Sequence record: OR880646.1
DNA: 64,000 nt
Reading direction: 5' to 3' (one strand)
Source: Escherichia phage ECP2301
The notes beneath the pieces were generated by a model. That model was not told the DNA's origin. It saw only the letters and a list, made by a program, of their open reading frames with translations, and made no database searches. The translations under genes and the position numbers were made by a program. How positions within the stretch are numbered: position 1 is the stretch's first letter; each line of letters starts with the position of its first letter. This document shows positions 1 through 64,000 of this stretch, piece after piece.

Positions 1-148
1 TAACACAAGTATTTCGCCAGAATTAATATCAGTCATAACATCTAAAACACCTCCAATAATCAGTAGAATTACAAATGATATAAGTATTACAGGACCTATT
101 AATACATCAGTAGAAATTATCTGGCGCTTTAATTCATACTTTAAGGGT

Positions 149-763
149 TTACTTGGAAGATACATTGATGGCTTTGACATATTCTCTACATTCCTTAACA
201 AATTTTTCTAATAATAAATCGCTTTCAAAATTAGGATTTTCCACGAATTTATCAAAAAGATCATCAACAATAGTTAAGATATTCTTTTTACTAAGAATAC
301 GTTTATTTTCATATTTTGTTTCAGAATCAACTATAAGAGTAAAGAAATATTTCTTTCCCTGAAATTTTACCGTAGTATCAATATAGAACAAATTTGACTT
401 TTGTAAATTACGTTTAAACCATGCGTCACTTAAACTATAAACGCCAAGATAATCATAATCGTCATTTAAATAACAAACTGTCCATTCAGGAGAAATGAAA
501 TCAGTAAATTCAACATCAAAATCACATGTCAATGAATGAATTGATTCAATACTTTTAATGAGTATTCCAGGACGTATTAAAGACTTTTTACCTCTAGAAA
601 ATCTTCCAGAAAGACTTTCATCAGTTTCATATGAAGACCCCCAATAGTAATTACGTCCTTCTGCCATGCGTTTAAGAGCATTTAGTAATTGGTCTGGAAC
701 ATCAACCTGTCTTTGGAACTCTTCAAACATTGAATTGAAATCACTTTGCATTTTCATTTTCAT
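149..763 (-). CDS. hypothetical protein (204 aa)
   Basis: ORF with ATG at 763; no motif recognised; sits downstream of hairpin 785-798. Confidence 0.45.
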   Translation of the reverse strand: MKMKMQSDFNSMFEEFQRQVDVPDQLLNALKRMAEGRNYYWGSSYETDESLSGRFSRGKKSLIRPGILIKSIESIHSLTCDFDVEFTDFISPEWTVCYLNDDYDYLGVYSLSDAWFKRNLQKSNLFYIDTTVKFQGKKYFFTLIVDSETKYENKRILSKKNILTIVDDLFDKFVENPNFESDLLLEKFVKECREYVKAINVSSK

Positions 764-784
764 TCCTATTTACTCCAAGTAATA

Positions 785-798
785 GGGGCCGAAGCCCC
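785..798 (-). terminator. hairpin GGGGC-UUCG-GCCCC with U-rich tail
   Basis: Tetraloop hairpin immediately downstream of gene 805-1398. Confidence 0.5.
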
Positions 799-804
799 TT
801 ATCA

Positions 805-1398
805 TTATTTCAGGGAATTAATGTATTCCTGAACATCGGCAGAGGTAGTTTCAACCCCAGAAATATTACCGTTAAAGGTTTCAACTCGAGCAAGGGTATC
901 TTCAATATCAACCTTAGTCAGTGCTGCAATTTCAACTACATCATCGGCAGTACTAATTCCAAGGGCATTTGCCGCACGAGTTTCACGGATATATTCCAAT
1001 TTAACTGCAAGCTCTTGACGAGCATCATCTAACTCAACTACTTTCTTAGCGATTTCAATTCGCATTTCAGCATAACCGTCAGCCTTAGTAGTCAACTGCT
1101 CAGCCGTTCGACGATATAGTAAACCGAGTTTAGCATGCATTGTTACATCTTGACCTTCGGAAAGAAGTTTACGAATTTCACGCTCTTTTGATTCAGCCTG
1201 TCGATTCTTTTCGACAATAAGTTCACGAATACGTTTTTCTTCATTAATAGATTTAACAGAAGCAGTTTTTAGATCTTTAATTTTATCAAGTAGTTTTGCT
1301 GCAGCAGCAGTATACTGTTCTTCAACAGATAGATTTTTAGCCATAGCAGAACCAAGTTTAGTGCGAATAAACTCAACAATTTTCTTCAGTGTGTTCAT
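805..1398 (-). CDS. hypothetical coiled-coil protein (197 aa)
   Basis: ATG at 1398 with AAGGAAA ribosome-binding site; charged heptad-like K/E/R-rich sequence; early-type promoter upstream at 1426-1455. Confidence 0.5.
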
Positions 1399-1425
1399 AG
1401 TATTTCCTTAGGTTGATACAATTAG

Positions 1426-1455
1426 ATAATATCACGTTTTTAATAGATTGTAAAC
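1426..1455 (-). promoter_or_regulatory. T4 early-type sigma70 promoter (GTTTACA-N17-TATTAT)
   Basis: Revcomp of 1449-1455 is GTTTACA, 17-nt spacer, revcomp of 1426-1431 is TATTAT; upstream of gene 805-1398. Confidence 0.6.
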
Positions 1456-1791
1456 TTATTCTTCGTCTATCTCATCGATAAAGACGTCAATGGCCTCGAT
1501 AACGGCATCATTGATAGCCAATAAAGTAAAATCATCGTCAGTGCCTTTAGAAGATTCTAAAGCATTGATATATGCTTGGTTAGCAAGTTCCCAAGCCTTT
1601 TTAAAATAAGGAGCTTCATCATCAGGGCCAACGAAACGTACACCTTCAAAGATACGGTTAGCATAATCCAATACCCACTGTACAGGCATGTTTTGAGAGC
1701 GTTCGTTAAACTCTTTAAATTCCTTAGATTCAAAAAGCTCTTCGGGATAATAATTTCGATTACAAAAAGCTTTACTAAAGTTACGTTTCAT
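1456..1791 (-). CDS. hypothetical protein, acidic C-terminus (111 aa)
   Basis: ATG at 1791 preceded by GAGGAGA; early-type promoter at 1817-1846. Confidence 0.5.
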   Translation of the reverse strand: MKRNFSKAFCNRNYYPEELFESKEFKEFNERSQNMPVQWVLDYANRIFEGVRFVGPDDEAPYFKKAWELANQAYINALESSKGTDDDFTLLAINDAVIEAIDVFIDEIDEE

Positions 1792-1816
1792 AATGTTCTC
1801 CTCAAGTTACAGGCTC

Positions 1817-1846
1817 ATAATATCTCAATCATGAGCCTGTGTAAAC
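1817..1846 (-). promoter_or_regulatory. T4 early-type promoter (GTTTACA-N17-TATTAT)
   Basis: -35 at 1840-1846, -10 at 1817-1822, 17-nt spacer containing an 8-bp inverted repeat. Confidence 0.6.
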
Positions 1847-2110
1847 TTATTTCATATTATTGAAATATTCTTCTGCGATTTCGTCGTTATCGTGGTAAAC
1901 TTTAGAAGACAGTTTAACATAACCTTCAGCAGCGAACATGTTAATCACAACCTTTACAGTATACCACTGACCATCTTCATTACCCATTACTGCGTAAGTT
2001 TCAAACATCGGATGGTCAGGACCGATAACTTTAATATCATTCACTGTACGACCGAAATCTTCTGAAACACATTTCATAAAGAAGTTGAACAGTTCGCCGT
2101 AATTATCCAT
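1847..2110 (-). CDS. hypothetical protein (about 87 aa; track ORF trimmed to internal ATG)
   Basis: Track ORF begins with TTG at 2230, but an early-type promoter (-35 at 2177-2183, -10 at 2154-2159) lies inside that extension; first ATG at 2110 has a GGAGA ribosome-binding site. Confidence 0.4.
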   Translation of the reverse strand: MDNYGELFNFFMKCVSEDFGRTVNDIKVIGPDHPMFETYAVMGNEDGQWYTVKVVINMFAAEGYVKLSSKVYHDNDEIAEEYFNNMK

Positions 2111-2153
2111 TTCATTCTCCAAGTTGTTTTCTGTATCAGTAGTTGATAGTTGT

Positions 2154-2183
2154 ATAGTACCATGGAAGAACAGGGGTGTAAAC
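2154..2183 (-). promoter_or_regulatory. T4 early-type promoter (GTTTACA-N17-TACTAT)
   Basis: -35 at 2177-2183, -10 at 2154-2159. Confidence 0.6.
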
Positions 2184-2339
2184 CGTTTTGTGAAAAAATT
2201 TTTAGGGAATTCTGGGGCAGGGAGGGGCAATTAAAAGGTAGGATAATATATTATAAAGGGTATAAACTAAATGATGCCTAGAGAGGCCCAGAAAGGCCTA
2301 GATGCCAAAAAGCCCTATCATTTAGATAGGGATTTAAAA

Positions 2340-2903
2340 TTATTTATCTAGTTTAGTTATTATAGCTTCTGCAGCAGCTTTTAGCTTAGATGCGGTGTTA
2401 ATACGATTTTTAATTTCAGTATACGCATCGCCAAGAACATCAAGGCTATCAGAATAAACACTTACACTATTGCGTTCGCTATTTGAAATAGAACCTTTAG
2501 TTTTGCGGTCAAAATCGGTGTACACGTCTTGAAGATCGCGGGCTGCCTTCTTTGCATCATCCAATGCATCAAGAGCTTTATTCAAAGCATTAACGTATTT
2601 TTTAGTGTCGAACATATTCTTAGAAATTTTAACAGGTGCGCGTTCAGGAGTAGCTAACACAGATTTAGGAACCTGAGCGCCAGATGCCAATTTCTTAGAA
2701 ATTTTGAAAAATGCTTTATTGAATTTATTTTCTTGACTCATTGTAAAAGAACTATTATCGATGTTGTACATTTCAATAGCTTTAGCTTTCCACTTAAGAA
2801 AATCGCCGCGGTCTTTTGGGTCCAATTGGAAGAATACTTTAGTAAGATCTGCTTCAGATGGTAATTTTGCTGCTTCGGTTAAAAATTCGGCATAGGTTTT
2901 CAT
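2340..2903 (-). CDS. internal protein, IPIII-like, with N-terminal capsid targeting sequence (187 aa)
   Basis: N-terminus MKTYAEFLTEA matches the T4 internal-protein capsid-targeting sequence with an L-x-E prohead-protease site; length close to T4 IPIII. Confidence 0.6.
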   Translation of the reverse strand: MKTYAEFLTEAAKLPSEADLTKVFFQLDPKDRGDFLKWKAKAIEMYNIDNSSFTMSQENKFNKAFFKISKKLASGAQVPKSVLATPERAPVKISKNMFDTKKYVNALNKALDALDDAKKAARDLQDVYTDFDRKTKGSISNSERNSVSVYSDSLDVLGDAYTEIKNRINTASKLKAAAEAIITKLDK

Positions 2904-2983
2904 TTAAAATCCTTGAAATAATTTATCGGTTGGTTATTAATTATTTATTACTTTGTTACTATCCGTAGCAGCATTCTCTATGT

Positions 2984-3011
2984 GATTCAAACTAAAAAGC
3001 CCCGACCGAAA
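2984..3011 (-). terminator. intrinsic terminator hairpin plus U5 (downstream of 157-aa gene)
   Basis: Minus-strand RNA: GCCCCAACC-UUUC-GGUCGGGGC followed by UUUUU. Confidence 0.65.
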
Positions 3012-3028
3012 GGTTGGGGCTAAGAATG

Positions 3029-3502
3029 TTATTTGATTTGTTTAGCAGACCAAATGCGGTCTTTAATAATTTTTTGGATGTCTTCAACATACTCAAGAGA
3101 GTGAACATGTGGATTATCTTTGAAACTATAAGCACGGGCTAACTTTTGGCCTTCGGTTTTGATTACTAAAAGCTCTTTAAGGATAGCTTCATATTTAGCG
3201 ATAATTCCTTTAACGATATTTTTTTCTTGTGCCGCTTTAGGATCTGCTTTAGGAGCAGGTTTACCCGAAGGCTTTGCAAAAGCAGCGCCAGTAGCAACTA
3301 AACTTTTCCAGGCCATACTAACTGCATTTCCCGTAAATCCTTCTGCTTTCATGTCGCGAGCAAATTGGAATCGTGATTCGTCAGAAGCATCTTTATAAGA
3401 ATATTTACCCGCTGCAATGGCTGCTTTTGCGACAGCTTGAATTTCGGTGCTAGATGCTTCATTTAACACCGCTTCATTTAAAAATTGAGCATATGATTTC
3501 AT
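3029..3502 (-). CDS. internal-protein-like, capsid-targeted protein (157 aa)
   Basis: N-terminus MKSYAQFLNEA (capsid-targeting-like, L-x-E site); TATAAATA late promoter upstream at 3543-3550; flanked by mirrored terminator hairpins. Confidence 0.55.
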   Translation of the reverse strand: MKSYAQFLNEAVLNEASSTEIQAVAKAAIAAGKYSYKDASDESRFQFARDMKAEGFTGNAVSMAWKSLVATGAAFAKPSGKPAPKADPKAAQEKNIVKGIIAKYEAILKELLVIKTEGQKLARAYSFKDNPHVHSLEYVEDIQKIIKDRIWSAKQIK

Positions 3503-3542
3503 CTTATTTCCTGTTTTAATTCGTGGATTTAATATACTACTA

Positions 3543-3550
3543 TATTTATA
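3543..3550 (-). promoter_or_regulatory. T4 late promoter TATAAATA
   Basis: Revcomp of 3543-3550 is TATAAATA; about 40 nt upstream of the 157-aa capsid-targeted protein gene. Confidence 0.6.
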
Positions 3551-3553
3551 CTA

Positions 3554-3580
3554 AAAAGCCCCAACCTTTCGGTCGGGGCT
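3554..3580 (-). terminator. intrinsic terminator hairpin plus U5 (upstream of 157-aa gene; mirror of 2984-3011)
   Basis: Minus-strand RNA: GCCCCGACC-GAAA-GGUUGGGGC followed by UUUUU; same flanks as 2984-3011 with inverted core. Confidence 0.65.
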
Positions 3581-3585
3581 AAGCC

Positions 3586-3891
3586 TTGCGGCAACCTTGT
3601 CGGGGTTCCACCTGCTAAGGCAAGTGTTTGTACGAAACGCCGGGATTCGAACCCGGTTATTAAGCAGTTGACGCTACTCAATATTTTTAAAAGGCCATAT
3701 CTCGACCATATCCGAACGTTCCGTCAAAAACGCTACTCGGCTTACGGCAAAGATATTTCCTCGAATCGATAATTCGGTGCGCCGTTTCTGCTGTGATGTA
3801 AGAGGGAATCAACAAATCATAAAGATTTATTAACACAATTCCTTACCCAGGGAACATCAGTCCGACGACTTACCGGTAGCGACCCGGTTTC
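3586..3891 (-). ncRNA. candidate stable RNA(s) with tRNA-like T-arm and acceptor stem (compare T4 rnaC/rnaD)
   Basis: ORF-free about 300 nt next to the tRNA cluster; perfect T-arm CCGGG-TTCGAAT-CCCGG (revcomp of 3640-3656) followed by CGTTTCG, with partner AGAAACG near 3785; no canonical anticodon arm. Confidence 0.3.
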
Positions 3892-4242
3892 TTAATATTC
3901 TTTTAAAGCATCAATCTGTTCACGACGTTTACGCCATAAATCAATTACTTCATACGCAGATTCAGCATTTCGAATTGGACGGCATTTATATAAAGACTTG
4001 TGATTTTGATATTGCGTAGATAATGGAATTTTATCTAAAAGGTCTTTACGTTCAAAGTATTCGTAACCATCTAAGCCAAATGAACGATTTTTGAGAAATT
4101 GCCAATGACCATATTCGTTTTCGACATAAACATAATCTGCGTGCTGATAAAGCAAATTAATTACACGTTCAGAAATAACAGTGTCATTATGATTAAAATA
4201 GAATGTTAAATCATGAACTACTAAATAAACATTACCTTTCAT
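3892..4242 (-). CDS. hypothetical protein (116 aa)
   Basis: ATG at 4242 with GAGGA ribosome-binding site; lies between tRNA-Arg and the stable-RNA candidate. Confidence 0.45.
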   Translation of the reverse strand: MKGNVYLVVHDLTFYFNHNDTVISERVINLLYQHADYVYVENEYGHWQFLKNRSFGLDGYEYFERKDLLDKIPLSTQYQNHKSLYKCRPIRNAESAYEVIDLWRKRREQIDALKEY

Positions 4243-4258
4243 ATTTTCCTCACTTAAT

Positions 4259-4334
4259 TGGTCGAGGCAGTAGGGATCGAACCTACGACCTAGGACTTAG
4301 AAGGTCCTTGCTCTTCCTTCTGAGCTATGCCCCG
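4259..4334 (-). tRNA. tRNA-Arg (anticodon TCT)
   Basis: Manual fold: acceptor CGGGGCA/TGCCTCG, T-arm GTAGG-TTCGATC-CCTAC, anticodon loop TTCTAAG, CCA encoded. Confidence 0.75.
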
Positions 4335-4338
4335 TAAT

Positions 4339-4414
4339 TGGGGTGACCGATGGGAGTCGAACCCATGACTACGAGAATCACAATCTCGAGTTCTACCAAC
4401 TGAACTACGGCCAC
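4339..4414 (-). tRNA. tRNA-His (anticodon GTG)
   Basis: Manual fold: acceptor GTGGCCG/CGGTCAC, D-arm GTTC/GAAC, anticodon stem CGAGA/TCTCG with loop TTGTGAT, T-arm ATGGG-TTCGACT-CCCAT, CCA encoded. Confidence 0.65.
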
Positions 4415-4528
4415 ATTAATACCTACTCCAACAATCAAGATGTCTTCACACGAAATTAAGAGAAGAGTGATCAGTTCAACCCCTATAATCGCGTCAAGTA
4501 GATATTAATGTGACAGTTGTCACAAATT

Positions 4529-4603
4529 TGGCGGACGTGATAGGATTCGAACCTATAACCAATCGCTTAACAGGCGATCGCTCTGCCATTGAGCTACACA
4601 TCC
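4529..4603 (-). tRNA. tRNA-Asn (anticodon GTT)
   Basis: Manual fold: acceptor GGATGTG/CACGTCC, anticodon stem ATCGC/GCGAT with loop CTGTTAA, T-arm ATAGG-TTCGAAT-CCTAT, CCA encoded. Confidence 0.65.
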
Positions 4604-4607
4604 AAAT

Positions 4608-4694
4608 TGGTGGGGAGTGGTGGAGTCGAACCACCCGAGTCGCAATGACAATGGATTTACAGTCCACACCGCTACCTATACGGGATAACTCCCC
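4608..4694 (-). tRNA. tRNA-Tyr (anticodon GTA), long variable arm
   Basis: Manual fold: acceptor GGGGAGT/ACTCCCC perfect, anticodon loop CTGTAAA, long variable arm, T-arm GGTGG-TTCGACT-CCACC, CCA encoded; D-arm imperfect. Confidence 0.6.
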
Positions 4695-4703
4695 AAATTA
4701 ATT

Positions 4704-4778
4704 TGGTGGCCCTGGGTGGAATTGAACCACCATCTGGCGATTATGAGTCGCTTGCTTGAACCTTCCAGCTACAGGGCC
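4704..4778 (-). tRNA. tRNA with CAT anticodon (Met, or Ile if C34 is modified to lysidine as in the T4 tRNA-Ile position)
   Basis: Manual fold: acceptor GGCCCTG/CAGGGCC, anticodon loop CTCATAA, T-arm GGTGG-TTCAATT-CCACC, CCA encoded; same position as tRNA-Ile in the T4 cluster. Confidence 0.65.
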
Positions 4779-4779
4779 T

Positions 4780-4855
4780 TGGTGCTGATTGACGGAATTG
4801 AACCGCCGACCTTCTCATTACAAGTGAGTTGCTCTACCTACTGAGCTAAATCAGC
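4780..4855 (-). tRNA. tRNA-Thr (anticodon TGT)
   Basis: Manual fold: acceptor GCTGATT/AATCAGC, D-arm GCTC/GAGC, anticodon loop CTTGTAA, T-loop TTCAATT, CCA encoded. Confidence 0.75.
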
Positions 4856-4860
4856 AAAAC

Positions 4861-4950
4861 TGGCGGAGGCGATAGGATTTGAACCTATGAGTCGCCGGAG
4901 CGACTGCCGGTTTTCAAGACCGGTGCATTAAACCACTCTGCCACGCCTCC
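4861..4950 (-). tRNA. tRNA-Ser (anticodon TGA), long variable arm
   Basis: Manual fold: acceptor GGAGGCG/CGCCTCC, anticodon stem CCGGT/ACCGG with loop CTTGAAA, long variable arm, T-arm ATAGG-TTCAAAT-CCTAT. Confidence 0.75.
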
Positions 4951-4952
4951 AG

Positions 4953-5026
4953 TCTCCATACAAGGATTTGAACCTTGGACCTCCTGATCCCAAATCAGGC
5001 GCTCTACCAAACTGAGCTACACGGAG
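4953..5026 (-). tRNA. tRNA-Pro (anticodon TGG), CCA not encoded
   Basis: Manual fold: D-arm GCTC/GAGC, anticodon stem CCTGA/TCAGG with loop TTTGGGA, T-arm CAAGG-TTCAAAT-CCTTG; 3-prime end abuts tRNA-Ser. Confidence 0.7.
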
Positions 5027-5036
5027 TAAATTAAAT

Positions 5037-5110
<74 letters not shown>

Positions 5111-5115
5111 AAATT

Positions 5116-5202
5116 TGGTGCGAGAAGTGGGACTCGAACCCACAAGGAAATCATTCCGCAGCATTTTAAGTGCTGTGCCTTTACCAATTTGGCCATTCTC
5201 GC
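5116..5202 (-). tRNA. tRNA-Leu (anticodon TAA), long variable arm
   Basis: Manual fold: acceptor GCGAGAA/TTCTCGC, anticodon stem CAGCA/TGCTG with loop CTTAAAA, long variable arm, T-arm GTGGG-TTCGAGT-CCCAC, CCA encoded. Confidence 0.75.
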
Positions 5203-5203
5203 G

Positions 5204-5276
5204 CTGGGAATAAAGGACTCGAACCTTTGCATCCTGGAATCAAAATCCAGTGCCTTACCAACTTGGCTAATTCCCA
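5204..5276 (-). tRNA. tRNA-Gln (anticodon TTG), CCA not encoded
   Basis: Manual fold: acceptor TGGGAAT/ATTCCCA, anticodon stem CTGGA/TCCAG with loop TTTTGAT, T-arm AAAGG-TTCGAGT-CCTTT. Confidence 0.75.
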
Positions 5277-5373
5277 ATTATTAACAAAGGCTCTTAAGCA
5301 AGAACCCTTGATGATAGAGGGTATTAATCAGTGCGATATGAGTTAATAATAACAAATAATTCTTAAAGCATAT

Positions 5374-5661
5374 TTACCATTTATGATAATACATATTTAC
5401 GATGCATTCAAGACCCAAAGGATTCTTGAAAATATCATATTCAAGAGGACCTTTTTCTGTTTCAATAAAGAAATCAAAATTTACTGTATTAAATTTACGG
5501 TCTTCCTTTACTAATTTAACTTGAGAAGATGAACGGTCAATGTAAACCTTTTCAACTTCAAAACATGTTAAAATGCCATAATCATCAATCAAGGCTTTAG
5601 CTGCTTCTTGATCATATTTATATCCATTTTCAATGGATGATACTTTCGCATAAAGAATCAT
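5374..5661 (-). CDS. hypothetical protein (about 95 aa)
   Basis: Track ORF starts with TTG; first ATG at 5661 overlaps the upstream stop (ATGATTATGA-type coupling). Confidence 0.45.
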   Translation of the reverse strand: MILYAKVSSIENGYKYDQEAAKALIDDYGILTCFEVEKVYIDRSSSQVKLVKEDRKFNTVNFDFFIETEKGPLEYDIFKNPLGLECIVNMYYHKW

Positions 5662-5663
5662 TA

Positions 5664-6044
5664 TCAACCTTCATCAACAATAGTATGCGTATTGGCATTT
5701 ACAATTTGCCACCAATCAAAGCGATTAGAACCATAATCTGGTTTGTTTTCATTTTCTTTGATAATGTCACGGAGTTCATCTTCAGTGGCGGCTTTCGCGA
5801 TTAAATCAGCATATCCACCACGAGGATAATAATTATCACCTGCAAAAAGTAAAAAGTTTGGTTTAATGTTATTGAACTCTTCAAGAGTAATAACTTTTCC
5901 TGACGGTTGAACAATCTCTACATATTTATATCCCAATTTTTGAGCAGCATCTACTGCTTCAAGCAAAGTATCATGAGCCCATCCAATTTGACAACCTGGC
6001 TTTTCAGATGGATTAGCCTGATAATCCGCATACACTTTGTACAT
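5664..6044 (-). CDS. hypothetical protein (about 126 aa)
   Basis: Track ORF starts with TTG at 6083; ATG at 6044 preceded by AAGGTGA ribosome-binding site. Confidence 0.45.
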   Translation of the reverse strand: MYKVYADYQANPSEKPGCQIGWAHDTLLEAVDAAQKLGYKYVEIVQPSGKVITLEEFNNIKPNFLLFAGDNYYPRGGYADLIAKAATEDELRDIIKENENKPDYGSNRFDWWQIVNANTHTIVDEG

Positions 6045-6045
6045 T

Positions 6046-6231
6046 CTATTCACCTTTAGAAATTTTATCCATAACGATAGCAATTAAACCAATTAAAAAT
6101 GCTACTACAAGTGAAAAAACATTTTCTGCTGTAGTCAATAATCCACATATAAATCCAACAAACATTGAAAAACTAAAAGCAGAAGCAGAAATTGCAATAG
6201 CAACATTTCGAATTAATTCACAACGTTTCAT
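6046..6231 (-). CDS. small hydrophobic (membrane) protein, 61 aa
   Basis: ATG at 6231 with AGGAGA ribosome-binding site; two hydrophobic stretches; early-type promoter at 6260-6289. Confidence 0.5.
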   Translation of the reverse strand: MKRCELIRNVAIAISASAFSFSMFVGFICGLLTTAENVFSLVVAFLIGLIAIVMDKISKGE

Positions 6232-6259
6232 TTTATTCTCCTCAGTAGTTGATAGGGTA

Positions 6260-6289
6260 ATAGTATCACAACTAAAACCCTATGTAAAC
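6260..6289 (-). promoter_or_regulatory. T4 early-type promoter (GTTTACA-N17-TACTAT)
   Basis: -35 at 6283-6289, -10 at 6260-6265; shares a 30-nt identical block with the promoter at 6590-6619. Confidence 0.65.
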
Positions 6290-6301
6290 AACTTTGTGAA
6301 A

Positions 6302-6559
6302 TTATTTTAAATCTTCTAATCGTTTCTTCATCTTAGAACCGTTCTTAGCGATTTCGCCTGCATCTGAGCATAATGCTAAAAGTGCTTTAACTTTAGTTTG
6401 GTCTCCTTTAAAAGATGAAGGATCGACTGCAGCAGCAAGTTCTTTAATACGAGAGAAAAGACGCTCAGCTTCAGCTAAAGCCATTCCAAGCTTTACTTCC
6501 ATACCGTGGGAAGATTCAGTGATAGTAGTTTTTGTAGCAAACTCTTTGAAAGTTTTCAT
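6302..6559 (-). CDS. small protein with internal-protein-like N-terminus (85 aa)
   Basis: N-terminus MKTFKEFATKTTITE resembles a capsid-targeting sequence with an I-x-E site; ATG at 6559 with AGGAAA; driven by early-type promoter 6590-6619. Confidence 0.5.
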   Translation of the reverse strand: MKTFKEFATKTTITESSHGMEVKLGMALAEAERLFSRIKELAAAVDPSSFKGDQTKVKALLALCSDAGEIAKNGSKMKKRLEDLK

Positions 6560-6589
6560 TTTATTTTCCTAATTAATTTTGATGAGATA

Positions 6590-6619
6590 ATAGTATCACT
6601 ACCTCATCAGCATGTAAAC
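6590..6619 (-). promoter_or_regulatory. T4 early-type promoter (GTTTACA-N17-TACTAT)
   Basis: -35 at 6613-6619, -10 at 6590-6595. Confidence 0.65.
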
Positions 6620-6631
6620 AACTTTGTGAAA

Positions 6632-7328
<697 letters not shown>

Positions 7329-7329
<1 letters not shown>

Positions 7330-8042
7330 TATAGTACCTTTAGTGTATTTTTAATTTTAGAAAAAAGTTCTTCAAGAGAACCATCGTTTGTAATTACTAA
7401 ATCGCCATCACGAATTGGCAATCCAGCTTCTGTAATATGTGTATCATTGGATTTTTGACCAGGACGAACTACATGAATTACTGTAGCACCCATCGCCCTA
7501 GCCGCATCCATTTCATGATCTTGACGAGTATCAGGAACGATATAATAATCATAACCTGAGTTAAATTTATCAAGATAATCTAAAGCAAATAATTTTACCC
7601 AATACATGCGGTCGAAGTTATTAACAATCAAATCCGTACCTAGGGCTTGCATCAGACGACGGACTGACCATTGATCTTCAATATTATTTATAACGTCAGC
7701 AATCTTATTAAATGCTACGAAATTAACTGCGTCATCAAAAACAAATACGCCTTTAATTGGGCTTTTACTATTAAGATAGCAAAATGCTTGTTCCATAATC
7801 GTAATTACTTCTAATTTAGTCAGATTTAAATTAGTCTCACGATCATAGTCAATTCCTTCAAACTCTTTACGAGTTAAGCAAGGATAGTCAGTGTTTGCTG
7901 CAAATACACCCCATGCATAAGCCAATGCATCCTTAATAGGACCAGCAAGTTGATATTTAACTGCAGAATAATTATTCATGATAAAATCTGCAGTAGTATC
8001 TTTTCCACTACGCTTTACACCACTTAAAAAGATTAGTTTCAT
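7329..8042 (-). CDS. 1: deoxynucleoside monophosphate kinase (gp1)
   Basis: P-loop GVKRSGKDT near N-terminus; 237 aa; 57A-1-3-2-4 synteny. Confidence 0.85.
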
Positions 8043-8091
8043 ATGTTTCTCCTCAAATTTAGTTAAGATTATAACACATGAAACTGAAGCA

Positions 8092-8622
8092 TTAAACTTC
8101 TGCTATAATTTTGCCATCTTTTTCTACTTGAAAATACGTATAAGGAATCGTTGCTGTGCATACTAAAGCTGGGTCTGAATCTTCCGTGTAGCTAAATTCT
8201 ACTTCAGACAGGTCAGAAACCCAGGGCTTATAAAAATTTATTGACATCACGATTTCAGTTTTACTATTATCTAAAATGTAAAGCGTAATGTATTCAGGAC
8301 CTGTTTTTTGGGCAGTATTTTCGCCTGTAAGATAGTTACTAGTTCCTAGCATCCATTCATACATTCCTATCCATGACTTAAGCTCTTCATCAACTATAAA
8401 TCTCACGATGAGTGGATCATACTCAAATGTAACTCCTGGACGCTGTGCTCGGCCTAGTCCAAACGGTCCAGTCACGGTATCAGTAACAGGTATCCTAATT
8501 CCTGGAATAGGAACTGACTGAGCATTTAAAGTAAAAGCAGATGTAGTATTACTATGTGGTATTGATACTACAAAGTTAGTTGTATTTGCTTGGTTAAAAA
8601 TTTGTTGTAGTGCTTGCGACAT
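8092..8622 (-). CDS. 3: gp3, tail completion / tube terminator protein
   Basis: Synteny between genes 1 and 2; ATG at 8622 gives 176 aa, the T4 gp3 length (track ORF is extended upstream). Confidence 0.75.
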   Translation of the reverse strand: MSQALQQIFNQANTTNFVVSIPHSNTTSAFTLNAQSVPIPGIRIPVTDTVTGPFGLGRAQRPGVTFEYDPLIVRFIVDEELKSWIGMYEWMLGTSNYLTGENTAQKTGPEYITLYILDNSKTEIVMSINFYKPWVSDLSEVEFSYTEDSDPALVCTATIPYTYFQVEKDGKIIAEV

Positions 8623-8728
8623 ATATTCCTCATAATGCTTCATAAATGTTGGTGGTATAATGGGTCTAAGTCCCTTCCATTCAATTCCAATTAGAACAAA
8701 CAATAGAAAAGAATGGAAGATAATAGAA

Positions 8729-9553
8729 TTAGATATTTGACCAGACTTTGTTTGCAGAGAAACGTTTTCCTTTTGAAACGAACTGCTGAAGTGGCATTAA
8801 CACAACGTTCGCCCAGTCTTTCGGGGCGATTTCAACAAGGCTACCCATGATATTACCGGGTATATATGCCTTAATCATTTGATCTGCACCCCTAAATCCT
8901 TTCACTTGACTCCAATCAATTTTTAATTTCGTTTTATTAGTAATAGTAGGTGTATTTGAATATTGCTTTAAAAGCTCTTCTAGAAATTGCTGACGAGCTT
9001 TAGGTGGAATATAGTGCAAGTTCAATCCGTACATTAAATTATGTTTACCTAAACCAAGATAAATTATCAAAGGAAATTTATCCCAGTAAGGAAGAGTTTC
9101 CTTGTGTTTAGCATCATAAGCAAAAGCATATATTCGTCCCGGCTGCGGGCGAACAACTTTATGTCCTTTTACTTGTTTAATAGTTTCAGCAAACCACTTT
9201 TTGGTTTTATTATTAATTGCTGCACCTTCATTACGAATTTTATCACGCAATGTTTGCCTGAATGAATTTATCATAAGCAGTTGTCTTTCTTGCTTATTGA
9301 GTTTATTCATTGGTTTTGATTCAAGCTTTTGAATCTTTTCAGCTGTTTTAATTCCTGAAGCATATTTTGACATTGCTGAAGTAAACGTAGAGTATTTGAT
9401 TCCTCTTTCTTCGGCAAATTGCTTTCCTGTCATTCCTTTTGCTTTGGCCTTTTTGTATTCAAGACCTATCTGAATCCATTTCTTTTCGTTTAATGATTGC
9501 TTAACCTTTGGAACTTGGGGAGTGCTTTCATTAATTATTTGAAAAATAGCCAT
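8729..9553 (-). CDS. 2: gp2, DNA end-protector protein
   Basis: 274 aa, basic; position between genes 3 and 4 as in T4. Confidence 0.8.
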
Positions 9554-10005
9554 TATGCCCCCTTAAAGCCAAGAGCTCGTAATCCATCTTCTGTTAGAAT
9601 TCTAAATTTTATTCCACGCTTTTCAGCTAAAGCTTGCGCTGCTTTCCATTTGTCAGTATTAACGGAATATGTATAAATTTCATTCATAAATCTTTTCTTC
9701 GCTGCAGTTGTTAGATGTGCTGGTTTAACTGGTGGTTGTGTTTCTTTTTTAGGTTTTATTTCAATAAAAAATTCTTGTCCAGAAGAATCTTTCATCCAAA
9801 TATCCATGAAGTATCTACGTTTTTTCCCTTCTGCATTACAAAAATAAGGAATTACTGCTGTTTCACTACCCCATGCAATAATTTCTGGATTTTTATCTAA
9901 CCATTCAAAAAAGAATTTTTCCCAATTTGATCTATACGTAATTTTTTTAGGGTCACCTCTATATTTTGATATATTTTTAGGAACCCATTTTCCAGAATAT
10001 GCCAT
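9553..10005 (-). CDS. 4: gp4, head completion protein
   Basis: 150 aa; divergent from gene 53 across a bidirectional late-promoter region, as in T4. Confidence 0.8.
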
Positions 10006-10016
10006 TGGATTCTCCT

Positions 10017-10024
10017 TATAAATA
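10017..10024 (+). promoter_or_regulatory. T4 late promoter TATAAATA (gene 53)
   Basis: Exact TATAAATA 29 nt upstream of gene 53 ATG. Confidence 0.7.
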
Positions 10025-10031
10025 GATAATA

Positions 10032-10039
10032 TATTTATA
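10032..10039 (-). promoter_or_regulatory. T4 late promoter TATAAATA (gene 4)
   Basis: Revcomp of 10032-10039 is TATAAATA; 27 nt upstream of gene 4 start. Confidence 0.65.
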
Positions 10040-10052
10040 AACAGGAGGGCCC

Positions 10053-10643
10053 ATGCTCTTTACATTTTTTGATCCGATTGAATATGCGGCCAAAACGGTG
10101 AATAAAAACGCGCCGACTATTCCTATGACAGATATTTTTAGAAACTATAAAGACTATTTCAAACGTGCTCTTGCGGGATACCGCTTACGTACTTATTATA
10201 TTAAAGGTTCACCACGCCCGGAAGAATTAGCAAATGCTATATATGGAAATCCGCAGTTGTATTGGGTTTTATTGATGTGTAATGATAATTATGATCCGTA
10301 TTATGGATGGATTACTTCGCAAGAAGCTGCTTATCAAGCATCTATACAAAAATACAAAAACGTAGGTGGAGACCAAATAGTATATCATGTGAATGAAAAT
10401 GGTGAAAAATTTTATAATTTAGTATCATATGATGATAATCCATATGTTTGGTATGACAAAGGCGATAAAGCTAGAAAATATCCTCAATATGAAGGAGCAC
10501 TTGCTGCGGTCGATACGTATGAAGCTGCTGTTCTTGAAAATGAAAAACTTCGTCAAATAAAAATAATAGCAAAATCAGACATCAATTCATTTATGAACGA
10601 CCTTATACGTATAATGGAGAAATCTTATGGAAATGATAAGTAA
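10053..10643 (+). CDS. 53: gp53, baseplate wedge protein
   Basis: 196 aa; immediately upstream of gene 5; TATAAATA late promoter at 10017-10024. Confidence 0.85.
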   Translation: MLFTFFDPIEYAAKTVNKNAPTIPMTDIFRNYKDYFKRALAGYRLRTYYIKGSPRPEELANAIYGNPQLYWVLLMCNDNYDPYYGWITSQEAAYQASIQKYKNVGGDQIVYHVNENGEKFYNLVSYDDNPYVWYDKGDKARKYPQYEGALAAVDTYEAAVLENEKLRQIKIIAKSDINSFMNDLIRIMEKSYGNDK

Positions 10644-12354
10644 TAACCTTAATTGGTTTGTTGGTGTTGTTGAAGATAGAATGGACCCATTAAAATTAGG
10701 TCGTGTTCGTGTTCGTGTAGTTGGTCTGCATCCACCTCAAAGAGCACAAGGCGACGTAATGGGTATTCCAACTGATAAATTACCATGGATGTCAGTTATT
10801 CAACCTATAACTTCTGCAGCAATGTCTGGAATTGGAGGCTCCGTTACTGGTCCGGTAGAAGGAACTAGAGTTTATGGTCATTTTTTAGACAAATGGAAAA
10901 CTAACGGAATTGTCCTTGGCACGTATGGTGGAATAGTTCGCGAAAAGCCTAATAGACTTGAAGGATTTTCTGACCCGACTGGACAGTATCCTAGACGTCT
11001 AGGAAATGATACTAACGTATTAAACCAAGGCGGAGAAGTAGGATATGATTCGTCTTCTAATATTATCCAAGACAGTAATCTAGACACTGCGATAAATCCT
11101 GATGATAGACCGCTGTCAGAAATTCCAACTGATGATAATCCAAATATGTCAATGGCTGAAATGCTTCGCCGTGATGAAGGATTAAGACTAAAAGTTTATT
11201 GGGATACTGAAGGATATCCGACAATTGGTATTGGTCATCTTATCATGAAGCAGCCAGTTCGTGATATGACTCAAATTAATAAAGTTTTATCAAAACAAGT
11301 TGGTCGTGAAATTACCGGAAATCCAGGTTCTATTACAATGGAAGAAGCGGTAACTTTATTTGAACGTGATTTGGCTGATATGCAACGTGACATTAAATCA
11401 CATTCTAAAGTTGGCCCAGTTTGGCAGGCAGTTAATCGTTCTCGTCAAATGGCATTAGAAAATATGGCATTTCAGATGGGTGTTGGCGGTGTAGCTAAAT
11501 TTAACACAATGTTAACTGCTATGTTAGCCGGAGATTGGGAAAAGGCATATAAAGCTGGTCGTGATTCATTGTGGTATCAACAAACAAAAGGCCGTGCATC
11601 CCGTGTTACCATGATTATTCTTACGGGTAATTTGGAATCATACGGTATTGAAGTGAAAACATCGGCTAGGTCTTTGTCAGCAATGGCTGCTACTGTAGCA
11701 AAGTCTTCTGATCCAGCTGACCCTCCTATTCCGAATGATTCGAGAATTTTATTTAAAGAACCTGTTTCTTCATATAAAGGTGAATATCCGTATGTTCACA
11801 CAATGGAAACTGAAAGCGGTCATATTCAGGAATTTGATGATACCCCTGGGCAAGAACGATACAGATTAGTTCATCCGACTGGAACATATGAGGAAGTATC
11901 ACCGTCAGGAAGAAGAACAAGAAAAACTGTTGATAATTTGTATGATATAACAAATGCTGATGGTAATTTTTTGGTAGCTGGCGATAAAAAGACTAACGTC
12001 GGTGGGTCAGAAATTTATTACAACATGGATAATCGTCTCCACCAAATAGATGGAAGCAATACAATATTTGTGCGTGGCGATGAAACTAAGACGGTTGAAG
12101 GTAATGGAACTATCCTAGTAAAAGGTAATGTTACTATTGTAGTTGAAGGTAATGCTGACATTACAGTTAAAGGAGATGCTACCACTTTAGTTGAAGGAAA
12201 TCAGACTAATACAGTAAATGGAAATCTTTCTTGGAAAGTTGCTGGGACAGTTGATTGGGACGTTGGTGGTGATTGGACAGAAAAAATGGCATCTATGAGT
12301 TCTATTTCATCTGGTCAATACACAATTGATGGATCGAGGATTGACATTGGCTAA
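10627..12354 (+). CDS. 5: gp5, baseplate hub and tail lysozyme (cell-puncturing device)
   Basis: 575 aa; N-terminal MEMISNNLNWFVGVVEDRMDP; central T4-lysozyme-like domain (GYPTIGIGHL); C-terminal VEGN/VKG beta-helix repeats. Confidence 0.95.
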   Translation: MEMISNNLNWFVGVVEDRMDPLKLGRVRVRVVGLHPPQRAQGDVMGIPTDKLPWMSVIQPITSAAMSGIGGSVTGPVEGTRVYGHFLDKWKTNGIVLGTYGGIVREKPNRLEGFSDPTGQYPRRLGNDTNVLNQGGEVGYDSSSNIIQDSNLDTAINPDDRPLSEIPTDDNPNMSMAEMLRRDEGLRLKVYWDTEGYPTIGIGHLIMKQPVRDMTQINKVLSKQVGREITGNPGSITMEEAVTLFERDLADMQRDIKSHSKVGPVWQAVNRSRQMALENMAFQMGVGGVAKFNTMLTAMLAGDWEKAYKAGRDSLWYQQTKGRASRVTMIILTGNLESYGIEVKTSARSLSAMAATVAKSSDPADPPIPNDSRILFKEPVSSYKGEYPYVHTMETESGHIQEFDDTPGQERYRLVHPTGTYEEVSPSGRRTRKTVDNLYDITNADGNFLVAGDKKTNVGGSEIYYNMDNRLHQIDGSNTIFVRGDETKTVEGNGTILVKGNVTIVVEGNADITVKGDATTLVEGNQTNTVNGNLSWKVAGTVDWDVGGDWTEKMASMSSISSGQYTIDGSRIDIG

Positions 12355-12883
12355 TATACTTCCAATGAGCGCTGATTTAGGAGAATCCATGGAAGGTTCT
12401 TCTATCGACGTCACCTTTACCGCTCAATTAGAAACAGGTGAAACGTTAGTATCTATAAATATAACTAGTTACGAAGAAACTCCTGGGGTTTTAGTAGAAG
12501 AAAATCGTTTATATGGAACGTATGAATCTGTATTTGGATTTGGAAATGATGCATTGAAATATCGTTTAGATAATGAATTTAAAACTGCTGCTTCATGGGA
12601 AGACCTTCCAACTGATTCTAATACTCAGTTATATTTATGGAAAGCTCCTCAAAACCTCCAGAAGACATTCACTTACGAAGTAACATTAATATATGACTAC
12701 CAAGAACAAGGTGAATCTGGAGGTTCTGGCAGTAATTCTAGGTCATCTTCTGATACTACTGAACCGACGAATCCTCCAGCTCCAATAAGAAAAACTCTTG
12801 TTAAAAATTATACAAAAACTATAGTTGGAAATTGGAGTCGTTGGGCTAATAAATTGAGAAGCTACGTGTATGAGAGGCCATAA
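12326..12883 (+). CDS. gp5.1-like hypothetical protein
   Basis: ORF between gene 5 and the PAAR gene; start uncertain (alternative ATG at 12365). Confidence 0.5.
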
Positions 12884-13177
12884 ATGTCAGGATTAAGTTA
12901 TGATAAGTGTGTTACTGCCGGCCATGAAGCATGGCCTCCAACAGTTGTGAATGCTACGCAAAGTAAAGTATTCACTGGAGGAATTGCTGTTCTCGTAGCA
13001 GGCGATCCAATTACAGAACATACAGAAATTAAAAAGCCATATGAAACACATGGCGGAGTGACACAACCTAGAACTTCTAAGGTATATGTCACTGGAAAGA
13101 AAGCTGTTCAAATGGCTGATCCAATATCATGCGGTGATACAGTGGCTCAGGCATCATCTAAAGTATTCATTAAATAG
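12884..13177 (+). CDS. 5.4: gp5.4, PAAR-repeat spike-tip protein
   Basis: 97 aa; Cys/His-containing PAAR-like sequence; position after gene 5 as in T4. Confidence 0.8.
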
Positions 13178-13185
13178 GATTTAAA

Positions 13186-15168
13186 ATGGCAAATACCCCT
13201 GTAAATTATCAATTAACAAGAACAGCAAATGCTATTCCCGAGATATTCGTCGGGGGTACATTTGCTGAAATAAAACAAAACCTCATTGAATGGCTTAATG
13301 GTCAAAATGAATTTTTGGATTATGATTTTGAAGGCTCAAGATTAAACGTTCTGTGCGACCTTTTGGCTTATAATACATTATACATTCAGCAGTTTGGTAA
13401 TGCTGCCTTGTATGAAAGCTTTATGCGTACTGCTAATTTGCGTAGTTCAGTAGTTCAAGCTGCACAAGATAATGGATATTTACCTACTTCAAAATCAGCT
13501 GCTCAAACTGAAATTATGCTAACTTGCACAGACGCATTGAATAGAAATTACATTACTATTCCTCGTGGTACTCGCTTTTTAGCATATGCAAAAGATACTT
13601 CAGTTAATCCTTACAACTTTGTATCTACCGAAGATGTTATTGCTATTCGCGATAAAAATAACCAATATTTTCCACGTTTAAAATTAGCCCAGGGGCGTAT
13701 AGTAAGAACTGAAATCATTTATGATAAATTAACACCTATTATCATTTATGACAAAAATATAGATAGAAACCAAGTTAAACTATACGTTGATGGAGCAGAA
13801 TGGATTAACTGGACAAGAAAGTCAATGGTTCATGCTGGTTCTACATCGACAATTTACTACATGCGTGAAACTATTGATGGAAATACTGAGTTTTATTTTG
13901 GTGAAGGTGAGATTTCTGTTAATGCGGCAGAAGGAGCATTGACTGCTAATTATATTGGAGGTCTTAAACCTACCCAGAACTCTACGATTGTTATTGAGTA
14001 CATCAGTACTAACGGTGCAGATGCGAATGGTGCAGTCGGATTTTCATACGCAGATACATTGACAAATATAACTGTCATTAACATTAATGAAAATCCAAAC
14101 GATGACCCAGATTTTGTTGGGGCAGATGGCGGCGGTGATCCAGAAGATATTGAACGTATTCGCGAATTGGGTACTATTAAACGCGAAACCCAGCAACGCT
14201 GCGTAACTGCGACTGACTATGATACATTCGTTTCAGAGAGATTTGGTTCTATTATTCAAGCAGTTCAGACGTTCACTGATTCTACTAAACCTGGTTATGC
14301 ATTTATTGCTGCTAAACCTAAATCAGGTCTGTATTTAACTACCGTACAGCGCGAAGATATTAAAAATTATCTCAAAGACTATAATTTAGCTCCTATTACA
14401 CCGTCAATTATTTCTCCTAATTATCTTTTTATTAAGACTAATTTAAAAGTCACATATGCTTTAAATAAGCTGCAAGAATCCGAACAGTGGCTCGAAGGTC
14501 AAATAATTGATAAAATTGATCGTTATTATACCGAAGATGTAGAAATTTTTAACTCGTCTTTCGCTAAATCTAAGATGTTGACATATGTAGATGATGCAGA
14601 TCATTCTATCATTGGCTCATCAGCGACAATTCAAATTGTTCGTGAAGTACAAAACTTCTATAAAACGCCTGAAGCAGGTATTAAATACAATAATCAAATA
14701 AAAGATCGTTCTATGGAATCTAATACGTTTTCATTTAATTCTGGACGAAAGGTTGTAAATCCTGATACTGGTTTAGAAGAAGATGTATTATATGACGTTC
14801 GCATAGTATCAACAGACCGAGATTCTAAAGGAATTGGTAAAGTTATTATTGGTCCATTTGCTTCTGGCGATGTTACAGAAAATGAAAACATTCAACCATA
14901 TACAGGCAACGATTTTAACAAATTAGCAAATTCTGATGGACGCGACAAATACTATGTTATCGGTGAAATAAATTATCCAGCTGATGTGATTTATTGGAAT
15001 ATCGCTAAAATTAATTTAACATCTGAAAAATTTGAAGTTCAGACTATCGAATTATATTCTGACCCAACCGATGATGTTATTTTTACTCGCGACGGTTCAC
15101 TGATTGTATTTGAAAATGACTTACGTCCACAATACTTAACTATCGATTTGGAGCCTATATCACAATGA
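13186..15168 (+). CDS. 6: gp6, baseplate wedge protein
   Basis: 660 aa; synteny 5-6-7-8. Confidence 0.9.
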   Translation: MANTPVNYQLTRTANAIPEIFVGGTFAEIKQNLIEWLNGQNEFLDYDFEGSRLNVLCDLLAYNTLYIQQFGNAALYESFMRTANLRSSVVQAAQDNGYLPTSKSAAQTEIMLTCTDALNRNYITIPRGTRFLAYAKDTSVNPYNFVSTEDVIAIRDKNNQYFPRLKLAQGRIVRTEIIYDKLTPIIIYDKNIDRNQVKLYVDGAEWINWTRKSMVHAGSTSTIYYMRETIDGNTEFYFGEGEISVNAAEGALTANYIGGLKPTQNSTIVIEYISTNGADANGAVGFSYADTLTNITVININENPNDDPDFVGADGGGDPEDIERIRELGTIKRETQQRCVTATDYDTFVSERFGSIIQAVQTFTDSTKPGYAFIAAKPKSGLYLTTVQREDIKNYLKDYNLAPITPSIISPNYLFIKTNLKVTYALNKLQESEQWLEGQIIDKIDRYYTEDVEIFNSSFAKSKMLTYVDDADHSIIGSSATIQIVREVQNFYKTPEAGIKYNNQIKDRSMESNTFSFNSGRKVVNPDTGLEEDVLYDVRIVSTDRDSKGIGKVIIGPFASGDVTENENIQPYTGNDFNKLANSDGRDKYYVIGEINYPADVIYWNIAKINLTSEKFEVQTIELYSDPTDDVIFTRDGSLIVFENDLRPQYLTIDLEPISQ

Positions 15169-18100
15169 CAGTAAAAGCACCTTCAGTCACTAGTCTCAGA
15201 ATTTCCAAGTTATCCGCAAATCAGGTGCAAGTACGCTGGGATGACGTTGGTGCTAATTTCTACTATTTTGTAGAAATCGCTGAGACAAAAACAAACTCGG
15301 GGGAAAATCTCCCGAGTAATCAATACAGATGGATTAACTTAGGATATACTGCAAATAACAGCTTCTTTTTTGATGATGCTGACCCATTGACATCATACGT
15401 TATTAGAGTAGCTACAGCTGCACAAGATTTTGAGCAGTCTGATTGGATTTATACCGAAGAGTTTGAAACTTTTGCTACAAATGCTTATACATTTCAAAAC
15501 ATGATTGAAATGCAATTAGCCAATAAATTCATTCAGGAAAAATTTACTCTTAATAATTCTGATTATGTTAATTTTAATAATGACACTATAATGGCTGCAT
15601 TGATGAATGAATCATTTCAGTTCAGCCCATCATATGTTGATGTTTCATCAATAAGCAATTTTATTATTGGTGAAAATGAGTATCATGAAATACAAGGTTC
15701 TATTCAGCAAGTATGTAAGGATATTAACCGAGTTTATTTGATGGAATCAGAAGGGATTCTATACCTTTTTGAGCGCTATCAACCTGTAGTTAAAGTATCC
15801 AATGATAAAGGACAAACTTGGAAAGCTGTAAAGCTCTTCAATGACCGTGTAGGATATCCTTTATCTAAGACAGTATATTACCAATCTGCGAACACAACAT
15901 ACGTTCTAGGATACGACAAGATTTTCTATGGCCGCAAATCGACTGATGTTAGATGGTCAGCTGATGATGTCAGATTTAGTTCTCAGGATATAACATTTGC
16001 TAAACTTGGCGACCAATTACATTTAGGATTTGATGTAGAAATTTTTGCCACTTACGCGACTTTACCAGCGAATGTATATCGCATTGCAGAAGCTATTACT
16101 TGTACCGATGATTACATTTACGTTGTCGCCAGAGACAAAGTTAGATACATAAAAACGAGCAATGCACCTATAGATTCTGATCCATTATCTCCAACATATT
16201 CGGAAAGGCTTTTTGAACCTGATACAATGACTATAACTGGAAATCCTAAAGCAGTATGCTATAAAATGGATTCTATCGGTGATAAAGTTTTTGCTCTTAT
16301 TATTGGTGAAGTTGAAACATTAAATGCTAATCCCAGAACATCAAAAATAATTGATTCTGCTGATAAAGGAATATATGTTTTAAATCATGACACAAAAACA
16401 TGGAAAAGAGTTTTTGGCAACACTGAAGAAGAAAGAAGACGTATTCAACCAGGGTACGCGAATATGTCAACTGATGGTAAATTAGTTTCTCTATCATCGA
16501 GTAATTTTAAATTTTTAAGTGATAATGTTGTTAATGACCCTGAAACTGCAGCAAAATATCAGTTAATCGGTGCTGTTAAATATGAATTTCCTCGTGAATG
16601 GTTAGCTGATAAGCATTATCATATGATGGCATTTATAGCAGATGAAAAGTCTGATTGGGAAACTTTTACTCCTCAGCCGATGAAATACTACGCAGAACCG
16701 TTCTTTAACTGGTCTAAAAAATCTAACACACGTTGTTGGATAAACAACTCTGATAGGGTTGTAGTAGTTTATGCTGATTTAAAATACACTAAAGTTATAG
16801 AAAATATTCCTGAAACATCACCAGATAGATTAGTTCATGAATACTGGGATGATGGCGATTGTACTATAGTAATGCCAAATGTTAAATTCACTGGATTTAA
16901 AAAATATGCATCTGGGATGCTTTTCTATAAAGCCTCTGGTGAAATAATTTCTTACTATGATTTTAACTATCGTGTTAGAGACACCGTCGAAATTATTTGG
17001 AAGCCAACTGAAGTATTTTTAAAAGCATTTTTACAAAACCAAGAGCATGAAACTCCTTGGTCGCCCGAAGAAGAGCGTGGATTAGCTGACCCTGATTTAA
17101 GACCATTGATTGGCACAATGATGCCTGATTCTTATTTGTTGCAGGATTCGAATTTTGAGGCATTTTGCGAAGCATATATTCAGTATCTTTCTGATGGATA
17201 TGGAACTCAGTATAACAATTTACGAAATTTAATTCGTAACAAATATCCACGAGAAGAGCATGCATGGGAATATTTGTGGTCAGAGATATATAAAAGAAAC
17301 ATTTATTTAAATGCTGACAAACGTGATGCTGTTGCAAGATTTTTCGAATCACGTAGCTATGATTTTTATTCTACTAAAGGAATTGAAGCATCATACAAAT
17401 TTCTTTTTAAAGTTCTTTATAATGAAGAAGTTGAAATTGAAATTGAATCTGGGGCTGGTACTGAATATGATATAATCGTCCAATCTGATTCTTTGACTGA
17501 AGACTTAGTAGGACAAACGATTTATACAGCTACAGGAAGATGTAATGTTACTTATATAGAAAGAAGCTATTCTAATGGTAAATTGCAATGGACCGTAACT
17601 ATTCATAATCTTTTGGGAAGATTGATTGCCGGTCAAGAAGTTAAAGCAGAAAGACTTCCTAGTTTTGAAGGCGAAATTATTCGTGGGGTCAAAGGAAAGG
17701 ATTTGCTTCAAAATAATATAGACTATATTAATAGAAGTCGATCATATTATGTAATGAAAATTAAATCCAATTTACCTTCTTCCCGCTGGAAATCTGACGT
17801 TATTCGTTTTGTTCATCCAGTAGGATTTGGATTTATAGCAATTACCCTTTTAACTATGTTTATTAATGTTGGTTTAACTCTTAAACATACAGAGACCATA
17901 ATTAATAAATACAAAAACTATAAATGGGATTCTGGATTGCCTACTGAATATGCTGATAGAGTAGCTAAATTAACTCCGACTGGTGAAATTGAGCATGATT
18001 CGGTAACAGGCGAAGCAATTTATGAGCCTGGCCCAATGGCTGGTGTAGAATATCCTCTTCCTGATGACTATAATGCTGAAAATAACAATTCAATATTTCA

Positions 18101-18263
18101 AGGTCAATTGCCGTCTGAACGACGTAAATTAATGAGTCCTCTATTTGACGCATCTGGAACAACATTTGCACAATTTAGGGATTTAGTTAATAAACGTCTA
18201 AAAGATAATATAGGAAATCCAAGAGACCCTGAAAATCCAACACAGGTTAAAATAGATGAATGA
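15165..18263 (+). CDS. 7: gp7, baseplate wedge initiator
   Basis: 1032 aa, the T4 gp7 length; synteny. Confidence 0.9.
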   Translation: MTVKAPSVTSLRISKLSANQVQVRWDDVGANFYYFVEIAETKTNSGENLPSNQYRWINLGYTANNSFFFDDADPLTSYVIRVATAAQDFEQSDWIYTEEFETFATNAYTFQNMIEMQLANKFIQEKFTLNNSDYVNFNNDTIMAALMNESFQFSPSYVDVSSISNFIIGENEYHEIQGSIQQVCKDINRVYLMESEGILYLFERYQPVVKVSNDKGQTWKAVKLFNDRVGYPLSKTVYYQSANTTYVLGYDKIFYGRKSTDVRWSADDVRFSSQDITFAKLGDQLHLGFDVEIFATYATLPANVYRIAEAITCTDDYIYVVARDKVRYIKTSNAPIDSDPLSPTYSERLFEPDTMTITGNPKAVCYKMDSIGDKVFALIIGEVETLNANPRTSKIIDSADKGIYVLNHDTKTWKRVFGNTEEERRRIQPGYANMSTDGKLVSLSSSNFKFLSDNVVNDPETAAKYQLIGAVKYEFPREWLADKHYHMMAFIADEKSDWETFTPQPMKYYAEPFFNWSKKSNTRCWINNSDRVVVVYADLKYTKVIENIPETSPDRLVHEYWDDGDCTIVMPNVKFTGFKKYASGMLFYKASGEIISYYDFNYRVRDTVEIIWKPTEVFLKAFLQNQEHETPWSPEEERGLADPDLRPLIGTMMPDSYLLQDSNFEAFCEAYIQYLSDGYGTQYNNLRNLIRNKYPREEHAWEYLWSEIYKRNIYLNADKRDAVARFFESRSYDFYSTKGIEASYKFLFKVLYNEEVEIEIESGAGTEYDIIVQSDSLTEDLVGQTIYTATGRCNVTYIERSYSNGKLQWTVTIHNLLGRLIAGQEVKAERLPSFEGEIIRGVKGKDLLQNNIDYINRSRSYYVMKIKSNLPSSRWKSDVIRFVHPVGFGFIAITLLTMFINVGLTLKHTETIINKYKNYKWDSGLPTEYADRVAKLTPTGEIEHDSVTGEAIYEPGPMAGVEYPLPDDYNAENNNSIFQGQLPSERRKLMSPLFDASGTTFAQFRDLVNKRLKDNIGNPRDPENPTQVKIDE

Positions 18264-19260
18264 TTCAAGTGTTATCTATCGTGCGATAGTTACTTCAAAA
18301 TTTAGAACAGAAAAAATGTTGAATTTTTATAATTCAATTGGAAGTGGTCCGGATAAAAACACTATCTTTATCACATTTGGAAGATCAGAACCGTGGTCAT
18401 CAAATGAAAATGAGGTGGGCTTTGCTCCACCTTATCCTACCGATTCCGTATTAGGTGTAACTGACATGTGGACTCATATGATGGGAACCGTAAAGGTTCT
18501 TCCATCTATGCTTGATGCAGTTATTCCTCGTAGAGATTGGGGAGATACTAGATATCCGGATCCATACACATTTAGAATTAACGATATTGTAGTGTGTAAC
18601 TCAGCTCCTTACAATGCTACTGAATCAGGCGCAGGCTGGTTAGTATATCGTTGTTTAGATGTTCCTGATACCGGAATGTGTTCAATAGCATCTTTAACTG
18701 ATAAAGATGAATGCCTTAAGTTAGGTGGAAAATGGACCCCTTCTGTTAGGTCAATGACTCCTCCTGAAGGTCGAGGAGATGCGGAAGGAACAATTGAGCC
18801 TGGAGACGGATATGTTTGGGAATATCTTTTTGAGATTCCGCCTGATGTATCTATAAATAGATGCACGAATGAATATATCGTGGTTCCTTGGCCTGAGGAA
18901 TTAAAAGAAGACCCGGCTAGATGGGGGTATGAAGATAATCTTACTTGGCAACAAGATGATTTTGGATTAATTTACCGTGTTAAGGCAAATACTATCCGTT
19001 TTAAAGCATATTTAGATTCAGTTTATTTTCCTGAGGCTGCATTGCCGGGAAATAAAGGATTTAGACAAATATCAATAATCACGAATCCTCTTGAAGCTAA
19101 AGCTCATCCAAATGACCCAAACGTTAAAGCTGAAAAGGATTATTATGATCCGGAAGATTTAATGAGGCATTCGGGCGAAATGATTTATATGGAAAATAGG
19201 CCACCTATTATCATGGCAATGGATCAAACAGAAGAAATCAATATTCTGTTTACATTTTAA
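18256..19260 (+). CDS. 8: gp8, baseplate wedge protein
   Basis: 334 aa; synteny; hairpin terminator downstream. Confidence 0.9.
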   Translation: MNDSSVIYRAIVTSKFRTEKMLNFYNSIGSGPDKNTIFITFGRSEPWSSNENEVGFAPPYPTDSVLGVTDMWTHMMGTVKVLPSMLDAVIPRRDWGDTRYPDPYTFRINDIVVCNSAPYNATESGAGWLVYRCLDVPDTGMCSIASLTDKDECLKLGGKWTPSVRSMTPPEGRGDAEGTIEPGDGYVWEYLFEIPPDVSINRCTNEYIVVPWPEELKEDPARWGYEDNLTWQQDDFGLIYRVKANTIRFKAYLDSVYFPEAALPGNKGFRQISIITNPLEAKAHPNDPNVKAEKDYYDPEDLMRHSGEMIYMENRPPIIMAMDQTEEINILFTF

Positions 19261-19265
19261 CTTAA

Positions 19266-19289
19266 GGGAGCCCATGGGCTCCCTTTTTC
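19266..19289 (+). terminator. intrinsic terminator after gene 8
   Basis: GGGAGCCCATGGGCTCCC palindrome followed by TTTTT. Confidence 0.65.
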
Positions 19290-19291
19290 TT

Positions 19292-19299
19292 TATAAATA
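19292..19299 (+). promoter_or_regulatory. T4 late promoter TATAAATA (gene 9)
   Basis: Exact TATAAATA after gene 8 terminator hairpin. Confidence 0.7.
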
Positions 19300-19323
19300 C
19301 TATAAACTCATAAGGAAACCGCT

Positions 19324-20190
19324 ATGTTCATTCAAGAACCAAAGAAATTGATTGATACCGGCGAAATTGGTAACGCTTCTACTGGTGATATCTTATTCGA
19401 CGGTGGTAATAAAATTAATAGTGATTTTAACGCAATTTATAATGCGTTTGGCGATCAACGTAAAATGGCAGTAGCAAATGGAACTGGAGCAGATGGCCAA
19501 ATTATCCATGCTACTGGATATTATCAAAAACACTCTATTGCAGAGTACGCAACTCCAGTAAAAGTTGGCACTAGGCATGATATTGATACCTCTACTGTAG
19601 GTGTTAAAGTTATCATTGAAAGAGGCGAACTTGGCGACTGTGTTGAATTTATTAACTCAAATGGATCTATATCAGTTACTAATCCTTTAACGATTCAAGC
19701 GATTGATTCAATTAAAGGTGTTTCTGGTAATTTAGTAGTGACTAGCCCATACAGTAAAGTAACTTTACGCTGTATTTCATCTGATAATTCTACATCGGTT
19801 TGGAATTATTCTATTGAAAGCATGTTTGGACAAAAGGAATCACCAGCTGAAGGTACATGGAATATTTCTACATCCGGATCAGTTGATATTCCACTATTTC
19901 ATCGCACTGAATACAATATGGCTAAATTGCTAGTTACATGCCAATCAGTAGATGGAAGAAAAATTAAAACAGCAGAAATAAATATTCTTGTGGATACTGT
20001 TAATTCAGAGGTCATTTCTTCTGAATATGCTGTCATGCGAGTTGGGAATGAAACCGAAGAAGACGAAATCGCTAATATTGCATTTAGTATTAAAGAAAAT
20101 TATGTAACGGCGACTATAAGTTCTCCAACTGTCGGTATGAGAGCAGCAGTTAAAGTTATCGCTACGCAGAAAATCGGGGTGGCTCAATAA
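19324..20190 (+). CDS. 9: gp9, baseplate protein (long tail fibre socket)
   Basis: 288 aa; late promoter 19292-19299. Confidence 0.9.
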   Translation: MFIQEPKKLIDTGEIGNASTGDILFDGGNKINSDFNAIYNAFGDQRKMAVANGTGADGQIIHATGYYQKHSIAEYATPVKVGTRHDIDTSTVGVKVIIERGELGDCVEFINSNGSISVTNPLTIQAIDSIKGVSGNLVVTSPYSKVTLRCISSDNSTSVWNYSIESMFGQKESPAEGTWNISTSGSVDIPLFHRTEYNMAKLLVTCQSVDGRKIKTAEINILVDTVNSEVISSEYAVMRVGNETEEDEIANIAFSIKENYVTATISSPTVGMRAAVKVIATQKIGVAQ

Positions 20191-21998
20191 TGAAACAAAA
20201 TATTAATATCGGTAATGTTGTTGATGATGGTACCGGTGACTACCTGCGTAAAGGTGGTATAAAAATAAATGAAAACTTTGATGAGCTTTATTATGAGCTT
20301 GGTGATGGAGATGTTCCATATTCAGCCGGTGCCTGGAAAACTTATGATGCTTCATCTGGCCAAACACTAAAAGCTGAGTGGGGGAAATCATACGCTATTA
20401 ATACCTCTTCTGGAAGAGTAACTATAAATCTTCCAAAAGGAACTGTCAATGATTACAACAAGGTAATTAGAGCTAGAGACGTATTTGCTACATGGAACGT
20501 CAACCCAGTTACATTAGTAGCTGCTTCCGGCGATACGATTAAAGGGTCTGCAGTACCAGTTGAAATTAATGTTCAATTCAGCGATTTGGAATTAGTGTAT
20601 TGCGCTCCAGGACGTTGGGAATATGTCAAAAATAAGCAAATTGACAAAATTACCAGTTCAGACATCAGTAATGTAGCTCGTAAAGAATTTTTAGTCGAAG
20701 TCCAAGGGCAAACAGACTTTTTAGATGTTTTCCGTGGAACTAGTTATAATGTAAATAACATCAGAGTAAAACATCGTGGTAACGAATTGTATTATGGCGA
20801 TGTATTTAGTGAAAACAGCGATTTTGGCTCTCCGGGCGAAAACGAAGGTGAATTAGTTCCTCTTGATGGATTTAATATTCGATTAAGACAGCCTTGTAAT
20901 ATTGGTGATACTGTTCAAATTGAAACATTTATGGATGGCGTATCACAGTGGAGAAGTTCATATACAAGACGTCAAATTAGATTGTTAGATTCAAAATTAA
21001 CGTCAAAGACTTCTTTAGAAGGAAGCATTTACGTTACTGATTTATCAACAATGAAATCAATTCCGTTTTCAGCTTTTGGATTAATTCCAGGTGAACCTAT
21101 TAATCCTAACTCTCTCGAGGTCCGTTTTAATGGAATTTTACAAGAATTGGCTGGAACAGTTGGAATGCCATTATTTCATTGTGTTGGTGCCGATTCAGAC
21201 GATGAAGTAGAATGCTCTGTTTTAGGTGGAACCTGGGAACAGTCTCACACAGACTATTCAGTTGAAACTGATGAAAACGGCATACCAGAAATTTTACATT
21301 TCGATAGAGTATTTGAGCATGGCGACATTATCAATATCACCTGGTTTAATAATGATTTAGGTACATTATTAACAAAAGATGAGATTATTGATGAAACTGA
21401 TAATCTCTATGTATCGCAAGGACCAGGAGTAGATATTTCCGGTGATGTAAATTTAACAGACTTCGATAAAATTGGTTGGCCAAATGTAGAAGCAGTTCAA
21501 TCTTATCAACGTGAATTTAATGCTGTTTCAAATATCTTTGATACGATTTATCCTATTGGAACTATATATGAAAACGCTGTTAATCCAAATAACCCTGTTA
21601 CATATATGGGATTCGGCTCATGGAAATTATTTGGGCAAGGAAAAGTTTTAGTTGGATGGAATGAAGATATTTCGGACCCTAACTTTGCTCTAAATAACAA
21701 CGATTTAGATTCGGGTGGAAATCCTTCACATACTGCAGGCGGAACTGGTGGTTCTATTTCTGTTACATTGGAAAATGCTAATCTTCCTGCAACTGAGACA
21801 GATGAAGAAGTTCTAATAGTTGATGAAAATGGATCAGTCATTGTTGGTGGATGTCAATACGATCCAGATGAATCTGGTCCAGTTTACACGAAATACCGTG
21901 AAGCTAAAGCATCTACTAACTCTACTCACACTCCGCCAACATCAATAACTAACATTCAACCATATATTACAGTTTATCGTTGGATAAGGATTGCATAA
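20190..21998 (+). CDS. 10: gp10, baseplate wedge / short tail fibre attachment
   Basis: 602 aa; synteny. Confidence 0.9.
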
Positions 21999-22657
21999 TG
22001 AGTTTACTTAATAATAAAGCGGGAGTTATTTCCCGCTTAGCCGATTTTCTTGGTTTTAGACCTAAAACTGGCGACATCGATGTAATGAATCGTCAATCGG
22101 TTGGGTCAGTGACAATTTCTCAATTAGCGAAAGGATTTTATGAACCAAACGTAGAATCAGCTATTAATGATGTTCATAATTTTTCTATAAAAGACGTTGG
22201 TACAATTATTACTAATAAAACCGGCGTTTCTCCTGAAGGTGTTTCTCAAACTGATTATTGGGCATTTTCAGGAACTGTGACAGATGATTCGCTTCCTCCT
22301 GGTTCTCCTGTTACTGTATTAGTATTTGGTCTTCCGGTTTCAGCAACAACCGGAATGACAGCTATCGAGTTTGTTGCCAAAGTTCGCGTTGCACTACAAG
22401 AAGCTATTGCGTCATTTACTGCTATCAATTCATATAAAGACCATCCAACTGACGGTAGTAAATTAGAAGTTACTTATTTAGATAATCAGAAACATGTATT
22501 AAGCACATATTCCACATATGGAATAACTATTTCCCAAGAAATTATTTCAGAATCTAAGCCCGGATATGGCACATGGAATTTGCTTGGTGCACAAACTGTA
22601 ACTTTAGATAATCAGCAAACTCCAATAGTACTTTATCATTTTGAGAGAACAGCATGA
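21998..22657 (+). CDS. 11: gp11, baseplate wedge / short tail fibre attachment
   Basis: ATG at 21998 overlaps the gp10 stop (TAATG) giving 219 aa; track ORF starts at an upstream TTG. Confidence 0.85.
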
Positions 22658-24237
22658 GTAATAATACATATCAACACGTTTCTAATGAATCTCGCTATGT
22701 GAAATTTGATCCAACCGGTACAAATTTTCCGGCAGAGATTACTGATGTTCAGGCTGCTATAGCAGCCATTTCTCCTGCTGGTGTAAATGGAGTTCCTGAC
22801 GCATCATCAACAACAAAGGGAATTTTATTTCTTGCCACTGAACAGGAAGTTATCGACGGAACTGATAATACCAAAGCAGTTACACCAGCAACGTTGGCAA
22901 CAAGATTATCTTATCCAAACGCAACTGAAACTGTTTATGGATTAACAAGATATTCAACCAATGATGAAGCAATTGCCGGAGTTAATAATGAATCTTCTAT
23001 AACTCCCGCTAAATTTACTGTTGCCCTTAATAATGCCTTTGAAACTCGTGTTTCAACTGAATCATCAAATGGAGTTATTAAAATTTCATCTCTACCGCAA
23101 GCATTAGCTGGCGCAGATGATACTACTGCAATGACTCCGTTAAAAACGCAGCAGTTAGCTATTAAATTAATTGCGCAAATCGCTCCTTCTGAAACCACAG
23201 CTACCGAATCTGACCAAGGTGTTGTTCAATTAGCGACAGTAGCTCAAGTTCGTCAAGGAACATTAAGAGAAGGCTATGCAATTTCTCCTTATACGCTAAT
23301 GAATTCTACTGCTACTGAAGAATATAAAGGCGTAATTAAATTAGGAACACAATCAGAAGTTAACTCGAATAATGCTTCTGTTGCGGTTACTGGCGCAACT
23401 CTTAATGGTCGTGGTTCTACAACGTCAATGAGAGGCGTAGTTAAATTAACTACAACCGCCGGCTCACAGAGTGGAGGTGATGCTTCATCAGCACTAGCTT
23501 GGAATGCTGACGTTATCCACCAAAGAGGTGGTCAAACGATTAATGGAACACTTCGCATTAATAATACGCTCACAATAGCTTCAGGCGGAGCAAATATTAC
23601 CGGAACAGTTAACATGACCGGTGGTTATATTCAAGGTAAGCGTGTTGTAACGCAGAATGAAATAGATAGAACTATTCCTGTCGGAGCTATTATGATGTGG
23701 GCGGCTGATAGCCTTCCTAGTGATGCTTGGCGCTTCTGTCATGGCGGAACTGTTTCAGCATCAGATTGTCCATTATATGCTTCTAGAATTGGAACAAGAT
23801 ACGGCGGAAGTTCATCAAATCCTGGATTACCTGATATGCGTGGCCTTTTTGTTCGCGGCTCTGGTCGTGGCTCTCACTTAACAAATCCAAACGTTAATGG
23901 TAATGACCAATTTGGCAAGCCTAGATTAGGCGTAGGTTGTACCGGTGGATATGTTGGCGAAGTACAAAAACAGCAGATGTCTTATCATAAACACGCTGGC
24001 GGATTCGGTGAGCATGATGATTCTGGAGCATTCGGTAATACCCGCAGATCAAATTTTGTTGGTACACGTAAAGGACTTGACTGGGATAACCGTTCATACT
24101 TCACCAATGACGGTTATGAAATTGACCCAGCATCACAACGAAATTCCAAATATACATTAAATCGTCCTGAATTAATTGGAAATGAAACACGTCCATGGAA
24201 CATTTCTTTAAACTACATAATTAAGGTAAAAGAATGA
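22654..24237 (+). CDS. 12: gp12, short tail fibre
   Basis: 527 aa; repetitive Thr/Ser/Gly-rich fibre sequence; synteny. Confidence 0.9.
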
Positions 24238-25697
24238 CAGATATTGTACTGAATGACTTACCATTCGTTGACGGCCCTCCTGCAGAGGGCCAGAGCCGCA
24301 TTTCCTGGATTAAAAACGGCGAAGAAATATTAGGAGCTGACACACAGTATGGAAGCGAAGGTTCAATGAATAGACCTACAGTTTCTGTACTAAGAAATGT
24401 TGAAGTTCTTGATAAAAACATTGGAATACTTAAAACATCTTTAGAATCCGCGAATAGTGATATTAAAACAATTCAGGGCATCTTAGATGTATCTGGTGAT
24501 ATTGAAGCTTTGGCCCAAATAAGTATCAATAAAAATGATATTTCTGACCTTAAAACGCTAACCAGTGAACATACAGAAATATTAAATGGAACTAATAGTA
24601 CAGTTGACAGCATTCTTGCTGATATTGGTCCATTTAACTCCGAGGCAAACTCTGTATACAGAACGATCAGAAATGATTTACTATGGATAAAGCGTGAACT
24701 TGGACAATACACAGGTCAAGATATTAATGGTCTTCCTGTTGTAGGAAATCCTAGCACAGGAATGAAGCATCGCATTATTAATAATACTGATGTCATCACT
24801 TCACAGGGAATACGTTTAAGCGAATTAGAAACAAAATTCATTGAATCTGATGTAGGTTCTTTAACTATTGAAGTTGGTAATCTTCGCGAAGAGCTTGGAC
24901 CGAAACCACCGTCATTTTCACAAAACATCTACAGTCGTTTAAATGAAATTGACACTAAACAGACAACAGTTGAATCTGACATTAGTGCTATTAAGACCTC
25001 AATAGGATATCCAGGAAATAATTCGATTATTACGAGTGTTAATACAAACACTGATAATATTGCATCTATTAATTTAGAGCTAAATCAAAGTGGAGGTATT
25101 AAACAGCGTTTAACCGTTATTGAAACTTCTATTGGTTCAGATGATATTCCTTCGAGTATTAAAGGCCAAATCAAAGATAATACAACTTCAATCGAATCTC
25201 TAAATGGAATCGTCGGTGAAAACACTTCATCTGGTTTAAGAGCGAATGTTTCATGGTTAAACCAAATTGTTGGAACTGATTCTAGCGGTGGACAACCTTC
25301 TCCTCCTGGGTCTCTTTTAAACCGAGTTTCTACAATTGAAACTTCTGTTTCAGGCTTGAATAACGATGTTCAAAACCTACAAGTAGAGATTGGTAATAAC
25401 AGCACAGGAATTAAAGGGCAAGTTGTAGCGTTAAATACTTTAGTAAATGGAACTAATCCAAACGGTTCAACTGTTGAAGAACGCGGATTAACCAATTCAA
25501 TAAAAGCTAACGAAACCAACATCGCATCAGTTACACAAGAAGTGAATACAGCCAAAGGTAGTATATCTTCTCTGCAAGGTGATGTTCAAGCTCTACAAGA
25601 AGCAGGTTATATTCCTGAAGCTCCAAAAGATGGTCAAGCTTACGTTCGTAAAGACGGCGAATGGGTATTACTTTCTACCTTTTTATCACCAGCATAA
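24234..25697 (+). CDS. wac: fibritin (whisker) Wac
   Basis: 487 aa; coiled-coil repeats; C-terminal foldon [27 protein letters not shown]. Confidence 0.95.
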
Positions 25698-25700
25698 CAT

Positions 25701-25716
25701 GGGGCCGCAAGGCCCC
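25701..25716 (+). terminator. GNRA-tetraloop hairpin after wac (weak terminator or processing site)
   Basis: GGGGCC-GCAA-GGCCCC; no immediate U-tract. Confidence 0.4.
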
Positions 25717-25729
25717 AAAGGATTTTTAA

Positions 25730-27431
<1,702 letters not shown>

Positions 27432-27472
27432 TAAATATTATAAACTAATTAAAGCCCAGATTAGGAGAAATC

Positions 27473-30610
<3,138 letters not shown>

Positions 30611-30641
30611 ATATATTAAAGCATATTAAAGAGGATTAAAA

Positions 30642-32621
30642 ATGACTTTATTATCTCCGGGCATTGAGCTCAAAGAAACTACGGTTCAAAGCACCGTGGT
30701 TAATAACTCTACTGGTACAGCAGCTTTGGCCGGTAAATTCCAGTGGGGTCCTGCTTTTCAAATTAAACAGGTTACGAATGAAGTAGATTTAGTTAATACT
30801 TTTGGTCAACCTACAGCTGAAACTGCTGACTATTTTATGTCTGCAATGAATTTCTTACAATACGGAAATGATTTGCGAGTTGTGCGTGCTGTCGATAGAG
30901 ATACCGCTAAAAACTCATCTCCGATTGCCGGTAATATTGAATACACTATTTCTACCCCAGGTAGTAACTACGCGGTTGGAGATAAAATCACGGTTAAGTA
31001 TGTTTCAGAAGATGTTGAAACAGAATGTAAAGTTACCGAAGTAGATGCTGATGGAAAAATTAAGAAAATTAATATTCCTACCGCAAAAATTATCGCTAAA
31101 GCGAAAGAAGTAGGCGAATATCCAGAATTAGGTTCTAACTGGACCGCGGAAATTTCTTCGTCTTCCTCTGGTTTAGCTGCAGTAATAACTCTTGGAAAAA
31201 TTATTACCGATTCTGGTATTTTATTAGCTGAAATTGAAAATGCCGAAGCTGCCATGACAGCTGTTGACTTTCAAGCAAATCTCGAAAAATATGGAATTCC
31301 AGGAGTAGTAGCTCTTTATCCAGGCGAGTTGGGCGATAAAATCGAAATTGAAATCGTATCTAAAGCTGACTACGCAAAAGGTGCTTCTGCATTACTCCCA
31401 ATTTATCCAGGTGGCGGAACACGCGCATCTACTGCCAAAGCAGTGTTTGGATATGGACCACAAACTGATTCACAATACGCTATTATAGTTCGTCGCAACG
31501 ATGCTATTGTTCAAAGCGTTGTTCTTTCAACAAAGCGTGGTGAAAAAGATATTTACGATAGTAACATCTATATTGATGACTTTTTCGCAAAAGGTGGTTC
31601 AGAATATATTTTTGCAACTGCACAAAACTGGCCAGAAGGCTTCTCTGGAATTTTAACTCTGTCTGGTGGTTTATCATCAAATGCTGAAGTAACAGCAGGA
31701 GATTTGATGGAAGCTTGGGACTTCTTTGCTGACCGTGAATCTGTTGATGTTCAGTTGTTTATTGCGGGTTCTTGTGCCGGTGAATCTTTAGAAACAGCAT
31801 CTACTGTCCAAAAACACGTCGTTTCAATTGGGGATGCTCGCCAAGATTGCTTAGTACTGTGCTCACCACCGCGTGAAACTGTAGTTGGAATTCCTGTAAC
31901 TCGTGCTGTTGATAACTTAGTCAATTGGAGAACCGCAGCAGGTTCATACACTGATAATAACTTTAATATCAGTTCAACCTACGCAGCAATTGATGGTAAC
32001 TACAAGTATCAGTATGACAAATATAATGATGTAAATCGTTGGGTTCCATTAGCAGCTGATATTGCTGGTTTATGCGCGAGAACAGATAACGTTTCTCAGA
32101 CTTGGATGTCCCCAGCTGGTTATAATCGTGGCCAAATTTTGAACGTTATTAAACTTGCTATTGAAACTCGCCAGGCGCAGCGCGACCGTTTATACCAAGA
32201 AGCTATCAACCCAGTAACTGGTACAGGTGGTGATGGTTACGTATTGTATGGTGATAAAACAGCTACTTCTGTTCCTTCTCCATTTGATCGTATTAACGTT
32301 CGTCGTCTGTTTAATATGTTGAAAACGAATATCGGACGTAGTTCAAAATATCGTTTATTCGAATTAAACAACGCGTTTACTCGTTCATCGTTCCGCACAG
32401 AAACTTCCCAGTACTTGCAGGGAATTAAAGCTCTCGGTGGAATTTATGAATATCGTGTAGTTTGCGATACAACAAATAACACTCCGTCAGTAATTGATAG
32501 AAATGAGTTTGTTGCAACATTCTACATCCAACCGGCTAGAAGCATTAACTACATTACCTTAAACTTCGTAGCAACTGCTACTGGTGCAGATTTCGATGAG
32601 TTAACTGGTCTTGCAGGTTAA
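30642..32621 (+). CDS. 18: gp18, contractile tail sheath protein
   Basis: 659 aa; synteny. Confidence 0.95.
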   Translation: MTLLSPGIELKETTVQSTVVNNSTGTAALAGKFQWGPAFQIKQVTNEVDLVNTFGQPTAETADYFMSAMNFLQYGNDLRVVRAVDRDTAKNSSPIAGNIEYTISTPGSNYAVGDKITVKYVSEDVETECKVTEVDADGKIKKINIPTAKIIAKAKEVGEYPELGSNWTAEISSSSSGLAAVITLGKIITDSGILLAEIENAEAAMTAVDFQANLEKYGIPGVVALYPGELGDKIEIEIVSKADYAKGASALLPIYPGGGTRASTAKAVFGYGPQTDSQYAIIVRRNDAIVQSVVLSTKRGEKDIYDSNIYIDDFFAKGGSEYIFATAQNWPEGFSGILTLSGGLSSNAEVTAGDLMEAWDFFADRESVDVQLFIAGSCAGESLETASTVQKHVVSIGDARQDCLVLCSPPRETVVGIPVTRAVDNLVNWRTAAGSYTDNNFNISSTYAAIDGNYKYQYDKYNDVNRWVPLAADIAGLCARTDNVSQTWMSPAGYNRGQILNVIKLAIETRQAQRDRLYQEAINPVTGTGGDGYVLYGDKTATSVPSPFDRINVRRLFNMLKTNIGRSSKYRLFELNNAFTRSSFRTETSQYLQGIKALGGIYEYRVVCDTTNNTPSVIDRNEFVATFYIQPARSINYITLNFVATATGADFDELTGLAG

Positions 32622-32715
32622 TACGGTGCATTCTAAAGGCCTGTTTCGGCAGGCCATATAAATACACTATATCCTTAATTCTTTAATTCTATATGCCCTA
32701 GGTTAAACATAGGGA

Positions 32716-32723
32716 TATAAATA
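32716..32723 (+). promoter_or_regulatory. T4 late promoter TATAAATA (gene 19)
   Basis: Exact TATAAATA 15 nt upstream of gene 19 ATG. Confidence 0.7.
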
Positions 32724-32737
32724 CTACAGAGGCTAAT

Positions 32738-33229
32738 ATGTTTGTAGATGATGTAACACGAGCGTTTGAATCTGGTGATTTTGCTCGACCTAACTTATTC
32801 CAAGTAGAAATTTCTTATCTTGGACAAAATTTTACGTTTCAATGTAAAGCCACTGCTTTACCAGCTGGCATTGTAGAAAAAATTCCAGTCGGATTCATGA
32901 ACCGTAAAATTAACGTAGCAGGCGATCGTACATTCGATGACTGGACTGTTACAGTAATGAACGATGAGGCACATGATGCTCGCCAGAAGTTTGTTGATTG
33001 GCAAAGCATTGCTGCTGGGCAAGGGAACGAAATTACTGGTGGAAAACCAGCAGAATATAAAAAGAGCGCTGTTGTTCGCCAATATGCTCGTGACGCTAAA
33101 ACTGTAACAAAAGAAGTCGAAATTAAAGGCCTGTGGCCTACTAACGTGGGTGAACTTCAATTAGATTGGGATTCAAACAATGAAATCCAAACCTTTGAAG
33201 TAACTCTTGCTCTCGATTATTGGGAATAA
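32738..33229 (+). CDS. 19: gp19, tail tube protein
   Basis: 163 aa; late promoter 32716-32723. Confidence 0.95.
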   Translation: MFVDDVTRAFESGDFARPNLFQVEISYLGQNFTFQCKATALPAGIVEKIPVGFMNRKINVAGDRTFDDWTVTVMNDEAHDARQKFVDWQSIAAGQGNEITGGKPAEYKKSAVVRQYARDAKTVTKEVEIKGLWPTNVGELQLDWDSNNEIQTFEVTLALDYWE

Positions 33230-33261
33230 AATGAATGGGGAGAAATCCCCATCCTGCTTAA

Positions 33262-34886
<1,625 letters not shown>

Positions 34887-34887
<1 letters not shown>

Positions 34888-35144
34888 TGGAAGGTTTAAT
34901 TGAAGCTATTAAATCAAACGACCTCGTAGCCGCTCGTAAATTCTTTGCTGAAGCCATGGCTGCAAGAACGATTGATTTAATTAAAGAAGAAAAAATCGCT
35001 ATCGCTCGTAATTTCTTAATCGAAGGTGAAGAACCCGATGATGAGGATGATGAAGACGAGGATGATGACGAAGATAGCGATGATAAAGACGACAAAAAAG
35101 ACAAAGACTCTGACGAAGATGACGAAGACGAGGATGATGAATAA
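34887..35144 (+). CDS. 67: gp67, prohead core protein
   Basis: 85 aa with long acidic D/E tail; between portal and gp68. Confidence 0.85.
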
Positions 35145-35569
35145 TGCTTCTGATCCCTGAAACTCATGAATTAGTTCTCGAGAATGTCGAAGCACTTATT
35201 CCTGAAGCACAGGGTCGCTTTGACGAATTGTCTTCTGCTTTAAATAAAGACGATATAAATACAATTGTCGAGAATATGCTTGATGATGAAACTGATTTAG
35301 CAATTGCATTAGCTTCTATTAATGAAGATATGCCGCTAAACGAATTCATCGTTAAACATGTTTCTGCTCGTGGTGAAATTACACGTACCAAAGACCGCAA
35401 AACGCGTGAACGTAATGCATTTCAAACCACCGGGCTGTCTAAAGCAAAACGTAGACAAATTGCTCGCAAAGCTACCAAAACGAAGATTGCCAATCCAGCA
35501 GGTCAATCTCGTGCTCAGCGTAAGCGTAAAAAAGCTCTTAAACGCCGTAAAGCATTAGGATTAAGCTAA
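35144..35569 (+). CDS. 68: gp68, prohead core protein
   Basis: 141 aa; basic C-terminus; synteny. Confidence 0.85.
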
Positions 35570-36207
35570 TGAATGAACCCCAATTACTAATTGAAACTTG
35601 GGGTCAACCTGGCGAAATTATTGATGGCGTGCCAATGCTTGAATCTCATGATGGAAAAGACCTCGGTTTAAAACCTGGTTTATACATCGAAGGAATATTC
35701 ATGCAAGCGGAAGTCGTCAATAGAAATAAACGTCTTTATCCAAAACGCATATTAGAAAAAGCGGTAAAAGACTATATCAATGAGCAAGTTTTAACTAAAC
35801 AAGCTCTCGGAGAATTAAATCATCCTCCACGCGCTAATGTTGACCCAATGCAAGCCGCTATCATTATAGAAGATATGTGGTGGAAAGGAAATGACGTATA
35901 CGGACGAGCTCGTGTTATTGAAGGTGACCATGGTCCTGGAGATAAATTAGCAGCTAATATTCGTGCCGGATGGATTCCAGGAGTTTCTTCTCGTGGATTA
36001 GGTTCATTGACTGACACAAATAAAGGTTATCGTATCGTAAACGAAGGATTCAAATTAACTGTAGGTGTTGATGCAGTATGGGGTCCAAGTGCTCCAGATG
36101 CATGGGTAACTCCTAAGGAAATTACCGAATCACAGACGGCGGAAGCCGATACAAGTGCCGATGACGCCTATATGGCTCTCGCAGAGGCCATGAAAAAAGC
36201 GTTATAA
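35569..36207 (+). CDS. 21: gp21, prohead core protease
   Basis: 212 aa; synteny. Confidence 0.9.
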   Translation: MNEPQLLIETWGQPGEIIDGVPMLESHDGKDLGLKPGLYIEGIFMQAEVVNRNKRLYPKRILEKAVKDYINEQVLTKQALGELNHPPRANVDPMQAAIIIEDMWWKGNDVYGRARVIEGDHGPGDKLAANIRAGWIPGVSSRGLGSLTDTNKGYRIVNEGFKLTVGVDAVWGPSAPDAWVTPKEITESQTAEADTSADDAYMALAEAMKKAL

Positions 36208-36237
36208 ATATTATTATCTAAACAACAGGACTACAAA

Positions 36238-37047
36238 ATGCTTAAAGAACAACTGATTGCTGAAGCGCAAAAAATTGATGCTTCCGTTGCTCTTGATAGT
36301 ATTTTCGAATCAGTTAATATTTCTCCGGAAGCAAAAGAAACTTTCGGCACTGTATTCGAAGCTACCGTCAAGCAGCACGCCGTTAAATTAGCTGAATCTC
36401 ATATCGCTAAAATTGCTGAAAAAGCAGAAGAAGAAGTAGAAAAAAATAAAGAAGAAGCCGAAGAAAAAGCTGAGAAGAAAATCGCTGAGCAAGCTTCTAA
36501 ATTCATCGACCATCTTGCAAAAGAATGGCTCGCTGAAAATAAATTAGCAGTTGATAAAGGCATCAAAGCCGAACTGTTTGAATCCATGCTTGGTGGATTA
36601 AAAGAGCTCTTTGTTGAACACAACGTTGTTGTTCCAGAAGAATCAGTTGATGTTGTAGCTGAAATGGAAGAAGAGCTGCAAGAACATAAAGAAGAATCAG
36701 CTCGTCTGTTCGAAGAACTCAATAAGCGTGACGCATATATCAATTATGTGCAGCGTGAAGTGGCATTGAGCGAAAGTACTAAAGATCTGACTGAGTCTCA
36801 AAAAGAAAAAGTCTCTGCTCTGGTCGAAGGTATGGATTATTCAGATGCATTCTCAAGTAAATTGAGTGCCATCGTAGAAATGGTGAAGAAGTCTAATAAA
36901 GATGAAAGCACTATTACTGAGGGTATAAATACTCCTGATACTGAAGCAGCCGGACTGAATTTCGTCACTGAAGCTGTAGAAGATAAAGCTGCACCTGGTG
37001 CAGAAGATATTGTAAGTGTATATGCGAAAGTCGCATCTCGTTTCTAA
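36238..37047 (+). CDS. 22: gp22, prohead core scaffold protein
   Basis: 269 aa; acidic coiled-coil; synteny. Confidence 0.9.
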   Translation: MLKEQLIAEAQKIDASVALDSIFESVNISPEAKETFGTVFEATVKQHAVKLAESHIAKIAEKAEEEVEKNKEEAEEKAEKKIAEQASKFIDHLAKEWLAENKLAVDKGIKAELFESMLGGLKELFVEHNVVVPEESVDVVAEMEEELQEHKEESARLFEELNKRDAYINYVQREVALSESTKDLTESQKEKVSALVEGMDYSDAFSSKLSAIVEMVKKSNKDESTITEGINTPDTEAAGLNFVTEAVEDKAAPGAEDIVSVYAKVASRF

Positions 37048-37065
37048 TTTTAAAGGTTAACACAA

Positions 37066-38631
37066 ATGACTATCAAAACTAAAGCTGAACTTTTGAACAA
37101 ATGGAAGCCATTACTGGAAGGTGAAGGTTTACCGGAAATTGCTAATAGCAAACAAGCGATTATCGCTAAAATCTTTGAAAACCAGGAAAAAGATTTCCAG
37201 ACAGCTCCAGAATACAAAGACGAAAAAATCGCTCAGGCGTTTGGTTCTTTCTTAACAGAAGCTGAAATCGGTGGTGACCACGGTTACAACGCTACTAACA
37301 TCGCTGCTGGTCAGACTTCTGGCGCAGTAACTCAGATTGGCCCAGCTGTTATGGGTATGGTACGTCGTGCTATTCCTAACCTGATTGCTTTCGATATTTG
37401 CGGTGTTCAGCCGATGAACAGCCCGACTGGCCAGGTATTTGCACTGCGCGCAGTATATGGTAAAGACCCAATCGCTGCCGGTGCTAAAGAAGCATTCCAC
37501 CCAATGTATGGTCCAGATGCAATGTTCTCTGGTCAGGGTGCTGCTAAGAAATTCCCAGCTCTGGCTGCTAGTACACAAACCGTTGTAGGTGATATCTATA
37601 CTCACTTCTTCCAGGAAACTGGTACTGTGTATCTGCAAGCTTCCGCTGTAGTAACAATCGATGCTAGTGCTAACGATGCAACTAAATTAGATGCTGAAAT
37701 TAAGAAACAAATGGAAGCTGGTGTACTGGTAGAAATCGCTGAAGGTATGGCTACTTCTATCGCTGAACTTCAGGAAGGTTTCAACGGTTCTACCGATAAC
37801 CCATGGAATGAAATGGGCTTCCGTATCGATAAACAAGTTATCGAAGCTAAATCTCGTCAGCTGAAAGCTGCTTACTCTATCGAATTAGCACAAGACCTCC
37901 GCGCTGTTCACGGTATGGATGCTGATGCTGAACTGTCTGGTATTCTGGCTACCGAAATCATGCTGGAAATCAACCGTGAAGTTGTTGATTGGATTAACTA
38001 CTCAGCTCAGGTTGGTAAATCTGGTATGACCCTGACTCCGGGTTCTAAAGCTGGTGTATTTGACTTCCAGGATCCGATTGATATTCGTGGTGCTCGCTGG
38101 GCGGGTGAATCCTTTAAAGCTCTGTTGTTCCAGATTGACAAAGAAGCAGTTGAAATTGCTCGTCAGACCGGTCGTGGTGAAGGTAACTTCATTATCGCTT
38201 CCCGTAACGTAGTTAACGTTCTGGCTTCAGTTGATACTGGCATTTCTTATGCTGCACAGGGTCTGGCTACCGGCTTTAACACTGATACTACCAAGTCAGT
38301 ATTTGCTGGTGTTCTGGGTGGTAAATACCGTGTATATATCGACCAGTATGCTAAACAGGATTATTTCACTGTAGGTTATAAAGGTCCGAACGAAATGGAT
38401 GCTGGTATTTACTACGCTCCATATGTAGCTCTGACTCCGCTGCGTGGTTCCGATCCGAAGAACTTCCAACCAGTAATGGGATTCAAAACTCGTTACGGTA
38501 TCGGTATCAACCCATTTGCAGAATCCGCTGCTCAGGCTCCGGCTTCTCGCATCCAGAGCGGTATGCCTTCTATTCTGAATAGCCTTGGTAAAAACGCTTA
38601 CTTCCGCCGTGTATATGTTAAAGGTATCTAA
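37066..38631 (+). CDS. 23: gp23, major capsid protein
   Basis: 521 aa; strongly biased codon usage typical of a highly expressed gene; terminator hairpin downstream. Confidence 0.95.
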   Translation: MTIKTKAELLNKWKPLLEGEGLPEIANSKQAIIAKIFENQEKDFQTAPEYKDEKIAQAFGSFLTEAEIGGDHGYNATNIAAGQTSGAVTQIGPAVMGMVRRAIPNLIAFDICGVQPMNSPTGQVFALRAVYGKDPIAAGAKEAFHPMYGPDAMFSGQGAAKKFPALAASTQTVVGDIYTHFFQETGTVYLQASAVVTIDASANDATKLDAEIKKQMEAGVLVEIAEGMATSIAELQEGFNGSTDNPWNEMGFRIDKQVIEAKSRQLKAAYSIELAQDLRAVHGMDADAELSGILATEIMLEINREVVDWINYSAQVGKSGMTLTPGSKAGVFDFQDPIDIRGARWAGESFKALLFQIDKEAVEIARQTGRGEGNFIIASRNVVNVLASVDTGISYAAQGLATGFNTDTTKSVFAGVLGGKYRVYIDQYAKQDYFTVGYKGPNEMDAGIYYAPYVALTPLRGSDPKNFQPVMGFKTRYGIGINPFAESAAQAPASRIQSGMPSILNSLGKNAYFRRVYVKGI

Positions 38632-38646
38632 TCTTTGACGATTTAA

Positions 38647-38675
38647 GGGACCTTCGGGTCCCTTTAGTTGTTTTT
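38647..38675 (+). terminator. intrinsic terminator after gene 23
   Basis: GGGACC-TTCG-GGTCCC followed by TTTAGTTGTTTTT. Confidence 0.7.
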
Positions 38676-38679
38676 ATGG

Positions 38680-38687
38680 TATAAATA
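38680..38687 (+). promoter_or_regulatory. T4 late promoter TATAAATA (gene 24)
   Basis: Exact TATAAATA just after gene 23 terminator. Confidence 0.7.
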
Positions 38688-38714
38688 AATCATATAAACC
38701 AAAAGGAAAGCGCA

Positions 38715-39998
38715 ATGGCTAAAATCAACGAACTTCTGCGCGAATCAACCACAACGAATAGCAACTCAATCGGTCGCCCAAATCTCGTTGCTTTGACTCG
38801 CGCTACCACTAAATTAATATATTCTGACATTGTAGCAACGCAAAGAACTAATCAACCTGTTGCTGCTTTTTATGGTATCAAATACCTTAACCCGGATAAC
38901 GAATTTACATTTAAAACTGGTGCTACTTACGCTGGCGAAGCTGGATACGTAGACCGAGAACAAATCACAGAATTAACAGAAGAGTCTAAATTAACTCTCA
39001 ATAAAGGCGATTTATTCAAATATAATAATATCGTTTATAAAGTATTAGAAGATACACCATTTGCTGATATTGAAGAAAGCGATTTAGAATTAGCTCTTCA
39101 GATTGCAATCGTTCTTTTAAAGGTTCGTCTATTTTCTGATGCTGCAGTAACAAGCAAATTTGAAAGCTCTGATAGTGAAATTGCGGATGCTAGATTCCAG
39201 ATTAATAAATGGCAAACCGCAGTTAAATCTCGTAAACTTAAAACTGGCATCACAGTTGAATTAGCACAAGATTTAGAAGCAAATGGATTCGATGCTCCTA
39301 ATTTCTTGGAAGATTTGCTTGCAACCGAAATGGCGGATGAAATCAATAAAGATATTCTGCAGTCTTTGATTACAGTGTCAAAACGCTATAAAGTTACAGG
39401 AATTACTGATACTGGATTCATTGATTTGAGTTATGCATCTGCACCTGAAGCTGGTCGTTCATTATACCGAATGGTATGTGAAATGGTTTCACATATCCAG
39501 AAAGAATCAACTTATACAGCAACGTTCTGTGTTGCTTCAGCTCGTGCCGCTGCGATTCTTGCTGCATCAGGTTGGTTAAAACATAAACCAGAAGATGACA
39601 AATATCTTTCACAAAATGCCTACGGGTTCTTAGCTAATGGTTTACCGCTTTATTGCGATACCAACAGCCCATTAGATTATGTAATCGTTGGCGTAGTAGA
39701 AAATATCGGTGAAAAAGAAATTGTTGGGTCAATTTTCTATGCTCCGTATACAGAAGGTCTTGACTTAGATGACCCTGAACATGTAGGTGCATTTAAAGTT
39801 GTAGTTGATCCAGAAAGTTTGCAGCCATCTATCGGTTTATTAGTTAGATATGCTTTATCTGCAAATCCTTACACTGTAGCAAAAGATGAAAAAGAAGCAA
39901 GAGTAATTGATGGTGGAGACATGGATAAAATGGCGGGTCGTTCAGATTTGTCTGTTTTATTAGGTGTTAAGCTACCAAAAATTATCATTGATGAATAA
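38715..39998 (+). CDS. 24: gp24, capsid vertex protein
   Basis: 427 aa; gp23-like; late promoter 38680-38687. Confidence 0.95.
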   Translation: MAKINELLRESTTTNSNSIGRPNLVALTRATTKLIYSDIVATQRTNQPVAAFYGIKYLNPDNEFTFKTGATYAGEAGYVDREQITELTEESKLTLNKGDLFKYNNIVYKVLEDTPFADIEESDLELALQIAIVLLKVRLFSDAAVTSKFESSDSEIADARFQINKWQTAVKSRKLKTGITVELAQDLEANGFDAPNFLEDLLATEMADEINKDILQSLITVSKRYKVTGITDTGFIDLSYASAPEAGRSLYRMVCEMVSHIQKESTYTATFCVASARAAAILAASGWLKHKPEDDKYLSQNAYGFLANGLPLYCDTNSPLDYVIVGVVENIGEKEIVGSIFYAPYTEGLDLDDPEHVGAFKVVVDPESLQPSIGLLVRYALSANPYTVAKDEKEARVIDGGDMDKMAGRSDLSVLLGVKLPKIIIDE

Positions 39999-40004
39999 AA
40001 CAAA

Positions 40005-40025
40005 GGGACCGAAAGGTCCCTTTTT
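40005..40025. terminator. bidirectional terminator between gene 24 and rnlB
   Basis: GGGACC-GAAA-GGTCCC flanked by A-tract upstream and T5 downstream. Confidence 0.7.
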
Positions 40026-40027
40026 AT

Positions 40028-41032
40028 TTAACTTACCAATTCAATCCAAGCCGGACGAAGTACATCTTGTACCATTTTAACTAATTCCTTCTTAATCAAA
40101 GAAGGATTATCCGCTTGAGTTAGAGTAATACCTTCACGAGAAGTTTCTTCCAAAATATCTTGAACCGTTAGTCCCATCACCTTTCCAAAATCTTTTGGAC
40201 CAATTTCACCAATTTTAGAAATAACATTATTTACTCGGTTCAGTGTAACATAACAAGCTAAAATTCCCAGCAATTTATTATCAGCTTCTGACAGTTCAAC
40301 TTTAGCTTTAATAGGCTTATCAGACTTTTTCTTTTCGCTAAATTTAGAGTTCTTGCATTTGATAGCTACGCGATTGCCATTAGGCAGCCAAGAAGGATAA
40401 CAAGGTTTCAATACATATCCTTCAGCGGTAAATACTTCGCCTTTTGCTTCAGCATTCCAAACGCATTTATTTGCATCAACTAATCCAGCATGGTCTACCG
40501 TAAAATTATAATCCTGTACGACAGAATCTAAATCATTTGGCAATTTAATCAGCTCTTCAAATTTACCGCGACCTAAAAGTGGAGCCACTTTAAATTTAAA
40601 TGTATTGCAGAATGATTCCATCATATAATCATCGACATAAGTCACATCACCACTTTCTGTAGTAACAATAATGTCAAATACATAAAAATCTTTATCGCCA
40701 TAATCGACATTCTTCTGAATGCCAGGTCCAGCGAATTCGCCAAAAACTTGATAAGATACAACCGCTGAAGTTTCCATAATATCTTGTACTGCTTTAATGG
40801 AATCAGCGTAATTCTTTAAAACAATTTCATACCCAAAGAAATCTTCAGCAGGAAGAATAGGACCAGTGCGTTTAGCACAAGTTACTTTATCACGCTCAAT
40901 AATCAATGAGAAATTTGTGCCATGAATCTTTTCACGAGCTACCCATTCGCCGCCAGTCAATCCTAAACTGTAAAGTTTTTCAATAAATTTAGAGTTGTAA
41001 TGATTTTCAAGACTGCTATACTTTTTAAACAT
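40028..41032 (-). CDS. rnlB: RNA ligase 2 (RnlB)
   Basis: 334 aa; nucleotidyltransferase motif I KIHGTN near N-terminus; position after gene 24 as in T4. Confidence 0.9.
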
Positions 41033-41041
41033 AATTAATCC

Positions 41042-41320
41042 TCAAAATGTAATTTCTAACCAATCACCATCACGCTGATCACTATTGACTTTAAAGCTAA
41101 ATCCTTCTTTTCTCAGCCAATCACCAATTTCTTCAGTAATCAATTTATCGCGAGCAGTACAATAATAACTAAAATATGTTTTACCTTGTTCAGCTGCTTT
41201 ATTAGCAAGTTCCGAAAAATCTTTAATAAAACACTCTAGCTTAAACTGTTTACTTTTAAGTGCTTTTTCACGTAATTGATTAGCAAAAGATTCATTTTCA
41301 TAAAGATCATACTGTTCCAT
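41042..41320 (-). CDS. hypothetical protein (T4 24.2 position)
   Basis: 92 aa ORF; synteny. Confidence 0.55.
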   Translation of the reverse strand: MEQYDLYENESFANQLREKALKSKQFKLECFIKDFSELANKAAEQGKTYFSYYCTARDKLITEEIGDWLRKEGFSFKVNSDQRDGDWLEITF

Positions 41321-41522
41321 TTTTCACCTTTTTATTAATATGCCTTTTTCTATAGACAACTTTTTCTCGAGTTTCAAATTTATTCTTAGCAGTCATAGCT
41401 CGAGCCCATAATACAGCCACTTCCTTTGCCTGTAAGTTCAATTCACGAGCAATTTCAATGAATGACTTTCCAGACTCATGAAGAGTAAACACCACAACCT
41501 CAGTTCTCATAATCAATCTCAT
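41307..41522 (-). CDS. small putative helix-turn-helix protein (T4 24.3 position)
   Basis: 71 aa; HTH-like segment SGKSFIEIARELNLQAKEVAVLW. Confidence 0.5.
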   Translation of the reverse strand: MRLIMRTEVVVFTLHESGKSFIEIARELNLQAKEVAVLWARAMTAKNKFETREKVVYRKRHINKKVKNGTV

Positions 41523-41591
41523 GTTATCGAGTTGGTGCCATTATATACATCATTTTCTGAGTGTGTTTTGTGTGCTTTCAAAATGAAGAAA

Positions 41592-41605
41592 GGGGCCGAA
41601 GCCCC
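41592..41605 (-). terminator. hairpin GGGGC-UUCG-GCCCC plus U-rich tail after hoc
   Basis: Same 14-nt hairpin as at 785 and 62302; minus-strand RNA followed by UUUCUUCAUUUU. Confidence 0.55.
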
Positions 41606-41611
41606 TTATGA

Positions 41612-43030
41612 TTATGGATAGGTATAGATGATACCAGTTTCTAAAGCAGTTTTATGAATGATGTATCCATTACGTGATTCTTGAACATCAACTTCTGGAT
41701 AGTCTTTCATCATCTTCTGAAGGGTGTAACGATGCAGGTAGTATTTACTATCTGGATCTTCAGTTTTCCAATCTTTACCTTCTTCGGTCATTTTTTGGAT
41801 TTCATCCATAACCCACCAGCCGCACCAGATATAAGCCGAAGTACGATGTGGAAGAGGATGAACATAAGGCAATTCACCTTCTGGTTCTGGAGCAACTTTA
41901 TCAGTTACCTGAACTTGACCTTCTGCTGTGATAGTTTTGCTATCATAATCAGTAGCAGTAACAGTTGCAGTAACTTCAATAGTTTGACTTCCAATAGATG
42001 ATGTATCAACGGTGTATACATTAGTTGACCCTTCTACTGGAGAAGAATCTTTCTTCCATGAATATTCAATTTGAGCTTCTTCTGGAGCATCAGTGACATT
42101 AGCAGTAAATGTAGCCGAAGCATCTTGCTGAACGTTAATAGAAGGAGGAGTCAATGTAACCTGTGGATTCATTGTCTTCTTATTAACTGTTAATGATACT
42201 TCATTAGAAGTAACTTCCTTTTCATTGTAATTTTCTGCAGTTACTTGAGCTACACACTTAACTGTTTTAGCTCCAACTGTGGTAGGAGTATAGTTAAATG
42301 TAGTAGTAGTTTCTCCATCGACCAGAGAACCGTCAACATACCACTGATACGTAGCAGACGCTCCTGGTGGCTGTGAAGCCAAGGCAGCAGTAAATTGAAC
42401 TGGGGTTCCAATTACCCCGGCAGCAGGATTAGCAGGAGTTACGGCTAACGTAGTTGTCTGTGTCTTCTTATTAACTGTTAATGACACTTCATTAGAAGTA
42501 ACTTCCTTTGCATCATAATCTGCCGCAGTTACTTGAGCTACGCACTTAATTGTTTTAACTCCGCTTGTGTCAGGAGTGTAATTGAATGTAGCGTCAGTTG
42601 CTTCGCTTACAGGAGAACCGTCAACGTGCCATTGATACGTAGCAGATGCACCTGATGGCTGTGAAGCTAAGGCAGCGGTAAATTCAATTGGAGTTCCAAT
42701 CACTCCAGCATCAGGGCTACCAGGAGTTACAGCTAAAGTAGTTGTCTGTGTCTTATTTTGAACTGTGATAGTTGTACTAATTTCTGCTGTTTCAGGTTCA
42801 GATTCTGCAACTTGATTGGTTGCAACGACTTTAATAGTCTTTTGACCGGCAGGTCCTTTTAGTACATAACTAAAAGTTGCTGACGTTTCTTCCTGCGGAG
42901 CGTCGTCTACAGTCCAAGCATATGTAATAGGTCCATCTCCAGTTTGACCACTGGGTGTAGCAGTAAACTGCTGAGTCTGATCTATAACTCCAGTAGGTGT
43001 TTTAGGAGTTATATCAACTGTAAAAGTCAT
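41612..43030 (-). CDS. hoc: Hoc, capsid decoration protein, with one extra Ig-like domain
   Basis: N-terminus MTFTVDITPKTPTGV and C-terminal capsid-binding region; 472 aa against the established 376 aa for T4 Hoc; contains a 96-aa tandem duplication. Confidence 0.9.
   Translation of the reverse strand: MTFTVDITPKTPTGVIDQTQQFTATPSGQTGDGPITYAWTVDDAPQEETSATFSYVLKGPAGQKTIKVVATNQVAESEPETAEISTTITVQNKTQTTTLAVTPGSPDAGVIGTPIEFTAALASQPSGASATYQWHVDGSPVSEATDATFNYTPDTSGVKTIKCVAQVTAADYDAKEVTSNEVSLTVNKKTQTTTLAVTPANPAAGVIGTPVQFTAALASQPPGASATYQWYVDGSLVDGETTTTFNYTPTTVGAKTVKCVAQVTAENYNEKEVTSNEVSLTVNKKTMNPQVTLTPPSINVQQDASATFTANVTDAPEEAQIEYSWKKDSSPVEGSTNVYTVDTSSIGSQTIEVTATVTATDYDSKTITAEGQVQVTDKVAPEPEGELPYVHPLPHRTSAYIWCGWWVMDEIQKMTEEGKDWKTEDPDSKYYLHRYTLQKMMKDYPEVDVQESRNGYIIHKTALETGIIYTYP
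42175..42750 (-). repeat. 288-bp tandem direct duplication (2 units) within hoc, encoding duplicated Ig-like domain
   Basis: tcttcttattaactgttaatga and long flanking identity recur at 42175 and 42463, exactly 288 nt apart; protein repeats QTTTLAVTP...SLTVNKKT. Confidence 0.85.
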
Positions 43031-43039
43031 AAGTTATCC

Positions 43040-43720
43040 TTATTTTAATGTTACGAAAGAAGAATTGCGTGTTTCACGAATTAGAACTGATCCGTCACGA
43101 TTAATGTAGTAAATTAAGCTAAATAAAGTTTGGTGTGCCGACGCATGTTCAAAACTAGTTGGGTGAGATTTCCAATCCGGAGTTTCAGCAATCCACTGGT
43201 AAATCCACCAAGGAACAGTGCAGAATCCTGGATTTTTTCCAATCAGCTGAAGATTCGGACTAAAGTTTTCCGGAAGAGTAAATACAGACGGCTTTTCAGA
43301 TTCAATAATCTCAGCTACAGCCTGCTCGAATTTTTCTTCAACAAAAGGAGTATCTTCAATCAAAACATCGGTATTTTCAGGAATTTTATCCGTTTCTACT
43401 ACTTCAATTTTAATGTCAGATTTAACCGGAGAATCAATCAGAAGTGCTGCCTCTGGATTGACTTCTTCATCGTCATATTTTAATCCGTCTGCAGCATCAG
43501 CAGCATCAATTAAGTCTTTAATAGATAACCCATCAGTCTCTGGCATAGGTTCACTAGCGAGCTTCTGGAGGGCTTCTTCAATATCATTAACGATATTATC
43601 AAAAGATTTATTCTTTTTGACCTTTATACCAAACTGTTCAGCATATTCAGCTAATTTAGCTTTAGCTTCTTTATTATCATCAAGAGCCTTCAGCTCTGCA
43701 ATATAATCTTTATCTATCAT
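43040..43720 (-). CDS. inh: Inh, inhibitor of prohead protease
   Basis: 226 aa; position next to hoc as in T4. Confidence 0.8.
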   Translation of the reverse strand: MIDKDYIAELKALDDNKEAKAKLAEYAEQFGIKVKKNKSFDNIVNDIEEALQKLASEPMPETDGLSIKDLIDAADAADGLKYDDEEVNPEAALLIDSPVKSDIKIEVVETDKIPENTDVLIEDTPFVEEKFEQAVAEIIESEKPSVFTLPENFSPNLQLIGKNPGFCTVPWWIYQWIAETPDWKSHPTSFEHASAHQTLFSLIYYINRDGSVLIRETRNSSFVTLK

Positions 43721-43733
43721 AATATTTCCTCAG

Positions 43734-43741
43734 TATAAATA
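43734..43741 (+). promoter_or_regulatory. T4 late promoter TATAAATA (uvsW)
   Basis: Exact TATAAATA 30 nt upstream of uvsW ATG. Confidence 0.65.
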
Positions 43742-43770
43742 TAGATATATTTATTACATGGTATTTAGAC

Positions 43771-45282
43771 ATGACTGACATTAAAGTACATTTTTATGAT
43801 TTTAGTCACGTGAGAATTGATTGTGAAGAAAGTACATTTCATGAACTCCGTGATTTCTTTAGCTTTGAAGCTGATGGGTATCGTTTTAATCCGAAATACA
43901 AATATGGTCACTGGGATGGACGAATCCGTCTTTTAGATTATAATCGCCTTCTTCCATTCGGTTTAGTCGGGCAAATTAAAAAGTTCTGCGATAACTTTGG
44001 CTATAAAGCCTGGATTGACCCACAGATTAACGAAAAAGAAGAATTATCAAGAAAAGATTTTGATGAATGGCTTTCTAAATTAGAAATCTATTCAGGAAAT
44101 AAAAGAATTGAACCGCATTGGTATCAAAAAGATGCAGTGTTCGAAGGATTAGTTAATCGTCGTAGAATTCTTAATCTTCCAACATCCGCAGGTAAATCTT
44201 TAATTCAAGCTTTGCTTGCTCGGTATTATTTGGAAAATTATGAAGGTAAAATTCTTATCATTGTTCCAACAACTGCTCTGACAACTCAGATGGCTGATGA
44301 CTTTGTTGACTATCGTTTATTCAGTCATGCAATGATAAAGAAAATTGGCGGTGGAGCATCAAAAGATGATAAATATAAAAATGATGCACCAGTCGTTGTT
44401 GGTACATGGCAAACTGTAGTAAAACAACCGAAAGAATGGTTCTCACAGTTTGGAATGATGATGAATGATGAATGCCATCTTGCTACAGGAAAAAGTATTT
44501 CATCTATCATATCAGGTTTAAATAACTGTATGTTTAAATTTGGTTTGTCTGGTTCATTACGTGATGGCAAAGCTAATATCATGCAGTATGTTGGAATGTT
44601 TGGCGAAATATTTAAGCCAGTAACGACTTCTAAATTAATGGAAGATGGACAAGTAACTGAGCTAAAAATTAATAGTATTTTTCTTCGCTATCCCGATGAG
44701 TTCACTACTAAATTAAAGGGAAAAACTTACCAAGAAGAAATAAAAATTATCACTGGACTCAGTAAAAGAAATAAATGGATTGCTAAATTAGCTATTAAGC
44801 TTGCACAAAAAGATGAAAACGCTTTTGTCATGTTTAAACACGTATCGCACGGTAAAGCTATTTTCGATTTAATTAAAAATGAATACGATAAAGTTTATTA
44901 CGTATCAGGGGAAGTTGATACCGAAACACGCAACGTAATGAAAACCTTAGCTGAAAACGGTAAAGGAATAATTATAGTAGCTAGTTATGGTGTATTTTCT
45001 ACCGGTATTTCAGTTAAAAATCTGCATCACGTTGTTTTAGCGCACGGTGTTAAATCTAAAATTATTGTATTGCAAACAATAGGTCGCGTATTACGTAAGC
45101 ATGGTTCTAAAACAATCGCAACAGTCTGGGACCTCATAGATGATTGCGGTGTTAAGCCAAAATCTGCTAATACGAAAAAGAAATACGTTCATTTGAACTA
45201 TCTTTTAAAACACGGCATTGATCGTATTCAGCGCTATGCAGATGAAAAATTTAATTACGTAATGAAAACAGTTAATTTATAA
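43771..45282 (+). CDS. uvsW: UvsW, ATP-dependent DNA/RNA helicase
   Basis: 503 aa; Walker A TSAGKS, DEAH-like MNDECH; late promoter 43734-43741. Confidence 0.9.
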   Translation: MTDIKVHFYDFSHVRIDCEESTFHELRDFFSFEADGYRFNPKYKYGHWDGRIRLLDYNRLLPFGLVGQIKKFCDNFGYKAWIDPQINEKEELSRKDFDEWLSKLEIYSGNKRIEPHWYQKDAVFEGLVNRRRILNLPTSAGKSLIQALLARYYLENYEGKILIIVPTTALTTQMADDFVDYRLFSHAMIKKIGGGASKDDKYKNDAPVVVGTWQTVVKQPKEWFSQFGMMMNDECHLATGKSISSIISGLNNCMFKFGLSGSLRDGKANIMQYVGMFGEIFKPVTTSKLMEDGQVTELKINSIFLRYPDEFTTKLKGKTYQEEIKIITGLSKRNKWIAKLAIKLAQKDENAFVMFKHVSHGKAIFDLIKNEYDKVYYVSGEVDTETRNVMKTLAENGKGIIIVASYGVFSTGISVKNLHHVVLAHGVKSKIIVLQTIGRVLRKHGSKTIATVWDLIDDCGVKPKSANTKKKYVHLNYLLKHGIDRIQRYADEKFNYVMKTVNL

Positions 45283-45307
45283 GGGCTTCGGCCCTTTGGA
45301 GAAAAAG

Positions 45308-45538
45308 ATGTTACTAGAATTTAAACAATTTCTTTATGAAGCTTCTATTGATGAATTTATGGGTAAAATTGCCTCTTGTCAAACAATAGAAGGTCTAGAA
45401 GAACTTGAAGCTTATTATAAGAAAAGAGTTAAAGAAACTGAATTAAAAGATACTGATGACATCTCTGTGAGAGATGCTTTGGCAGGAAAAAGAGCTGAAT
45501 TAGAAGATTCAGACGATGAAGTAGAAGAAAGCTTTTAA
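45308..45538 (+). CDS. UvsW.1 (C-terminal partner of UvsW)
   Basis: 76 aa from ATG 45308 with GGAGA ribosome-binding site; acidic C-terminus. Confidence 0.7.
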   Translation: MLLEFKQFLYEASIDEFMGKIASCQTIEGLEELEAYYKKRVKETELKDTDDISVRDALAGKRAELEDSDDEVEESF

Positions 45539-45541
45539 ATT

Positions 45542-45571
45542 AAAAAAAGGCCCAACCGAAAAGGAAGGGCC
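45542..45571 (-). terminator. hairpin plus U7 on minus strand
   Basis: GGCCC...GGGCC stem; revcomp of A7 at 45542-45548 gives U-tract. Confidence 0.5.
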
Positions 45572-45597
45572 AAAACTATAGACTAAAGGTCACACTA

Positions 45598-45762
45598 TAG
45601 CAAAAGTTGTGTTTCATTTAATTGTTCTTCCGAACTTTCTGAAACTGGTAGTTCTTTAATGTAATTATAACAAGGCCCAGGATGTACAGGACCTTTGTCT
45701 GTTTCAACAACCAATGCAGAATCGATTGGAGTTTTACAGACAACGCAAATCTTATCTGACAT
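45598..45762 (-). CDS. small Cys-containing protein (about 54 aa, not in ORF track)
   Basis: Hand translation MSDKICVVCKTPIDSALVVETDKGPVHPGPCYNYIKELPVSESSEEQLNETQLLL; terminator hairpin plus U7 downstream at 45542-45571. Confidence 0.35.
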
Positions 45763-45790
45763 GATTGTCTCCTCTAAATTATATATCTAT

Positions 45791-46015
45791 TTATATAACT
45801 CTCATATGCATATCAATGCCCATATCTTTAGAATAAAAATATTCATCAAGATATCCAGCAAATTTTCCTTTAACATAAAGTACATCTTCACCGCATGGGT
45901 GGTCGGCCAGGATACGAATATCCTGACGCTTAAGATTATACTTTTTCATTAAGAATTGAATTTCCGTTTCGAATTCTTCTTCATAATTAAAAGCATCATC
46001 AATGCTATATCTCAT
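45791..46015 (-). CDS. hypothetical protein (T4 uvsY.-2 position)
   Basis: 74 aa; ATG overlaps uvsY stop. Confidence 0.6.
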   Translation of the reverse strand: MRYSIDDAFNYEEEFETEIQFLMKKYNLKRQDIRILADHPCGEDVLYVKGKFAGYLDEYFYSKDMGIDMHMRVI

Positions 46016-46428
46016 TATTTTCCAGCCTCAAATGCTCGCATGTCTTGAATATGCTTAATAGCAAATCCGCGTGATTTAATAGCATCAAGAGCTCCGCTAC
46101 AGAAATCCAATAAAATTCCCCAATATTGCAATGAAGTATCAACTTTTAAAACATCCTTATCAGCTGATAGAACTGTCTTCATTTCTGATTTCTCATAACG
46201 ATCCATACTAAATTCATCACCATCTCCTCGTCCCGAGTAGTAGTCTAATCTAGCTTTAAGAGCAACTTTTTTCTGTGCGTCAATTCTAAGCATTTCCTTT
46301 TTAATACTTGAATGCTTATTGAGCCATTTACTATATAACATCACATTATTAGCTGCTTCATACTGTAATTTAGTCGAATCTATAAACACATCTTTCTTCA
46401 ATTCTTCTTGAAGATCTTCTAATTTCAT
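46015..46428 (-). CDS. uvsY: UvsY, recombination mediator protein
   Basis: 137 aa; synteny with uvsW and gene 25. Confidence 0.9.
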   Translation of the reverse strand: MKLEDLQEELKKDVFIDSTKLQYEAANNVMLYSKWLNKHSSIKKEMLRIDAQKKVALKARLDYYSGRGDGDEFSMDRYEKSEMKTVLSADKDVLKVDTSLQYWGILLDFCSGALDAIKSRGFAIKHIQDMRAFEAGK

Positions 46429-46494
46429 ATTGTTCTCTATTCAATTGTTATTGGATGGACTTAGATTCATTATACCACGTTTATACGTGAAGCA

Positions 46495-46893
46495 TTATAC
46501 TCTGTTACTGGAAGCAAGTTGTAGTTTTATCTGCTCAATATCATCAGGGTTATCGATGACCGAAAAGCGTATTTCTACTATTAGAGTATAATCATCATAA
46601 ACCGGTATTACATTAACTGCTAATTTATCAATACGCGGCTCGTAGTTTCTTACTGCGCTTTCAATGTTACGCTCAACCGTGTCAGCAGTAAGAGGAGTCA
46701 TATTCTCAAAAAGCTGATCAGATAAATCACATCCAAATTCTGGGTCAAATGGCCTTGACCCTTTCCTGGTTGTAATAATTCCTAAAAGGCTATTTTTAAT
46801 TGACCTTAATCCAAGAGATCTTGAAACATCTTTGTCCCAATCCATTTTCATTTCTGGGTCAATGTCAGAATAAAGCTTATTAATATTTGCCAT
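46495..46893 (-). CDS. 25: gp25, baseplate wedge protein
   Basis: 132 aa; synteny. Confidence 0.9.
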   Translation of the reverse strand: MANINKLYSDIDPEMKMDWDKDVSRSLGLRSIKNSLLGIITTRKGSRPFDPEFGCDLSDQLFENMTPLTADTVERNIESAVRNYEPRIDKLAVNVIPVYDDYTLIVEIRFSVIDNPDDIEQIKLQLASSNRV

Positions 46894-47519
46894 TACAATA
46901 GCTCAAAGAATTCTTTGAGTCCTCTTATTACATGAGCGTGAGTTTTTCCACACTCTGGACACTTAATTGGAATAGCCAAATAAACAGTAGGCTTTAAAAG
47001 CATATCTTTTATAGCTACAATATCTGACTCTGTGATGATAGAGTATAAATCTTCCAGTTCTTTTTCATTTAAATCTTCAACTGGAATGCTTTCCCCGTTA
47101 GCATGAATCGTTTCTATACATGATACTATCATGTGGGCTATATTTTTATCATCAAAAATTTTAGGGTAATGGAACTTAATTTTAATGTCACCCAGTGTAT
47201 ACCAGAGGTCTTCTGGTGCATCTATTTGTGTATGTAATAGATTTATATGGGTTGGTATTTCAGTTCCACAGGTGCACTTCCAGGAGTTTTCGTGATTAAC
47301 TTCTCCAAGAGAATGCGCCCATAAATGAATCAGCAGTAGTTCTGATTCTTGACGGTTTAAATCTTTTGCATTTGTACAGTCTTTAATTAGCTTTTTAACG
47401 ATCTCTTCTACTGAACCGTTCTTTTTAGCAGTAATAAGTTCTAGATATTCTTTAAGAGTAAATGCGCGACAGTTGATTATTTTAGAACCAACTCTCACAT
47501 CAAATTTGTATTCATACAT
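46893..47519 (-). CDS. 26: gp26, baseplate hub protein
   Basis: 208 aa; divergent from gene 51 across a palindromic late promoter. Confidence 0.85.
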
Positions 47520-47540
47520 ATTTAGCTCCTTTATTTATCA

Positions 47541-47552
47541 TATTTATAAATA
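47541..47552. promoter_or_regulatory. palindromic bidirectional late promoter TATTTATAAATA (genes 26 and 51)
   Basis: TATAAATA readable on both strands between divergent genes 26 and 51. Confidence 0.7.
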
Positions 47553-47569
47553 GAATAAAAGGAGCATCT

Positions 47570-48319
47570 ATGGCAAACATTATTCGTTGTAAATTACCAG
47601 ATGGTGTTCATCGTTTTAAACCATTTACGGTAGAAGATTATCGAGATTTTTTGTTAGTTCGAAACGATATAGAACATCGGTCACCACAAGAACAAAAAGA
47701 AATAATTGCTGATTTAATTGCTGATTATTTTGGAGACTATCCGAAGACTTGGCAACCATTTATATTTTTGCAGGTATTTGTAGGGTCAATAGGTAAAACT
47801 AAAGTACCAGTCACATTTGTGTGTCCAAAATGTAAAAAAGAAAAGACAGTTCCATTTGAAATATATCAAAAAGAATTAAAGGAACCTGTTTTTGATGTAG
47901 CTAATGTTAAAATTAAATTAAAGTTTCCTTCTGAGTTTTATGAAAATAAAGCAAAGATGATTACTGAAAATATTCATTCTGTTCAAGTAGATGAAATATG
48001 GTATGATTGGAAGGAAATTAGTGAATCGAGCCAAATAGAACTTGTTGATGCCATCGAGATAGAAACATTAGAAAAAATTCTTGATGCAATGAATCCTATT
48101 AATTTAACATTGCATATGTCATGTTGTAATAAGTATGTAAAAAAATACACTGATATAGTAGATGTGTTTAAGCTATTAGTTAACCCAGATGAAATATTTA
48201 CTTTTTATCAAATCAATCACACACTCGTAAAAAGTAATTATAGCTTAAATTCAATAATGAAAATGATTCCTGCTGAGCGCGGATTCGTATTAAAACTGAT
48301 TGAGAAGGATAAACAATAA
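47570..48319 (+). CDS. 51: gp51, baseplate hub assembly catalyst
   Basis: 249 aa; synteny. Confidence 0.85.
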
Positions 48320-49494
48320 TGAGTATGTTGCAACGCCCTGGATATCCAAATCTCAGCGTTAAATTATTTGATAGCTACGACGCTTGGAGTAATAATAGAT
48401 TTGTTGAATTAGCTGCTACTATTACCACATTAACTATGCGGGATTCTCTTTATGGCCGAAATGAAGGAATGTTGCAGTTTTATGATTCTAAAAATATCCA
48501 TACAAAAATGGATGGAAATGAAATAATTCAGATTTCTGTAGCTAATGCAAACGATATTAATAATGTTAAAACACGAATTTATGGATGTAAGCATTTTTCC
48601 GTGTCAGTAGATTCAAAGGGTGATAACATCATTGCTATTGAATTGGGAACTATTCATTCTATAGAAAATCTTAAATTTGGCAGACCGTTTTTCTCTGATG
48701 CAGGTGAATCTATAAAGGAAATGCTTGGTGTCATTTATCAGGATCGCACGTTATTAACTCCAGCAATAAATGCTATAAATGCTTATGTTCCTGATATTCC
48801 ATGGACTAGCACATTTGAAAACTATTTGTCGTATGTCAGAGAAGTTGCTCTAGCTGTAGGAAGTGACAAATTTGTATTTGTGTGGCAAGACATCATGGGA
48901 GTTAACATGATGGACTATGATATGATGATAAATCAAGAACCGTATCCAATGATTGTCGGTGAGCCATCTTTAATAGGTCAATTCATCCAAGAATTAAAAT
49001 ATCCATTAGCATATGATTTCGTTTGGTTGACTAAATCGAATCCTCATAAACGCGACCCAATGAAAAATGCTACTATTTATGCTCATTCATTTTTAGATTC
49101 TTCATTGCCAATGATTACTACAGGAAAGGGCGAAAACTCTATTGTAGTATCAAGGTCAGGTGCTTATTCTGAAATGACTTATAGGAATGGCTATGAAGAA
49201 GCTATTCGTCTTCAAACTATGGCGCAATATGACGGCTATGCTAAATGTTCTACTGTCGGTAATTTTAACTTGACTCCTGGCGTTAAAATTATTTTTAATG
49301 ATAGTAAAAACCAATTTAAAACAGAATTTTACGTTGATGAAGTTATCCATGAATTATCCAATAATAATTCAGTAACTCATCTATATATGTTCACTAATGC
49401 AACGAAACTGGAAACAATAGACCCAGTTAAGGTTAAAAATGAATTTAAATCTGATACTACCACTGAAGAAAGTAGTTCTTCCAATAAGCAATAA
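48319..49494 (+). CDS. 27: gp27, baseplate hub protein
   Basis: 391 aa; synteny. Confidence 0.9.
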
Positions 49495-49972
49495 AGAAGT
49501 TTCTATTCCTAAAATGGGTCTTAAACACTATAACATTTTAAAAGATGTTAAAGGTCCTGATGAAAATTTAAAACTTCTTATTGATTCTATTTGTCCGAAT
49601 TTATCACCAGCAGAAGTTGATTTCGTTTCTATTCATTTATTGGAATTTAATGGAAAGATTAAATCTTGTAAAGAAATAGATGGTTATACTTATGACATTA
49701 ATGATGTTTATGTGTGCCAAAGATTAGAATTTCAATACCAAGGAAATACATTTTATTTTAGACCTCCTGGAAAATTTGAACAGTTTTTAACAGTGAGCGA
49801 TATGTTATCCAAATGCTTGCTTAAGGTCAATGATGAAGTTAAAGAAATTAATTTTCTTGAGATGCCAGCATTCGTTTTAAAATGGGCAAATGATATTTTT
49901 ACAACTTTAGCAATTCCTGGCCCTAATGGTCCAATAACTGGAATTGGTAATATTATTGGATTATTTGAATGA
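49439..49972 (+). CDS. 28: gp28, baseplate hub distal subunit
   Basis: 177 aa; overlaps end of gene 27. Confidence 0.85.
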
Positions 49973-51741
49973 AAAAGCCACAAGAAATGCAAACGATGCG
50001 TAGAAAAGTTATTTCAGATAATAAACCAACACAGGAAGCGGCTAAATCCGCTTCCAACACTTTATCTGGGCTTAACGATATATCTACGAAATTGGATGAT
50101 GCTCAAGCTGCTTCTGAATTAATTGCTCAAACTGTCGAAGAAAAATCGAATGAAATAATTGGAGCAATTGACAATGTAGAAAGCGCAGTGAGTGATACTA
50201 CTGCTGGTTCTGAGTTAATTGCTGAAACTGTCGAAATTGGCAACAATATTAATAAAGAAATCGGTGAATCACTCGGAAGTAAATTAGATAAATTAACGAG
50301 TTTACTAGAGCAAAAAATCCAGACATCCGGAATTCAACAAACAGGAACTAGTTTAGCTACGGTTGAAAGCGCTATTCCTGTTAAAGTCGTTGAGGATGAT
50401 ACAGCTGAATCTGTTGGTCCTTTATTACCAGCTCCTGAAGCAGTTAATAATGATCCTGATGCTGATTTTTTCCCTACCCCTCAGCCAGTTGAACCCAAAC
50501 AAGAATCGCCAGAAGAAAAACAGAAAAAAGACGCATTTAACTTAAAATTATCTCAAGCTTTAGATAAATTAACAAAGACTGTTGATTTCGGATTTAAGAA
50601 ATCTATTTCAATTACTGATAAAATATCAAGCATGCTATTTAAGTATACTGTCAGTGCTGCTATTGAAGCTGCTAAAATGACTGCAATGATATTGGCTGTT
50701 GTTGTTGGAATAGATCTGCTGATGGTTCACTTTAAATATTGGTCAGATAAATTTTCGCAGGTTTGGGATTTGTTTAGTTCAAACTTTACTAAATTCTCTA
50801 GCGAAACCGGAACATGGGGTCCTTTATTACAGAGCATCTTTAGTTCTATTGATGAAATTAAAAAATTCTGGGAAGAGGGAGATTGGGGCGGTTTGACAGT
50901 AGCTATTGTAGAAGGGCTTGGAAAGGTTCTTTATAATTTAGGAGAACTTATTCAGCTTGGAATGGCTAAATTATCAGCAGCAATTCTTCGAGTCATTCCT
51001 GGCATGAAGGATACTGCTGATGAAGTAGAAGGAAGAGCACTAGAAAATTTCCAAAATTCTACTGGAGCATCTCTCAATAAAGAAGACCAGGAAAAAGTAG
51101 CAAATTATCAAGATAAACGAATGAACGGAGACCTTGGTCCGATAGCAAAAGGATTAGATAAAATTGCTAATTGGAAAACTCGTGCATCTAACTGGATTCG
51201 TGGCGTTGATAATAAAGAAGCACTAACTACCGACGAAGAACGTGCAGCAGAAGAAGAAAAATTAAAGCAACTTTCACCAGAAGAAAGAAAAAATGCTTTA
51301 ATGAAGGCTAATGAAGCTCGGGCCGCGATGATTCGTTTTGAAAAATACGCTGATTCGGCTGATATGAGTAAAGACTCAACGGTTAAATCAGTTGAAGCTG
51401 CCTATGAAGACCTTAAAAAACGAATGGATGACCCGGATTTAAATAATTCACCGGCAGTTAAAAAAGAACTTGCTGCTAGATTTTCTAAAATTGATGCTAC
51501 TTATCAAGAGCTCAAGAAAAATCAGCCTAATGCCAAACCTGAAACTTCTGCTAAATCGCCAGAAGCAAAACAAGTCCAGGTAATAGAAAAGAACAAAGCA
51601 CAGCAAGCTCCTGTTCAACAAGCATCTCCTTCGATCAATAATACTAATAATGTTGTTAAGAAAAATACTGTCGTTCATAATATGACACCCGTAACGAGCA
51701 CGACTGCTCCTGGTGTATTTGATGCGACTGGAGTTAATTAA
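49969..51741 (+). CDS. 29: gp29, tail tape measure / baseplate hub protein
   Basis: 590 aa; synteny. Confidence 0.9.
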   Translation: MKKPQEMQTMRRKVISDNKPTQEAAKSASNTLSGLNDISTKLDDAQAASELIAQTVEEKSNEIIGAIDNVESAVSDTTAGSELIAETVEIGNNINKEIGESLGSKLDKLTSLLEQKIQTSGIQQTGTSLATVESAIPVKVVEDDTAESVGPLLPAPEAVNNDPDADFFPTPQPVEPKQESPEEKQKKDAFNLKLSQALDKLTKTVDFGFKKSISITDKISSMLFKYTVSAAIEAAKMTAMILAVVVGIDLLMVHFKYWSDKFSQVWDLFSSNFTKFSSETGTWGPLLQSIFSSIDEIKKFWEEGDWGGLTVAIVEGLGKVLYNLGELIQLGMAKLSAAILRVIPGMKDTADEVEGRALENFQNSTGASLNKEDQEKVANYQDKRMNGDLGPIAKGLDKIANWKTRASNWIRGVDNKEALTTDEERAAEEEKLKQLSPEERKNALMKANEARAAMIRFEKYADSADMSKDSTVKSVEAAYEDLKKRMDDPDLNNSPAVKKELAARFSKIDATYQELKKNQPNAKPETSAKSPEAKQVQVIEKNKAQQAPVQQASPSINNTNNVVKKNTVVHNMTPVTSTTAPGVFDATGVN

Positions 51742-51749
51742 GGAATAAT

Positions 51750-52844
51750 ATGGCAATTGTTAAAGAAATAACTGCTGATTTAATTAAAAAGTCCGGTGAG
51801 AAAATTTCAGCCGGACAGAGTACTAAATCAGAAGTAGCAACTAAAACATACACTGCCCAGTTTCCAACTGGGCGTGCTAGTGGTAATGACACTACAGGGG
51901 ACTTCCAGGTAACAGATCTATATAAGAATGGATTATTATTTACTGCATACAATATGTCATCTAGGGATTCTGGAAGTCTTAGATCGATGAGATCTAACTA
52001 CTCTTCTTCATCTTCGAGTATTTTAAGTACAGCTAGAAACACTATTAGTAGTACAGTATCAAAACTATCAAATGGATTAATATCAAACAATAATTCAGGA
52101 ACAATAAGTAAAGCTCCTGTTGCAAACATTCTTTTACCGAGATCTAAATCTGATGTTGATACGTCATCACATAGATTTAACGATGTTCAAGAAAGTCTTA
52201 TCAGCAGAGGCGGAGGTACTGCTACTGGTGTGTTAAGTAATATTGCTTCAACTGCAGTATTTGGGGCACTGGAAAGTATAACACAAGGCATAATGGCTGA
52301 TAATAATGAACAGATTTATACTACAGCCAGAAGTATGTATGGTGGTGCTGAGAATAGAACTAAAGTGTTTACATGGGATTTGACTCCACGTTCAACAGAA
52401 GATTTGATGGCTATTATTAATATCTATCAATATTTTAACTATTTTTCTTATGGTGAAACGGGCAAATCTCAATATGCTGCTGAAATAAAGGGGTATTTAG
52501 ATGATTGGTATCGTTCTACATTAATTGAACCTTTATCTCCGGAAGACGCAGCTAAAAATAAAACACTATTTGAGAAAATGACATCGAGTTTAACTAACGT
52601 TCTAGTAGTTTCAAACCCGACAATTTGGATGGTGAAAAACTTTGGTGCAACGTCTAAGTTTGATGGAAAAACGGAAATATTTGGCCCATGCCAAATACAG
52701 AGCATCAGATTTGATAAAACGCCTAATGGTAACTTTAACGGATTAGCTATTGCTCCAAACCTCCCTAGTACATTTACTCTTGAGATTACTATGAGAGAAA
52801 TTATCACGTTAAACCGTGCTTCTTTATATGCGGGGACTTTTTAA
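51750..52844 (+). CDS. 48: gp48, baseplate-tail tube junction protein
   Basis: 364 aa; synteny. Confidence 0.9.
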   Translation: MAIVKEITADLIKKSGEKISAGQSTKSEVATKTYTAQFPTGRASGNDTTGDFQVTDLYKNGLLFTAYNMSSRDSGSLRSMRSNYSSSSSSILSTARNTISSTVSKLSNGLISNNNSGTISKAPVANILLPRSKSDVDTSSHRFNDVQESLISRGGGTATGVLSNIASTAVFGALESITQGIMADNNEQIYTTARSMYGGAENRTKVFTWDLTPRSTEDLMAIINIYQYFNYFSYGETGKSQYAAEIKGYLDDWYRSTLIEPLSPEDAAKNKTLFEKMTSSLTNVLVVSNPTIWMVKNFGATSKFDGKTEIFGPCQIQSIRFDKTPNGNFNGLAIAPNLPSTFTLEITMREIITLNRASLYAGTF

Positions 52845-53809
52845 TGTATTCTTTAGAGGAATTTAATAATCAAGCAATAAACGCAGATTTCCAGCGTAAT
52901 AATATGTTTAGCTGCGTTTTTGCGACAACTCCATCAACTAAAAGCTCTTCGTTGATAAGTTCAATTAGCAACTTTTCTTATAATAACTTGGGTCTAAATT
53001 CAGACTGGTTAGGATTGACTCAAGGTGATATTAATCAGGGAATTACCACGCTAATTACTGCTGGCACACAAAAACTGATAAGAAAATCAGGGGTTAGTAA
53101 ATATCTTATTGGTGCCATGAGTCAACGTACAGTTCAAAGTTTATTGGGCTCATTTACAGTTGGTACATATTTAATTGACTTCTTTAATATGGCATATAAC
53201 TCATCTGGGTTGATGATATACTCTGTAAAAATGCCAGAGAATAGATTATCCTATGAAACTGACTGGAACTATAACTCTCCTAATATTCGTATAACTGGGA
53301 GAGAATTAGACCCTTTGGTTATTTCATTTAGAATGGATTCAGAAGCTTGTAACTATCGTGCAATGCAAGACTGGGTTAACGCTGTTCAAGACCCAGTAAC
53401 TGGATTGCGTGCTTTGCCACAAGATGTCGAGGCAGATATTCAGGTTAATCTTCATGCTCGTAATGGATTACCTCATACTGCAGTGATGTTCACCGGATGC
53501 ATTCCAGTGTCAGTGAGCGCTCCTGAGTTATCATATGATGGAGATAACCAAATAACTACATTTGATGTTACTTTTGCGTATAGAGTCATGCAGGCTGGGT
53601 CTGTTGATAGACAAGCTGCGCTTGAGTGGCTTGAATCTGCTGCTATAAATGGCATTCAAAGCGTTCTCGGAAATAGTGGAGGTGTTACTGGATTATCTAA
53701 TTCGCTTTCACGACTTAGTAGATTAGGGGGAACTGCTGGAAGCATTTCAAACATTAATACTATGACAGGAATTGTCAATTCGCAAAGTAAAATATTAGGA
53801 GCAATATAA
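52844..53809 (+). CDS. 54: gp54, baseplate-tail tube initiator
   Basis: 321 aa; synteny. Confidence 0.9.
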   Translation: MYSLEEFNNQAINADFQRNNMFSCVFATTPSTKSSSLISSISNFSYNNLGLNSDWLGLTQGDINQGITTLITAGTQKLIRKSGVSKYLIGAMSQRTVQSLLGSFTVGTYLIDFFNMAYNSSGLMIYSVKMPENRLSYETDWNYNSPNIRITGRELDPLVISFRMDSEACNYRAMQDWVNAVQDPVTGLRALPQDVEADIQVNLHARNGLPHTAVMFTGCIPVSVSAPELSYDGDNQITTFDVTFAYRVMQAGSVDRQAALEWLESAAINGIQSVLGNSGGVTGLSNSLSRLSRLGGTAGSISNINTMTGIVNSQSKILGAI

Positions 53810-53813
53810 CAAT

Positions 53814-53845
53814 GGGGACCGAAAGGTCCCCATATTTTTATTTAC
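53814..53845. terminator. bidirectional terminator between gene 54 and minus-strand early genes
   Basis: GGGGACC-GAAA-GGTCCCC followed by ATATTTTTATTT. Confidence 0.65.
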
Positions 53846-54128
53846 GGAATGAAATGAAAGCAGCAACTGAAGCAACTAAACTGTCTTCAATATAAACTTC
53901 AATTTTTACCGGAGCTTCTGACTCAAATTTGCCTGTTACTACACCTTGGAAAATGCTTTCAGTCTGTTCTGGCTTTGAAAAATTTTCAGAAGGAAAAATT
54001 CCGAACTTTTTATCTGTTCCAAAAATTTTGATAAATTCATCATAAACTGCTTCATTAAAAGCGTTATCAGCAGGAATAACGCCTTCAACTACAAGTTCTT
54101 GACCTAAAAAGCGTAAAGAAGATTTCAT
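53838..54128 (-). CDS. hypothetical protein (96 aa)
   Basis: ORF downstream of the Alt-like genes; early-type promoter at 54160-54189. Confidence 0.5.
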   Translation of the reverse strand: MKSSLRFLGQELVVEGVIPADNAFNEAVYDEFIKIFGTDKKFGIFPSENFSKPEQTESIFQGVVTGKFESEAPVKIEVYIEDSLVASVAAFISFRK

Positions 54129-54159
54129 TTTGTGTTCCTCATGTTATGTCAGTAAGATT

Positions 54160-54189
54160 ACTATAACACAACACGAGGGACTTGTAAAC
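54160..54189 (-). promoter_or_regulatory. T4 early-type promoter (GTTTACA-N17-TATAGT)
   Basis: -35 at 54183-54189 overlapping the stop of the Alt-like paralog, -10 at 54160-54165. Confidence 0.5.
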
Positions 54190-56246
54190 TACATCTTGAA
54201 CTTTTTAGACATTCCGTTGATGTTAACCAAAGAAGCCAAGATTTGAGAAACTTCGTTTTCCTCTTCTTTTGATTCTTCTACAAGGAATTGATTAAACCCA
54301 GCCATTGGACGAACTTCGCCAGTTTCCATTAGATGATCGCCATCATATACCGATTCTTCTAATTGTTCAGAAGGAGGAACGATTGTGCCTTCGATTAGAT
54401 ACTTGTTATAAGCAGTTTCTTTCATCATGTACGTGCTCACTTTATTAATCTTCAGCAAAATTCCACGCGGTAGAATAACTTCAGCTTCTGATGGAAATCC
54501 CGATAAATGACCTGGAACGATAACTTTGATTCGCTCAGCCCCTTTAATTACCATACCTACGCTAGTTTCAGCATCTTCATTCGCATAAGCAGAATGACTG
54601 CCCATATGCATTAAATCTTCAGCATCAACAGAACCTTCTCCTTCACCAGAAAATACTGCGCCGGAATCATCTAGAGCCATATAGTTTTTACCATGCTCAC
54701 CGAAGATATTTGGTTTAAGCGATGTTGATACGAAGTTCTTGAAATAGAACATTTTATTTTCAATATTATGGCGTAAAGTTTTAAAAGTAACTTCTTGTCC
54801 ACGATAAAGCGTAGTTCCTGGAGGAAGAACTGAACCTTTGGCAAAGGCAGAATCCAGCGTCTCGATGTGTTTAATAGCTCGTTCCATATATTCTTCACGG
54901 GTAGAATCTGGTTTACCCAAGAGGAACGAGTTCATTTCAACATATGAATCTGCACAATAATCTTCAATTACATCAGACTCAGCCTGAGTCAGTCCTTTTG
55001 GAGTTACTTCGGTGCTTGAGTATTCATATGCCTGAGCAGCAGATTCATTAATCAATTTATAAATGCCATTCATGACAAATTGAATAATAGCTACCTTTTC
55101 GTCTGGCGTAGCTTTAGAACCTTTAACTAAATCATTGATAATTTTCTTAATAACATCAAAGCTATTAGAAATATTAATGTCAGCGAGATCGCTCAAAATT
55201 TTATCGGTTTTATAATCAAAAAATTCTTTATTCTTTAAATATTCTTGAGAACCTTGATGTGTTATATCGCTCTGCAGTCTGATAGACGGATCACGTAAAC
55301 GCGCATGGGCCAATGCAATATGATTTCGGAAGCTTTCTAGTTCATAATCGTTAGATTTAAAACGAGAAGCACTTCTCATACCACCGATAGCTCCTTTGCC
55401 GAAGTTTGAACCAATCTGAATAACACCAGAGTTCATTGGTCCTTCTGCTTTATATACCGGAACTTTAGATTCAAACTCTTGATATTTCTTGGCAGCGAAG
55501 CTATCACCCTGTAGCGAAGCATCGACAGTAGAATATTGAGCTTGTGCTGCTAATCGACGACTAATTTTAGTTTTCTGAATAACAGCTTGATCCGTGCGCT
55601 TATCATTTTCTAAAGCAATAGAAGCAGCAACAGCAACAGCTTTAGGAACAGCATTACCTGTTTTAACATCTACATAAACATCACCAACCTTTGATTCAAC
55701 TTTTGTGAATAACTCAGTTGAAATAGGAGGTACACCTGGAATGTCTTCTAAATTGGCATTTTTACGGTAAACCATAATATATGCATACTTTTTATCATAA
55801 TCCCAGATTTCCTTTAAAAGAACATATCGACCTGCTCCTTTAGTACGTACTAAACGGTCAGCAATAACTTGCATTTGACGAGCTGCGCCATTTGTTTTAC
55901 TTTTTAGTACGCGGAATAAGCATGCATCAATTTTATACTGTTTCATTGTTTGAAGAGCAGTATCAAAAACGGCATTAATGACACCAATTGGATTTCCACC
56001 CAAGTTTTTAAGTTTAACTAATGATAGTTTCTCATTAACACCTATCATTACGATATGCATCATTTTATCGCCTGGCTTAACGTTTTTATTTGTATCACCG
56101 CCAGAGGTGTATGTACAAAATCTAAATCCAGGAAGCACGCTTTCTTCACCGGCTTGAATAGCAAAAATTTGAGGTATTTTATGCTTAGGATTTAAGTTAA
56201 CAACCGGCGCCGAAGCGCCGTCAAATAATTCTGTAATAAGTTCCAT
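54189..56246 (-). CDS. Alt-like ADP-ribosyltransferase paralog (685 aa)
   Basis: N-terminus MELITELFDG parallels the adjacent paralog; C-terminal R...STS...E-x-E triad (LYRGQ, FVSTSL, SEAEVILPRG); ATG 3 nt after the upstream stop. Confidence 0.75.
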   Translation of the reverse strand: MELITELFDGASAPVVNLNPKHKIPQIFAIQAGEESVLPGFRFCTYTSGGDTNKNVKPGDKMMHIVMIGVNEKLSLVKLKNLGGNPIGVINAVFDTALQTMKQYKIDACLFRVLKSKTNGAARQMQVIADRLVRTKGAGRYVLLKEIWDYDKKYAYIMVYRKNANLEDIPGVPPISTELFTKVESKVGDVYVDVKTGNAVPKAVAVAASIALENDKRTDQAVIQKTKISRRLAAQAQYSTVDASLQGDSFAAKKYQEFESKVPVYKAEGPMNSGVIQIGSNFGKGAIGGMRSASRFKSNDYELESFRNHIALAHARLRDPSIRLQSDITHQGSQEYLKNKEFFDYKTDKILSDLADINISNSFDVIKKIINDLVKGSKATPDEKVAIIQFVMNGIYKLINESAAQAYEYSSTEVTPKGLTQAESDVIEDYCADSYVEMNSFLLGKPDSTREEYMERAIKHIETLDSAFAKGSVLPPGTTLYRGQEVTFKTLRHNIENKMFYFKNFVSTSLKPNIFGEHGKNYMALDDSGAVFSGEGEGSVDAEDLMHMGSHSAYANEDAETSVGMVIKGAERIKVIVPGHLSGFPSEAEVILPRGILLKINKVSTYMMKETAYNKYLIEGTIVPPSEQLEESVYDGDHLMETGEVRPMAGFNQFLVEESKEEENEVSQILASLVNINGMSKKFKM

Positions 56247-56249
56247 GAT

Positions 56250-58343
56250 TTATCCTTGAACGAACTTGTAAGGCATGTTTGTAATATCTATGCAAGACGC
56301 AATAATTCTAAGAGATGATTCTACTTTTTGTTTAACATTTGATGAAACAAATGATGCAAAATCAACTCTGTCTTCTATTTCAATATCACCTGTCATTGCA
56401 ACTACTTCACCAGTTTCCATTAGACGGTCACCGTCATAAATTACTGATTCGGTGAGTTCTTCCGTAGTCATAACTTCAGCTTGAATGAGTTTTGTATTAT
56501 TAGATGTTGTTCCATCATTATTAGAAGCATCAGTTATTTTATTAACTTTGACCATCAATCCGCGTGGTAGAATAACTTCAGCTTCTGTTGCTATTCCGAG
56601 ACTTCCTGGATATACAACATTAACTTTATGAGCTCCATCAATTGCCCATCCTATTTGAACTTTAACGTATTCAGGATTTTCTTTATACGCTCTTATTTCG
56701 TTTGGATTAATAGTTATTCCTTCTTCATTTTTATCAACTGTCAATTCATTACGAGCTTCTGGTTCTAAAAGACCAATACCAGCATGTGTAATTCCAAAAC
56801 GTCCAAAAATGATAGGAGTTAAAGAAGTAGATACAAAATTTCTGAAATAGAACACTTTATTTTTAACTAGTGCTTCGTATATAGGAGCAGTCATACTTTG
56901 AGCACGATAAACTGTAATGCCTTCTGGTATACGGTCACCATTTTCAAAAGCTGAATCTAAGTTATTTATAGCAGATTCAATTTCTTTTTCACTCATTACA
57001 TCATATCGTTCTGGATTGTAGCGTCCTAAAAGAAGATTATTGATGTCAGTATATCCTGAACCACAATACTCTCTAATGCCGCGCTTTTGTGATGGAGTAT
57101 ATTTAGAACCATCGCGAGCAATAGTAATATCAATCATTGGACCTGCACCAATTCCAGAAAAACTATAAATCATTCGTTTGAGGAATTTAGTTTTTGCTGC
57201 GTTCCAGGAATTTTTAGTTATTTCTTCCCAGACTTCATCTGGCTGTCCTTTACGTGTTTTATTATGTTTATCAAGCCAATTATCTTTATATTCTTCAAAG
57301 AGTTGATTAACGGCTGCTGCGTATTTCTCTAAACATTTTATTGAAGTAGTTGGTTCATTTTTAATCGCATTAAGAATTACATCTTTTATCTTTTCAGAAA
57401 CTTCATTAACCTCACTTTTTGAAAAGAATTTATAATCATAGTGAAGTTCATCTGCAGTTCCTTCGGCAATGATTTTTGCTGCCTTAGTTTTAGAAGCTAT
57501 TGAATTAATTCCAAGTTTCATTTCTTCTGCTTCGGGAATTAAAGGAGCGGTAGCAGGTTTATTGAAATTAGCTGCGGTAGATTCATACTTCTGGAATAAT
57601 TCACTTTCAAATCTAGAAGATTCTAATGATTGACTTTGTGCAATTGCTCTACGGGAAATTTTAACTTTAACGATTACAGCTTGATCAGAACGTTTATCGT
57701 TTTCTTGCGCAATAGATGCAGCAATTGCCTCATTTTTAGTTACTTGAGCTCCGGTATCTTTATTGATATAAACATCACCGACCTTCGATTCAACTTTAGT
57801 AAAGAGCTCGGTACTAATTTCAGGAACTCCTGGAATGTCTTCTAATGATACATTTTTGCGATGTATAAGAATATATGCGTACTTTTTATCGTAATCCCAG
57901 AGTTCCTTAAGAAGGACGTATCTGCCACCTGAACGACTACGGATAAGTCTATCAGCAATAAGTTGAATTTGTCGAGCTTGACCAGCAGTTTTAGACTTAA
58001 GAATACGGAGCATACAGGCATCAATTTTATACTGACGCATTGTTTGCATCGCAACAGTAAAAACTGAATTGATGTAATTAATTGGGCTTGGACCGAGACC
58101 TTTTAATTTAGCGATTGAACCTTTAGCAGTTAATGTAAAAGGAACAATATGCATCATTTTATCGCCCATCTTTAAATCGCGATTAGTATCACCTCCAGAT
58201 GTATAGGTACATAAACGAAAGCCTGGTTGTTCAATTGCGTCATCAACATGAACTGAAAAAATTTGCGGTATTTTCTTCTTTGGATTTAAGTTTGTAATCG
58301 GAAGAGTAGTATCTTCGTCAAATAATTCTGTAATGAGTTCCAT
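56250..58343 (-). CDS. alt: Alt, packaged ADP-ribosyltransferase
   Basis: N-terminus MELITELFDE with I-T-E prohead-protease site; triad VYRAQ, FVSTSL, TEAEVILPRG; TATAAATA late promoter at 58367-58374; start taken at second ATG. Confidence 0.8.
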   Translation of the reverse strand: MELITELFDEDTTLPITNLNPKKKIPQIFSVHVDDAIEQPGFRLCTYTSGGDTNRDLKMGDKMMHIVPFTLTAKGSIAKLKGLGPSPINYINSVFTVAMQTMRQYKIDACMLRILKSKTAGQARQIQLIADRLIRSRSGGRYVLLKELWDYDKKYAYILIHRKNVSLEDIPGVPEISTELFTKVESKVGDVYINKDTGAQVTKNEAIAASIAQENDKRSDQAVIVKVKISRRAIAQSQSLESSRFESELFQKYESTAANFNKPATAPLIPEAEEMKLGINSIASKTKAAKIIAEGTADELHYDYKFFSKSEVNEVSEKIKDVILNAIKNEPTTSIKCLEKYAAAVNQLFEEYKDNWLDKHNKTRKGQPDEVWEEITKNSWNAAKTKFLKRMIYSFSGIGAGPMIDITIARDGSKYTPSQKRGIREYCGSGYTDINNLLLGRYNPERYDVMSEKEIESAINNLDSAFENGDRIPEGITVYRAQSMTAPIYEALVKNKVFYFRNFVSTSLTPIIFGRFGITHAGIGLLEPEARNELTVDKNEEGITINPNEIRAYKENPEYVKVQIGWAIDGAHKVNVVYPGSLGIATEAEVILPRGLMVKVNKITDASNNDGTTSNNTKLIQAEVMTTEELTESVIYDGDRLMETGEVVAMTGDIEIEDRVDFASFVSSNVKQKVESSLRIIASCIDITNMPYKFVQG

Positions 58344-58366
58344 CATATCCTCTCTAGTGTTTATTC

Positions 58367-58374
58367 TATTTATA
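58367..58374 (-). promoter_or_regulatory. T4 late promoter TATAAATA (alt)
   Basis: Revcomp of 58367-58374 is TATAAATA, about 20 nt upstream of alt start. Confidence 0.65.
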
Positions 58375-58378
58375 AAAT

Positions 58379-58397
58379 TAAAGGCCCGAAGGCCTTT
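58379..58397 (-). terminator. hairpin AAAGGCC-UUCG-GGCCUUU upstream of alt late promoter
   Basis: Perfect 7-bp stem with tetraloop followed by A/U-rich tract. Confidence 0.5.
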
Positions 58398-58584
58398 AAT
58401 AATCTATTGGTAAGAGAGTACGGTATATTTCAAACTTTGGACCTTTTTCATAGGCATCAAATGTTTCTGTGAATTTATTATAAGCATATGCATCTATAAA
58501 TTCAATCATAATTTGTGATACAGAAGTAGAAACATCTCCACCTTCTTTTTGAGCCACGACAATTGTTTCTAAGTAAGCTTTCAT
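58396..58584 (-). CDS. hypothetical protein (62 aa)
   Basis: ORF overlapping stop of ligase gene; terminator hairpin downstream. Confidence 0.45.
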   Translation of the reverse strand: MKAYLETIVVAQKEGGDVSTSVSQIMIEFIDAYAYNKFTETFDAYEKGPKFEIYRTLLPIDY

Positions 58585-60044
58585 AGACCAGTTACCTCAT
58601 GAAAATCACCAAATACATCCTCGAATGTATTAGCTTTAGTTTTATCTTCACGTAAACGAATCGCAATCGGAAGAAATAATTTAACGTAATCAGTGCGGCC
58701 ATCAGATTTTAACCAACCATTGCATTCACATTCTAGAATTTTTCCAATATAATAATTTTGGTTTTCCATAATGCGAGTACGGTCAAGTTCATGCGATTTT
58801 ACACCGGCTTTATCTTTTAAGCCTGAACCAGCATTTACTTTAATTTTTCCACACTCTGATTCAAGAATAAATCCACCTGCTTTAGTAGGGTCTTTACGGT
58901 GAGGATAAATTCCTACAATTTTTAAATCAACATCAATTACTTCTTTAAATTTATAAAGATTTTTTGAACGAGCATTTTCCCACAATCCATCGGTATTTTT
59001 GAGAATAATACCTTCAAGACCTTGGTCAATATATTTTTTATAAATTACCTTAGCTTCATCTAGGTTATTTACTACCTGGTTTTCAATTAAAATTACTTTA
59101 TCATATCCTGATGTCATTTGTTCTAGTTTAGAAAAACGTACATCATACTTCAAACGAAACGCCGGAAGACCGTATATTTCTACCAACGGGACATAATCCC
59201 AGACCTGAAACTTCATGCATTGAGCTTCTTTTTCAGAAATGGTTCCTTTTAAGGATTTATTGGCGATTCCATTAGAAGTAGTACGAGATTCCGCTACTTC
59301 GGCGAATTCTTTAGCTTTACTAATTTCAGGATAAGCATCAAAAAGAAAATCTAGGCCTTCTGGTTCCTTTTTAACTTGCTCATGGTATACCAATTCGCCA
59401 TCGATTAACACACCTTCTGGATGAATCTGGCGGGCTTCAGCAGTCATTTTGATTAACTCTTCCTTAAGAAGATCTAATCCTAGATATTCATTACCAGCTC
59501 GTGATAAAAGACGAACATCATCTAATTCATCACCTCGGACTTCAGCAAAACACCGAGCTCCATCTGCTTTTAACTGTGCAAAGGCTGGAAACTTGATATT
59601 CTTATTAATGCCCTTTTCATCATAAGAACTTGCCAGCATTTGAGGTTGTTCAGGAATTAAACCTGGCCAAACTTTATTTGCAATAGATACTGAAGCACCG
59701 CATTCAAGATCTCGCATCATAACTCGACGCAAAACTTCAACATCATCCTTTTTACCATCGGTGATATATCCAGTTAATTCCTCAATTGCCGCATTTCCAG
59801 TCAATTTCCGAGTAGCTAACGTGAATTCAATGAAGTCAAGCATATCAGTAATGGTCAGCATTCCAAAACTCTGGGTAGCAATACCAGGCTTAGGCCATTT
59901 CTTGATATAATACTGTAACCCACGAGAATAAGTCAGACGATATACTCGTTTAAGCAATTCATTATCTTTATTCTTTTCAAGAATTGCTTGCTTCTGCTTA
60001 GTTGATCCAATAGATGCTATTTCATTCAGAATTTTAAGAATCAT
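58581..60044 (-). CDS. 30: ATP-dependent DNA ligase (gp30)
   Basis: 487 aa; adenylation motif KADGARC; position next to alt as in T4. Confidence 0.95.
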   Translation of the reverse strand: MILKILNEIASIGSTKQKQAILEKNKDNELLKRVYRLTYSRGLQYYIKKWPKPGIATQSFGMLTITDMLDFIEFTLATRKLTGNAAIEELTGYITDGKKDDVEVLRRVMMRDLECGASVSIANKVWPGLIPEQPQMLASSYDEKGINKNIKFPAFAQLKADGARCFAEVRGDELDDVRLLSRAGNEYLGLDLLKEELIKMTAEARQIHPEGVLIDGELVYHEQVKKEPEGLDFLFDAYPEISKAKEFAEVAESRTTSNGIANKSLKGTISEKEAQCMKFQVWDYVPLVEIYGLPAFRLKYDVRFSKLEQMTSGYDKVILIENQVVNNLDEAKVIYKKYIDQGLEGIILKNTDGLWENARSKNLYKFKEVIDVDLKIVGIYPHRKDPTKAGGFILESECGKIKVNAGSGLKDKAGVKSHELDRTRIMENQNYYIGKILECECNGWLKSDGRTDYVKLFLPIAIRLREDKTKANTFEDVFGDFHEVTGL

Positions 60045-60310
60045 TGTTCATCCTTCAGAGTTTGATTTACAGCTCTATTATAAATCAATTCATCATTAAG
60101 CTCAGTTAAAGACCTATGATATGTAGTTCTAACTTTATTTCCTTGCATCCAGTGCTTGATATAAATGAAACCTTGCTCTACACATTTTTTAAAAATTCGT
60201 TCGTCTTTTTGAGCTCGGAATTCTGGATTGCATCTAAAGAATTGATTTACGTGACCGTAATCACGTGTAGTATTACCTTCATTTTCATAAATAGTGTGAA
60301 CGACAAACAT
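60041..60310 (-). CDS. hypothetical protein (T4 30.1 position)
   Basis: 89 aa ORF; translational coupling with neighbours. Confidence 0.55.
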   Translation of the reverse strand: MFVVHTIYENEGNTTRDYGHVNQFFRCNPEFRAQKDERIFKKCVEQGFIYIKHWMQGNKVRTTYHRSLTELNDELIYNRAVNQTLKDEQ

Positions 60311-61149
60311 TAGAATGCTCCTTGGAAAATATTATCACCACAAGTAGGTCTATTATACAAATACTCTATGCCACCAGGTTTAATATAGTTCCATGTCTGA
60401 AACGGATGTGTCTGATATGGATGATATAGATGATTATAAGGATTAAATCCAGGCGTTCTCCAGGTAGTGTTCCAACGAAAAGAATCATTTTTAATCATCT
60501 TTTCAATTATATCTTTTATAGCTTTTTCACTATCAAAACTTTCTTTATTTTCCTTTGGTGAAAAAAGCTTATTTTCTACATCATTCCATGTATAAACTCG
60601 CTGCGCAGTTTTTGGAATATTGTCACGCTCTCCTCGAGCCATCCAATAAACAGGAACATTTAATATTTCACTCGCATGATCGCAATGGTGCGCTAGATCG
60701 TCAATATAACAAATCACGTTATATTTCTCTTTTGCCTTTTTGAATAACTCTTCTTTTGAAGAATCATGACCACACATCATTACTTCTGAGAAGGCACCAG
60801 GAAAAAGAGCATTCAAATTAAATTGACGATTCAACAGAGCGTCAATAGAATCACCCAATGCTGTAACAGCTACAAAATTATAATCTTCTTTTAGTTTGTT
60901 AATTACGCACAGGGCATCTTTATATGGAGACAGGTAACGAATAAAATCTGATCGATTGTATTTTTCAATTAGCTTGACACCAAGTTCTTCATCACAATTA
61001 AAGAGTTTACCTGGAGAAATAAATTTCTCATCTTGGATCATTTTTAAAATATGTTCTAACGGAAGATTATATTTCTGAGCAAAATAAGGAAGACCTGATT
61101 GCCAGCTTAAACATACTCCATCAATATCAGTCAAAATAGTAGGCTTCAT
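60310..61149 (-). CDS. HAD-superfamily-like hydrolase (T4 30.2 position)
   Basis: HAD motif I ILTDIDGV at N-terminus, later DD motif (CYIDDLAHH); 279 aa. Confidence 0.55.
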   Translation of the reverse strand: MKPTILTDIDGVCLSWQSGLPYFAQKYNLPLEHILKMIQDEKFISPGKLFNCDEELGVKLIEKYNRSDFIRYLSPYKDALCVINKLKEDYNFVAVTALGDSIDALLNRQFNLNALFPGAFSEVMMCGHDSSKEELFKKAKEKYNVICYIDDLAHHCDHASEILNVPVYWMARGERDNIPKTAQRVYTWNDVENKLFSPKENKESFDSEKAIKDIIEKMIKNDSFRWNTTWRTPGFNPYNHLYHPYQTHPFQTWNYIKPGGIEYLYNRPTCGDNIFQGAF

Positions 61150-61610
61150 AGAGAGTCTCTTAGTAGGTTTAACACATCAATAAATTCAGCTTCGGTTAGT
61201 ATTGTATCATCTTTTGTTAGACCACTAGCCATGCTGTGCTTCAAAACTTTTCCTTTCGAGGCTTGTAATGCATCACGAAAGCCCCTGTTTTGGATCGCTG
61301 CTTCAAAATATGCATTTGTGTATAATTCTTTCCACGCCGGGGAGTATCTTGAAAACGGAACTCCAAGCCAGAAGAGGGTCCCACGGTCCTGAGCTCTAGC
61401 ATAAGCTCGTCCAGCTTGTTGGGCGGCAAGCCCGGATAACCCAAATATACGACGTTGCTGTTCAATATTTTTCACCTTACACCCTTGGAGGAATCCTTCG
61501 AGACCTCCAAATTGGATACCATCCATAACAAAAGGCCATTGGGCGAAATTACTTAATGCGCATGATGGCCATTTAAAATTGCTTCTTATCTCTAGCTCAG
61601 ACATTTTCAA
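61146..61610 (-). CDS. NADAR/YbiA-like (DUF1768-type) protein
   Basis: Motif block LSNFAQWPFVMDGIQFGGLEGFLQGCK parallels the YbiA/NADAR signature (SNF..WP...DG..F...E.F.Q..K); 154 aa. Confidence 0.55.
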   Translation of the reverse strand: MKMSELEIRSNFKWPSCALSNFAQWPFVMDGIQFGGLEGFLQGCKVKNIEQQRRIFGLSGLAAQQAGRAYARAQDRGTLFWLGVPFSRYSPAWKELYTNAYFEAAIQNRGFRDALQASKGKVLKHSMASGLTKDDTILTEAEFIDVLNLLRDSL

Positions 61611-61803
61611 TACTTATAATTTCAACATCAGCCCAATGACCATAGCAAGGAAGACGAAATTCAACTGGCCAGTTAGGGTCCTTTTCTAATATAATAGACT
61701 CAACTTTCGGTTCTTCATGTTCATCAGTATATGGATTTTTATCTGTTACTTTATATGTGACCTTAATGTACTGAATTCCAAAAATCTTATTAATTATATT
61801 CAT
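61597..61803 (-). CDS. hypothetical protein (68 aa)
   Basis: ORF in operon-like array with overlapping start/stop. Confidence 0.45.
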   Translation of the reverse strand: MNIINKIFGIQYIKVTYKVTDKNPYTDEHEEPKVESIILEKDPNWPVEFRLPCYGHWADVEIISIENV

Positions 61804-61997
61804 ACTAATTCCTTTAATCCGTAAATAGGAGATAATTCATCACCCATACGAAGGTCTTCATTTCCATCTACCCAGGAAACAATATAAGCCTCTTTTATTT
61901 GAATACCACTCCATTTAAATGGAGGTAGAACCTTAGAAATTAATCCAGGTATACCAACTCCCTTTAATTCAACAGTTTGACCTAAAAAGAATTTCAT
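61800..61997 (-). CDS. hypothetical protein (65 aa)
   Basis: ORF in operon-like array. Confidence 0.45.
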   Translation of the reverse strand: MKFFLGQTVELKGVGIPGLISKVLPPFKWSGIQIKEAYIVSWVDGNEDLRMGDELSPIYGLKELV

Positions 61998-62284
61998 TAG
62001 AACCTCATCTGAAAACCGTGCGATTTAACATTACCGCCGCCAATATCAGAAATATTAATTTCACGCGCAATTGAAGGGTCAATGTCAATTTCACGATTGA
62101 GTTTAGTGATAGCTAAAGTATCGCGGCCATTTACAGTACGGAACTCTAAAGGGCAGACTACATTAACATAGTTTTTAATCGATTCACTGGTAGGTTGCAA
62201 ATGAGCAGGAAGGTCTTTAGGCGCCTTAGAGAAAACCACTTCACAGAAATTTTTGCGGGTGTCAAAATAAGTAGTCATAAACAT
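61997..62284 (-). CDS. hypothetical protein (95 aa)
   Basis: ORF; GAGGA ribosome-binding site after intercistronic hairpin. Confidence 0.5.
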   Translation of the reverse strand: MFMTTYFDTRKNFCEVVFSKAPKDLPAHLQPTSESIKNYVNVVCPLEFRTVNGRDTLAITKLNREIDIDPSIAREINISDIGGGNVKSHGFQMRF

Positions 62285-62301
62285 AGTATTTTCCTCAGTA
62301 A

Positions 62302-62315
62302 GGGGCCGAAGCCCC
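62302..62315 (-). other. intercistronic hairpin GGGGCCGAAGCCCC (third copy)
   Basis: Identical 14-mer to 785-798 and 41592-41605; followed by ribosome-binding site and ATG of next gene rather than a U-tract. Confidence 0.45.
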
Positions 62316-62325
62316 TCATTTTATT

Positions 62326-62691
62326 TTAAATATCAAATTCGTTAAGAACTACATCAAAGATTGCTTCAAGATGCTCAGGTTTAGCTCTGTTACTCAGAAT
62401 ATGACGGATCCAAGTTTTAACCAGAAGCTTGCGATTAACGCCATTCCAGCAAGGATGAGTCCCTAAATCGCGTTGACGAAAATCATCATCCAGGGCGATT
62501 TTGAAGTTGGAACCTTCCATTGTGATTGAAACCGTGATGCCATTTTCAAATCGCATATAAACGTAGTTAGGAGTCATATACTGTTCAATTTCGCATACTG
62601 ATCCATTTTGATGTTTCCAAAGGCAAATAGTATCAATAGAACCTGCAATACCATTAGAAACATATTTACGTTCAAAGTTGATGTAGTTCAT
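62326..62691 (-). CDS. hypothetical protein (121 aa)
   Basis: ORF followed by GGGGCCGAAGCCCC hairpin. Confidence 0.5.
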   Translation of the reverse strand: MNYINFERKYVSNGIAGSIDTICLWKHQNGSVCEIEQYMTPNYVYMRFENGITVSITMEGSNFKIALDDDFRQRDLGTHPCWNGVNRKLLVKTWIRHILSNRAKPEHLEAIFDVVLNEFDI

Positions 62692-62759
62692 TTTTATTCT
62701 CCGAGATGTTTAATTGCGGTACATGTATATAATATCATATCCTGTACCAAAGTAAACAA

Positions 62760-63092
62760 TTATTTTACTACTTTCCAGTGCTGCATGTCAAGTTTACCAA
62801 CTTTTTTCATCTTCTCAATTAAGCGTTCTGCGCGTTGGCGAGCTGTAACATAATGCCATTCACCTAATTCATTTTGTTCAATTTTTCCAACGATTACTGT
62901 ATTCAATTCATAAATCCAACCAGTAAAGAAATTATGAACTTGAATTGTAAAGGTGAAATCTGTTCCCATACCTTCTGTTGTTTCTACTTCAATAATATCA
63001 CCTTCAACTGCCATTAAGAACCACATAGTTTCATCATATTTACCATTGAAGCATTTAGTTTTAACTGCAGCGTTCAGATTAATCGTTTTCAT
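62760..63092 (-). CDS. hypothetical protein (110 aa)
   Basis: ORF driven by early-type promoter 63120-63149. Confidence 0.5.
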   Translation of the reverse strand: MKTINLNAAVKTKCFNGKYDETMWFLMAVEGDIIEVETTEGMGTDFTFTIQVHNFFTGWIYELNTVIVGKIEQNELGEWHYVTARQRAERLIEKMKKVGKLDMQHWKVVK

Positions 63093-63119
63093 TTTATTCT
63101 CCTTTGTTTGTGTAAGATA

Positions 63120-63149
63120 ATACTATCACAAAGGAACCATACTGTAAAC
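63120..63149 (-). promoter_or_regulatory. T4 early-type promoter (GTTTACA-N17-TAGTAT)
   Basis: -35 at 63143-63149, -10 at 63120-63125. Confidence 0.6.
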
Positions 63150-63169
63150 AACTTTGTGCAATCTTTGGA

Positions 63170-63197
63170 AAATAAAAAAGGACTCCCGAAGGAGTCC
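63170..63197 (-). terminator. intrinsic terminator hairpin plus U-tract
   Basis: GGACTCC-CGAA-GGAGTCC; revcomp of A-tract 63170-63179 gives U-run. Confidence 0.6.
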
Positions 63198-63202
63198 TCA
63201 AC

Positions 63203-63379
63203 TTATGCTTTCTGCTTACCAAAACGAGAAGCATCATCTCGAAGAACCGCACGTGCTCGGCGCATGATCTTCTCAACAGTTTGATTGATACGAGAGTTCG
63301 ACCCACGCTTGTAGCCAGCGCGTTTAGAATCACCAACTTTCTTTTCAACTGCTTTCTTTGCTTTAGCTTGTTTTGCCAT
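63203..63379 (-). CDS. small basic protein (58 aa)
   Basis: ATG at 63379 (MAKQAKAKKAVEKK...); track ORF extended upstream; terminator hairpin plus U-tract downstream. Confidence 0.5.
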   Translation of the reverse strand: MAKQAKAKKAVEKKVGDSKRAGYKRGSNSRINQTVEKIMRRARAVLRDDASRFGKQKA

Positions 63380-63777
63380 TATAAATTCTCTTTTAAATGA
63401 AAATGCAGGACTTATTGGCATTGCCTGCGCAAGCCCTCAAGGGGAACATAGGTTTTTGAATATTTAACGACCAGGATAACCATAAACCCGTCATCATACC
63501 TTATAGCTCTTATCTGTTGCACACCGTTAGCTTAAAGGTTCCGGGTTCGATTTCTCGAGGATAAGATATATACTGATGGATATATAGGCCTTGAGGCGTA
63601 CTCCCGATTGGCCATCACCTCGGGGTAGCATGCACTTGCCGCTATAAGAATAACATTCAAGAGGTACACCGTAAAACTGCCGGGGTCTTAAAACTATAAT
63701 GATTCGCAAATCATTAATCAGACAGTTCGACGGCTCCTCGTTTTAACTTCACACTAAGGCAGTGACTCTCCAATAAA

Positions 63778-64000
63778 TTACTTCAGTGTTACCACAAAGT
63801 GACGAACTGCTTTTCGTGCAGCAGAAGCCAGAGGCTTAGCATATTTAAGTTCATCTTTTTCCTGAAGCTCAGCAGCTAATGCAGTTTGAGCAGGATTCAG
63901 ATGTTTGAAATAACGCAGGATTTCAAGAGCTTCGGCTTCAACATCAATAGATGCGCCATAGTTTTCGTGACCATTATTCCATGCGTTTCGTTGCAGTTCA
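63778..64000 (-). CDS. partial CDS, C-terminal fragment (runs off window end)
   Basis: Hand translation of minus strand ends ...KYAKPLASAARKAVRHFVVTLK then TAA at 63778-63780; possibly rIII by position only. Confidence 0.4.
   Translation of the reverse strand, partial: ELQRNAWNNGHENYGASIDVEAEALEILRYFKHLNPAQTALAAELQEKDELKYAKPLASAARKAVRHFVVTLK

Follow-up and report, generated by a model that had tools for sequence, protein, structure and literature searches.

Capsid-targeting sequences are reported to be enough to bring a foreign protein into the T4 head (Mullaney & Black 1996, as summarised in PMC9391042). Between 2022 and 2025, all three internal proteins of T4 itself (Ip1-3) were shown to be specific inhibitors, each acting on a different GmrSD-type restriction enzyme (PMC12373910). 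Capsid-targeted proteins of unassigned role have thereby become prime candidates when new anti-defence functions are sought. In addition, phage Bas37 has at its ipI locus a protein that counteracts type IV restriction by E. coli K-12 (bioRxiv 10.1101/2025.11.20.689424), and at the ipI locus of T-even phages Ip4-Ip13 are described as alleles (Repoila et al. 1994, as summarised in PMC12373910). A second relevant group of elements is the PeSLs (promoter-early stem-loops), mobile regulatory cassettes of T4-type phages; they are composite repeats of terminator and promoter that flank indels in hyperplastic regions (PMC2839356; PMC4122927). Recombination between tandem copies, with excision and integration of mini-circles, was proposed as their mechanism (Arbiol et al. 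2010, PMC2839356; Comeau et al. 2014, PMC4122927). The gene considered here, encoding a 157-aa protein, shares features with both groups.

An optional gene between e.8 and rnaC

The window, that is, the whole 64-kb stretch of DNA analysed, comes from a Tequatrovirus (T4-like phage). The 157-aa gene (3029..3502, minus strand; supported by the ORF, a profile match and alignments) is equivalent to RB32ORF132c. It sits between the e.8 homologue (1847..2110, minus strand; phrog_2678), which adjoins it downstream and marks the far limit of the variable site, and the terminator of rnaC and the tRNA operon. The upstream neighbour rnaC, the species 1 stable RNA, was transferred from the T4 annotation by alignment, so that its position (3631..3769, minus strand) is approximate; Rfam holds no model for rnaC or rnaD, and an Rfam search of 2200-4300 returned nothing significant. 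At the same place T4 has one hairpin and lacks the gene. The original prediction had assigned the gene to the hypervariable internal-protein locus, which is incorrect: in the window the ipI-type hypervariable locus is at 6302-6559, adjoining 57B, and T4 ipII and ipIII are between denV and e. The 157-aa gene is outside both described loci (57B-trna.4 and denV-e), location there being customary for internal proteins and not something the mechanism requires, and the e.8/rnaC site has not previously been listed as an internal-protein locus. The gene at the ipI locus of the window (6302-6559) has a 69-nt direct repeat on its flanks. Around the e.8/rnaC site, segB or other homing-endonuclease genes are present within 1-2 kb in T4, PST, EP01, BP32, AnYang and a48.

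Across phage genomes the e.8/rnaC site is found empty, with the 157-aa gene, with a gene for a 187-aa protein, or with both. In T4, T2, RB3 and BP32 the site is empty, 261 nt long and carries a single hairpin. RB18 and RB51, among others, carry the 157-aa gene only, ZCEC14 and EP01 the 187-aa gene only, and JB75, UFV13 and the phage of the window carry both. In the GenBank phage collection (IMG/VR gave just 10 related loci), the 157-aa family is present in 511 records and, by tblastn, the 187-aa family in 164; about 127 records have both, and 81 have the empty junction. Counting by tblastn is used in preference to the 330 records obtained with a probe for the rnaC-hairpin-187 junction, a number inflated by the joining of nearby pieces.

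Every presence/absence breakpoint falls at a hairpin plus its U-tract, which supports gain and loss of the cassette at the hairpin. In a comparison of the junctions, empty sites read ...TTTTTGGTATCTAGG and occupied sites ...TTTTTGGTATAAATA. The repeat unit of about 36 nt consists of CTTA, the GCCCCGACCGAAAGGTTGGGGC hairpin and TTTTTGGTAT, and it is present on either side of the 157-aa gene. The 187-only state equals the two-gene state minus a precise repeat-to-repeat deletion. The GenBank record of RB51 already carries the remark "flanked by 34 bp imperfect direct repeat". We also looked among the relatives for invariance of the gene and its hairpins, which would speak against a cassette; the gene is optional, with state boundaries exactly at the hairpins in the compared genomes, so the recombination cassette of the original prediction stands. 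Repeat-bounded presence/absence marks the position of the joints and not the recombination pathway behind them.

The proximal hairpin, Ta (3553..3583, minus strand), is the terminator located after rnaC and the tRNA operon, and T4 has this copy only; a terminator is annotated at its position in Kha5h and JB75. Its stem-loop (3557-3580) is AGCCCCGACCGAAAGGTTGGGGCT, with 10 bp, 7 of them G-C pairs, a GAAA loop and a U5 tract (3553-3557). At -20.3 kcal/mol (z = -3.6), it passes a terminator scan. The distal hairpin, Tb (2994..3024, minus strand), has flanks of the Ta type around a 12-nt core (3004-3015) that reads as the exact reverse complement of the Ta core. Folded on the minus strand, it has a UUUC loop and an A.C mismatch, is followed by U5, reaches -14.6 to -15.6 kcal/mol and fails a strict terminator scan. 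Each has the G+C-rich stem-loop followed by a U-run that defines an intrinsic terminator, and judged from this feature both would qualify. Positions 2998-3021 and 3557-3580 form a 24-nt inverted repeat, 100% complementary, inside direct-repeat flanks (ACTAAAA...AAG). This 24-nt sequence has just two copies in the 64 kb at up to 3 mismatches, with 0 expected by chance. The bracketing hairpins with common flanks and inverted core are thus real, as is their reading as stem-loop then UUUUU on the minus strand, but the distal one had been put at 2984-3011 and is at 2994-3024. A third terminator hairpin, Tc (2308..2331, minus strand; -10.4 kcal/mol), reads CCCTATCTAAATGATAGGG and then CTTTTT. With Tc the 187-aa cassette ends, and the e.8-proximal sequence ...GGGCTTTTTGG(C/T)ATCTAGG, which in T4 comes after the single hairpin, resumes.

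The flipped distal core is a rare and recent allele. More than 95% of related genomes with the 157-aa cassette have direct copies of the hairpin; the flipped Tb core is present in 7 records, against 124-133 records with the unflipped core in the two-gene context, and a flipped proximal core in 1 record. The closest relative is 99.1% identical (13 differences over 1401 nt), and 8 of the 13 differences are in the hairpin at 2993-3020. Outside the flip, which is limited to the 12-nt core, the identity to this unflipped relative is 99.6%. Calculated in the same context, the flip costs about 4.8 kcal/mol (-15.6 for Tb versus -20.4 unflipped). With two direct copies in nearly all relatives, the mirrored arrangement cannot be taken as the design of the cassette.

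The 157-aa protein and the phrog_2280 family

The reading of 3029-3502 as a 157-aa ORF with the N-terminus MKSYAQFLNEA agrees with the sequence. Residues 1-10, MKSYAQFLNE, are a capsid-targeting sequence, compared with MKTYQEFIAE in T4 IPII/IPIII. The L-x-E↓A site of the prohead protease is found twice as LNE↓A, at residues 8-11 and 13-16, as a result of a 15-nt tandem duplication (3456..3481, minus strand; copies 3456-3466 and 3471-3481). The N-terminus accordingly reads MKSYAQF-LNEA-V-LNEA-S. In the family alignment, shorter alleles have a single L-x-E and the glutamate of the cleavage site is invariant. From these residues gp21 is predicted to cut after E10 and/or E15. The predicted mature form, Lys- and Ala-rich, would be about 142-147 aa and 15.5 kDa with a pI of 9.6, within the range of T4 Ip1-3 in both size and pI. 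The motif MK[ST][YF]xxF...[LIV]xE occurs in only 3 ORFs of the 64 kb, all three at sites of the internal-protein type.

A T4-type late promoter, TATAAATA, is present as an exact match where it had been predicted (3550..3543, minus strand), and argues for late transcription of the gene. The window contains 23 copies of this octamer versus 9.2 expected. The copy at 3543..3550 begins 2 nt past the U-tract of Ta and ends 40 nt short of the 157-aa ATG. Junction comparison shows that it straddles the edge of the cassette, TAT coming from the repeat unit and AAATA from the cassette. A promoter scan of the minus strand listed nothing sigma-70-like at 3500-3560.

The phrog_2280 profile covers residues 1-157 of the protein (E = 2e-60), and it is also matched by the 187-aa neighbour (2e-53), by a Dhakavirus 202-aa protein and by homologues from Klebsiella and Yersinia phages. 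This is a small, Tevenvirinae-only family in which the targeting and cleavage motif is kept and the remainder is divergent. All full-length members retain the targeting motif (for example, MLKFNEFLAE, MINFSDFLNE and MKSFSSFLNE), even where identity falls below 30%. The 157-aa family itself falls into allelic classes of 60-80% identity. The second cassette encodes the 187-aa protein (2340..2903, minus strand; phrog_2280), which begins MKTYAEFLTEA and so has both a capsid-targeting sequence and the protease site LTE↓A. The octamer AATAAATA (2942..2949, minus strand; read from the sequence, 7/8 of the consensus), possibly a weak late promoter, lies 38 nt ahead of the 187-aa ATG, a spacing like that at the 157-aa gene. 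ZCEC14 and EP01, which have the 187-aa gene alone, conserve this octamer. Over a 42-nt stretch taking in the ribosome-binding site and first codons, the two genes are 76% identical, and other parts of the proteins are barely alignable. The 187-aa protein is probably a distant paralogue of the 157-aa protein. Since hhalign, with shallow alignments of each, detected the 10-residue targeting sequence only, the paralogy rests on the shared PHROG, on the Dhakavirus protein that links the two and on their common predicted architecture.

The 157-aa protein is predicted to be all-helical, with an N-terminal domain (18-71), a Pro/Lys/Ala-rich linker (76-87) and a helical hairpin (88-154), in a model of moderate confidence (pLDDT 75.8, pTM 0.45, 8 sequences). 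Foldseek with this model against PDB and BFVD returned matches to its own family only. The model of the 187-aa protein is of low confidence (pLDDT 63). Pfam, NCBIfam and PADLOC scans gave nothing above threshold for either protein; for the 187-aa protein they gave weak matches below cut-off to cytochrome b562 and TraA. A PDB sequence search with the 157-aa protein was without a match. The profile and structure searches suggested by the original prediction therefore yielded a family, phrog_2280, and neither a Pfam domain nor an informative fold.

All database records of the 157-aa family say "hypothetical". In the searchable literature we found no paper naming the 157-aa gene, RB32ORF132c or phrog_2280, and no virion proteomics or genetics for the 157-aa protein or any homologue. 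The annotations of PST and JB75 use Ip labels at other loci and leave this family "hypothetical". PST IpIV was considered as the identity of the 157-aa protein and rejected: both have 157 aa by coincidence, and the two are unrelated on comparison.

Proposed role and alternative explanations

We think that the 157-aa gene probably encodes a late-expressed, capsid-targeted internal protein, carried on an optional cassette just downstream of the tRNA/rnaC terminator. Transcription would start at the late promoter TATAAATA that abuts the U-tract of the terminator. The N-terminal MKSYAQFLNE would steer the protein into the prohead core, where the gp21 prohead protease is expected to cleave after L-N-E, at a site present twice. 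From its targeting sequence, packaging in the head is likely. The basic, helical product of about 15.5 kDa would then stay in the head and enter the host together with the DNA. Inside the cell the mature protein would most likely bind and block a first-line host nuclease, as Ip1, Ip2 and Ip3 do; by this analogy it is a candidate anti-defence protein. Recombination between the repeats, within one genome or with the equivalent repeat of a co-infecting phage, would remove, add or swap the gene, giving the empty, 157-only, 187-only and two-gene states. The mirror pair would have arisen when the distal core was inverted, through template switching or because the two arms of that hairpin recombined with each other. 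From the folding energies, the flip is predicted to weaken the terminator and to allow more read-through into the 187-aa gene; it may also cut the contiguous direct homology available for deletion of the cassette.

The same product might be packaged yet have no anti-defence role, serving as a basic protein for DNA condensation, neutralisation, ejection or core filling, its variability due to relaxed constraint. The basic mature protein (pI 9.6), its Lys/Ala-rich composition and its Pro/Lys-rich linker are consistent with such a role. The gene is dispensable, because T4 and T2 lack it, and BLASTP, PHROG, PDB sequence and fold searches detected no similarity to any inhibitor, those of GmrSD or other type IV enzymes included. 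However, the equally basic T4 internal proteins were once deemed DNA-binding fillers and have specific GmrSD targets (PMC12373910), and presence/absence polymorphism with allele classes of 60-80% identity is typical of counter-defence genes. We regard this explanation as rather unlikely. Still less probable, in our view, is that the targeting motif is a recombination hitch-hiker, copied with the promoter, ribosome-binding site and first 10 codons, on a protein that is inefficiently packaged and acts late in the cytoplasm. The 76% identity at the starts of two adjacent genes whose proteins are otherwise barely alignable would fit such copying. Nevertheless, the motif is kept in all distant members despite less than 30% identity elsewhere, the cleavage site is retained and even duplicated, and a targeting sequence alone is reported to be enough for packaging (Mullaney & Black 1996, see above).

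As for the hairpins, the mirror pair might be functional, either as inversion repeats or as a bidirectional, insulating pair of terminators. The 24-nt arms are perfectly complementary, and since the promoter is within the bracketed segment, an inversion would carry promoter and gene together. Yet the direct copies in more than 95% of the related cassette genomes, the confinement of the flip to a 12-nt core on an otherwise 99.6% identical background, the lack of a T-run after either hairpin on the plus strand and the absence of a recombinase nearby make such a design highly improbable. The polymorphism could also stem mainly from double-strand-break repair after cleavage by a SegB-type homing endonuclease, with co-conversion, the hairpin marking the place where homology resumes. 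The segB-type genes near the site in the phages listed above and the SegB-driven preferential inheritance of the T4 tRNA region (Brok-Volchanskaya 2008, as summarised in PMC4122927) favour this possibility, but it leaves unexplained why the same repeat of about 36 nt is on both sides of the cassette and why the 187-only state is a precise repeat-to-repeat deletion of the two-gene state. As the main source of the polymorphism it seems improbable to us, while the two mechanisms are not exclusive and may both act.

Beyond the internal protein on an optional cassette that we favour, a bolder and tentative interpretation is that phrog_2280, so far unrecognised as such, adds a fourth family to the injected internal proteins of T-even phages, at a third internal-protein locus, with anti-defence activity beyond that of Ip1-3 and with the flip as a lock. 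Its locus just downstream of the tRNA/stable-RNA operon would be one conserved among Tevenvirinae genera (Tequatrovirus, Dhakavirus, Jiaodavirus and Yersinia phage fHe-Yen9-01). If this were true, the tandem 157-aa and 187-aa paralogues would neutralise host defences outside the coverage of Ip1-3, and the change from direct to inverted repeats would stabilise the cassette against repeat-mediated loss and raise read-through into the next gene. Nothing at the e.8/rnaC locus overturns current understanding. About 500 sequenced T4-like phages carry the 157-aa family, among them therapy candidates and phages of the BASEL collection. The locus offers a clean natural case in which a cassette is gained and lost at a terminator that has been duplicated, with four states and exact junctions. 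The core inversion, which changes the orientation of a repeat, is of use in studies of the shuffling and fixation of accessory genes in T-even phages.

Comparison with internal proteins, PeSLs and hairpin inversions

T4 IPI-III resemble the 157-aa protein in having a targeting sequence, an L/I-x-E↓A site and a small basic mature form (pI 9.0-9.65, against 9.6), and in being dispensable and variably present. They are injected with the DNA, and the same is expected of the 157-aa protein. However, no sequence or fold likeness extends past the first 10 residues (BLASTP against IPII and IPIII was tried), and the PHROGs differ (4363, 7857 and 5341 for the T4 proteins, 2280 here). The two-domain helical architecture predicted for the 157-aa protein is also unlike that of the T4 proteins. 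The T4 genes are at denV-e or 57B-trna.4 and the 157-aa gene is at e.8/rnaC, and T4 ipII and ipIII have early-promoter-like elements of the GTTTAC type ahead of them whereas the 157-aa gene has TATAAATA fused to the terminator. Ip4-Ip13 (PST IpIV/IpV/IpVI, JB75 Ip5/Ip6) are, like the 157-aa family, unrelated small proteins with only the targeting signal in common, and are, like the 157-aa cassette, swapped between conserved flanks. They differ in being located at 57B-trna.4 or denV-e, between early-promoter-like repeats. The cassette shares with PeSLs a repeated stem-loop terminator that borders an indel between close relatives. In contrast, PeSLs have a sigma-70-like early promoter (TTTACW-N17-TAYWAT), and the box next to the hairpin here is late, TATAAATA. 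PeSLs also form a dispersed family, whereas the element here is a duplicated copy of one tRNA/rnaC operon terminator, with two copies in the window.

Hairpin inversions are known as small inversions at chloroplast hairpins, and quasipalindrome-templated mutation was reportedly studied by Ripley in T4 rII. As in hairpin inversions, the segment between short inverted arms of Tb has been replaced by its reverse complement, and related hairpin alleles show "correction" of the arms to perfect pairing (GACC..GGTC in L027, AACC..GGTT in L028). Unlike the known hairpin inversions, the flip here affects only one of two paired repeats, which lie at the borders of a mobile gene cassette, so that repeat orientation and terminator strength change together.

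A gene for a probable capsid-targeted protein between two terminator hairpins

The gene for the 157-aa protein runs from 3502 to 3029 on the minus strand, encodes the N-terminus MKSYAQFLNEAVLNEASS and follows an exact match to the late promoter, TATAAATA, at 3550..3543 (minus strand), a motif present 23 times in the window versus 9.2 expected. ORF, N-terminus and promoter all read as originally predicted. The cleavage motif LNEA is doubled to LNEA-V-LNEA by a 15-nt tandem duplication (3456-3481); relatives with shorter alleles have L-x-E only once. Only three ORFs in the 64 kb carry a targeting motif of this kind: this gene, its downstream 187-aa neighbour and the ipI-locus gene.

The gene is bracketed by two hairpins, Ta (rnaC-proximal, 3553-3583) and Tb (distal, 2994-3024). 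The predicted pair with shared flanks and an inverted core is indeed present, but the first element had been placed about 10 nt off. A repeat search of the window found 2998-3021 and 3557-3580 to be a 24-nt inverted repeat, 100% complementary, and the same two places also align directly over 40 nt at 80% identity. Therefore, the flanks ACTAAAAAGCCCC...GGGGCTAAG are direct and the 12-nt core is reverse-complemented. A search of the 64 kb allowing up to 3 mismatches gave no further copy, and none is expected by chance. On the transcribed strand each forms a stem-loop followed by UUUUU. Ta, fully paired around a GAAA loop (-20.3 kcal/mol), passes a strict terminator scan; Tb, with a UUUC loop and an A.C mismatch (about -15 kcal/mol), does not.

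The 157-aa protein has no match in Pfam, NCBIfam or PADLOC and no PDB sequence match. It belongs to phrog_2280, annotated in PHROG as function unknown. The family is small and phage-restricted: 5.8 billion sequences yielded 14 clusters (90% identity), and 1.84 billion yielded 13 representatives (50% identity). Identity drops below 30-40% in its distant members, which come from T4-like phages of Klebsiella and Yersinia and from metagenomes, yet these still begin with MLKFNEFLAE, MINFSDFLNE, MKSFSSFLNE or MISFNEFV...ITE, so no part of the protein is better conserved than the targeting and cleavage motif. An AlphaFold2 model (pLDDT 75.8, 8-sequence alignment) is all-helical: three helices form an N-domain (18-71), and a linker rich in Pro, Lys and Ala (76-87) leads to a long helical hairpin (88-154). 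Cut at E10 or E15, the predicted mature form would have about 15.5-16 kDa and a pI of 9.5-9.6, inside the range of mature T4 IPI, IPII and IPIII (9.0-9.65). A 2.9-kb Logan contig encodes a chimeric protein of 94 aa (P0014), which is similar to trna.3 in its N-terminal part (cf. window ORF 5664-6083) and ends in ~30 residues that match the C-terminus of the 157-aa protein without a difference. This chimera either arose by recombination in nature or is an artefact of assembly.

The neighbouring 187-aa gene (2340-2903, minus strand) has its own terminator at 2308-2331 and a capsid-targeted N-terminus, MKTYAEFLTE/A. Its product falls in the same PHROG, its low-confidence model has the same domain order, and one Dhakavirus protein aligns with both proteins, yet a profile-profile comparison of the two matches the first 10 residues only. 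The two genes are thus likely, if not proven, to be tandem paralogues that have diverged.

In T4, a capsid-targeting sequence sends proteins into the scaffold core, gp21 cuts after L/I-x-E, and the internal proteins exit with the DNA (PMC3012670, PMC9391042). From this established biology, we infer that the 157-aa protein would be expressed late, enter the prohead, be trimmed and then be injected. The sequence shows the late-promoter, targeting and cleavage motifs and their conservation, and packaging and processing are quite probable. Once injected, the protein would disarm a host nuclease acting on the incoming DNA; such an anti-defence role, suggested by analogy, has about an even chance of being correct. 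Each of T4 Ip1, Ip2 and Ip3 blocks a single GmrSD variant, with no cross-protection (PMC12373910), and IPIII is required on the ECOR17 host (PMC9391042).

Genome position and occupancy of the rnaC-e.8 site

The window is from a Tequatrovirus, and its 1.4-kb region around the gene, with 690 matching phage records, shares 99.1% identity with Shigella phage ESh26 and Escherichia phage BW-1. By comparison with the annotated T4 record, the minus-strand order is gene 1, 57A, 57B, the ipI-locus gene (6302-6559), trna.4 to trna.2, eleven tRNAs, an extra ORF (3892-4242), rnaD, rnaC, the 157-aa gene, the 187-aa gene (2340-2903), e.8, e.7, e.6 and e.5. In T4, ipI adjoins 57B, ipII and ipIII lie between denV and e, and the rnaC-e.8 interval has no gene and a single hairpin copy in the Ta orientation. 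The 157-aa gene is therefore outside both classical internal-protein loci, and its assignment to the hypervariable internal-protein locus has to be withdrawn. Judged by gene order, it was inserted at the terminator that ends the tRNA/stable-RNA operon. Klebsiella phage KpV477 likewise has the homologue directly behind its tRNA cluster; conservation of the site thus extends beyond Tequatrovirus.

The same variable stretch holds another indel: the 116-aa ORF at 3892-4242 (minus strand; phrog_3355; RB51ncORF141c, 'similar to RB69ORF150c') lies between rnaD and tRNA-Arg, where T4 is geneless. The window has eleven tRNA genes at 4259-5276 (Arg, His, Asn, Tyr, Met/Ile-CAU, Thr, Ser, Pro, Gly, Leu, Gln), versus eight in T4, and, unlike T4 and PST, no segB between tRNA-Arg and the others.

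The interval between e.8 and rnaC was cut from 30 related genomes, and four main states were found. The site is empty (261 nt, one hairpin) in T4, T2, RB3 and BP32. It holds the 157-aa gene only (about 817 nt) in RB18, RB51, slur02, Kha5h, REP1, ECp13 and UFV-AREG1, the 187-aa gene only (about 940 nt) in ZCEC14 and EP01, and both (about 1495 nt) in the window, JB75, UFV13 and two IMG/VR contigs. The 157-aa gene is thus dispensable, given the empty-site phages. Divergent 153/154-aa alleles also occur. Dhakavirus and related phages have, at this site, a 184-aa membrane-like ORF and a 202-205-aa protein with a capsid-targeting sequence. The former (phrog_2143; AnYang, fetched interval 1726-2280) has a hydrophobic N-terminus (MKLLKYLSWILLVPLDF...) and the latter is phrog_2280; TATAAATA precedes each of the two ORFs, and the GCCCC...GGGGC hairpin is absent from the site in this group.

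Among the surveyed genomes, all state junctions fall at the hairpin plus U-tract. The empty junction reads CTTA-hairpin-TTTTTGGTATCTAGG and the occupied one CTTA-hairpin-TTTTTGGTATAAATA...gene...CTTA-hairpin-TTTTTGGTATCTAGG; removing the segment between both hairpins from the two-gene state gives exactly the 187-only state. The late promoter spans the cassette joint, with AAATA derived from the cassette and TAT from the repeat. Over the GenBank phage collection, 770 records match the 2.8-kb region around the site; 511 have the 157-aa family, 164 the 187-aa family (all at least 85% identical) and about 127 both genes adjacent. The empty junction occurs in 81 records, the 157/hairpin/e.8 junction in 274 and the unflipped 157/hairpin/187 junction in 124. 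Junctions and counts together indicate that the site is a real presence/absence hotspot jointed at a repeated terminator. The predicted recombination cassette is thereby supported, with gene gain and loss among relatives and joints at the hairpins.

Inversion of the hairpin core

Nearly all relatives carry the two hairpins as direct copies, with GCCCCGACCGAAAGGTTGGGGC on the transcribed strand. With a probe able to seed only on the flipped core, a flipped distal copy was found in 7 records, versus 124-133 with the same flanks unflipped; the proximal copy is flipped in 1 record. The mirrored hairpins predicted for the window are therefore there, but as an unusual allele. Flipped alleles occur in two-gene and 157-only contexts alike, and their stems differ: the window and LF73P1 carry the exact reverse complement, VIPECOOM01 and KAW1E185 'corrected' stems that pair perfectly. 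The window and its closest relative differ at 13 of 1401 positions, 8 of them inside 2993-3020. These sequence comparisons mark the mirror arrangement as an inversion of the hairpin core that is both rare and recent. The simplest reading, in keeping with hairpin inversions in general, is that the core inverted between the two arms of the same hairpin, through a template switch or an intramolecular recombination event at the quasipalindrome.

By folding energy, the flip costs Tb about 4.8 kcal/mol of stability on the mRNA strand, which is predicted to favour read-through into the 187-aa gene; the late-promoter box of that gene is only AATAAATA (7/8, 2949..2942). The flip also splits a direct repeat of ~36 nt, leaving 13 + 9 nt of contiguous direct homology, and this should, as predicted from the sequence, lower repeat-mediated loss of the cassette.

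Comparison with known systems

The flanking repeat is already known from GenBank, where the annotators of RB51 wrote 'flanked by 34 bp imperfect direct repeat' for gene RB32ORF132c. Capsid-targeted proteins and repeat-bounded cassettes are known kinds as well. What appears to be new is that a widespread family listed as 'hypothetical' is recognised as a probable internal protein with a third locus, together with the map of junctions for the four states and the demonstration that the mirror arrangement is a rare core inversion. A literature search, with subscription papers (e.g. Repoila 1994) outside its scope, found nothing on the family's role, the junction map or the flip.

By sequence alone, the 157-aa protein agrees with the T-even internal proteins in every feature that a sequence can reveal, save the conventional map position. 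No homology to Ip1-3 was found. PST IpIV, considered as the same protein, was rejected as not homologous. T4 ipII and ipIII are each preceded by an early-promoter-like element, GTTTAC...TA(G/T)TAT (fetched T4 interval 2720-2830 and 3417-3500, minus strand), embedded in long palindromes (e.g. CCTAGAATTGTGAATATATTATCACAATTCTAGG) and not a perfect TATAAATA; the classical genes and the 157-aa gene thus have different upstream modules.

The cassette structure resembles that of the PeSL mobile regulatory cassettes (PMC2839356, PMC4122927). However, their defining feature is an early promoter, whereas the repeat here joins a terminator to a late promoter. The ipI-locus gene of the window (6302-6559; 85 aa, MKTFKEF..., phrog_3499 'internal head protein') has on either side a copy of a direct repeat of 69 nt and 83% identity (6249-6317 and 6579-6647), which carries on the minus strand GATTTAAAATAATTTCACAAAGTTGTTTACAT-N17-TACTAT, an early-promoter-like (PeSL-like) element. 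The two loci share the same cassette logic with a different regulatory repeat; both internal-protein-type sites are therefore bounded by repeated regulatory elements that differ in kind.

Follow-up and report, generated by a model that had tools for sequence, protein, structure and literature searches.

The hoc locus and its domains

The window analysed here, the whole stretch of 64,000 nucleotides from Escherichia phage ECP2301 (OR880646.1), is about 98% identical over 22 kb to phages of the genus Tequatrovirus, among them ADUt and ime09. At positions 41612..43030 on the minus strand it contains a single open reading frame of 1419 nt, stop codon included, which encodes a protein of 472 aa. 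The product matches the T4 Hoc chains in the PDB (5vf3_Z and others) with E = 1e-244 and is identical to GenBank entry WVH02178.1, annotated as "Hoc-like head decoration [Escherichia phage ECP2301]". The gene order, rnlB-24.2-24.3-hoc-inh-uvsW, is that of the T4 hoc neighbourhood: the frame is placed between 24.3/24.2/rnlB on one side and inh (43040-43720, minus strand) on the other, with uvsW on the far side of inh. By sequence match and placement, the gene is the hoc of a Tequatrovirus. This agrees with a sequence-only reading of the same DNA, as does the length, 96 codons more than the 376 aa of T4 Hoc. When the two proteins are aligned with HMMER, the alignment breaks into two pieces, both of which cover domain 2 (D2) of T4 Hoc.

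The protein begins with Ig-like domain 1 (D1; aa 1-94, 42749..43030, minus strand), which at the nucleotide level is 98.9% identical to D1 of ime09 and teqhad and 84.4% identical to that of T4. Two D2 units follow, unit A (aa 95-190) at 42461..42748 and unit B (aa 191-286) at 42173..42460, both on the minus strand. Next come Ig-like domain 3 (D3; aa 287-376, 41903..42172, minus strand), the orthologue of T4 D3, with Ig_3 and I-set matches at residues 289-373, and the capsid-binding domain at the C-terminus (aa 377-472, 41615..41902, minus strand), in which 3 of 96 residues differ from T4. The Pfam matches over the protein are to PKD, Ig_3, Ig_2 and I-set. In an AlphaFold2 model for which 30 homologues were aligned, residues 1-376 fold into four beta-sandwich domains whose block-mean pLDDT is mostly 83-95; the C-terminal alpha/beta domain is of low confidence, the alignment used being shallow. 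The best PDB matches of the model in Foldseek are four-Ig strings (Dscam, Sidekick, ICAM-5 D1-D4); Hoc entries were not among the top 50 PDB matches, and it is the sequence match that settles the identity as Hoc. Pfam, model and Foldseek thus agree on an N-terminal string of Ig-like (PKD/Ig) domains, and bear out the earlier suggestion that the additional 96 aa give the protein an Ig-like domain that T4 Hoc does not have.

A strong hairpin resembling an intrinsic terminator, AAGGGGCTTCGGCCCCTT followed by a T-run, lies at 41590..41607 on the minus strand, 4 nt past the hoc stop codon, and in phage G10400 a terminator is annotated at the equivalent position. Terminator-like matches within the D2 units (42418-42402 and 42707-42689) fall on a coding stretch, AGVIGTP, that occurs in each unit, and are not credible. 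Neither hoc nor inh has an exact copy of the T4 late-promoter motif TATAAATA directly upstream of it on the minus strand. Over the whole window this core occurs 23 times against 9.2 expected, a count reached in none of 100 shuffles, and one copy (43734-43741, plus strand) is found just upstream of uvsW. The gap between inh and uvsW measures only 50 nt (43721-43770), at a place where T4 carries segE, a GIY-YIG homing endonuclease gene. This gene is missing from the window, ADUt, ime09 and teqhad, and G10400 has an intron-endonuclease-like gene at the same spot. The 24.3 homologue (41307-41522, minus strand) is a 71-aa open reading frame, compared with the 56 aa of the T4 annotation; elsewhere its length is given as 216, 204 or 186 nt, so the choice of start codon is inconsistent between records.

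D2 units in the window and in other phages

Tandem Repeats Finder reports one array in hoc, at 42173-42766 (period 288, 2.1 copies, 83% matches, no indels, score 822), whose copies are units B and A, each running from QTTTLAVTP to SLTVNKKT. The in-frame direct repeat with a period of exactly 288 nt (96 codons) was correctly recognised from the sequence alone, with coordinates 2 nt away from ours, and is far beyond chance. The copies had also been described as near-identical, which they are not: direct in-register comparison finds only 238 of 288 nt (82.6%) and 75 of 96 aa (78%) to be the same, a blastp self-comparison of Hoc having given the diagonal only. Identity is uneven, with 190/239 nt (79.5%) matching in the first 239 nt and 48/49 in the last 49 nt, and the longest perfect match is 24 nt, found twice. 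Half of the nucleotide differences (25/50) are at third codon positions; 19 codons differ synonymously and 21 non-synonymously. A dN/dS of 0.28 indicates purifying selection on both units, and 15 of the 21 amino acid differences lie outside beta-strands (Fisher p = 0.014). With a value of 0.46, dS between A and B is at least as large as that between the window and T4 for D1 (0.36), D3 (0.44) or the C-terminal domain (0.27), which does not support a recent event. Neither of the marks of a recent tandem duplication, copies more than 95% identical and an absence of diverged units from close relatives, was found.

The lengths of Tequatrovirus-like Hoc proteins, 376, 472, 568 and 664 aa, follow 280 + 96n aa, where n is one to four D2 units. 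Among the best 120 database clusters, 80 have 376 aa, 29 have 472, seven have 568 and four have odd lengths; Hoc proteins of 664 aa are encoded by slur14 and Sfk20. The 90% cluster of the window protein includes the 472-aa Hoc of ime09, HP3, U115 and Shigella phage JK08 as well as several ENA and Logan contigs. A Megablast search with the window hoc retrieved 655 phage records, many aligned along all 1419 nt and others as two segments that cover 1131 nt, which is the form with the length of T4 hoc. With a single unit as probe, 890 matches were obtained in 616 Tequatrovirus-like GenBank records. The shares of unit numbers, which rest on the protein clusters and on a spread sample of 60 of these 616 records, put more than one D2 copy in about 35-40% of them: the sample has 35, 21, 2 and 2 records with one, two, three and four units (~58/35/3/3%), which extrapolates to roughly 400, 170, 20 and 20 records. 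At an identity of at least 90%, the B-type unit is present in 56/616 records and the A-type unit in 106/616.

Two-unit hoc genes are annotated as a pair of open reading frames in several isolates ('Hoc part 1 / part 2', 'PKD domain protein x2'), namely in GenBank records MZ501066 (FriedrichMiescher), OR757454 (BYEP02), MK327940 (G29) and MZ234018. Their matches span 1420, 1496 or 1474 nt rather than 1419, which suggests frameshifts or small insertions disrupting a non-essential gene. The RefSeq record of HP3 (NC_041919.1) carries the taxonomy line 'Caudoviricetes; Rosemountvirus', yet its hoc region is typical of Tequatrovirus and 95.6% identical to the window hoc, so that the label is probably a taxonomy error.

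We typed the D2 units of 17 hoc alleles by in-register nucleotide comparison, since clustering at the protein level merged types C and D; the type labels are approximate because the units are themselves mosaics. Identity is 91-97% within types and 74-87% between types. In these alleles, and in proteins split at fixed offsets, units group by their position in the array rather than by phage. The array is A-B in the window, ime09 and HP3, A-D in PP01, G10400 and an IMG/VR contig, E-D in WilhelmHis, A-C-B in ESh26 and OMNI12, A-D-C-B in slur14 and E-D-F-B in Sfk20. Single units are of type C in T4, D in an IMG/VR contig, B in Ec_MI-02, where a clean B unit directly follows D1, and A in teqhad, ADUt and an IMG/VR contig. 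IMG/VR supplied only 21 loci, few of them from close relatives, and records were therefore taken singly from GenBank. In multi-copy arrays A is always in first and B always in last position.

Typing was extended to the 116 database clusters of regular length, 80 of them single-unit and 36 multi-unit. The order (A|E)<D<(C|F)<B is violated in none of the 36 multi-copy protein clusters or the 11 multi-copy nucleotide alleles, window included, although these alleles share ancestry and are not independent observations, and the order of D versus C depends on closely related types that are 86% identical. In the same clusters and alleles no type occurs twice in any array. The highest identity between units of one protein is 85% at the amino acid level (61 pairs), so that no sampled allele carries a recent duplication.

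Each unit of the window has positional counterparts elsewhere. For unit A these are units in first position or single units, in ime09, ESh26, teqhad and CT01, with an identity of 92-96%. For unit B they are units in last position or single units, in ESh26, ime09, slur14 and Ec_MI-02, with an identity of 97-99%, reaching 99.3% with the third of three units in ESh26 and 99.0% with the single unit of Ec_MI-02. The T4 unit, of type C, is only 80.2% and 81.6% identical to A and B at the nucleotide level. It is closer (88-90%) to the middle units of ESh26 and slur14, and neither window unit is therefore its orthologue. The window array is accordingly not a duplication of domain 2 of T4.

Exchange between units has left several traces. 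Over about the first 200 nt the single unit of teqhad is of type A and over the last 70 nt or so it is B/D-like; such an A head joined to a B tail is what unequal crossover within an array of the A-B kind should produce. Units in first position change type at their 3' ends between phages, and unit A of the window itself ends in a B-like 3' tail, which accounts for the 48/49 identity noted above. ESh26 is 99.3-99.8% identical to the window from unit B onwards and only 93-94% identical in D1 and A, a step that implies a recombination breakpoint inside the array. The hoc of ime09, 97.6% identical to that of the window overall, differs most in unit A (93.8%), with 97.6% in B, 98.9% in D1 and 98.8% in D3 and the C-terminal domain. 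Individual units are mosaics, which points to frequent short-tract exchange between unit types. In HP3, a stretch of unit B at about nt 48-120 is perfectly of type C; the T4 unit is C at its ends with a D-like core (a C/D mix), and that of ADUt has a D-like head and an A body.

A sister lineage of T4-like phages, seen in three IMG/VR contigs (L006, 472 aa; L008, 377 aa; L012, 282 aa), has Hoc proteins about 50% identical to that of the window. They show the same length steps of 95-96 aa, and the extra domain is a D3-type duplicate (…VTLTPASI…YSWKK… occurs twice in L006). As this domain is of D3 type and not D2, Hoc domains have been gained or lost independently at different positions. The D2 of this lineage is not recognisably of the same type, so it cannot be used as a root for the D2 units.

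Origin of the two-unit array

In our judgement the most probable explanation, with a probability of about 0.8, is that A and B are two old, diverged paralogous units of a D2 array which varies among Tequatrovirus from one to four units, always arranged as (A|E)<D<(C|F)<B, and that alleles differ by loss or exchange of units. The window carries the A-B subset. Whole 288-nt units would be lost or exchanged in register, through homologous recombination at the conserved unit boundaries. The strict order and the lack of repeated types fit a multi-unit ancestor with subsequent losses better than they fit repeated gains. On these sequence comparisons, the window allele represents one of several variants of an old array of Ig domains, which differ in the units present or absent, and is genuine and ordinary.

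It is possible, if doubtful, that the D2 region is in addition a maintained combinatorial set, in which up to four ordered paralogues are shuffled in register and selected for glycan or surface specificity or for antibody escape. Were this true, laboratory T4 would carry a minimal, reduced allele and would not be the reference state.

The direction of change might also be the reverse, with single units being diverged alleles of one domain and arrays being gained by unequal or illegitimate recombination between co-infecting phages. Consistent with this, A, B, C and D each exist as single-unit alleles, T4-like phages recombine freely, the units are mosaics that switch type at their 3' ends, and divergence between units is about equal to the allelic divergence of the flanking domains. 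Gain of this kind should, however, yield both A-B and B-A arrays along with repeated types, and neither B-A nor a repeated type is found in the 36 clusters and 11 multi-copy nucleotide alleles. The 3' end of D1 also has little homology to that of a unit (28/60 nt), so that every first gain would call for an illegitimate event. For these reasons we consider gain rather than loss to be unlikely.

Very improbable, and already refuted by the divergence of the units and their matches by position, is an origin of the kind suggested from the sequence alone, in which a T4-like domain 2 was recently duplicated in tandem and in frame in this phage lineage and is still unstable in the phage stock. The exact 288-nt period, in frame and without indels, and the near-identity of the last 49 nt would both suit such an event, but units that are 82.6% identical with a dS of 0.46 would not. 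Moreover, other phages have a counterpart of each unit at its position with 93-99% identity, compared with 80-82% for the T4 unit; the allele class is found in many independent records; and adjacent units never exceed 85% amino acid identity in the sampled alleles. That a single domain was assembled twice has a negligible probability and only the tandem arrangement in its favour: assemblers make no second copy differing at 50/288 sites in a coding-like pattern; an identical protein is deposited for ECP2301; the proteins of ime09, HP3, U115, JK08 and the ENA and Logan contigs fall in the same 90% cluster; and with the A-B architecture present in independent records this reading does not apply.

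The repeat had further been described as recombination-prone, which it is only weakly. In T4, efficient homologous recombination requires longer homology, and rare deletions between short repeats do happen. With a longest identical run of 24 nt between A and B, present-day instability of the window array should be low. Past in-register exchange at unit boundaries, by contrast, is evident from the comparison of alleles.

The predicted fibre and known Hoc proteins

On the T4 capsid every gp23* hexamer has one Hoc attached at its centre, and the Ig string of this protein forms a roughly linear fibre (PMC10385173). The same work lists gp23* contact or structural residues (Y293, H295, H299, R300, Y304, W306, W309, W310, D313, Q354, E355-G359 and Y360 in T4 numbering), all 16 of which are identical in the window Hoc. 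Going by this conservation of the anchor, the window Hoc would be present as one monomer per gp23* hexamer (155 per T4 capsid) and would be dispensable for growth. By analogy with T4, the C-terminal domain would bind the hexamer centre and the Ig string would project outwards. The added domain, the fifth of the protein, would lengthen the fibre by about one Ig domain, from roughly 180 Å to about 225 Å, the predicted gain of about 45 Å being derived from a length of about 180 Å for the four-domain T4 fibre. The window fibre is thus probably longer than that of T4.

Domain 2 of the Hoc of phage PNJ-9 binds fucosylated MUC2, and S183, L184 and T185 in its NEVSLT stretch are reported to be essential (PMC11853027). 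The NEVSLT motif, with these S-L-T residues, is present in both unit A (aa 180-185, 42476..42493, minus strand) and unit B (aa 276-281, 42188..42205, minus strand) of the window, so that the fibre may carry two putative MUC2-type sites with differing surrounding loops. Two non-identical D2-type surfaces, differing mainly in their loops, would probably tune adherence to glycans, mucus or cell surfaces. For a role as a mucus-adherence (BAM-type) adhesin, this motif shared with PNJ-9 D2, and present twice, is the sole feature seen.

The array provides a natural series of close phages, their flanking domains 98-99% identical, with one, two, three or four D2-type domains of known types. Placed in T4, these could show what influence the length and valency of the fibre have on mucus adherence, dispersion and immunogenicity. 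Fibre reach is also a design parameter for vaccine and vector platforms based on Hoc display. The series cautions against taking the 376-aa Hoc of T4 as the ancestral or typical form. As a finding about the window itself it is of little importance, the allele being common, deposited and annotated.

Compared with T4 Hoc (NP_049793; 376 aa; 5vf3 chain Z, 8t1x, 8t9r), the window protein shares the locus, D1, D3 and the C-terminal domain, and has D2 units of types A and B where T4 has a single unit of type C. The Hoc deposited for ECP2301 is identical to it, and in the 472-aa cluster the typed members, ime09 and HP3, have the same A-B array. ESh26 and OMNI12 (568 aa) and slur14 and Sfk20 (664 aa) resemble the window in their end types (A or E ... 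B) and flanking domains; they differ in having, between the end units, one or two more units (C, or D-C / D-F) which are missing from the window. The resemblance is closest in ESh26, with 99.3% identity in the B unit and 99.8% in D3 and the C-terminal domain.

PNJ-9 Hoc is, like that of the window, a natural variant in domain number, with NEVSLT in its domain 2 as in both window D2 units. It is, however, a three-domain form without D3, having two Ig domains, whereas the window has an extra D2-type domain and four Ig domains; its gene is only about 65% identical to T4 hoc at the nucleotide level (PMC11853027). More distant homologues, in a set of 650 sequences with 1-10 Ig-like domains (for example, 1174 aa in Serratia phage Muldoon; PMC10385173), share with the window a conserved C-terminal capsid anchor and a variable Ig string, whereas the series to which the window belongs is confined to one genus and consists in the presence or absence of units of a single domain type. 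A literature search found general statements on variable domains and the three-domain variant, and no description of a four-Ig, extra-D2 Hoc or of an ordered D2 array in Tequatrovirus. The window allele is already known as a database fact, since many genomes have the 472-aa form deposited with an annotation, and it has also been published that the number of Ig domains in Hoc varies (PMC10385173, PMC11853027). The description of an ordered D2 array is a modest addition to these accounts, not a new kind of system.

What the first reader, a model, noticed from the sequence alone, without database searches (positions are those of the whole stretch)
54189..58346. Tandem Alt-like ADP-ribosyltransferase paralogs, both apparently capsid-targeted
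Two adjacent roughly 690-aa ORFs share N-termini (MELITELFD, with an I-T-E protease site) and C-terminal ART signatures (Arg in YRGQ/YRAQ, FVSTSL, EAEVILPRG), but diverge in the central region that in Alt would contact the target. The second gene starts 3 nt after the first stop, under one late promoter (58367-58374). Two packaged ARTs would suggest distinct host targets. I cannot confirm from memory whether reference T4 carries both copies.
Basis: partly seen in the sequence, partly recalled or inferred. Interest (0 to 1): 0.6.

Follow-up and report, generated by a model that had tools for sequence, protein, structure and literature searches.

The report
Tandem Alt ADP-ribosyltransferase genes, T4-like phage
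This T4-like phage has two intact, adjacent copies of the injected host-modifying enzyme Alt; this is the normal, already annotated state in most close relatives (including T2 and T6), whereas reference T4 keeps only a decayed stump of the second copy, whose function has never been tested.

Summary
Two adjacent minus-strand ORFs (56250-58343, 697 aa; 54189-56246, 685 aa) are full-length paralogs (41% identity, E 2e-158). They are 3 nt apart and lie downstream of a T4 late-promoter motif.

Both carry the ADP-ribosyltransferase domain with an intact Arg / Ser-Thr-Ser / Glu-x-Glu set. Both also keep the two prohead-protease motifs known to be cut in T4 Alt (ITE-6, and L-x-E about 55-65 residues from the C-terminus).

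Copy 2 is under strong purifying selection (dN/dS 0.04-0.06), so it is a working gene.

It is not new. The same tandem is found in about 400 phage records, including T2 and T6. Dhakavirus QL01 has three copies.

Reference T4 lacks it. T4's alt.-1/alt.-2 are the first ~350 nt of copy 2, left by a 1-nt frameshift and a 1699-bp deletion between 9-bp repeats. In relatives the stump decays further.

Some isolates (ECML-134, PST) have a single fused gene: copy-1 N-domain plus copy-2 body.

Inferred, not shown: both proteins are packaged and injected, and their targets differ. The substrate-recognition (ARTT) loop differs systematically between the two lineages. I found no paper that characterises copy 2.

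Interest is modest.

The parts
56250..58343 (-). Copy 1, the alt ortholog (697 aa; an extra in-frame ATG at 58346 would add one Met). Layout: N-domain 1-238, helical variable region about 239-415, ART domain about 416-625, C-terminal propeptide after LTE-632.
   Evidence: It is 70% identical to T4 Alt overall. The first 240 and last ~80 residues are 88-100% identical, while the centre and ART domain are only 11-70%. Pfam PF03496 matches at 1.4e-37 and phrog_802 matches end to end.
54189..56246 (-). Copy 2, the second full-length Alt paralog (685 aa). This is the gene whose remnant in T4 is annotated as alt.-1 and alt.-2.
   Evidence: It is 41% identical to copy 1 and 42% to T4 Alt. PF03496 matches at 3.5e-20 and phrog_802 matches end to end at 8e-256. 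dN/dS is 0.036-0.064 across five phages. It is at least 95% identical in 396 phage records. In the AF2 model the ART domain matches Vis, C3, CDTa, Vip2 and iota toxin.
58367..58374 (-). T4 late-promoter motif TATAAATA upstream of copy 1.
   Evidence: Exact match, in the same position as upstream of T4 alt. There are 23 matches in the window against 9.2 expected by chance.
58380..58397 (-). G+C-rich hairpin (AAAGGCC-TTCG-GGCCTTT) followed by a T-run. It lies between the alt.1 stop and the late promoter and probably terminates upstream transcription.
   Evidence: Read directly from the sequence. The same element is annotated as a terminator in phage OE5505.
56253..56257 (-). Shine-Dalgarno-like AAGGA for copy 2, abutting the copy 1 stop codon (TAA 56250-56252). 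No terminator lies between the two genes.
   Evidence: Sequence. The terminator scan found none on the minus strand between the genes.
58326..58343 (-). Copy 1 N-terminal MELITE: propeptide / capsid-targeting-like sequence ending in the ITE-6 prohead-protease motif.
   Evidence: Identical to T4 Alt, whose first six residues are removed by gp21 at ITE-6 (PMC5694885). Coordinates.
56229..56246 (-). Copy 2 N-terminal MELITE: the same ITE-6 motif.
   Evidence: Glu6 is invariant in 20 Alt-family sequences.
54801..54803 (-). Copy 2 catalytic Arg482 (in LYRGQ).
   Evidence: It aligns with copy 1 Arg480, which aligns with the catalytic-region Arg of CDTa. It is invariant in the family alignment.
54720..54728 (-). 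Copy 2 Ser507-Thr508-Ser509 (in FVSTSL).
54480..54488 (-). Copy 2 Glu587-Ala-Glu589 (the Glu-x-Glu motif). It is preceded by an ARTT loop, GFPS, with an aromatic residue three positions before the first Glu.
   Evidence: Copy 1 has GIAT and T4 Alt has APSN at the same place.
56823..56831 (-). Copy 1 Ser-Thr-Ser 505-507. Copy 1 Arg480 is at 56904-56906 and Glu-Ala-Glu 587-589 at 56577-56585.
54351..54365 (-). Copy 2 QLEE|S: the predicted C-terminal gp21 cleavage site (LEE-631). Cleavage there would release a 54-residue C-propeptide.
   Evidence: It aligns with T4 Alt LTE-619 (PMC5694885). The [LIM]-x-E-[SA] motif followed by YDGD is conserved in all 20 aligned sequences. The predicted mature mass is 69.1 kDa.
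56445..56459 (-). Copy 1 ELTE|S: the predicted C-terminal gp21 cleavage site (LTE-632).
   Evidence: The local sequence is identical to T4 Alt. The predicted mature mass is 70.1 kDa.
55899..55907 (-). Left copy of the 9-bp direct repeat CTAAAAAGT, at codons 114-116 of copy 2.
   Evidence: In T4 the 1699 bp between this repeat and the right one are missing, and a single repeat copy remains at the junction.
54200..54208 (-). Right copy of the 9-bp direct repeat CTAAAAAGT, 12 nt before the copy 2 stop.
   Evidence: The T4-type junction is present in 91 phage records.
53838..54128 (-). alt.-3 (96 aa, DUF5498), the next gene downstream. It is preceded by a sigma-70-like promoter (54188-54160) and followed by a bidirectional terminator (53812-53833).
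   Evidence: Pfam PF17602 at 1.4e-64; promoter and terminator scan. In T4, C-terminal extensions of Alt.-3 escape the CmdTAC defence system (PMC11618068).
35569..36207 (+). gp21 prohead protease, encoded in the same window. This is the enzyme expected to process both Alt proteins.
   Evidence: Pfam Peptidase_S77 at 1.5e-111. The scaffold protein gp22 and the major capsid protein gp23 lie next to it.

Best explanation
The window comes from a Tequatrovirus (T2/T6-like T-even phage). It carries the ancestral, intact two-gene alt array.

Both genes encode Alt-family arginine-type mono-ADP-ribosyltransferases with the same four-part layout:
- a conserved N-terminal 'Tevenvirinae' domain of about 230 residues that starts with a short propeptide;
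- a fast-evolving helical region;
- a C3/Vip2-like ART domain with the Arg / Ser-Thr-Ser / Glu-x-Glu catalytic set;
- a C-terminal propeptide.

The most likely mechanism runs as follows:
1. Both genes are transcribed late, probably from the one late promoter, as a bicistronic message.
2. Both proteins are built into the prohead core through the shared N-terminal part.
3. The prohead protease gp21 trims both at ITE-6 and at the C-terminal L-x-E site, giving proteins of about 70 and 69 kDa.
4. Both are injected with the DNA.
5. Both ADP-ribosylate host proteins on arginine in the first seconds of infection.

The two lineages differ systematically in the ARTT substrate-recognition loop and are unrelated in the helical region. 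They therefore probably have overlapping but not identical target sets.

Shown here: paralogy, intact catalytic and cleavage motifs, purifying selection, the ART fold, the distribution across phages, and the origin of T4 alt.-1/alt.-2 by deletion.

Inferred: co-transcription, packaging, cleavage, injection, enzyme activity and different targets.
For: - Paralogy and layout.
- ART domain and catalytic residues.
- Fold: the AF2 model (pLDDT 72.8, about 80 in the ART domain) hits Vis, C3, CDTa, Vip2 and iota toxin at E 1e-8 to 1e-5.
- Functional constraint: copy 2 dN/dS is 0.036-0.064, with 51-99 synonymous against 9-19 non-synonymous differences per pair.
- Packaging signals: the first 9 residues are identical to Alt. 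Glu6 and the C-terminal [LIM]-x-E-[SA]-x-YDGD block are conserved in all 20 sequences. These match the two sites at which T4 Alt is cut (PMC5694885). The protease and scaffold genes are in the window.
- N-domain partnership: it is found only at the N-terminus of proteins of about 600-710 aa, and each of the six full-length ones scanned carries the ART domain (69 cluster representatives in 1.84 billion proteins).
- Expression: late-promoter motif, 3-nt gap, Shine-Dalgarno sequence abutting the stop codon, no terminator in between.
- Different specificity: the copy-2 lineage has Phe or Tyr three residues before Glu-x-Glu, whereas the copy-1/T4 Alt lineage has Ile, Pro or Gln there. Identity in the central region is 10-20%.
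- Ancestral state: the tandem is present in T2, T6, RB51 and about 400 records. T4's stump is 96% identical to the copy 2 5' end. It carries a frameshift and a 1699-bp deletion between 9-bp repeats. Relatives carry further lesions.
Against: - There is no experimental evidence for copy 2 at all: no activity, packaging, cleavage or injection data. I found no paper that characterises it. One virion-proteome supplement for a related phage was illegible in the relevant rows.
- [LI]-x-E motifs are common (7 in copy 2, 11 in copy 1), so a motif alone does not prove cleavage.
- Copy 2 is dispensable in nature. It is deleted in 91 records, and the two genes are fused into one in ECML-134, SCS4 and PST. 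That fits redundancy as well as it fits a distinct role.
- A second TATAAATA inside copy 1 (56963-56970) means a single promoter is not certain.
- The role assigned to the ARTT loop is borrowed from C3 and iota toxins (my own knowledge) and was not tested for Alt.
Confidence: 0.65

Rival explanations
1. Copy 2 is a functional, packaged ART that is largely redundant with Alt and has the same main targets (for example RNA polymerase alpha Arg265). It would be kept as extra dosage or as a spare allele that recombination can swap in.
For: - Copy 2 is lost without apparent harm in 91 records, including T4.
- Single fused genes carrying only the copy 2 catalytic body exist in viable isolates.
- alt is not essential in T4 (PMC9026906).
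- Copy 1 itself occurs as two very different alleles (window type and T4 type). These are found with or without copy 2, as if the catalytic modules were interchangeable.
Against: - Strong purifying selection has acted on both genes over a long time. Synonymous sites between the paralogs are saturated, with dS above 1. Pure redundancy is not expected to persist that long.
- The two lineages differ systematically in the ARTT loop.
- The tandem is retained in about 70-80% of Tequatrovirus records.
Confidence: 0.25
2. Copy 2 is an active ART that is not packaged. It would act late in the producing cell, or only as a cytoplasmic enzyme.
For: There are no proteomic data for copy 2. The motifs alone do not prove targeting or cleavage.
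Against: - Over the first 40 alignment columns the two paralogs are only 55% identical, yet the first 9 residues are identical.
- The whole N-domain and both cleavage motifs are conserved across the family.
- Copy 2 has the same late-gene context as alt.
- In the natural chimeras the copy 1 N-domain is fused in frame to the copy 2 body at several different breakpoints. This implies that the two N-domains are functionally equivalent.
Confidence: 0.08
3. Copy 2 is a decaying duplicate or a catalytically dead pseudo-enzyme, as in T4.
For: In T4 and about 90 other records this locus really is a pseudogene.
Against: - In the window the ORF is intact.
- All R-S-E catalytic residues are present and invariant in the family alignment.
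- dN/dS is about 0.05.
- It is at least 95% identical in 396 records.
Confidence: 0.02

Closest known systems
Bacteriophage T4 Alt (gpAlt, NP_049811): head-packaged NAD:arginine mono-ADP-ribosyltransferase
   Same: - Both window proteins are collinear with it over the full length.
- They share the N-terminal propeptide MELITE, the N-domain and the R / STS / ExE motifs.
- They share the C-terminal L-x-E site and the YDGD..ETGE propeptide block.
- They share the late promoter and the genomic slot between gene 30/alt.1 and alt.-3/gene 54.
   Different: - Copy 1 is the positional ortholog but a different allele. Its ends are about 99% identical to T4 Alt, while the helical region and ART domain are only 11-70% identical.
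- Copy 2 is a separate old paralog: 42% identical, synonymous sites saturated, a different ARTT loop and an unrelated helical region.
- All experimental knowledge concerns T4 Alt only: RNA polymerase alpha Arg265 and other targets, about 40 copies per head, and the two cleavage sites (PMC2988021; PMC5694885).
T4 alt.-1 / alt.-2 (NP_049810, NP_049809)
   Same: - This is the same locus as copy 2.
- Its DNA is about 96% identical to the first ~350 nt of copy 2 and to the copy 2 3' flank.
- The PHROG families built from these fragments match copy 2 far better than copy 1: 2e-40 and 3e-38 against 1e-21 and 2e-19.
   Different: - T4 has a 1-nt deletion in an A-run and a 1699-bp deletion between two CTAAAAAGT repeats, so only fragments remain.
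- The GenBank notes call this 'a duplication of the first part of gene alt', and the T6 record calls copy 2 an 'apparent insertion in alt.-2'. The comparison here indicates the reverse: a full-length paralog was deleted in the T4 lineage.
Alt paralog arrays in other T4-like phages (44RR ORF187c/188c, RB49 ORF183c; Dhakavirus QL01 with three tandem genes)
   Same: Tandem Alt-like genes in the same slot, 3 nt apart. Paralogous duplication of alt was already described in 2006 (PMC1524935).
   Different: The copy number differs (one to three) and so do the lineages. The proteins closest to copy 2 outside Tequatrovirus are only 46-50% identical, for example in phages JS10 and KM16.
C3 exoenzyme / Vip2 / iota Ia / CDTa / Vis: the R-S-E clade of bacterial ADP-ribosylating toxins (Pfam PF03496)
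   Same: Same catalytic fold and the same Arg / Ser-Thr-Ser / Glu-x-Glu motifs. Glu-x-Glu rather than Gln-x-Glu is typical of arginine-specific members (my own knowledge).
   Different: - Sequence identity is only 15-20%.
- Alt proteins have about 40 extra residues between Ser-Thr-Ser and the ARTT loop (my residue count from the motif positions).
- They also have a 415-residue N-terminal extension and phage-specific propeptides.
- Delivery is by packaging into the phage head, not by a toxin B-component or by secretion.
T4 internal proteins IPI/IPII/IPIII: head-packaged, injected, hypervariable proteins with a capsid targeting sequence
   Same: The proposed logic is the same: a short N-terminal propeptide ending in L/I-x-E, incorporation into the prohead core, gp21 cleavage, injection with the DNA, and variable presence among relatives (PMC9026906).
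   Different: The internal proteins are small, basic and non-enzymatic, and are present at several hundred copies per head. Alt proteins are enzymes of about 70 kDa with an additional C-terminal propeptide.

Membership tests
T4 Alt family (Pfam PF26846 Tevenvirinae_ADPRT + PF03496; phrog_802) | ART catalytic domain (PF03496) scoring above the curated cut-off | tested here: met
   Copy 1 scores 129.4 bits and copy 2 scores 72.6 bits, against a cut-off of 23.4.
T4 Alt family (Pfam PF26846 Tevenvirinae_ADPRT + PF03496; phrog_802) | R-S-E catalytic set: Arg, Ser-Thr-Ser, Glu-x-Glu | tested here: met
   Copy 2 has R482, S507-T-S509 and E587-A-E589. Copy 1 has R480, S505-T-S507 and E587-A-E589. In the 20-sequence alignment R482, S507, S509, E587 and E589 are invariant; T508 is conserved in at least 90% of the sequences. 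Copy 1's residues align with those of CDTa.
T4 Alt family (Pfam PF26846 Tevenvirinae_ADPRT + PF03496; phrog_802) | Full-length collinearity with Alt, including the Tevenvirinae-specific N-terminal domain | tested here: met
   phrog_802 matches end to end for both proteins. Close homologs carry PF26846 plus PF03496. The N-domain is 65-75% identical between the paralogs.
T4 Alt family (Pfam PF26846 Tevenvirinae_ADPRT + PF03496; phrog_802) | Genomic slot between gene 30/alt.1 and alt.-3/gene 54, behind a late promoter | tested here: met
T4 Alt family (Pfam PF26846 Tevenvirinae_ADPRT + PF03496; phrog_802) | gp21 processing sites at both ends (ITE-6 and L-x-E about 55-65 residues from the C-terminus) | tested here: met
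   The motifs are present and conserved in both copies. The reference sites come from PMC5694885. Only the sequence motifs were tested; actual cleavage was not.
T4 Alt family (Pfam PF26846 Tevenvirinae_ADPRT + PF03496; phrog_802) | Physical presence in the phage head and injection with the DNA | not testable with these tools
   This needs virion mass spectrometry or injection assays. No usable published data were found for copy 2.
T4 Alt family (Pfam PF26846 Tevenvirinae_ADPRT + PF03496; phrog_802) | NAD-dependent ADP-ribosylation of arginine in host proteins (RNA polymerase alpha Arg265 and others) | not testable with these tools
   This is known for T4 Alt only (PMC2988021). Both window proteins differ substantially from T4 Alt in the catalytic half.
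C3/Vip2/iota-like R-S-E ART fold | Predicted structure superposes on solved members | tested here: met
   Foldseek against the PDB gives Vis 2.6e-8, followed by C3, CDTa, Vip2, iota Ia and Certhrax. Target-normalised TM-scores for the single-domain targets are 0.55-0.68.
Decayed alt duplicate (T4 alt.-1/alt.-2 type pseudogene) | Frameshift plus 1699-bp internal deletion; no intact ORF | tested here: not met
   The window has the intact 2058-nt ORF with both 9-bp repeats still in place, and dN/dS is about 0.05.
GNAT acyl-CoA N-acyltransferase fold (considered for the N-terminal domain only) | Significant structural match, plus the motif A pyrophosphate-binding loop (Q/R-x-x-G-x-G/A) between beta4 and alpha3 | tested here: inconclusive
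   - In Foldseek the top hits are nearly all GNATs, but with E 0.05-0.36.
- An invariant K117-x-x-G120-x-[AGS] lies between strand 108-114 and helix 122-136.
- No Pfam match was found at E up to 10.

The most novel reading that the evidence does not exclude
Most T-even phages in nature, T2 and T6 included, would inject two different ADP-ribosyltransferases rather than one. The second would have been overlooked because the reference strain T4 carries only its decayed stump, and because the two mature proteins would nearly co-migrate on gels (about 70 and 69 kDa).

Copy 2 would have its own host targets. One possibility is a host defence or stress protein rather than RNA polymerase. That would fit the presence/absence polymorphism, the cassette-like hypervariable region and the recombinant fusions seen at this locus.

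A further speculative layer: the conserved N-terminal domain may be a GNAT-like ligand-binding or enzymatic module rather than a mere packaging handle.
Probability: 0.4. Interest if true: 0.55.

Novelty: already known. Interest (0 to 1): 0.3.

Why it matters
Alt is the textbook example of a phage enzyme that is injected with the DNA and rewires the host within seconds. All functional work has been done on T4, which turns out to be a minority genotype that has lost the second enzyme.

If copy 2 is packaged and has its own targets, the T4-based picture of early host takeover by T-even phages is incomplete. T2 and T6 would be ready-made systems for finding the missing targets.

The locus is also a clear small example of how tandem paralogs evolve in phages. 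The tandem is kept intact in most relatives. It is lost by a microhomology deletion followed by pseudogene decay in the T4 lineage. It is collapsed by unequal crossing-over into single chimeric genes in others.

In practical terms, the finding corrects two T4-centric database notes: 'duplication of the first part of alt' and 'insertion in alt.-2'.

None of this is a new kind of system.

Tried and rejected
- **Literature.** Nine full-text search calls (15, 16, 18, 21, 22, 34, 84, 85; one search failed on a term that was too short) found no paper characterising the second Alt copy. The only mentions are that T4 alt.-1/alt.-2 and some ORFs in other phages are alt duplications (PMC1524935). The T4 genome review (PMC150520) is not held.
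- **Virion proteomics of a related Tequatrovirus (fD1, PMC8309999).** The supplement rows for the alt region are illegible as stored, so they gave no evidence either way.
- **Solved structures.** Copy 2 has no sequence match in the PDB at E up to 0.01. Copy 1 has only weak matches to CDTa and iota Ia. No Alt structure exists.
- **NCBIfam.** No model matches either protein.
- **Pfam on the N-domain and the helical region alone, at E up to 10.** Nothing meaningful came up.
- **Is the N-domain a general delivery module fused to other effectors?** Rejected for now. In 1.84 billion representatives it has only 69 relatives. Each of the six full-length ones scanned pairs with the ART domain. Two weak relatives (P0183, P0184) have no recognisable C-terminal domain and were not followed up.
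- **N-domain as a GNAT.** Left as a lead; both structure searches fall below significance.
- **Copy 2 as a pseudogene.** Rejected on dN/dS and on the intact motifs.
- **The chimeras as assembly artefacts.** Rejected, because three complete genomes of cultured isolates show the same single fused gene.
- **Sigma-70-type promoters in the region.** They occur at chance frequency, 18 against 18.7 expected.

Full report
**1. What is there**

The window is a T-even (Tequatrovirus) phage genome segment. The 4.9 kb around the finding is 98-99% identical to many isolates, including Shigella phage ESh26, IME339, ime09 and HY01. The flanking genes are the T4 baseplate genes 48 and 54 on one side and alt.1 and DNA ligase (gene 30) on the other.

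Two minus-strand ORFs fill the slot:
- Copy 1 is 56250-58343 (697 aa from the T4-equivalent start; one extra in-frame ATG lies at 58346).
- Copy 2 is 54189-56246 (685 aa).

They are full-length paralogs (41% identity, E 2e-158). The 3-nt gap and the TATAAATA late-promoter motif at 58367-58374 are correct, and the promoter lies in the same position as in T4.

**2. Anatomy**

A three-way alignment with T4 Alt and an AlphaFold model of copy 2 (pLDDT 72.8) give four parts:
- Residues 1-238 form an alpha/beta N-domain, 55-75% identical between the paralogs.
- Residues about 239-415 form an all-helical region that is essentially unrelated between the paralogs (10-20%).
- Residues about 416-625 form the ART domain. 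Pfam PF03496 matches at 1.4e-37 for copy 1 and 3.5e-20 for copy 2. The model matches Vis, C3, CDTa, Vip2 and iota toxin at E 1e-8 to 1e-5.
- A C-terminal tail of 54-65 residues follows.

The catalytic Arg, both Ser residues of Ser-Thr-Ser and both Glu residues of Glu-x-Glu are invariant in a 20-sequence family alignment. The Thr is conserved in at least 90% of the sequences. The would-refute condition 'one copy lacks a catalytic residue' is therefore not met.

**3. Packaging signals**

T4 Alt is known to be cut by the prohead protease gp21 at both ends. Six residues are removed at ITE-6 and 63 residues at LTE-619, giving a 68.2 kDa mature protein (PMC5694885).

- Copy 1 is identical to T4 Alt at both sites.
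- Copy 2 has ITE-6, and it has LEE-631 at the aligned C-terminal position.
- Across the family, Glu6 is invariant and the block [LIM]-x-E-[SA]-x-YDGD is conserved.
- The first 9 residues are identical between the paralogs, although the first 40 alignment columns are only 55% identical.
- The protease, scaffold and capsid genes are in the same window.
- The predicted mature masses are 70.1 and 69.1 kDa, so the two proteins would nearly co-migrate on a gel.

These are motif-level arguments. [LI]-x-E is a common tripeptide, with 7 and 11 occurrences in the two proteins. No proteomic evidence for copy 2 could be found.

**4. Is copy 2 a live gene?**

Yes. I compared five phages: the window, ECML-363, RB51, VEc74 and OE5505. 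Copy 2 dN/dS is 0.036-0.064, with 51-99 synonymous and 9-19 non-synonymous differences per pair. This is as constrained as copy 1 within one allele class, where dN/dS is 0.05-0.09. Synonymous sites between the paralogs are saturated (dS above 1), so the duplication is old.

**5. Does T4 have it?**

Reference T4 has alt, then two short ORFs (alt.-1, 61 aa; alt.-2, 67 aa), then alt.-3.

At the DNA level the T4 alt.-1/alt.-2 stretch is about 96% identical to the first ~350 nt of copy 2. It carries a 1-nt deletion in an A-run and then jumps cleanly to the last 12 nt of copy 2. In the window the missing 1699 bp are flanked by a 9-bp direct repeat, CTAAAAAGT (55907-55899 and 54208-54200). T4 keeps one copy of that repeat at the junction.

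The PHROG families built from the T4 fragments match copy 2 far better than copy 1.

The same junction occurs in 91 phage records, many of them wild isolates. In JEP6 and HY03 the stump shares the frameshift and the deletion, and has picked up a stop at codon 6. HY03 also has a 7-bp duplication. This is ordinary pseudogene decay.

The database notes are therefore T4-centric and point the wrong way. The T4 record says 'duplication of the first part of gene alt', and the T6 record says 'apparent insertion in alt.-2'. The evidence says that a full-length paralog was deleted in the T4 lineage.

**6. How common is the tandem?**

- Copy 2 is at least 95% identical at the protein level in 396 phage records.
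- The whole two-gene region is covered at 80% or more in 343 records.
- The classical phages T2 and T6 both have the intact tandem, as do RB51 and RB32.
- RefSeq routinely labels both genes 'Alt-like RNA polymerase ADP-ribosyltransferase'.
- Dhakavirus QL01 has three tandem genes with the same 3-nt spacing.
- Duplication of alt in T4-like phages, including a full-length duplicate in 44RR, was described in 2006 (PMC1524935).

The feature is therefore standard and already annotated. What is missing is any functional study of copy 2. T4 Alt itself has been studied; it modifies RNA polymerase alpha Arg265 and other host proteins (PMC2988021).

**7. The locus is dynamic**

Beyond intact tandem versus T4-type deletion, two further kinds of variation appear.

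First, copy 1 exists as two allele classes. The window type is at least 90% identical in about 317 records; the T4 type falls in the 60-80% band in 215 records. The two classes are nearly identical at both ends but only 11-70% identical across the helical region and the ART domain. OE5505 combines a T4-type alt with an intact copy 2.

Second, some proteins are chimeras, with a copy 1 N-domain that switches to copy 2 at about residue 40, 100, 170 or 220. In the cultured isolates ECML-134, SCS4 and Yersinia phage PST, such a chimera is the only alt gene between alt.1 and alt.-3. The same is seen in a 65-kb metagenomic contig. This is what unequal crossing-over between the two homologous N-domains would produce. 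It also implies that the two N-domains are functionally interchangeable, and that phages carrying only the copy 2 catalytic body are viable.

**8. Do the two enzymes have different targets?**

This is only inferred. In the related C3 and iota toxins, target recognition lies in the ARTT loop just before Glu-x-Glu; an aromatic residue there is important, and Glu-x-Glu goes with arginine specificity (my own knowledge of that family).

- Both copies have Glu-Ala-Glu, so both should be arginine-specific.
- The copy 2 lineage, including its 46-50% relatives in other genera, always has Phe or Tyr three residues before the first Glu (GFPSEAE, EYPEEAE and similar).
- The copy 1/T4 Alt lineage has Ile, Pro or Gln there (GIATEAE, APSNEME, PQSQEME).

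Nothing supports or excludes that. It is simply the fastest-evolving part, even within the copy 2 lineage.

**9. The N-domain**

It is a very small family. Only 69 cluster representatives were found among 1.84 billion proteins. The domain is always at the N-terminus, and each of the six full-length relatives scanned also carries the ART domain. Pfam now has a model for it, PF26846 Tevenvirinae_ADPRT.

A separate model of residues 1-415 was compared with the PDB by two methods:
- In Foldseek the top hits are nearly all GNATs, at E 0.05-0.36.

Both sets of scores are below significance. An invariant K117-x-x-G120-x-[AGS] lies between a strand and a helix, at the place where GNATs have their pyrophosphate-binding loop. 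This is a lead, not a finding.

**10. Verdict**

- The implied novelty is not there. This is the normal, annotated state of most Tequatroviruses, and T4 is the degenerate exception.
- The useful residue is a testable point: T2, T6 and most relatives probably inject a second, uncharacterised ART that T4-based work could not have seen.

Noticed in passing
window 54200-54208 and 55899-55907 (minus strand); L001 (T4) 5105-5113: A 9-bp direct repeat, CTAAAAAGT, flanks exactly the 1699 bp that T4 lacks. T4's alt.-1/alt.-2 therefore arose by a microhomology deletion (plus a 1-nt frameshift) of a full-length second alt gene. This is the reverse of what the T4 and T6 GenBank notes suggest.
   Followed up: yes
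L007 (JEP6) and L008 (HY03), about positions 425-830: Wild isolates share T4's frameshift and deletion. They carry further lesions in the stump: GAA to TAA at codon 6 in both, and a 7-bp duplication in HY03. The remnant is decaying as a pseudogene.
   Followed up: yes
L011 (ECML-134) 1501-3561; L012 (Yersinia phage PST) 1501-3561; L010 4001-6055; proteins P0003, P0004, P0005, P0007: These are single chimeric alt genes: a copy 1 N-domain joined to a copy 2 body, with breakpoints at about residue 40, 100, 170 or 220. The chimera is the only alt gene at the locus in L010, L011 and L012 (locus context was not checked for P0003 and P0004). This looks like unequal crossing-over between the tandem paralogs.
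   Followed up: yes
window 56250-58343 compared with L001 (T4) 5455-7503: The alt ortholog itself is mosaic. Its first 240 and last ~80 residues are 88-100% identical to T4 Alt, but the helical region and ART domain are only 11-70% identical. The database holds two allele classes (about 317 and 215 records), combined with or without copy 2. The 'Alt' of this phage may therefore not share T4 Alt's target list.
   Followed up: partly
[not shown]
   Followed up: partly
window 53838-54128 (minus strand), with a promoter-like site at 54160-54188 and a terminator at 53812-53833: This is alt.-3 (DUF5498, 96 aa), and it has its own sigma-70-like promoter. In T4, C-terminal extensions of this protein let the phage escape the CmdTAC defence system (PMC11618068). 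In the pairwise comparisons it showed no non-synonymous difference from T4 or VEc74 (dN/dS at most 0.17 in any pair).
   Followed up: partly
window 56963-56970 (minus strand): A second exact TATAAATA lies inside copy 1, 717 nt upstream of the copy 2 start. It could be an internal late promoter for copy 2, or it could be chance: the window has 23 matches against 9.2 expected.
   Followed up: no
L006 (Dhakavirus QL01) 5995-12255: Three tandem Alt-like genes (694, 681 and 707 aa), each 3 nt after the previous stop, occupy the same slot between alt.1 and alt.-3. Copy number at this locus ranges from one to three across the Tevenvirinae.
   Followed up: partly
proteins P0183 (485 aa) and P0184 (541 aa): These are weak relatives of the Alt N-domain (E 3.5e-8 and 7.9e-7) whose C-terminal parts have no Pfam match. 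The same N-terminal module may here be joined to a different, unknown effector.
   Followed up: no
window 58344-58346 (minus strand): An extra in-frame ATG lies directly upstream of the T4-equivalent alt start, giving MMELITE. T4 has the same ATGATG. With the Shine-Dalgarno sequence GAGG only 2 nt from the first ATG, the second ATG is the more likely start. One review gives the Alt propeptide as 7 residues and the primary paper gives 6.
   Followed up: no

Follow-up and report, generated by a model that had tools for sequence, protein, structure and literature searches.

An ortholog of T4 gene 30.3 (adfN) in Escherichia phage ECP2301 encodes a core-only NADAR-fold protein with a predicted role against DarTG1

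The window analyzed here is a 64,000-nucleotide stretch of the Escherichia phage ECP2301 genome (OR880646.1), and its ORF listing contains a minus-strand ORF at 61146..61610 (-) that encodes 154 aa from a TTG start. The frame carries the motif LSNFAQWPFVMDGIQFGGLEGFLQGCK as residues 19-45 in the TTG numbering. The original prediction, made from the raw sequence, had quoted this ORF and this motif, and both are present exactly as it gave them. An ATG at 61604..61602, two codons past the TTG, gives a 152-aa product in which the motif spans L17-K43. Gene 30.3 in the T4 record is annotated from an ATG as a 459-nt gene encoding 152 aa. The ATG at 61604 is likely the true adfN start rather than the TTG because the T4 annotation uses ATG and the published E36/K43 numbering fits the ATG start only, and the TTG AAA codons at 61605..61610 are probably not translated. 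The methods of one biochemical study (Toxins 2024) describe a T4 gp30.3 construct of 'residues 1-208', compared to the 152 aa encoded in the T4 record (10308..10766), a discrepancy that may reflect a tag or a differing annotation. The gene is tightly packed between its neighbors. The adfN ATG overlaps the gene 30.4 stop by 8 nt, and the adfN stop overlaps the gene 30.2 start in an ATGA at 61146..61149.

Table 1. Positions of adfN, its catalytic features and neighboring genes in the ECP2301 window.
Feature	Position	Strand	Comment
Alt-like ADP-ribosyltransferase, 685 aa	54189..56246	-	PF03496
Alt-like ADP-ribosyltransferase, 698 aa	56250..58346	-	PF03496
DNA ligase	58581..60044	-	Same strand as adfN
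Gene 30.2, 279 aa	60310..61149	-	No Pfam match; phrog_420 (function unknown)
adfN (gene 30.3) CDS	61146..61604	-	152 aa + stop; ATG start as in T4; PF08010 match
C-terminal helix, residues 138-152	61149..61193	-	AF2 helix 138-151; sequence same as T4
H123, codon CAC	61236..61238	-	In place of the last-strand Glu/Asp of other NADARs; family-invariant; gp30.3-clade marker
Overlapping +1-frame ORF in adfN, T4's 30.3'	61241..61465	-	The T4 ATG is ATA here; TTG only
K43, phosphate-coordinating lysine, codon AAG	61476..61478	-	Family-invariant; aligns with YbiA K55
NADAR N-terminal signature L17-K43, LSNFAQWPFVMDGIQFGGLEGFLQGCK	61476..61556	-	BLASTP, hmmsearch and hhalign to YbiA 29-55, FSNFAAWPIKVDGKTWPTSEHYFQAQK
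E36, catalytic glutamate, codon GAA	61497..61499	-	Invariant in 66-67 members; aligns with YbiA E48
Two additional in-frame codons, TTG AAA	61605..61610	-	Source of the 154-aa reading

adfN lies in an early-gene block of the T4 type (Tequatrovirus-like), and a 12-kb stretch of this block matches T4-like phages of Shigella and Escherichia at 97.5% identity. Genes are arranged as in T4, in the order alt, alt.1, 30 (ligase), 30.1, 30.2, 30.3, 30.4-30.7, and the neighboring proteins are 97-100% identical. The ADP-ribosyltransferase and ligase genes that the original prediction placed nearby correspond to two PF03496 genes and the DNA ligase gene, located 1-7 kb from adfN on the same strand. The two tandem full-length Alt-like proteins (685 and 698 aa) are 41% identical to one another. 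The 698-aa copy is 70% identical to T4 Alt, compared to 97-100% for the products of the flanking genes. Over its first 116 residues, the 685-aa copy is 95-98% identical to the T4 alt.-1 and alt.-2 fragments, which identifies these T4 'remnants' as the decayed counterpart of a second alt paralogue still intact in ECP2301. Gene 30.2 is translationally coupled to adfN through the ATGA overlap and is labeled a 5'-nucleotidase-like protein in some database records. It lies directly downstream of adfN and coupled to it in T4, VR7 and ECP2301, and Yersinia phage MHG19 has a 30.2 homologue (55% identity) two genes downstream of its gp30.3 gene.

Codon comparisons were used to assess the 30.3' frame that overlaps adfN. 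Across the overlap, the window differs from T4 by 5 synonymous and 2 non-synonymous changes when read as adfN and by 0 and 7 when read as 30.3'; the corresponding values for the window and VR7 are 22 and 19 in the adfN frame and 6 and 35 in the 30.3' frame. Purifying selection on the 30.3' frame was looked for against T4 and VR7 with no sign of it, and in Yersinia phage MHG19 the frame is interrupted. These substitution patterns suggest that 30.3' is probably not a real gene. A promoter and terminator scan of 58000..64000 gave no excess over shuffled sequences (20 promoter-like sites versus 21.7), and counts at the shuffle level support no inference about expression.

The predicted 152-aa protein was aligned with T4 gp30.3, and 147 of the 152 residues are identical (~97% identity) and 152/152 are positives without gaps. 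The five substitutions are conservative (T4 residue second: K11R, I47V, A67S, R107K, and M125I). The protein matches PF08010 (Phage_30_3) over profile positions 1-138 of 138 with E 3.7e-69 and 231.3 bits against a gathering cutoff of 36. It also matches phrog_652, a family of unknown function in PHROGs, with E 4.3e-51 over profile positions 126-272 of 296. This coverage hints at longer fused members; the homologues that were retrieved range from 147 to 201 aa, with short extensions at the N terminus in a few of them. Relatives at the megablast level are found in 692 phage records, and together with the two profile matches these place the predicted ORF well above chance. By tblastn, a family member turns up in 1510 phage records out of 50,697, and the carriers are mostly Straboviridae that infect Escherichia, Klebsiella, Shigella, Aeromonas, Acinetobacter, and Vibrio.

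The connection to the NADAR superfamily emerges from the family rather than from the single sequence. The window protein had no match to PF08719, the Pfam NADAR model, at E<=1, no matches in NCBIfam and PADLOC searches, and no significant phmmer match in the PDB, where the best hit was a spurious ATP pyrophosphatase at E 0.85. Pfam keeps the phage clade as a separate model (PF08010), and 28 of 67 gp30.3-family members individually match PF08719 with a best E of 1.5e-7. An alignment of 66 homologues, down to 35% identity, was used to build a family profile that detects E. coli YbiA in the PDB by hmmsearch at E 0.004 and aligns with YbiA by hhalign with 92.8% probability and E 3.9e-7 over 90 columns. 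The motif region alone is 36% identical to YbiA over 53 aa by pairwise BLASTP. The NADAR profile search that the original prediction put forward as a check thus fails for the single protein when taken to the letter.

The YbiA/NADAR signature named in the original prediction aligns with YbiA residues 29-55, and E36 and K43 correspond to YbiA E48 and K55. This N-terminal motif is E43/K50 in PnNADAR, and the superfamily counterparts of E36 include PnNADAR E43 and E. coli C7 E88 (PMC11543638). The E36A and K43A mutations each weaken AdfN-T4 (PMC11825919). A single-sequence AlphaFold model had a pLDDT of 38 and was unusable, and an alignment-based AF2 model was used instead. This model has the NADAR fold, with an alpha-helical core and small flanking sheets. 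The last strand comprises residues 120-123 and places H123 at the strand end, and the hhalign alignment ends with K122 at YbiA V124, which positions H123 opposite YbiA E125. The residue at the last strand is His in phage gp30.3-type NADARs, Glu in the YbiA family, and Asp in the DarG1 family (PMC11125620, PMC11543638, PMC12945103). A frameshifted RB69 allele that lacks the last 15 residues is defective (PMC11825919). The ECP2301 ORF is open through residue 152 with residues 138-152 the same as in T4, and the C-terminal helix that is missing from the inactive RB69 allele is intact. These results establish orthology, fold, catalytic residue conservation, and allele intactness.

The function of the T4 ortholog is published. 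De Souza and Aravind are credited with the bioinformatic assignment of the phage clade to NADAR, and NADARs hydrolyze the guanine-N2-ADP-ribose made by DarT1 using defined catalytic residues (Schuller et al. 2023; PMC11543638). T4 gp30.3 hydrolyzes G-ADPr in vitro, yet gives uninfected cells no protection against DarT1 (Toxins 2024; PMC11125620). Johannesman et al. 2025 renamed T4 gp30.3 AdfN, and deletion of adfN from T4 and T2 abolishes plating on DarTG1 hosts, whereas ectopic adfN rescues RB69 (PMC11825919). AdfN-T4 removes ADP-ribose from DNA guanine in vitro (PMC11825919, Fig. 4d), does not bind DarT1 (PMC11825919), and is specific for guanine, not thymidine. AdfN is necessary and sufficient against DarTG1, and DarTG2 is unaffected (PMC11825919). 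Transposon sequencing by HIDEN-SEQ independently finds that adfN insertions are lost only on the DarTG1 host and identifies tk.4 (AdfM) as the DarTG2 counterpart. G-ADPr hydrolysis by the T4 enzyme was confirmed in a later study, which also noted that the phage NADAR has no domain beyond the core (Toxins 2026; PMC12945103). The ADP-ribose-processing and anti-DarTG function that the original prediction proposed is supported, and it has already been demonstrated for the 97%-identical T4 gp30.3. The finding is not new, since near-identical T4 AdfN has been characterized against DarTG1 and the gene, fold, activity, and phenotype were all published in 2023-2026.

ECP2301 AdfN shares with T4 gp30.3 the same length, the 30.4-30.2 slot, E36, K43, H123, and the intact C-terminal helix. 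It differs from DarG1 of the BC4488 type (for example, the G. lovleyi NADAR (8bat) and the E. coli C7 NADAR), which has an N-terminal extension, an Asp on the last strand, and an adjacent DarT1. The window protein has His rather than Asp, consists of a 152-aa core, and has no adjacent DarT gene. A NADAR motif that starts at residue 17 of 152 leaves no room for an N-terminal extension. Pfam searches with the neighboring 30.4 and 30.2 proteins gave no match at E<=0.01 and thus no sign of a DarT domain in either. The T4 protein also cannot stand in for the DarG1 antitoxin in uninfected cells. AdfN-Bas32 and AdfN-Bas60 of T5-like and Vequintavirinae phages are phage NADARs that use the same activity against DarTG1. 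They belong to other NADAR clades that were independently acquired, and they are active without the T-even infection context and can neutralize DarT1 in uninfected cells.

E. coli YbiA (2b3w) raises the alternative that the phage protein is a housekeeping N-glycosidase and, in the infected cell, breaks down reactive intermediates of the riboflavin pathway or similar ribosylamine metabolites. YbiA has a riboflavin-related housekeeping role and a LexA-controlled operon, and its overall identity to the window protein is ~20%. The YbiA family is defined by its last-strand glutamate, E125 (PMC11125620), and the corresponding residue is H123 in the window protein and His in all 66 relatives. Published trees group the gp30.3 clade with the DarG1-like NADARs, not YbiA, and the T4 ortholog has a direct DarTG1 phenotype, which makes a YbiA-type function exceedingly unlikely. 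A second alternative, mentioned in the original prediction as tuning of the phage's own ADP-ribosyltransferase activity, is that the proximity to alt reflects a shared function and the gene reverses or tunes the ADP-ribosylation by Alt, ModA, and ModB (of arginine on host proteins, or RNAylation). It draws on the two Alt-like genes that lie 3-7 kb from adfN on the same strand and on the origin of the NADAR name, which was given because these domains co-occur in genomes with NAD/ADP-ribose enzymes (PMC11543638). The linkage, however, is not conserved. A tblastn search for Alt, 30.1, 30.2, and 30.4 within 8 kb of the gp30.3-family gene found none of them in six distant loci, namely Klebsiella phage Mineola (Jiaodavirus), Aeromonas phage AS-yj (Ceceduovirus), Sinorhizobium phage phiN3 (Emdodecavirus), a Krischvirus, and two metagenomic phage contigs. 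With Alt absent from all six, the proximity to alt reflects T4-type genome order rather than a conserved functional linkage. Characterized NADARs act on guanine and, in some cases, cytidine in nucleic acids, no protein substrate appears in the cited NADAR papers, and T4 adfN is dispensable on K-12 lacking DarTG1. Tuning of the phage's own enzymes finds no support and is very unlikely.

The same six loci eliminate family-wide linkage to 30.2 or Alt as obligate partners. The ligase gene is adjacent to the gp30.3-family gene only in the Krischvirus phage and is 4 kb away in one of the contigs. The Mineola gene (8001..8450) is located in a tRNA cluster between the 57B/gene 1 and e (lysozyme) sides instead of beside the ligase, which indicates that the gp30.3-family gene has moved within Straboviridae genomes. 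The AS-yj gene is followed by genes for a PRPP-synthetase-like protein and a nicotinamide phosphoribosyltransferase (8001..12509), both of NAD salvage, and metagenomic contig L002 has a Pribosyl_synth gene (1060..2022) 6 kb upstream of its family member. ADP-ribose release may be linked to NAD+ replenishment modules in some phages.

The preferred conclusion, to which we assign a probability of about 0.93, is that the gene is the T4 gene 30.3 (adfN, 'anti-DarT factor NADAR') ortholog of a T4-like phage and encodes a minimal, core-only NADAR-fold ADP-ribosylglycohydrolase that counters DarTG1. The proposed mechanism would start with activation of host DarTG1, whereupon DarT1 would attach ADP-ribose to the N2 amino group of guanine in phage DNA and block phage replication. 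AdfN would then hydrolyze the guanine-ADP-ribose bond, freeing ADP-ribose and making the DNA replicable again, and would act enzymatically on the DarT1 product without binding the toxin. E36 and H123 are predicted by homology to position the distal ribose and K43 to hold the diphosphate. The activity, DarTG1 phenotype, guanine specificity, and T-even dependence are carried over from experiments with the T4 protein, and the 97%-identical ECP2301 allele would be expected to behave like T4 AdfN. Nothing in the five conservative substitutions suggests a functional difference between the two proteins.

AdfN-T4 is fully effective only in T-even infection, which implies a phage factor (PMC11825919). 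It does not neutralize DarT1 in uninfected cells and rescues T5 and Bas25 weakly, and a simple model of enzyme plus modified DNA is therefore incomplete. Gene 30.2 is a candidate for the T-even factor needed by AdfN. A fuller proposal, which we consider rather unlikely, is that the core-only NADAR would need a phage-encoded partner that stabilizes it or brings it to ssDNA or the replication fork and may also erase guanine ADP-ribosylation by further DNA- or RNA-targeting defense ADP-ribosyltransferases. The range of targets bears on a related alternative, in which guanine-ADPr RNA, or DNA modified by further guanine-targeting defense enzymes, is the main or an additional substrate and DarTG1 is one of several systems countered. 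In vitro, members of every NADAR family, among them the phage one, reportedly cleave G-ADPr off RNA (PMC12945103); the AdfN study itself raises such a wider role (PMC11825919), and a product-directed enzyme would be indifferent to the toxin that made the lesion. AdfN is not known to counter any such further system, and the DNA/DarTG1 role is enough to account for gene retention, so this alternative is quite improbable.

The reading of the raw sequence recovered a genuine counter-defense gene and its mechanism and adds no new biology. The identification of adfN is useful for annotation because nearly all records, among the matches listed, call the gene a 'hypothetical protein'. It is also useful for host-range prediction, and ECP2301 is predicted to be resistant to DarTG1-type defense.
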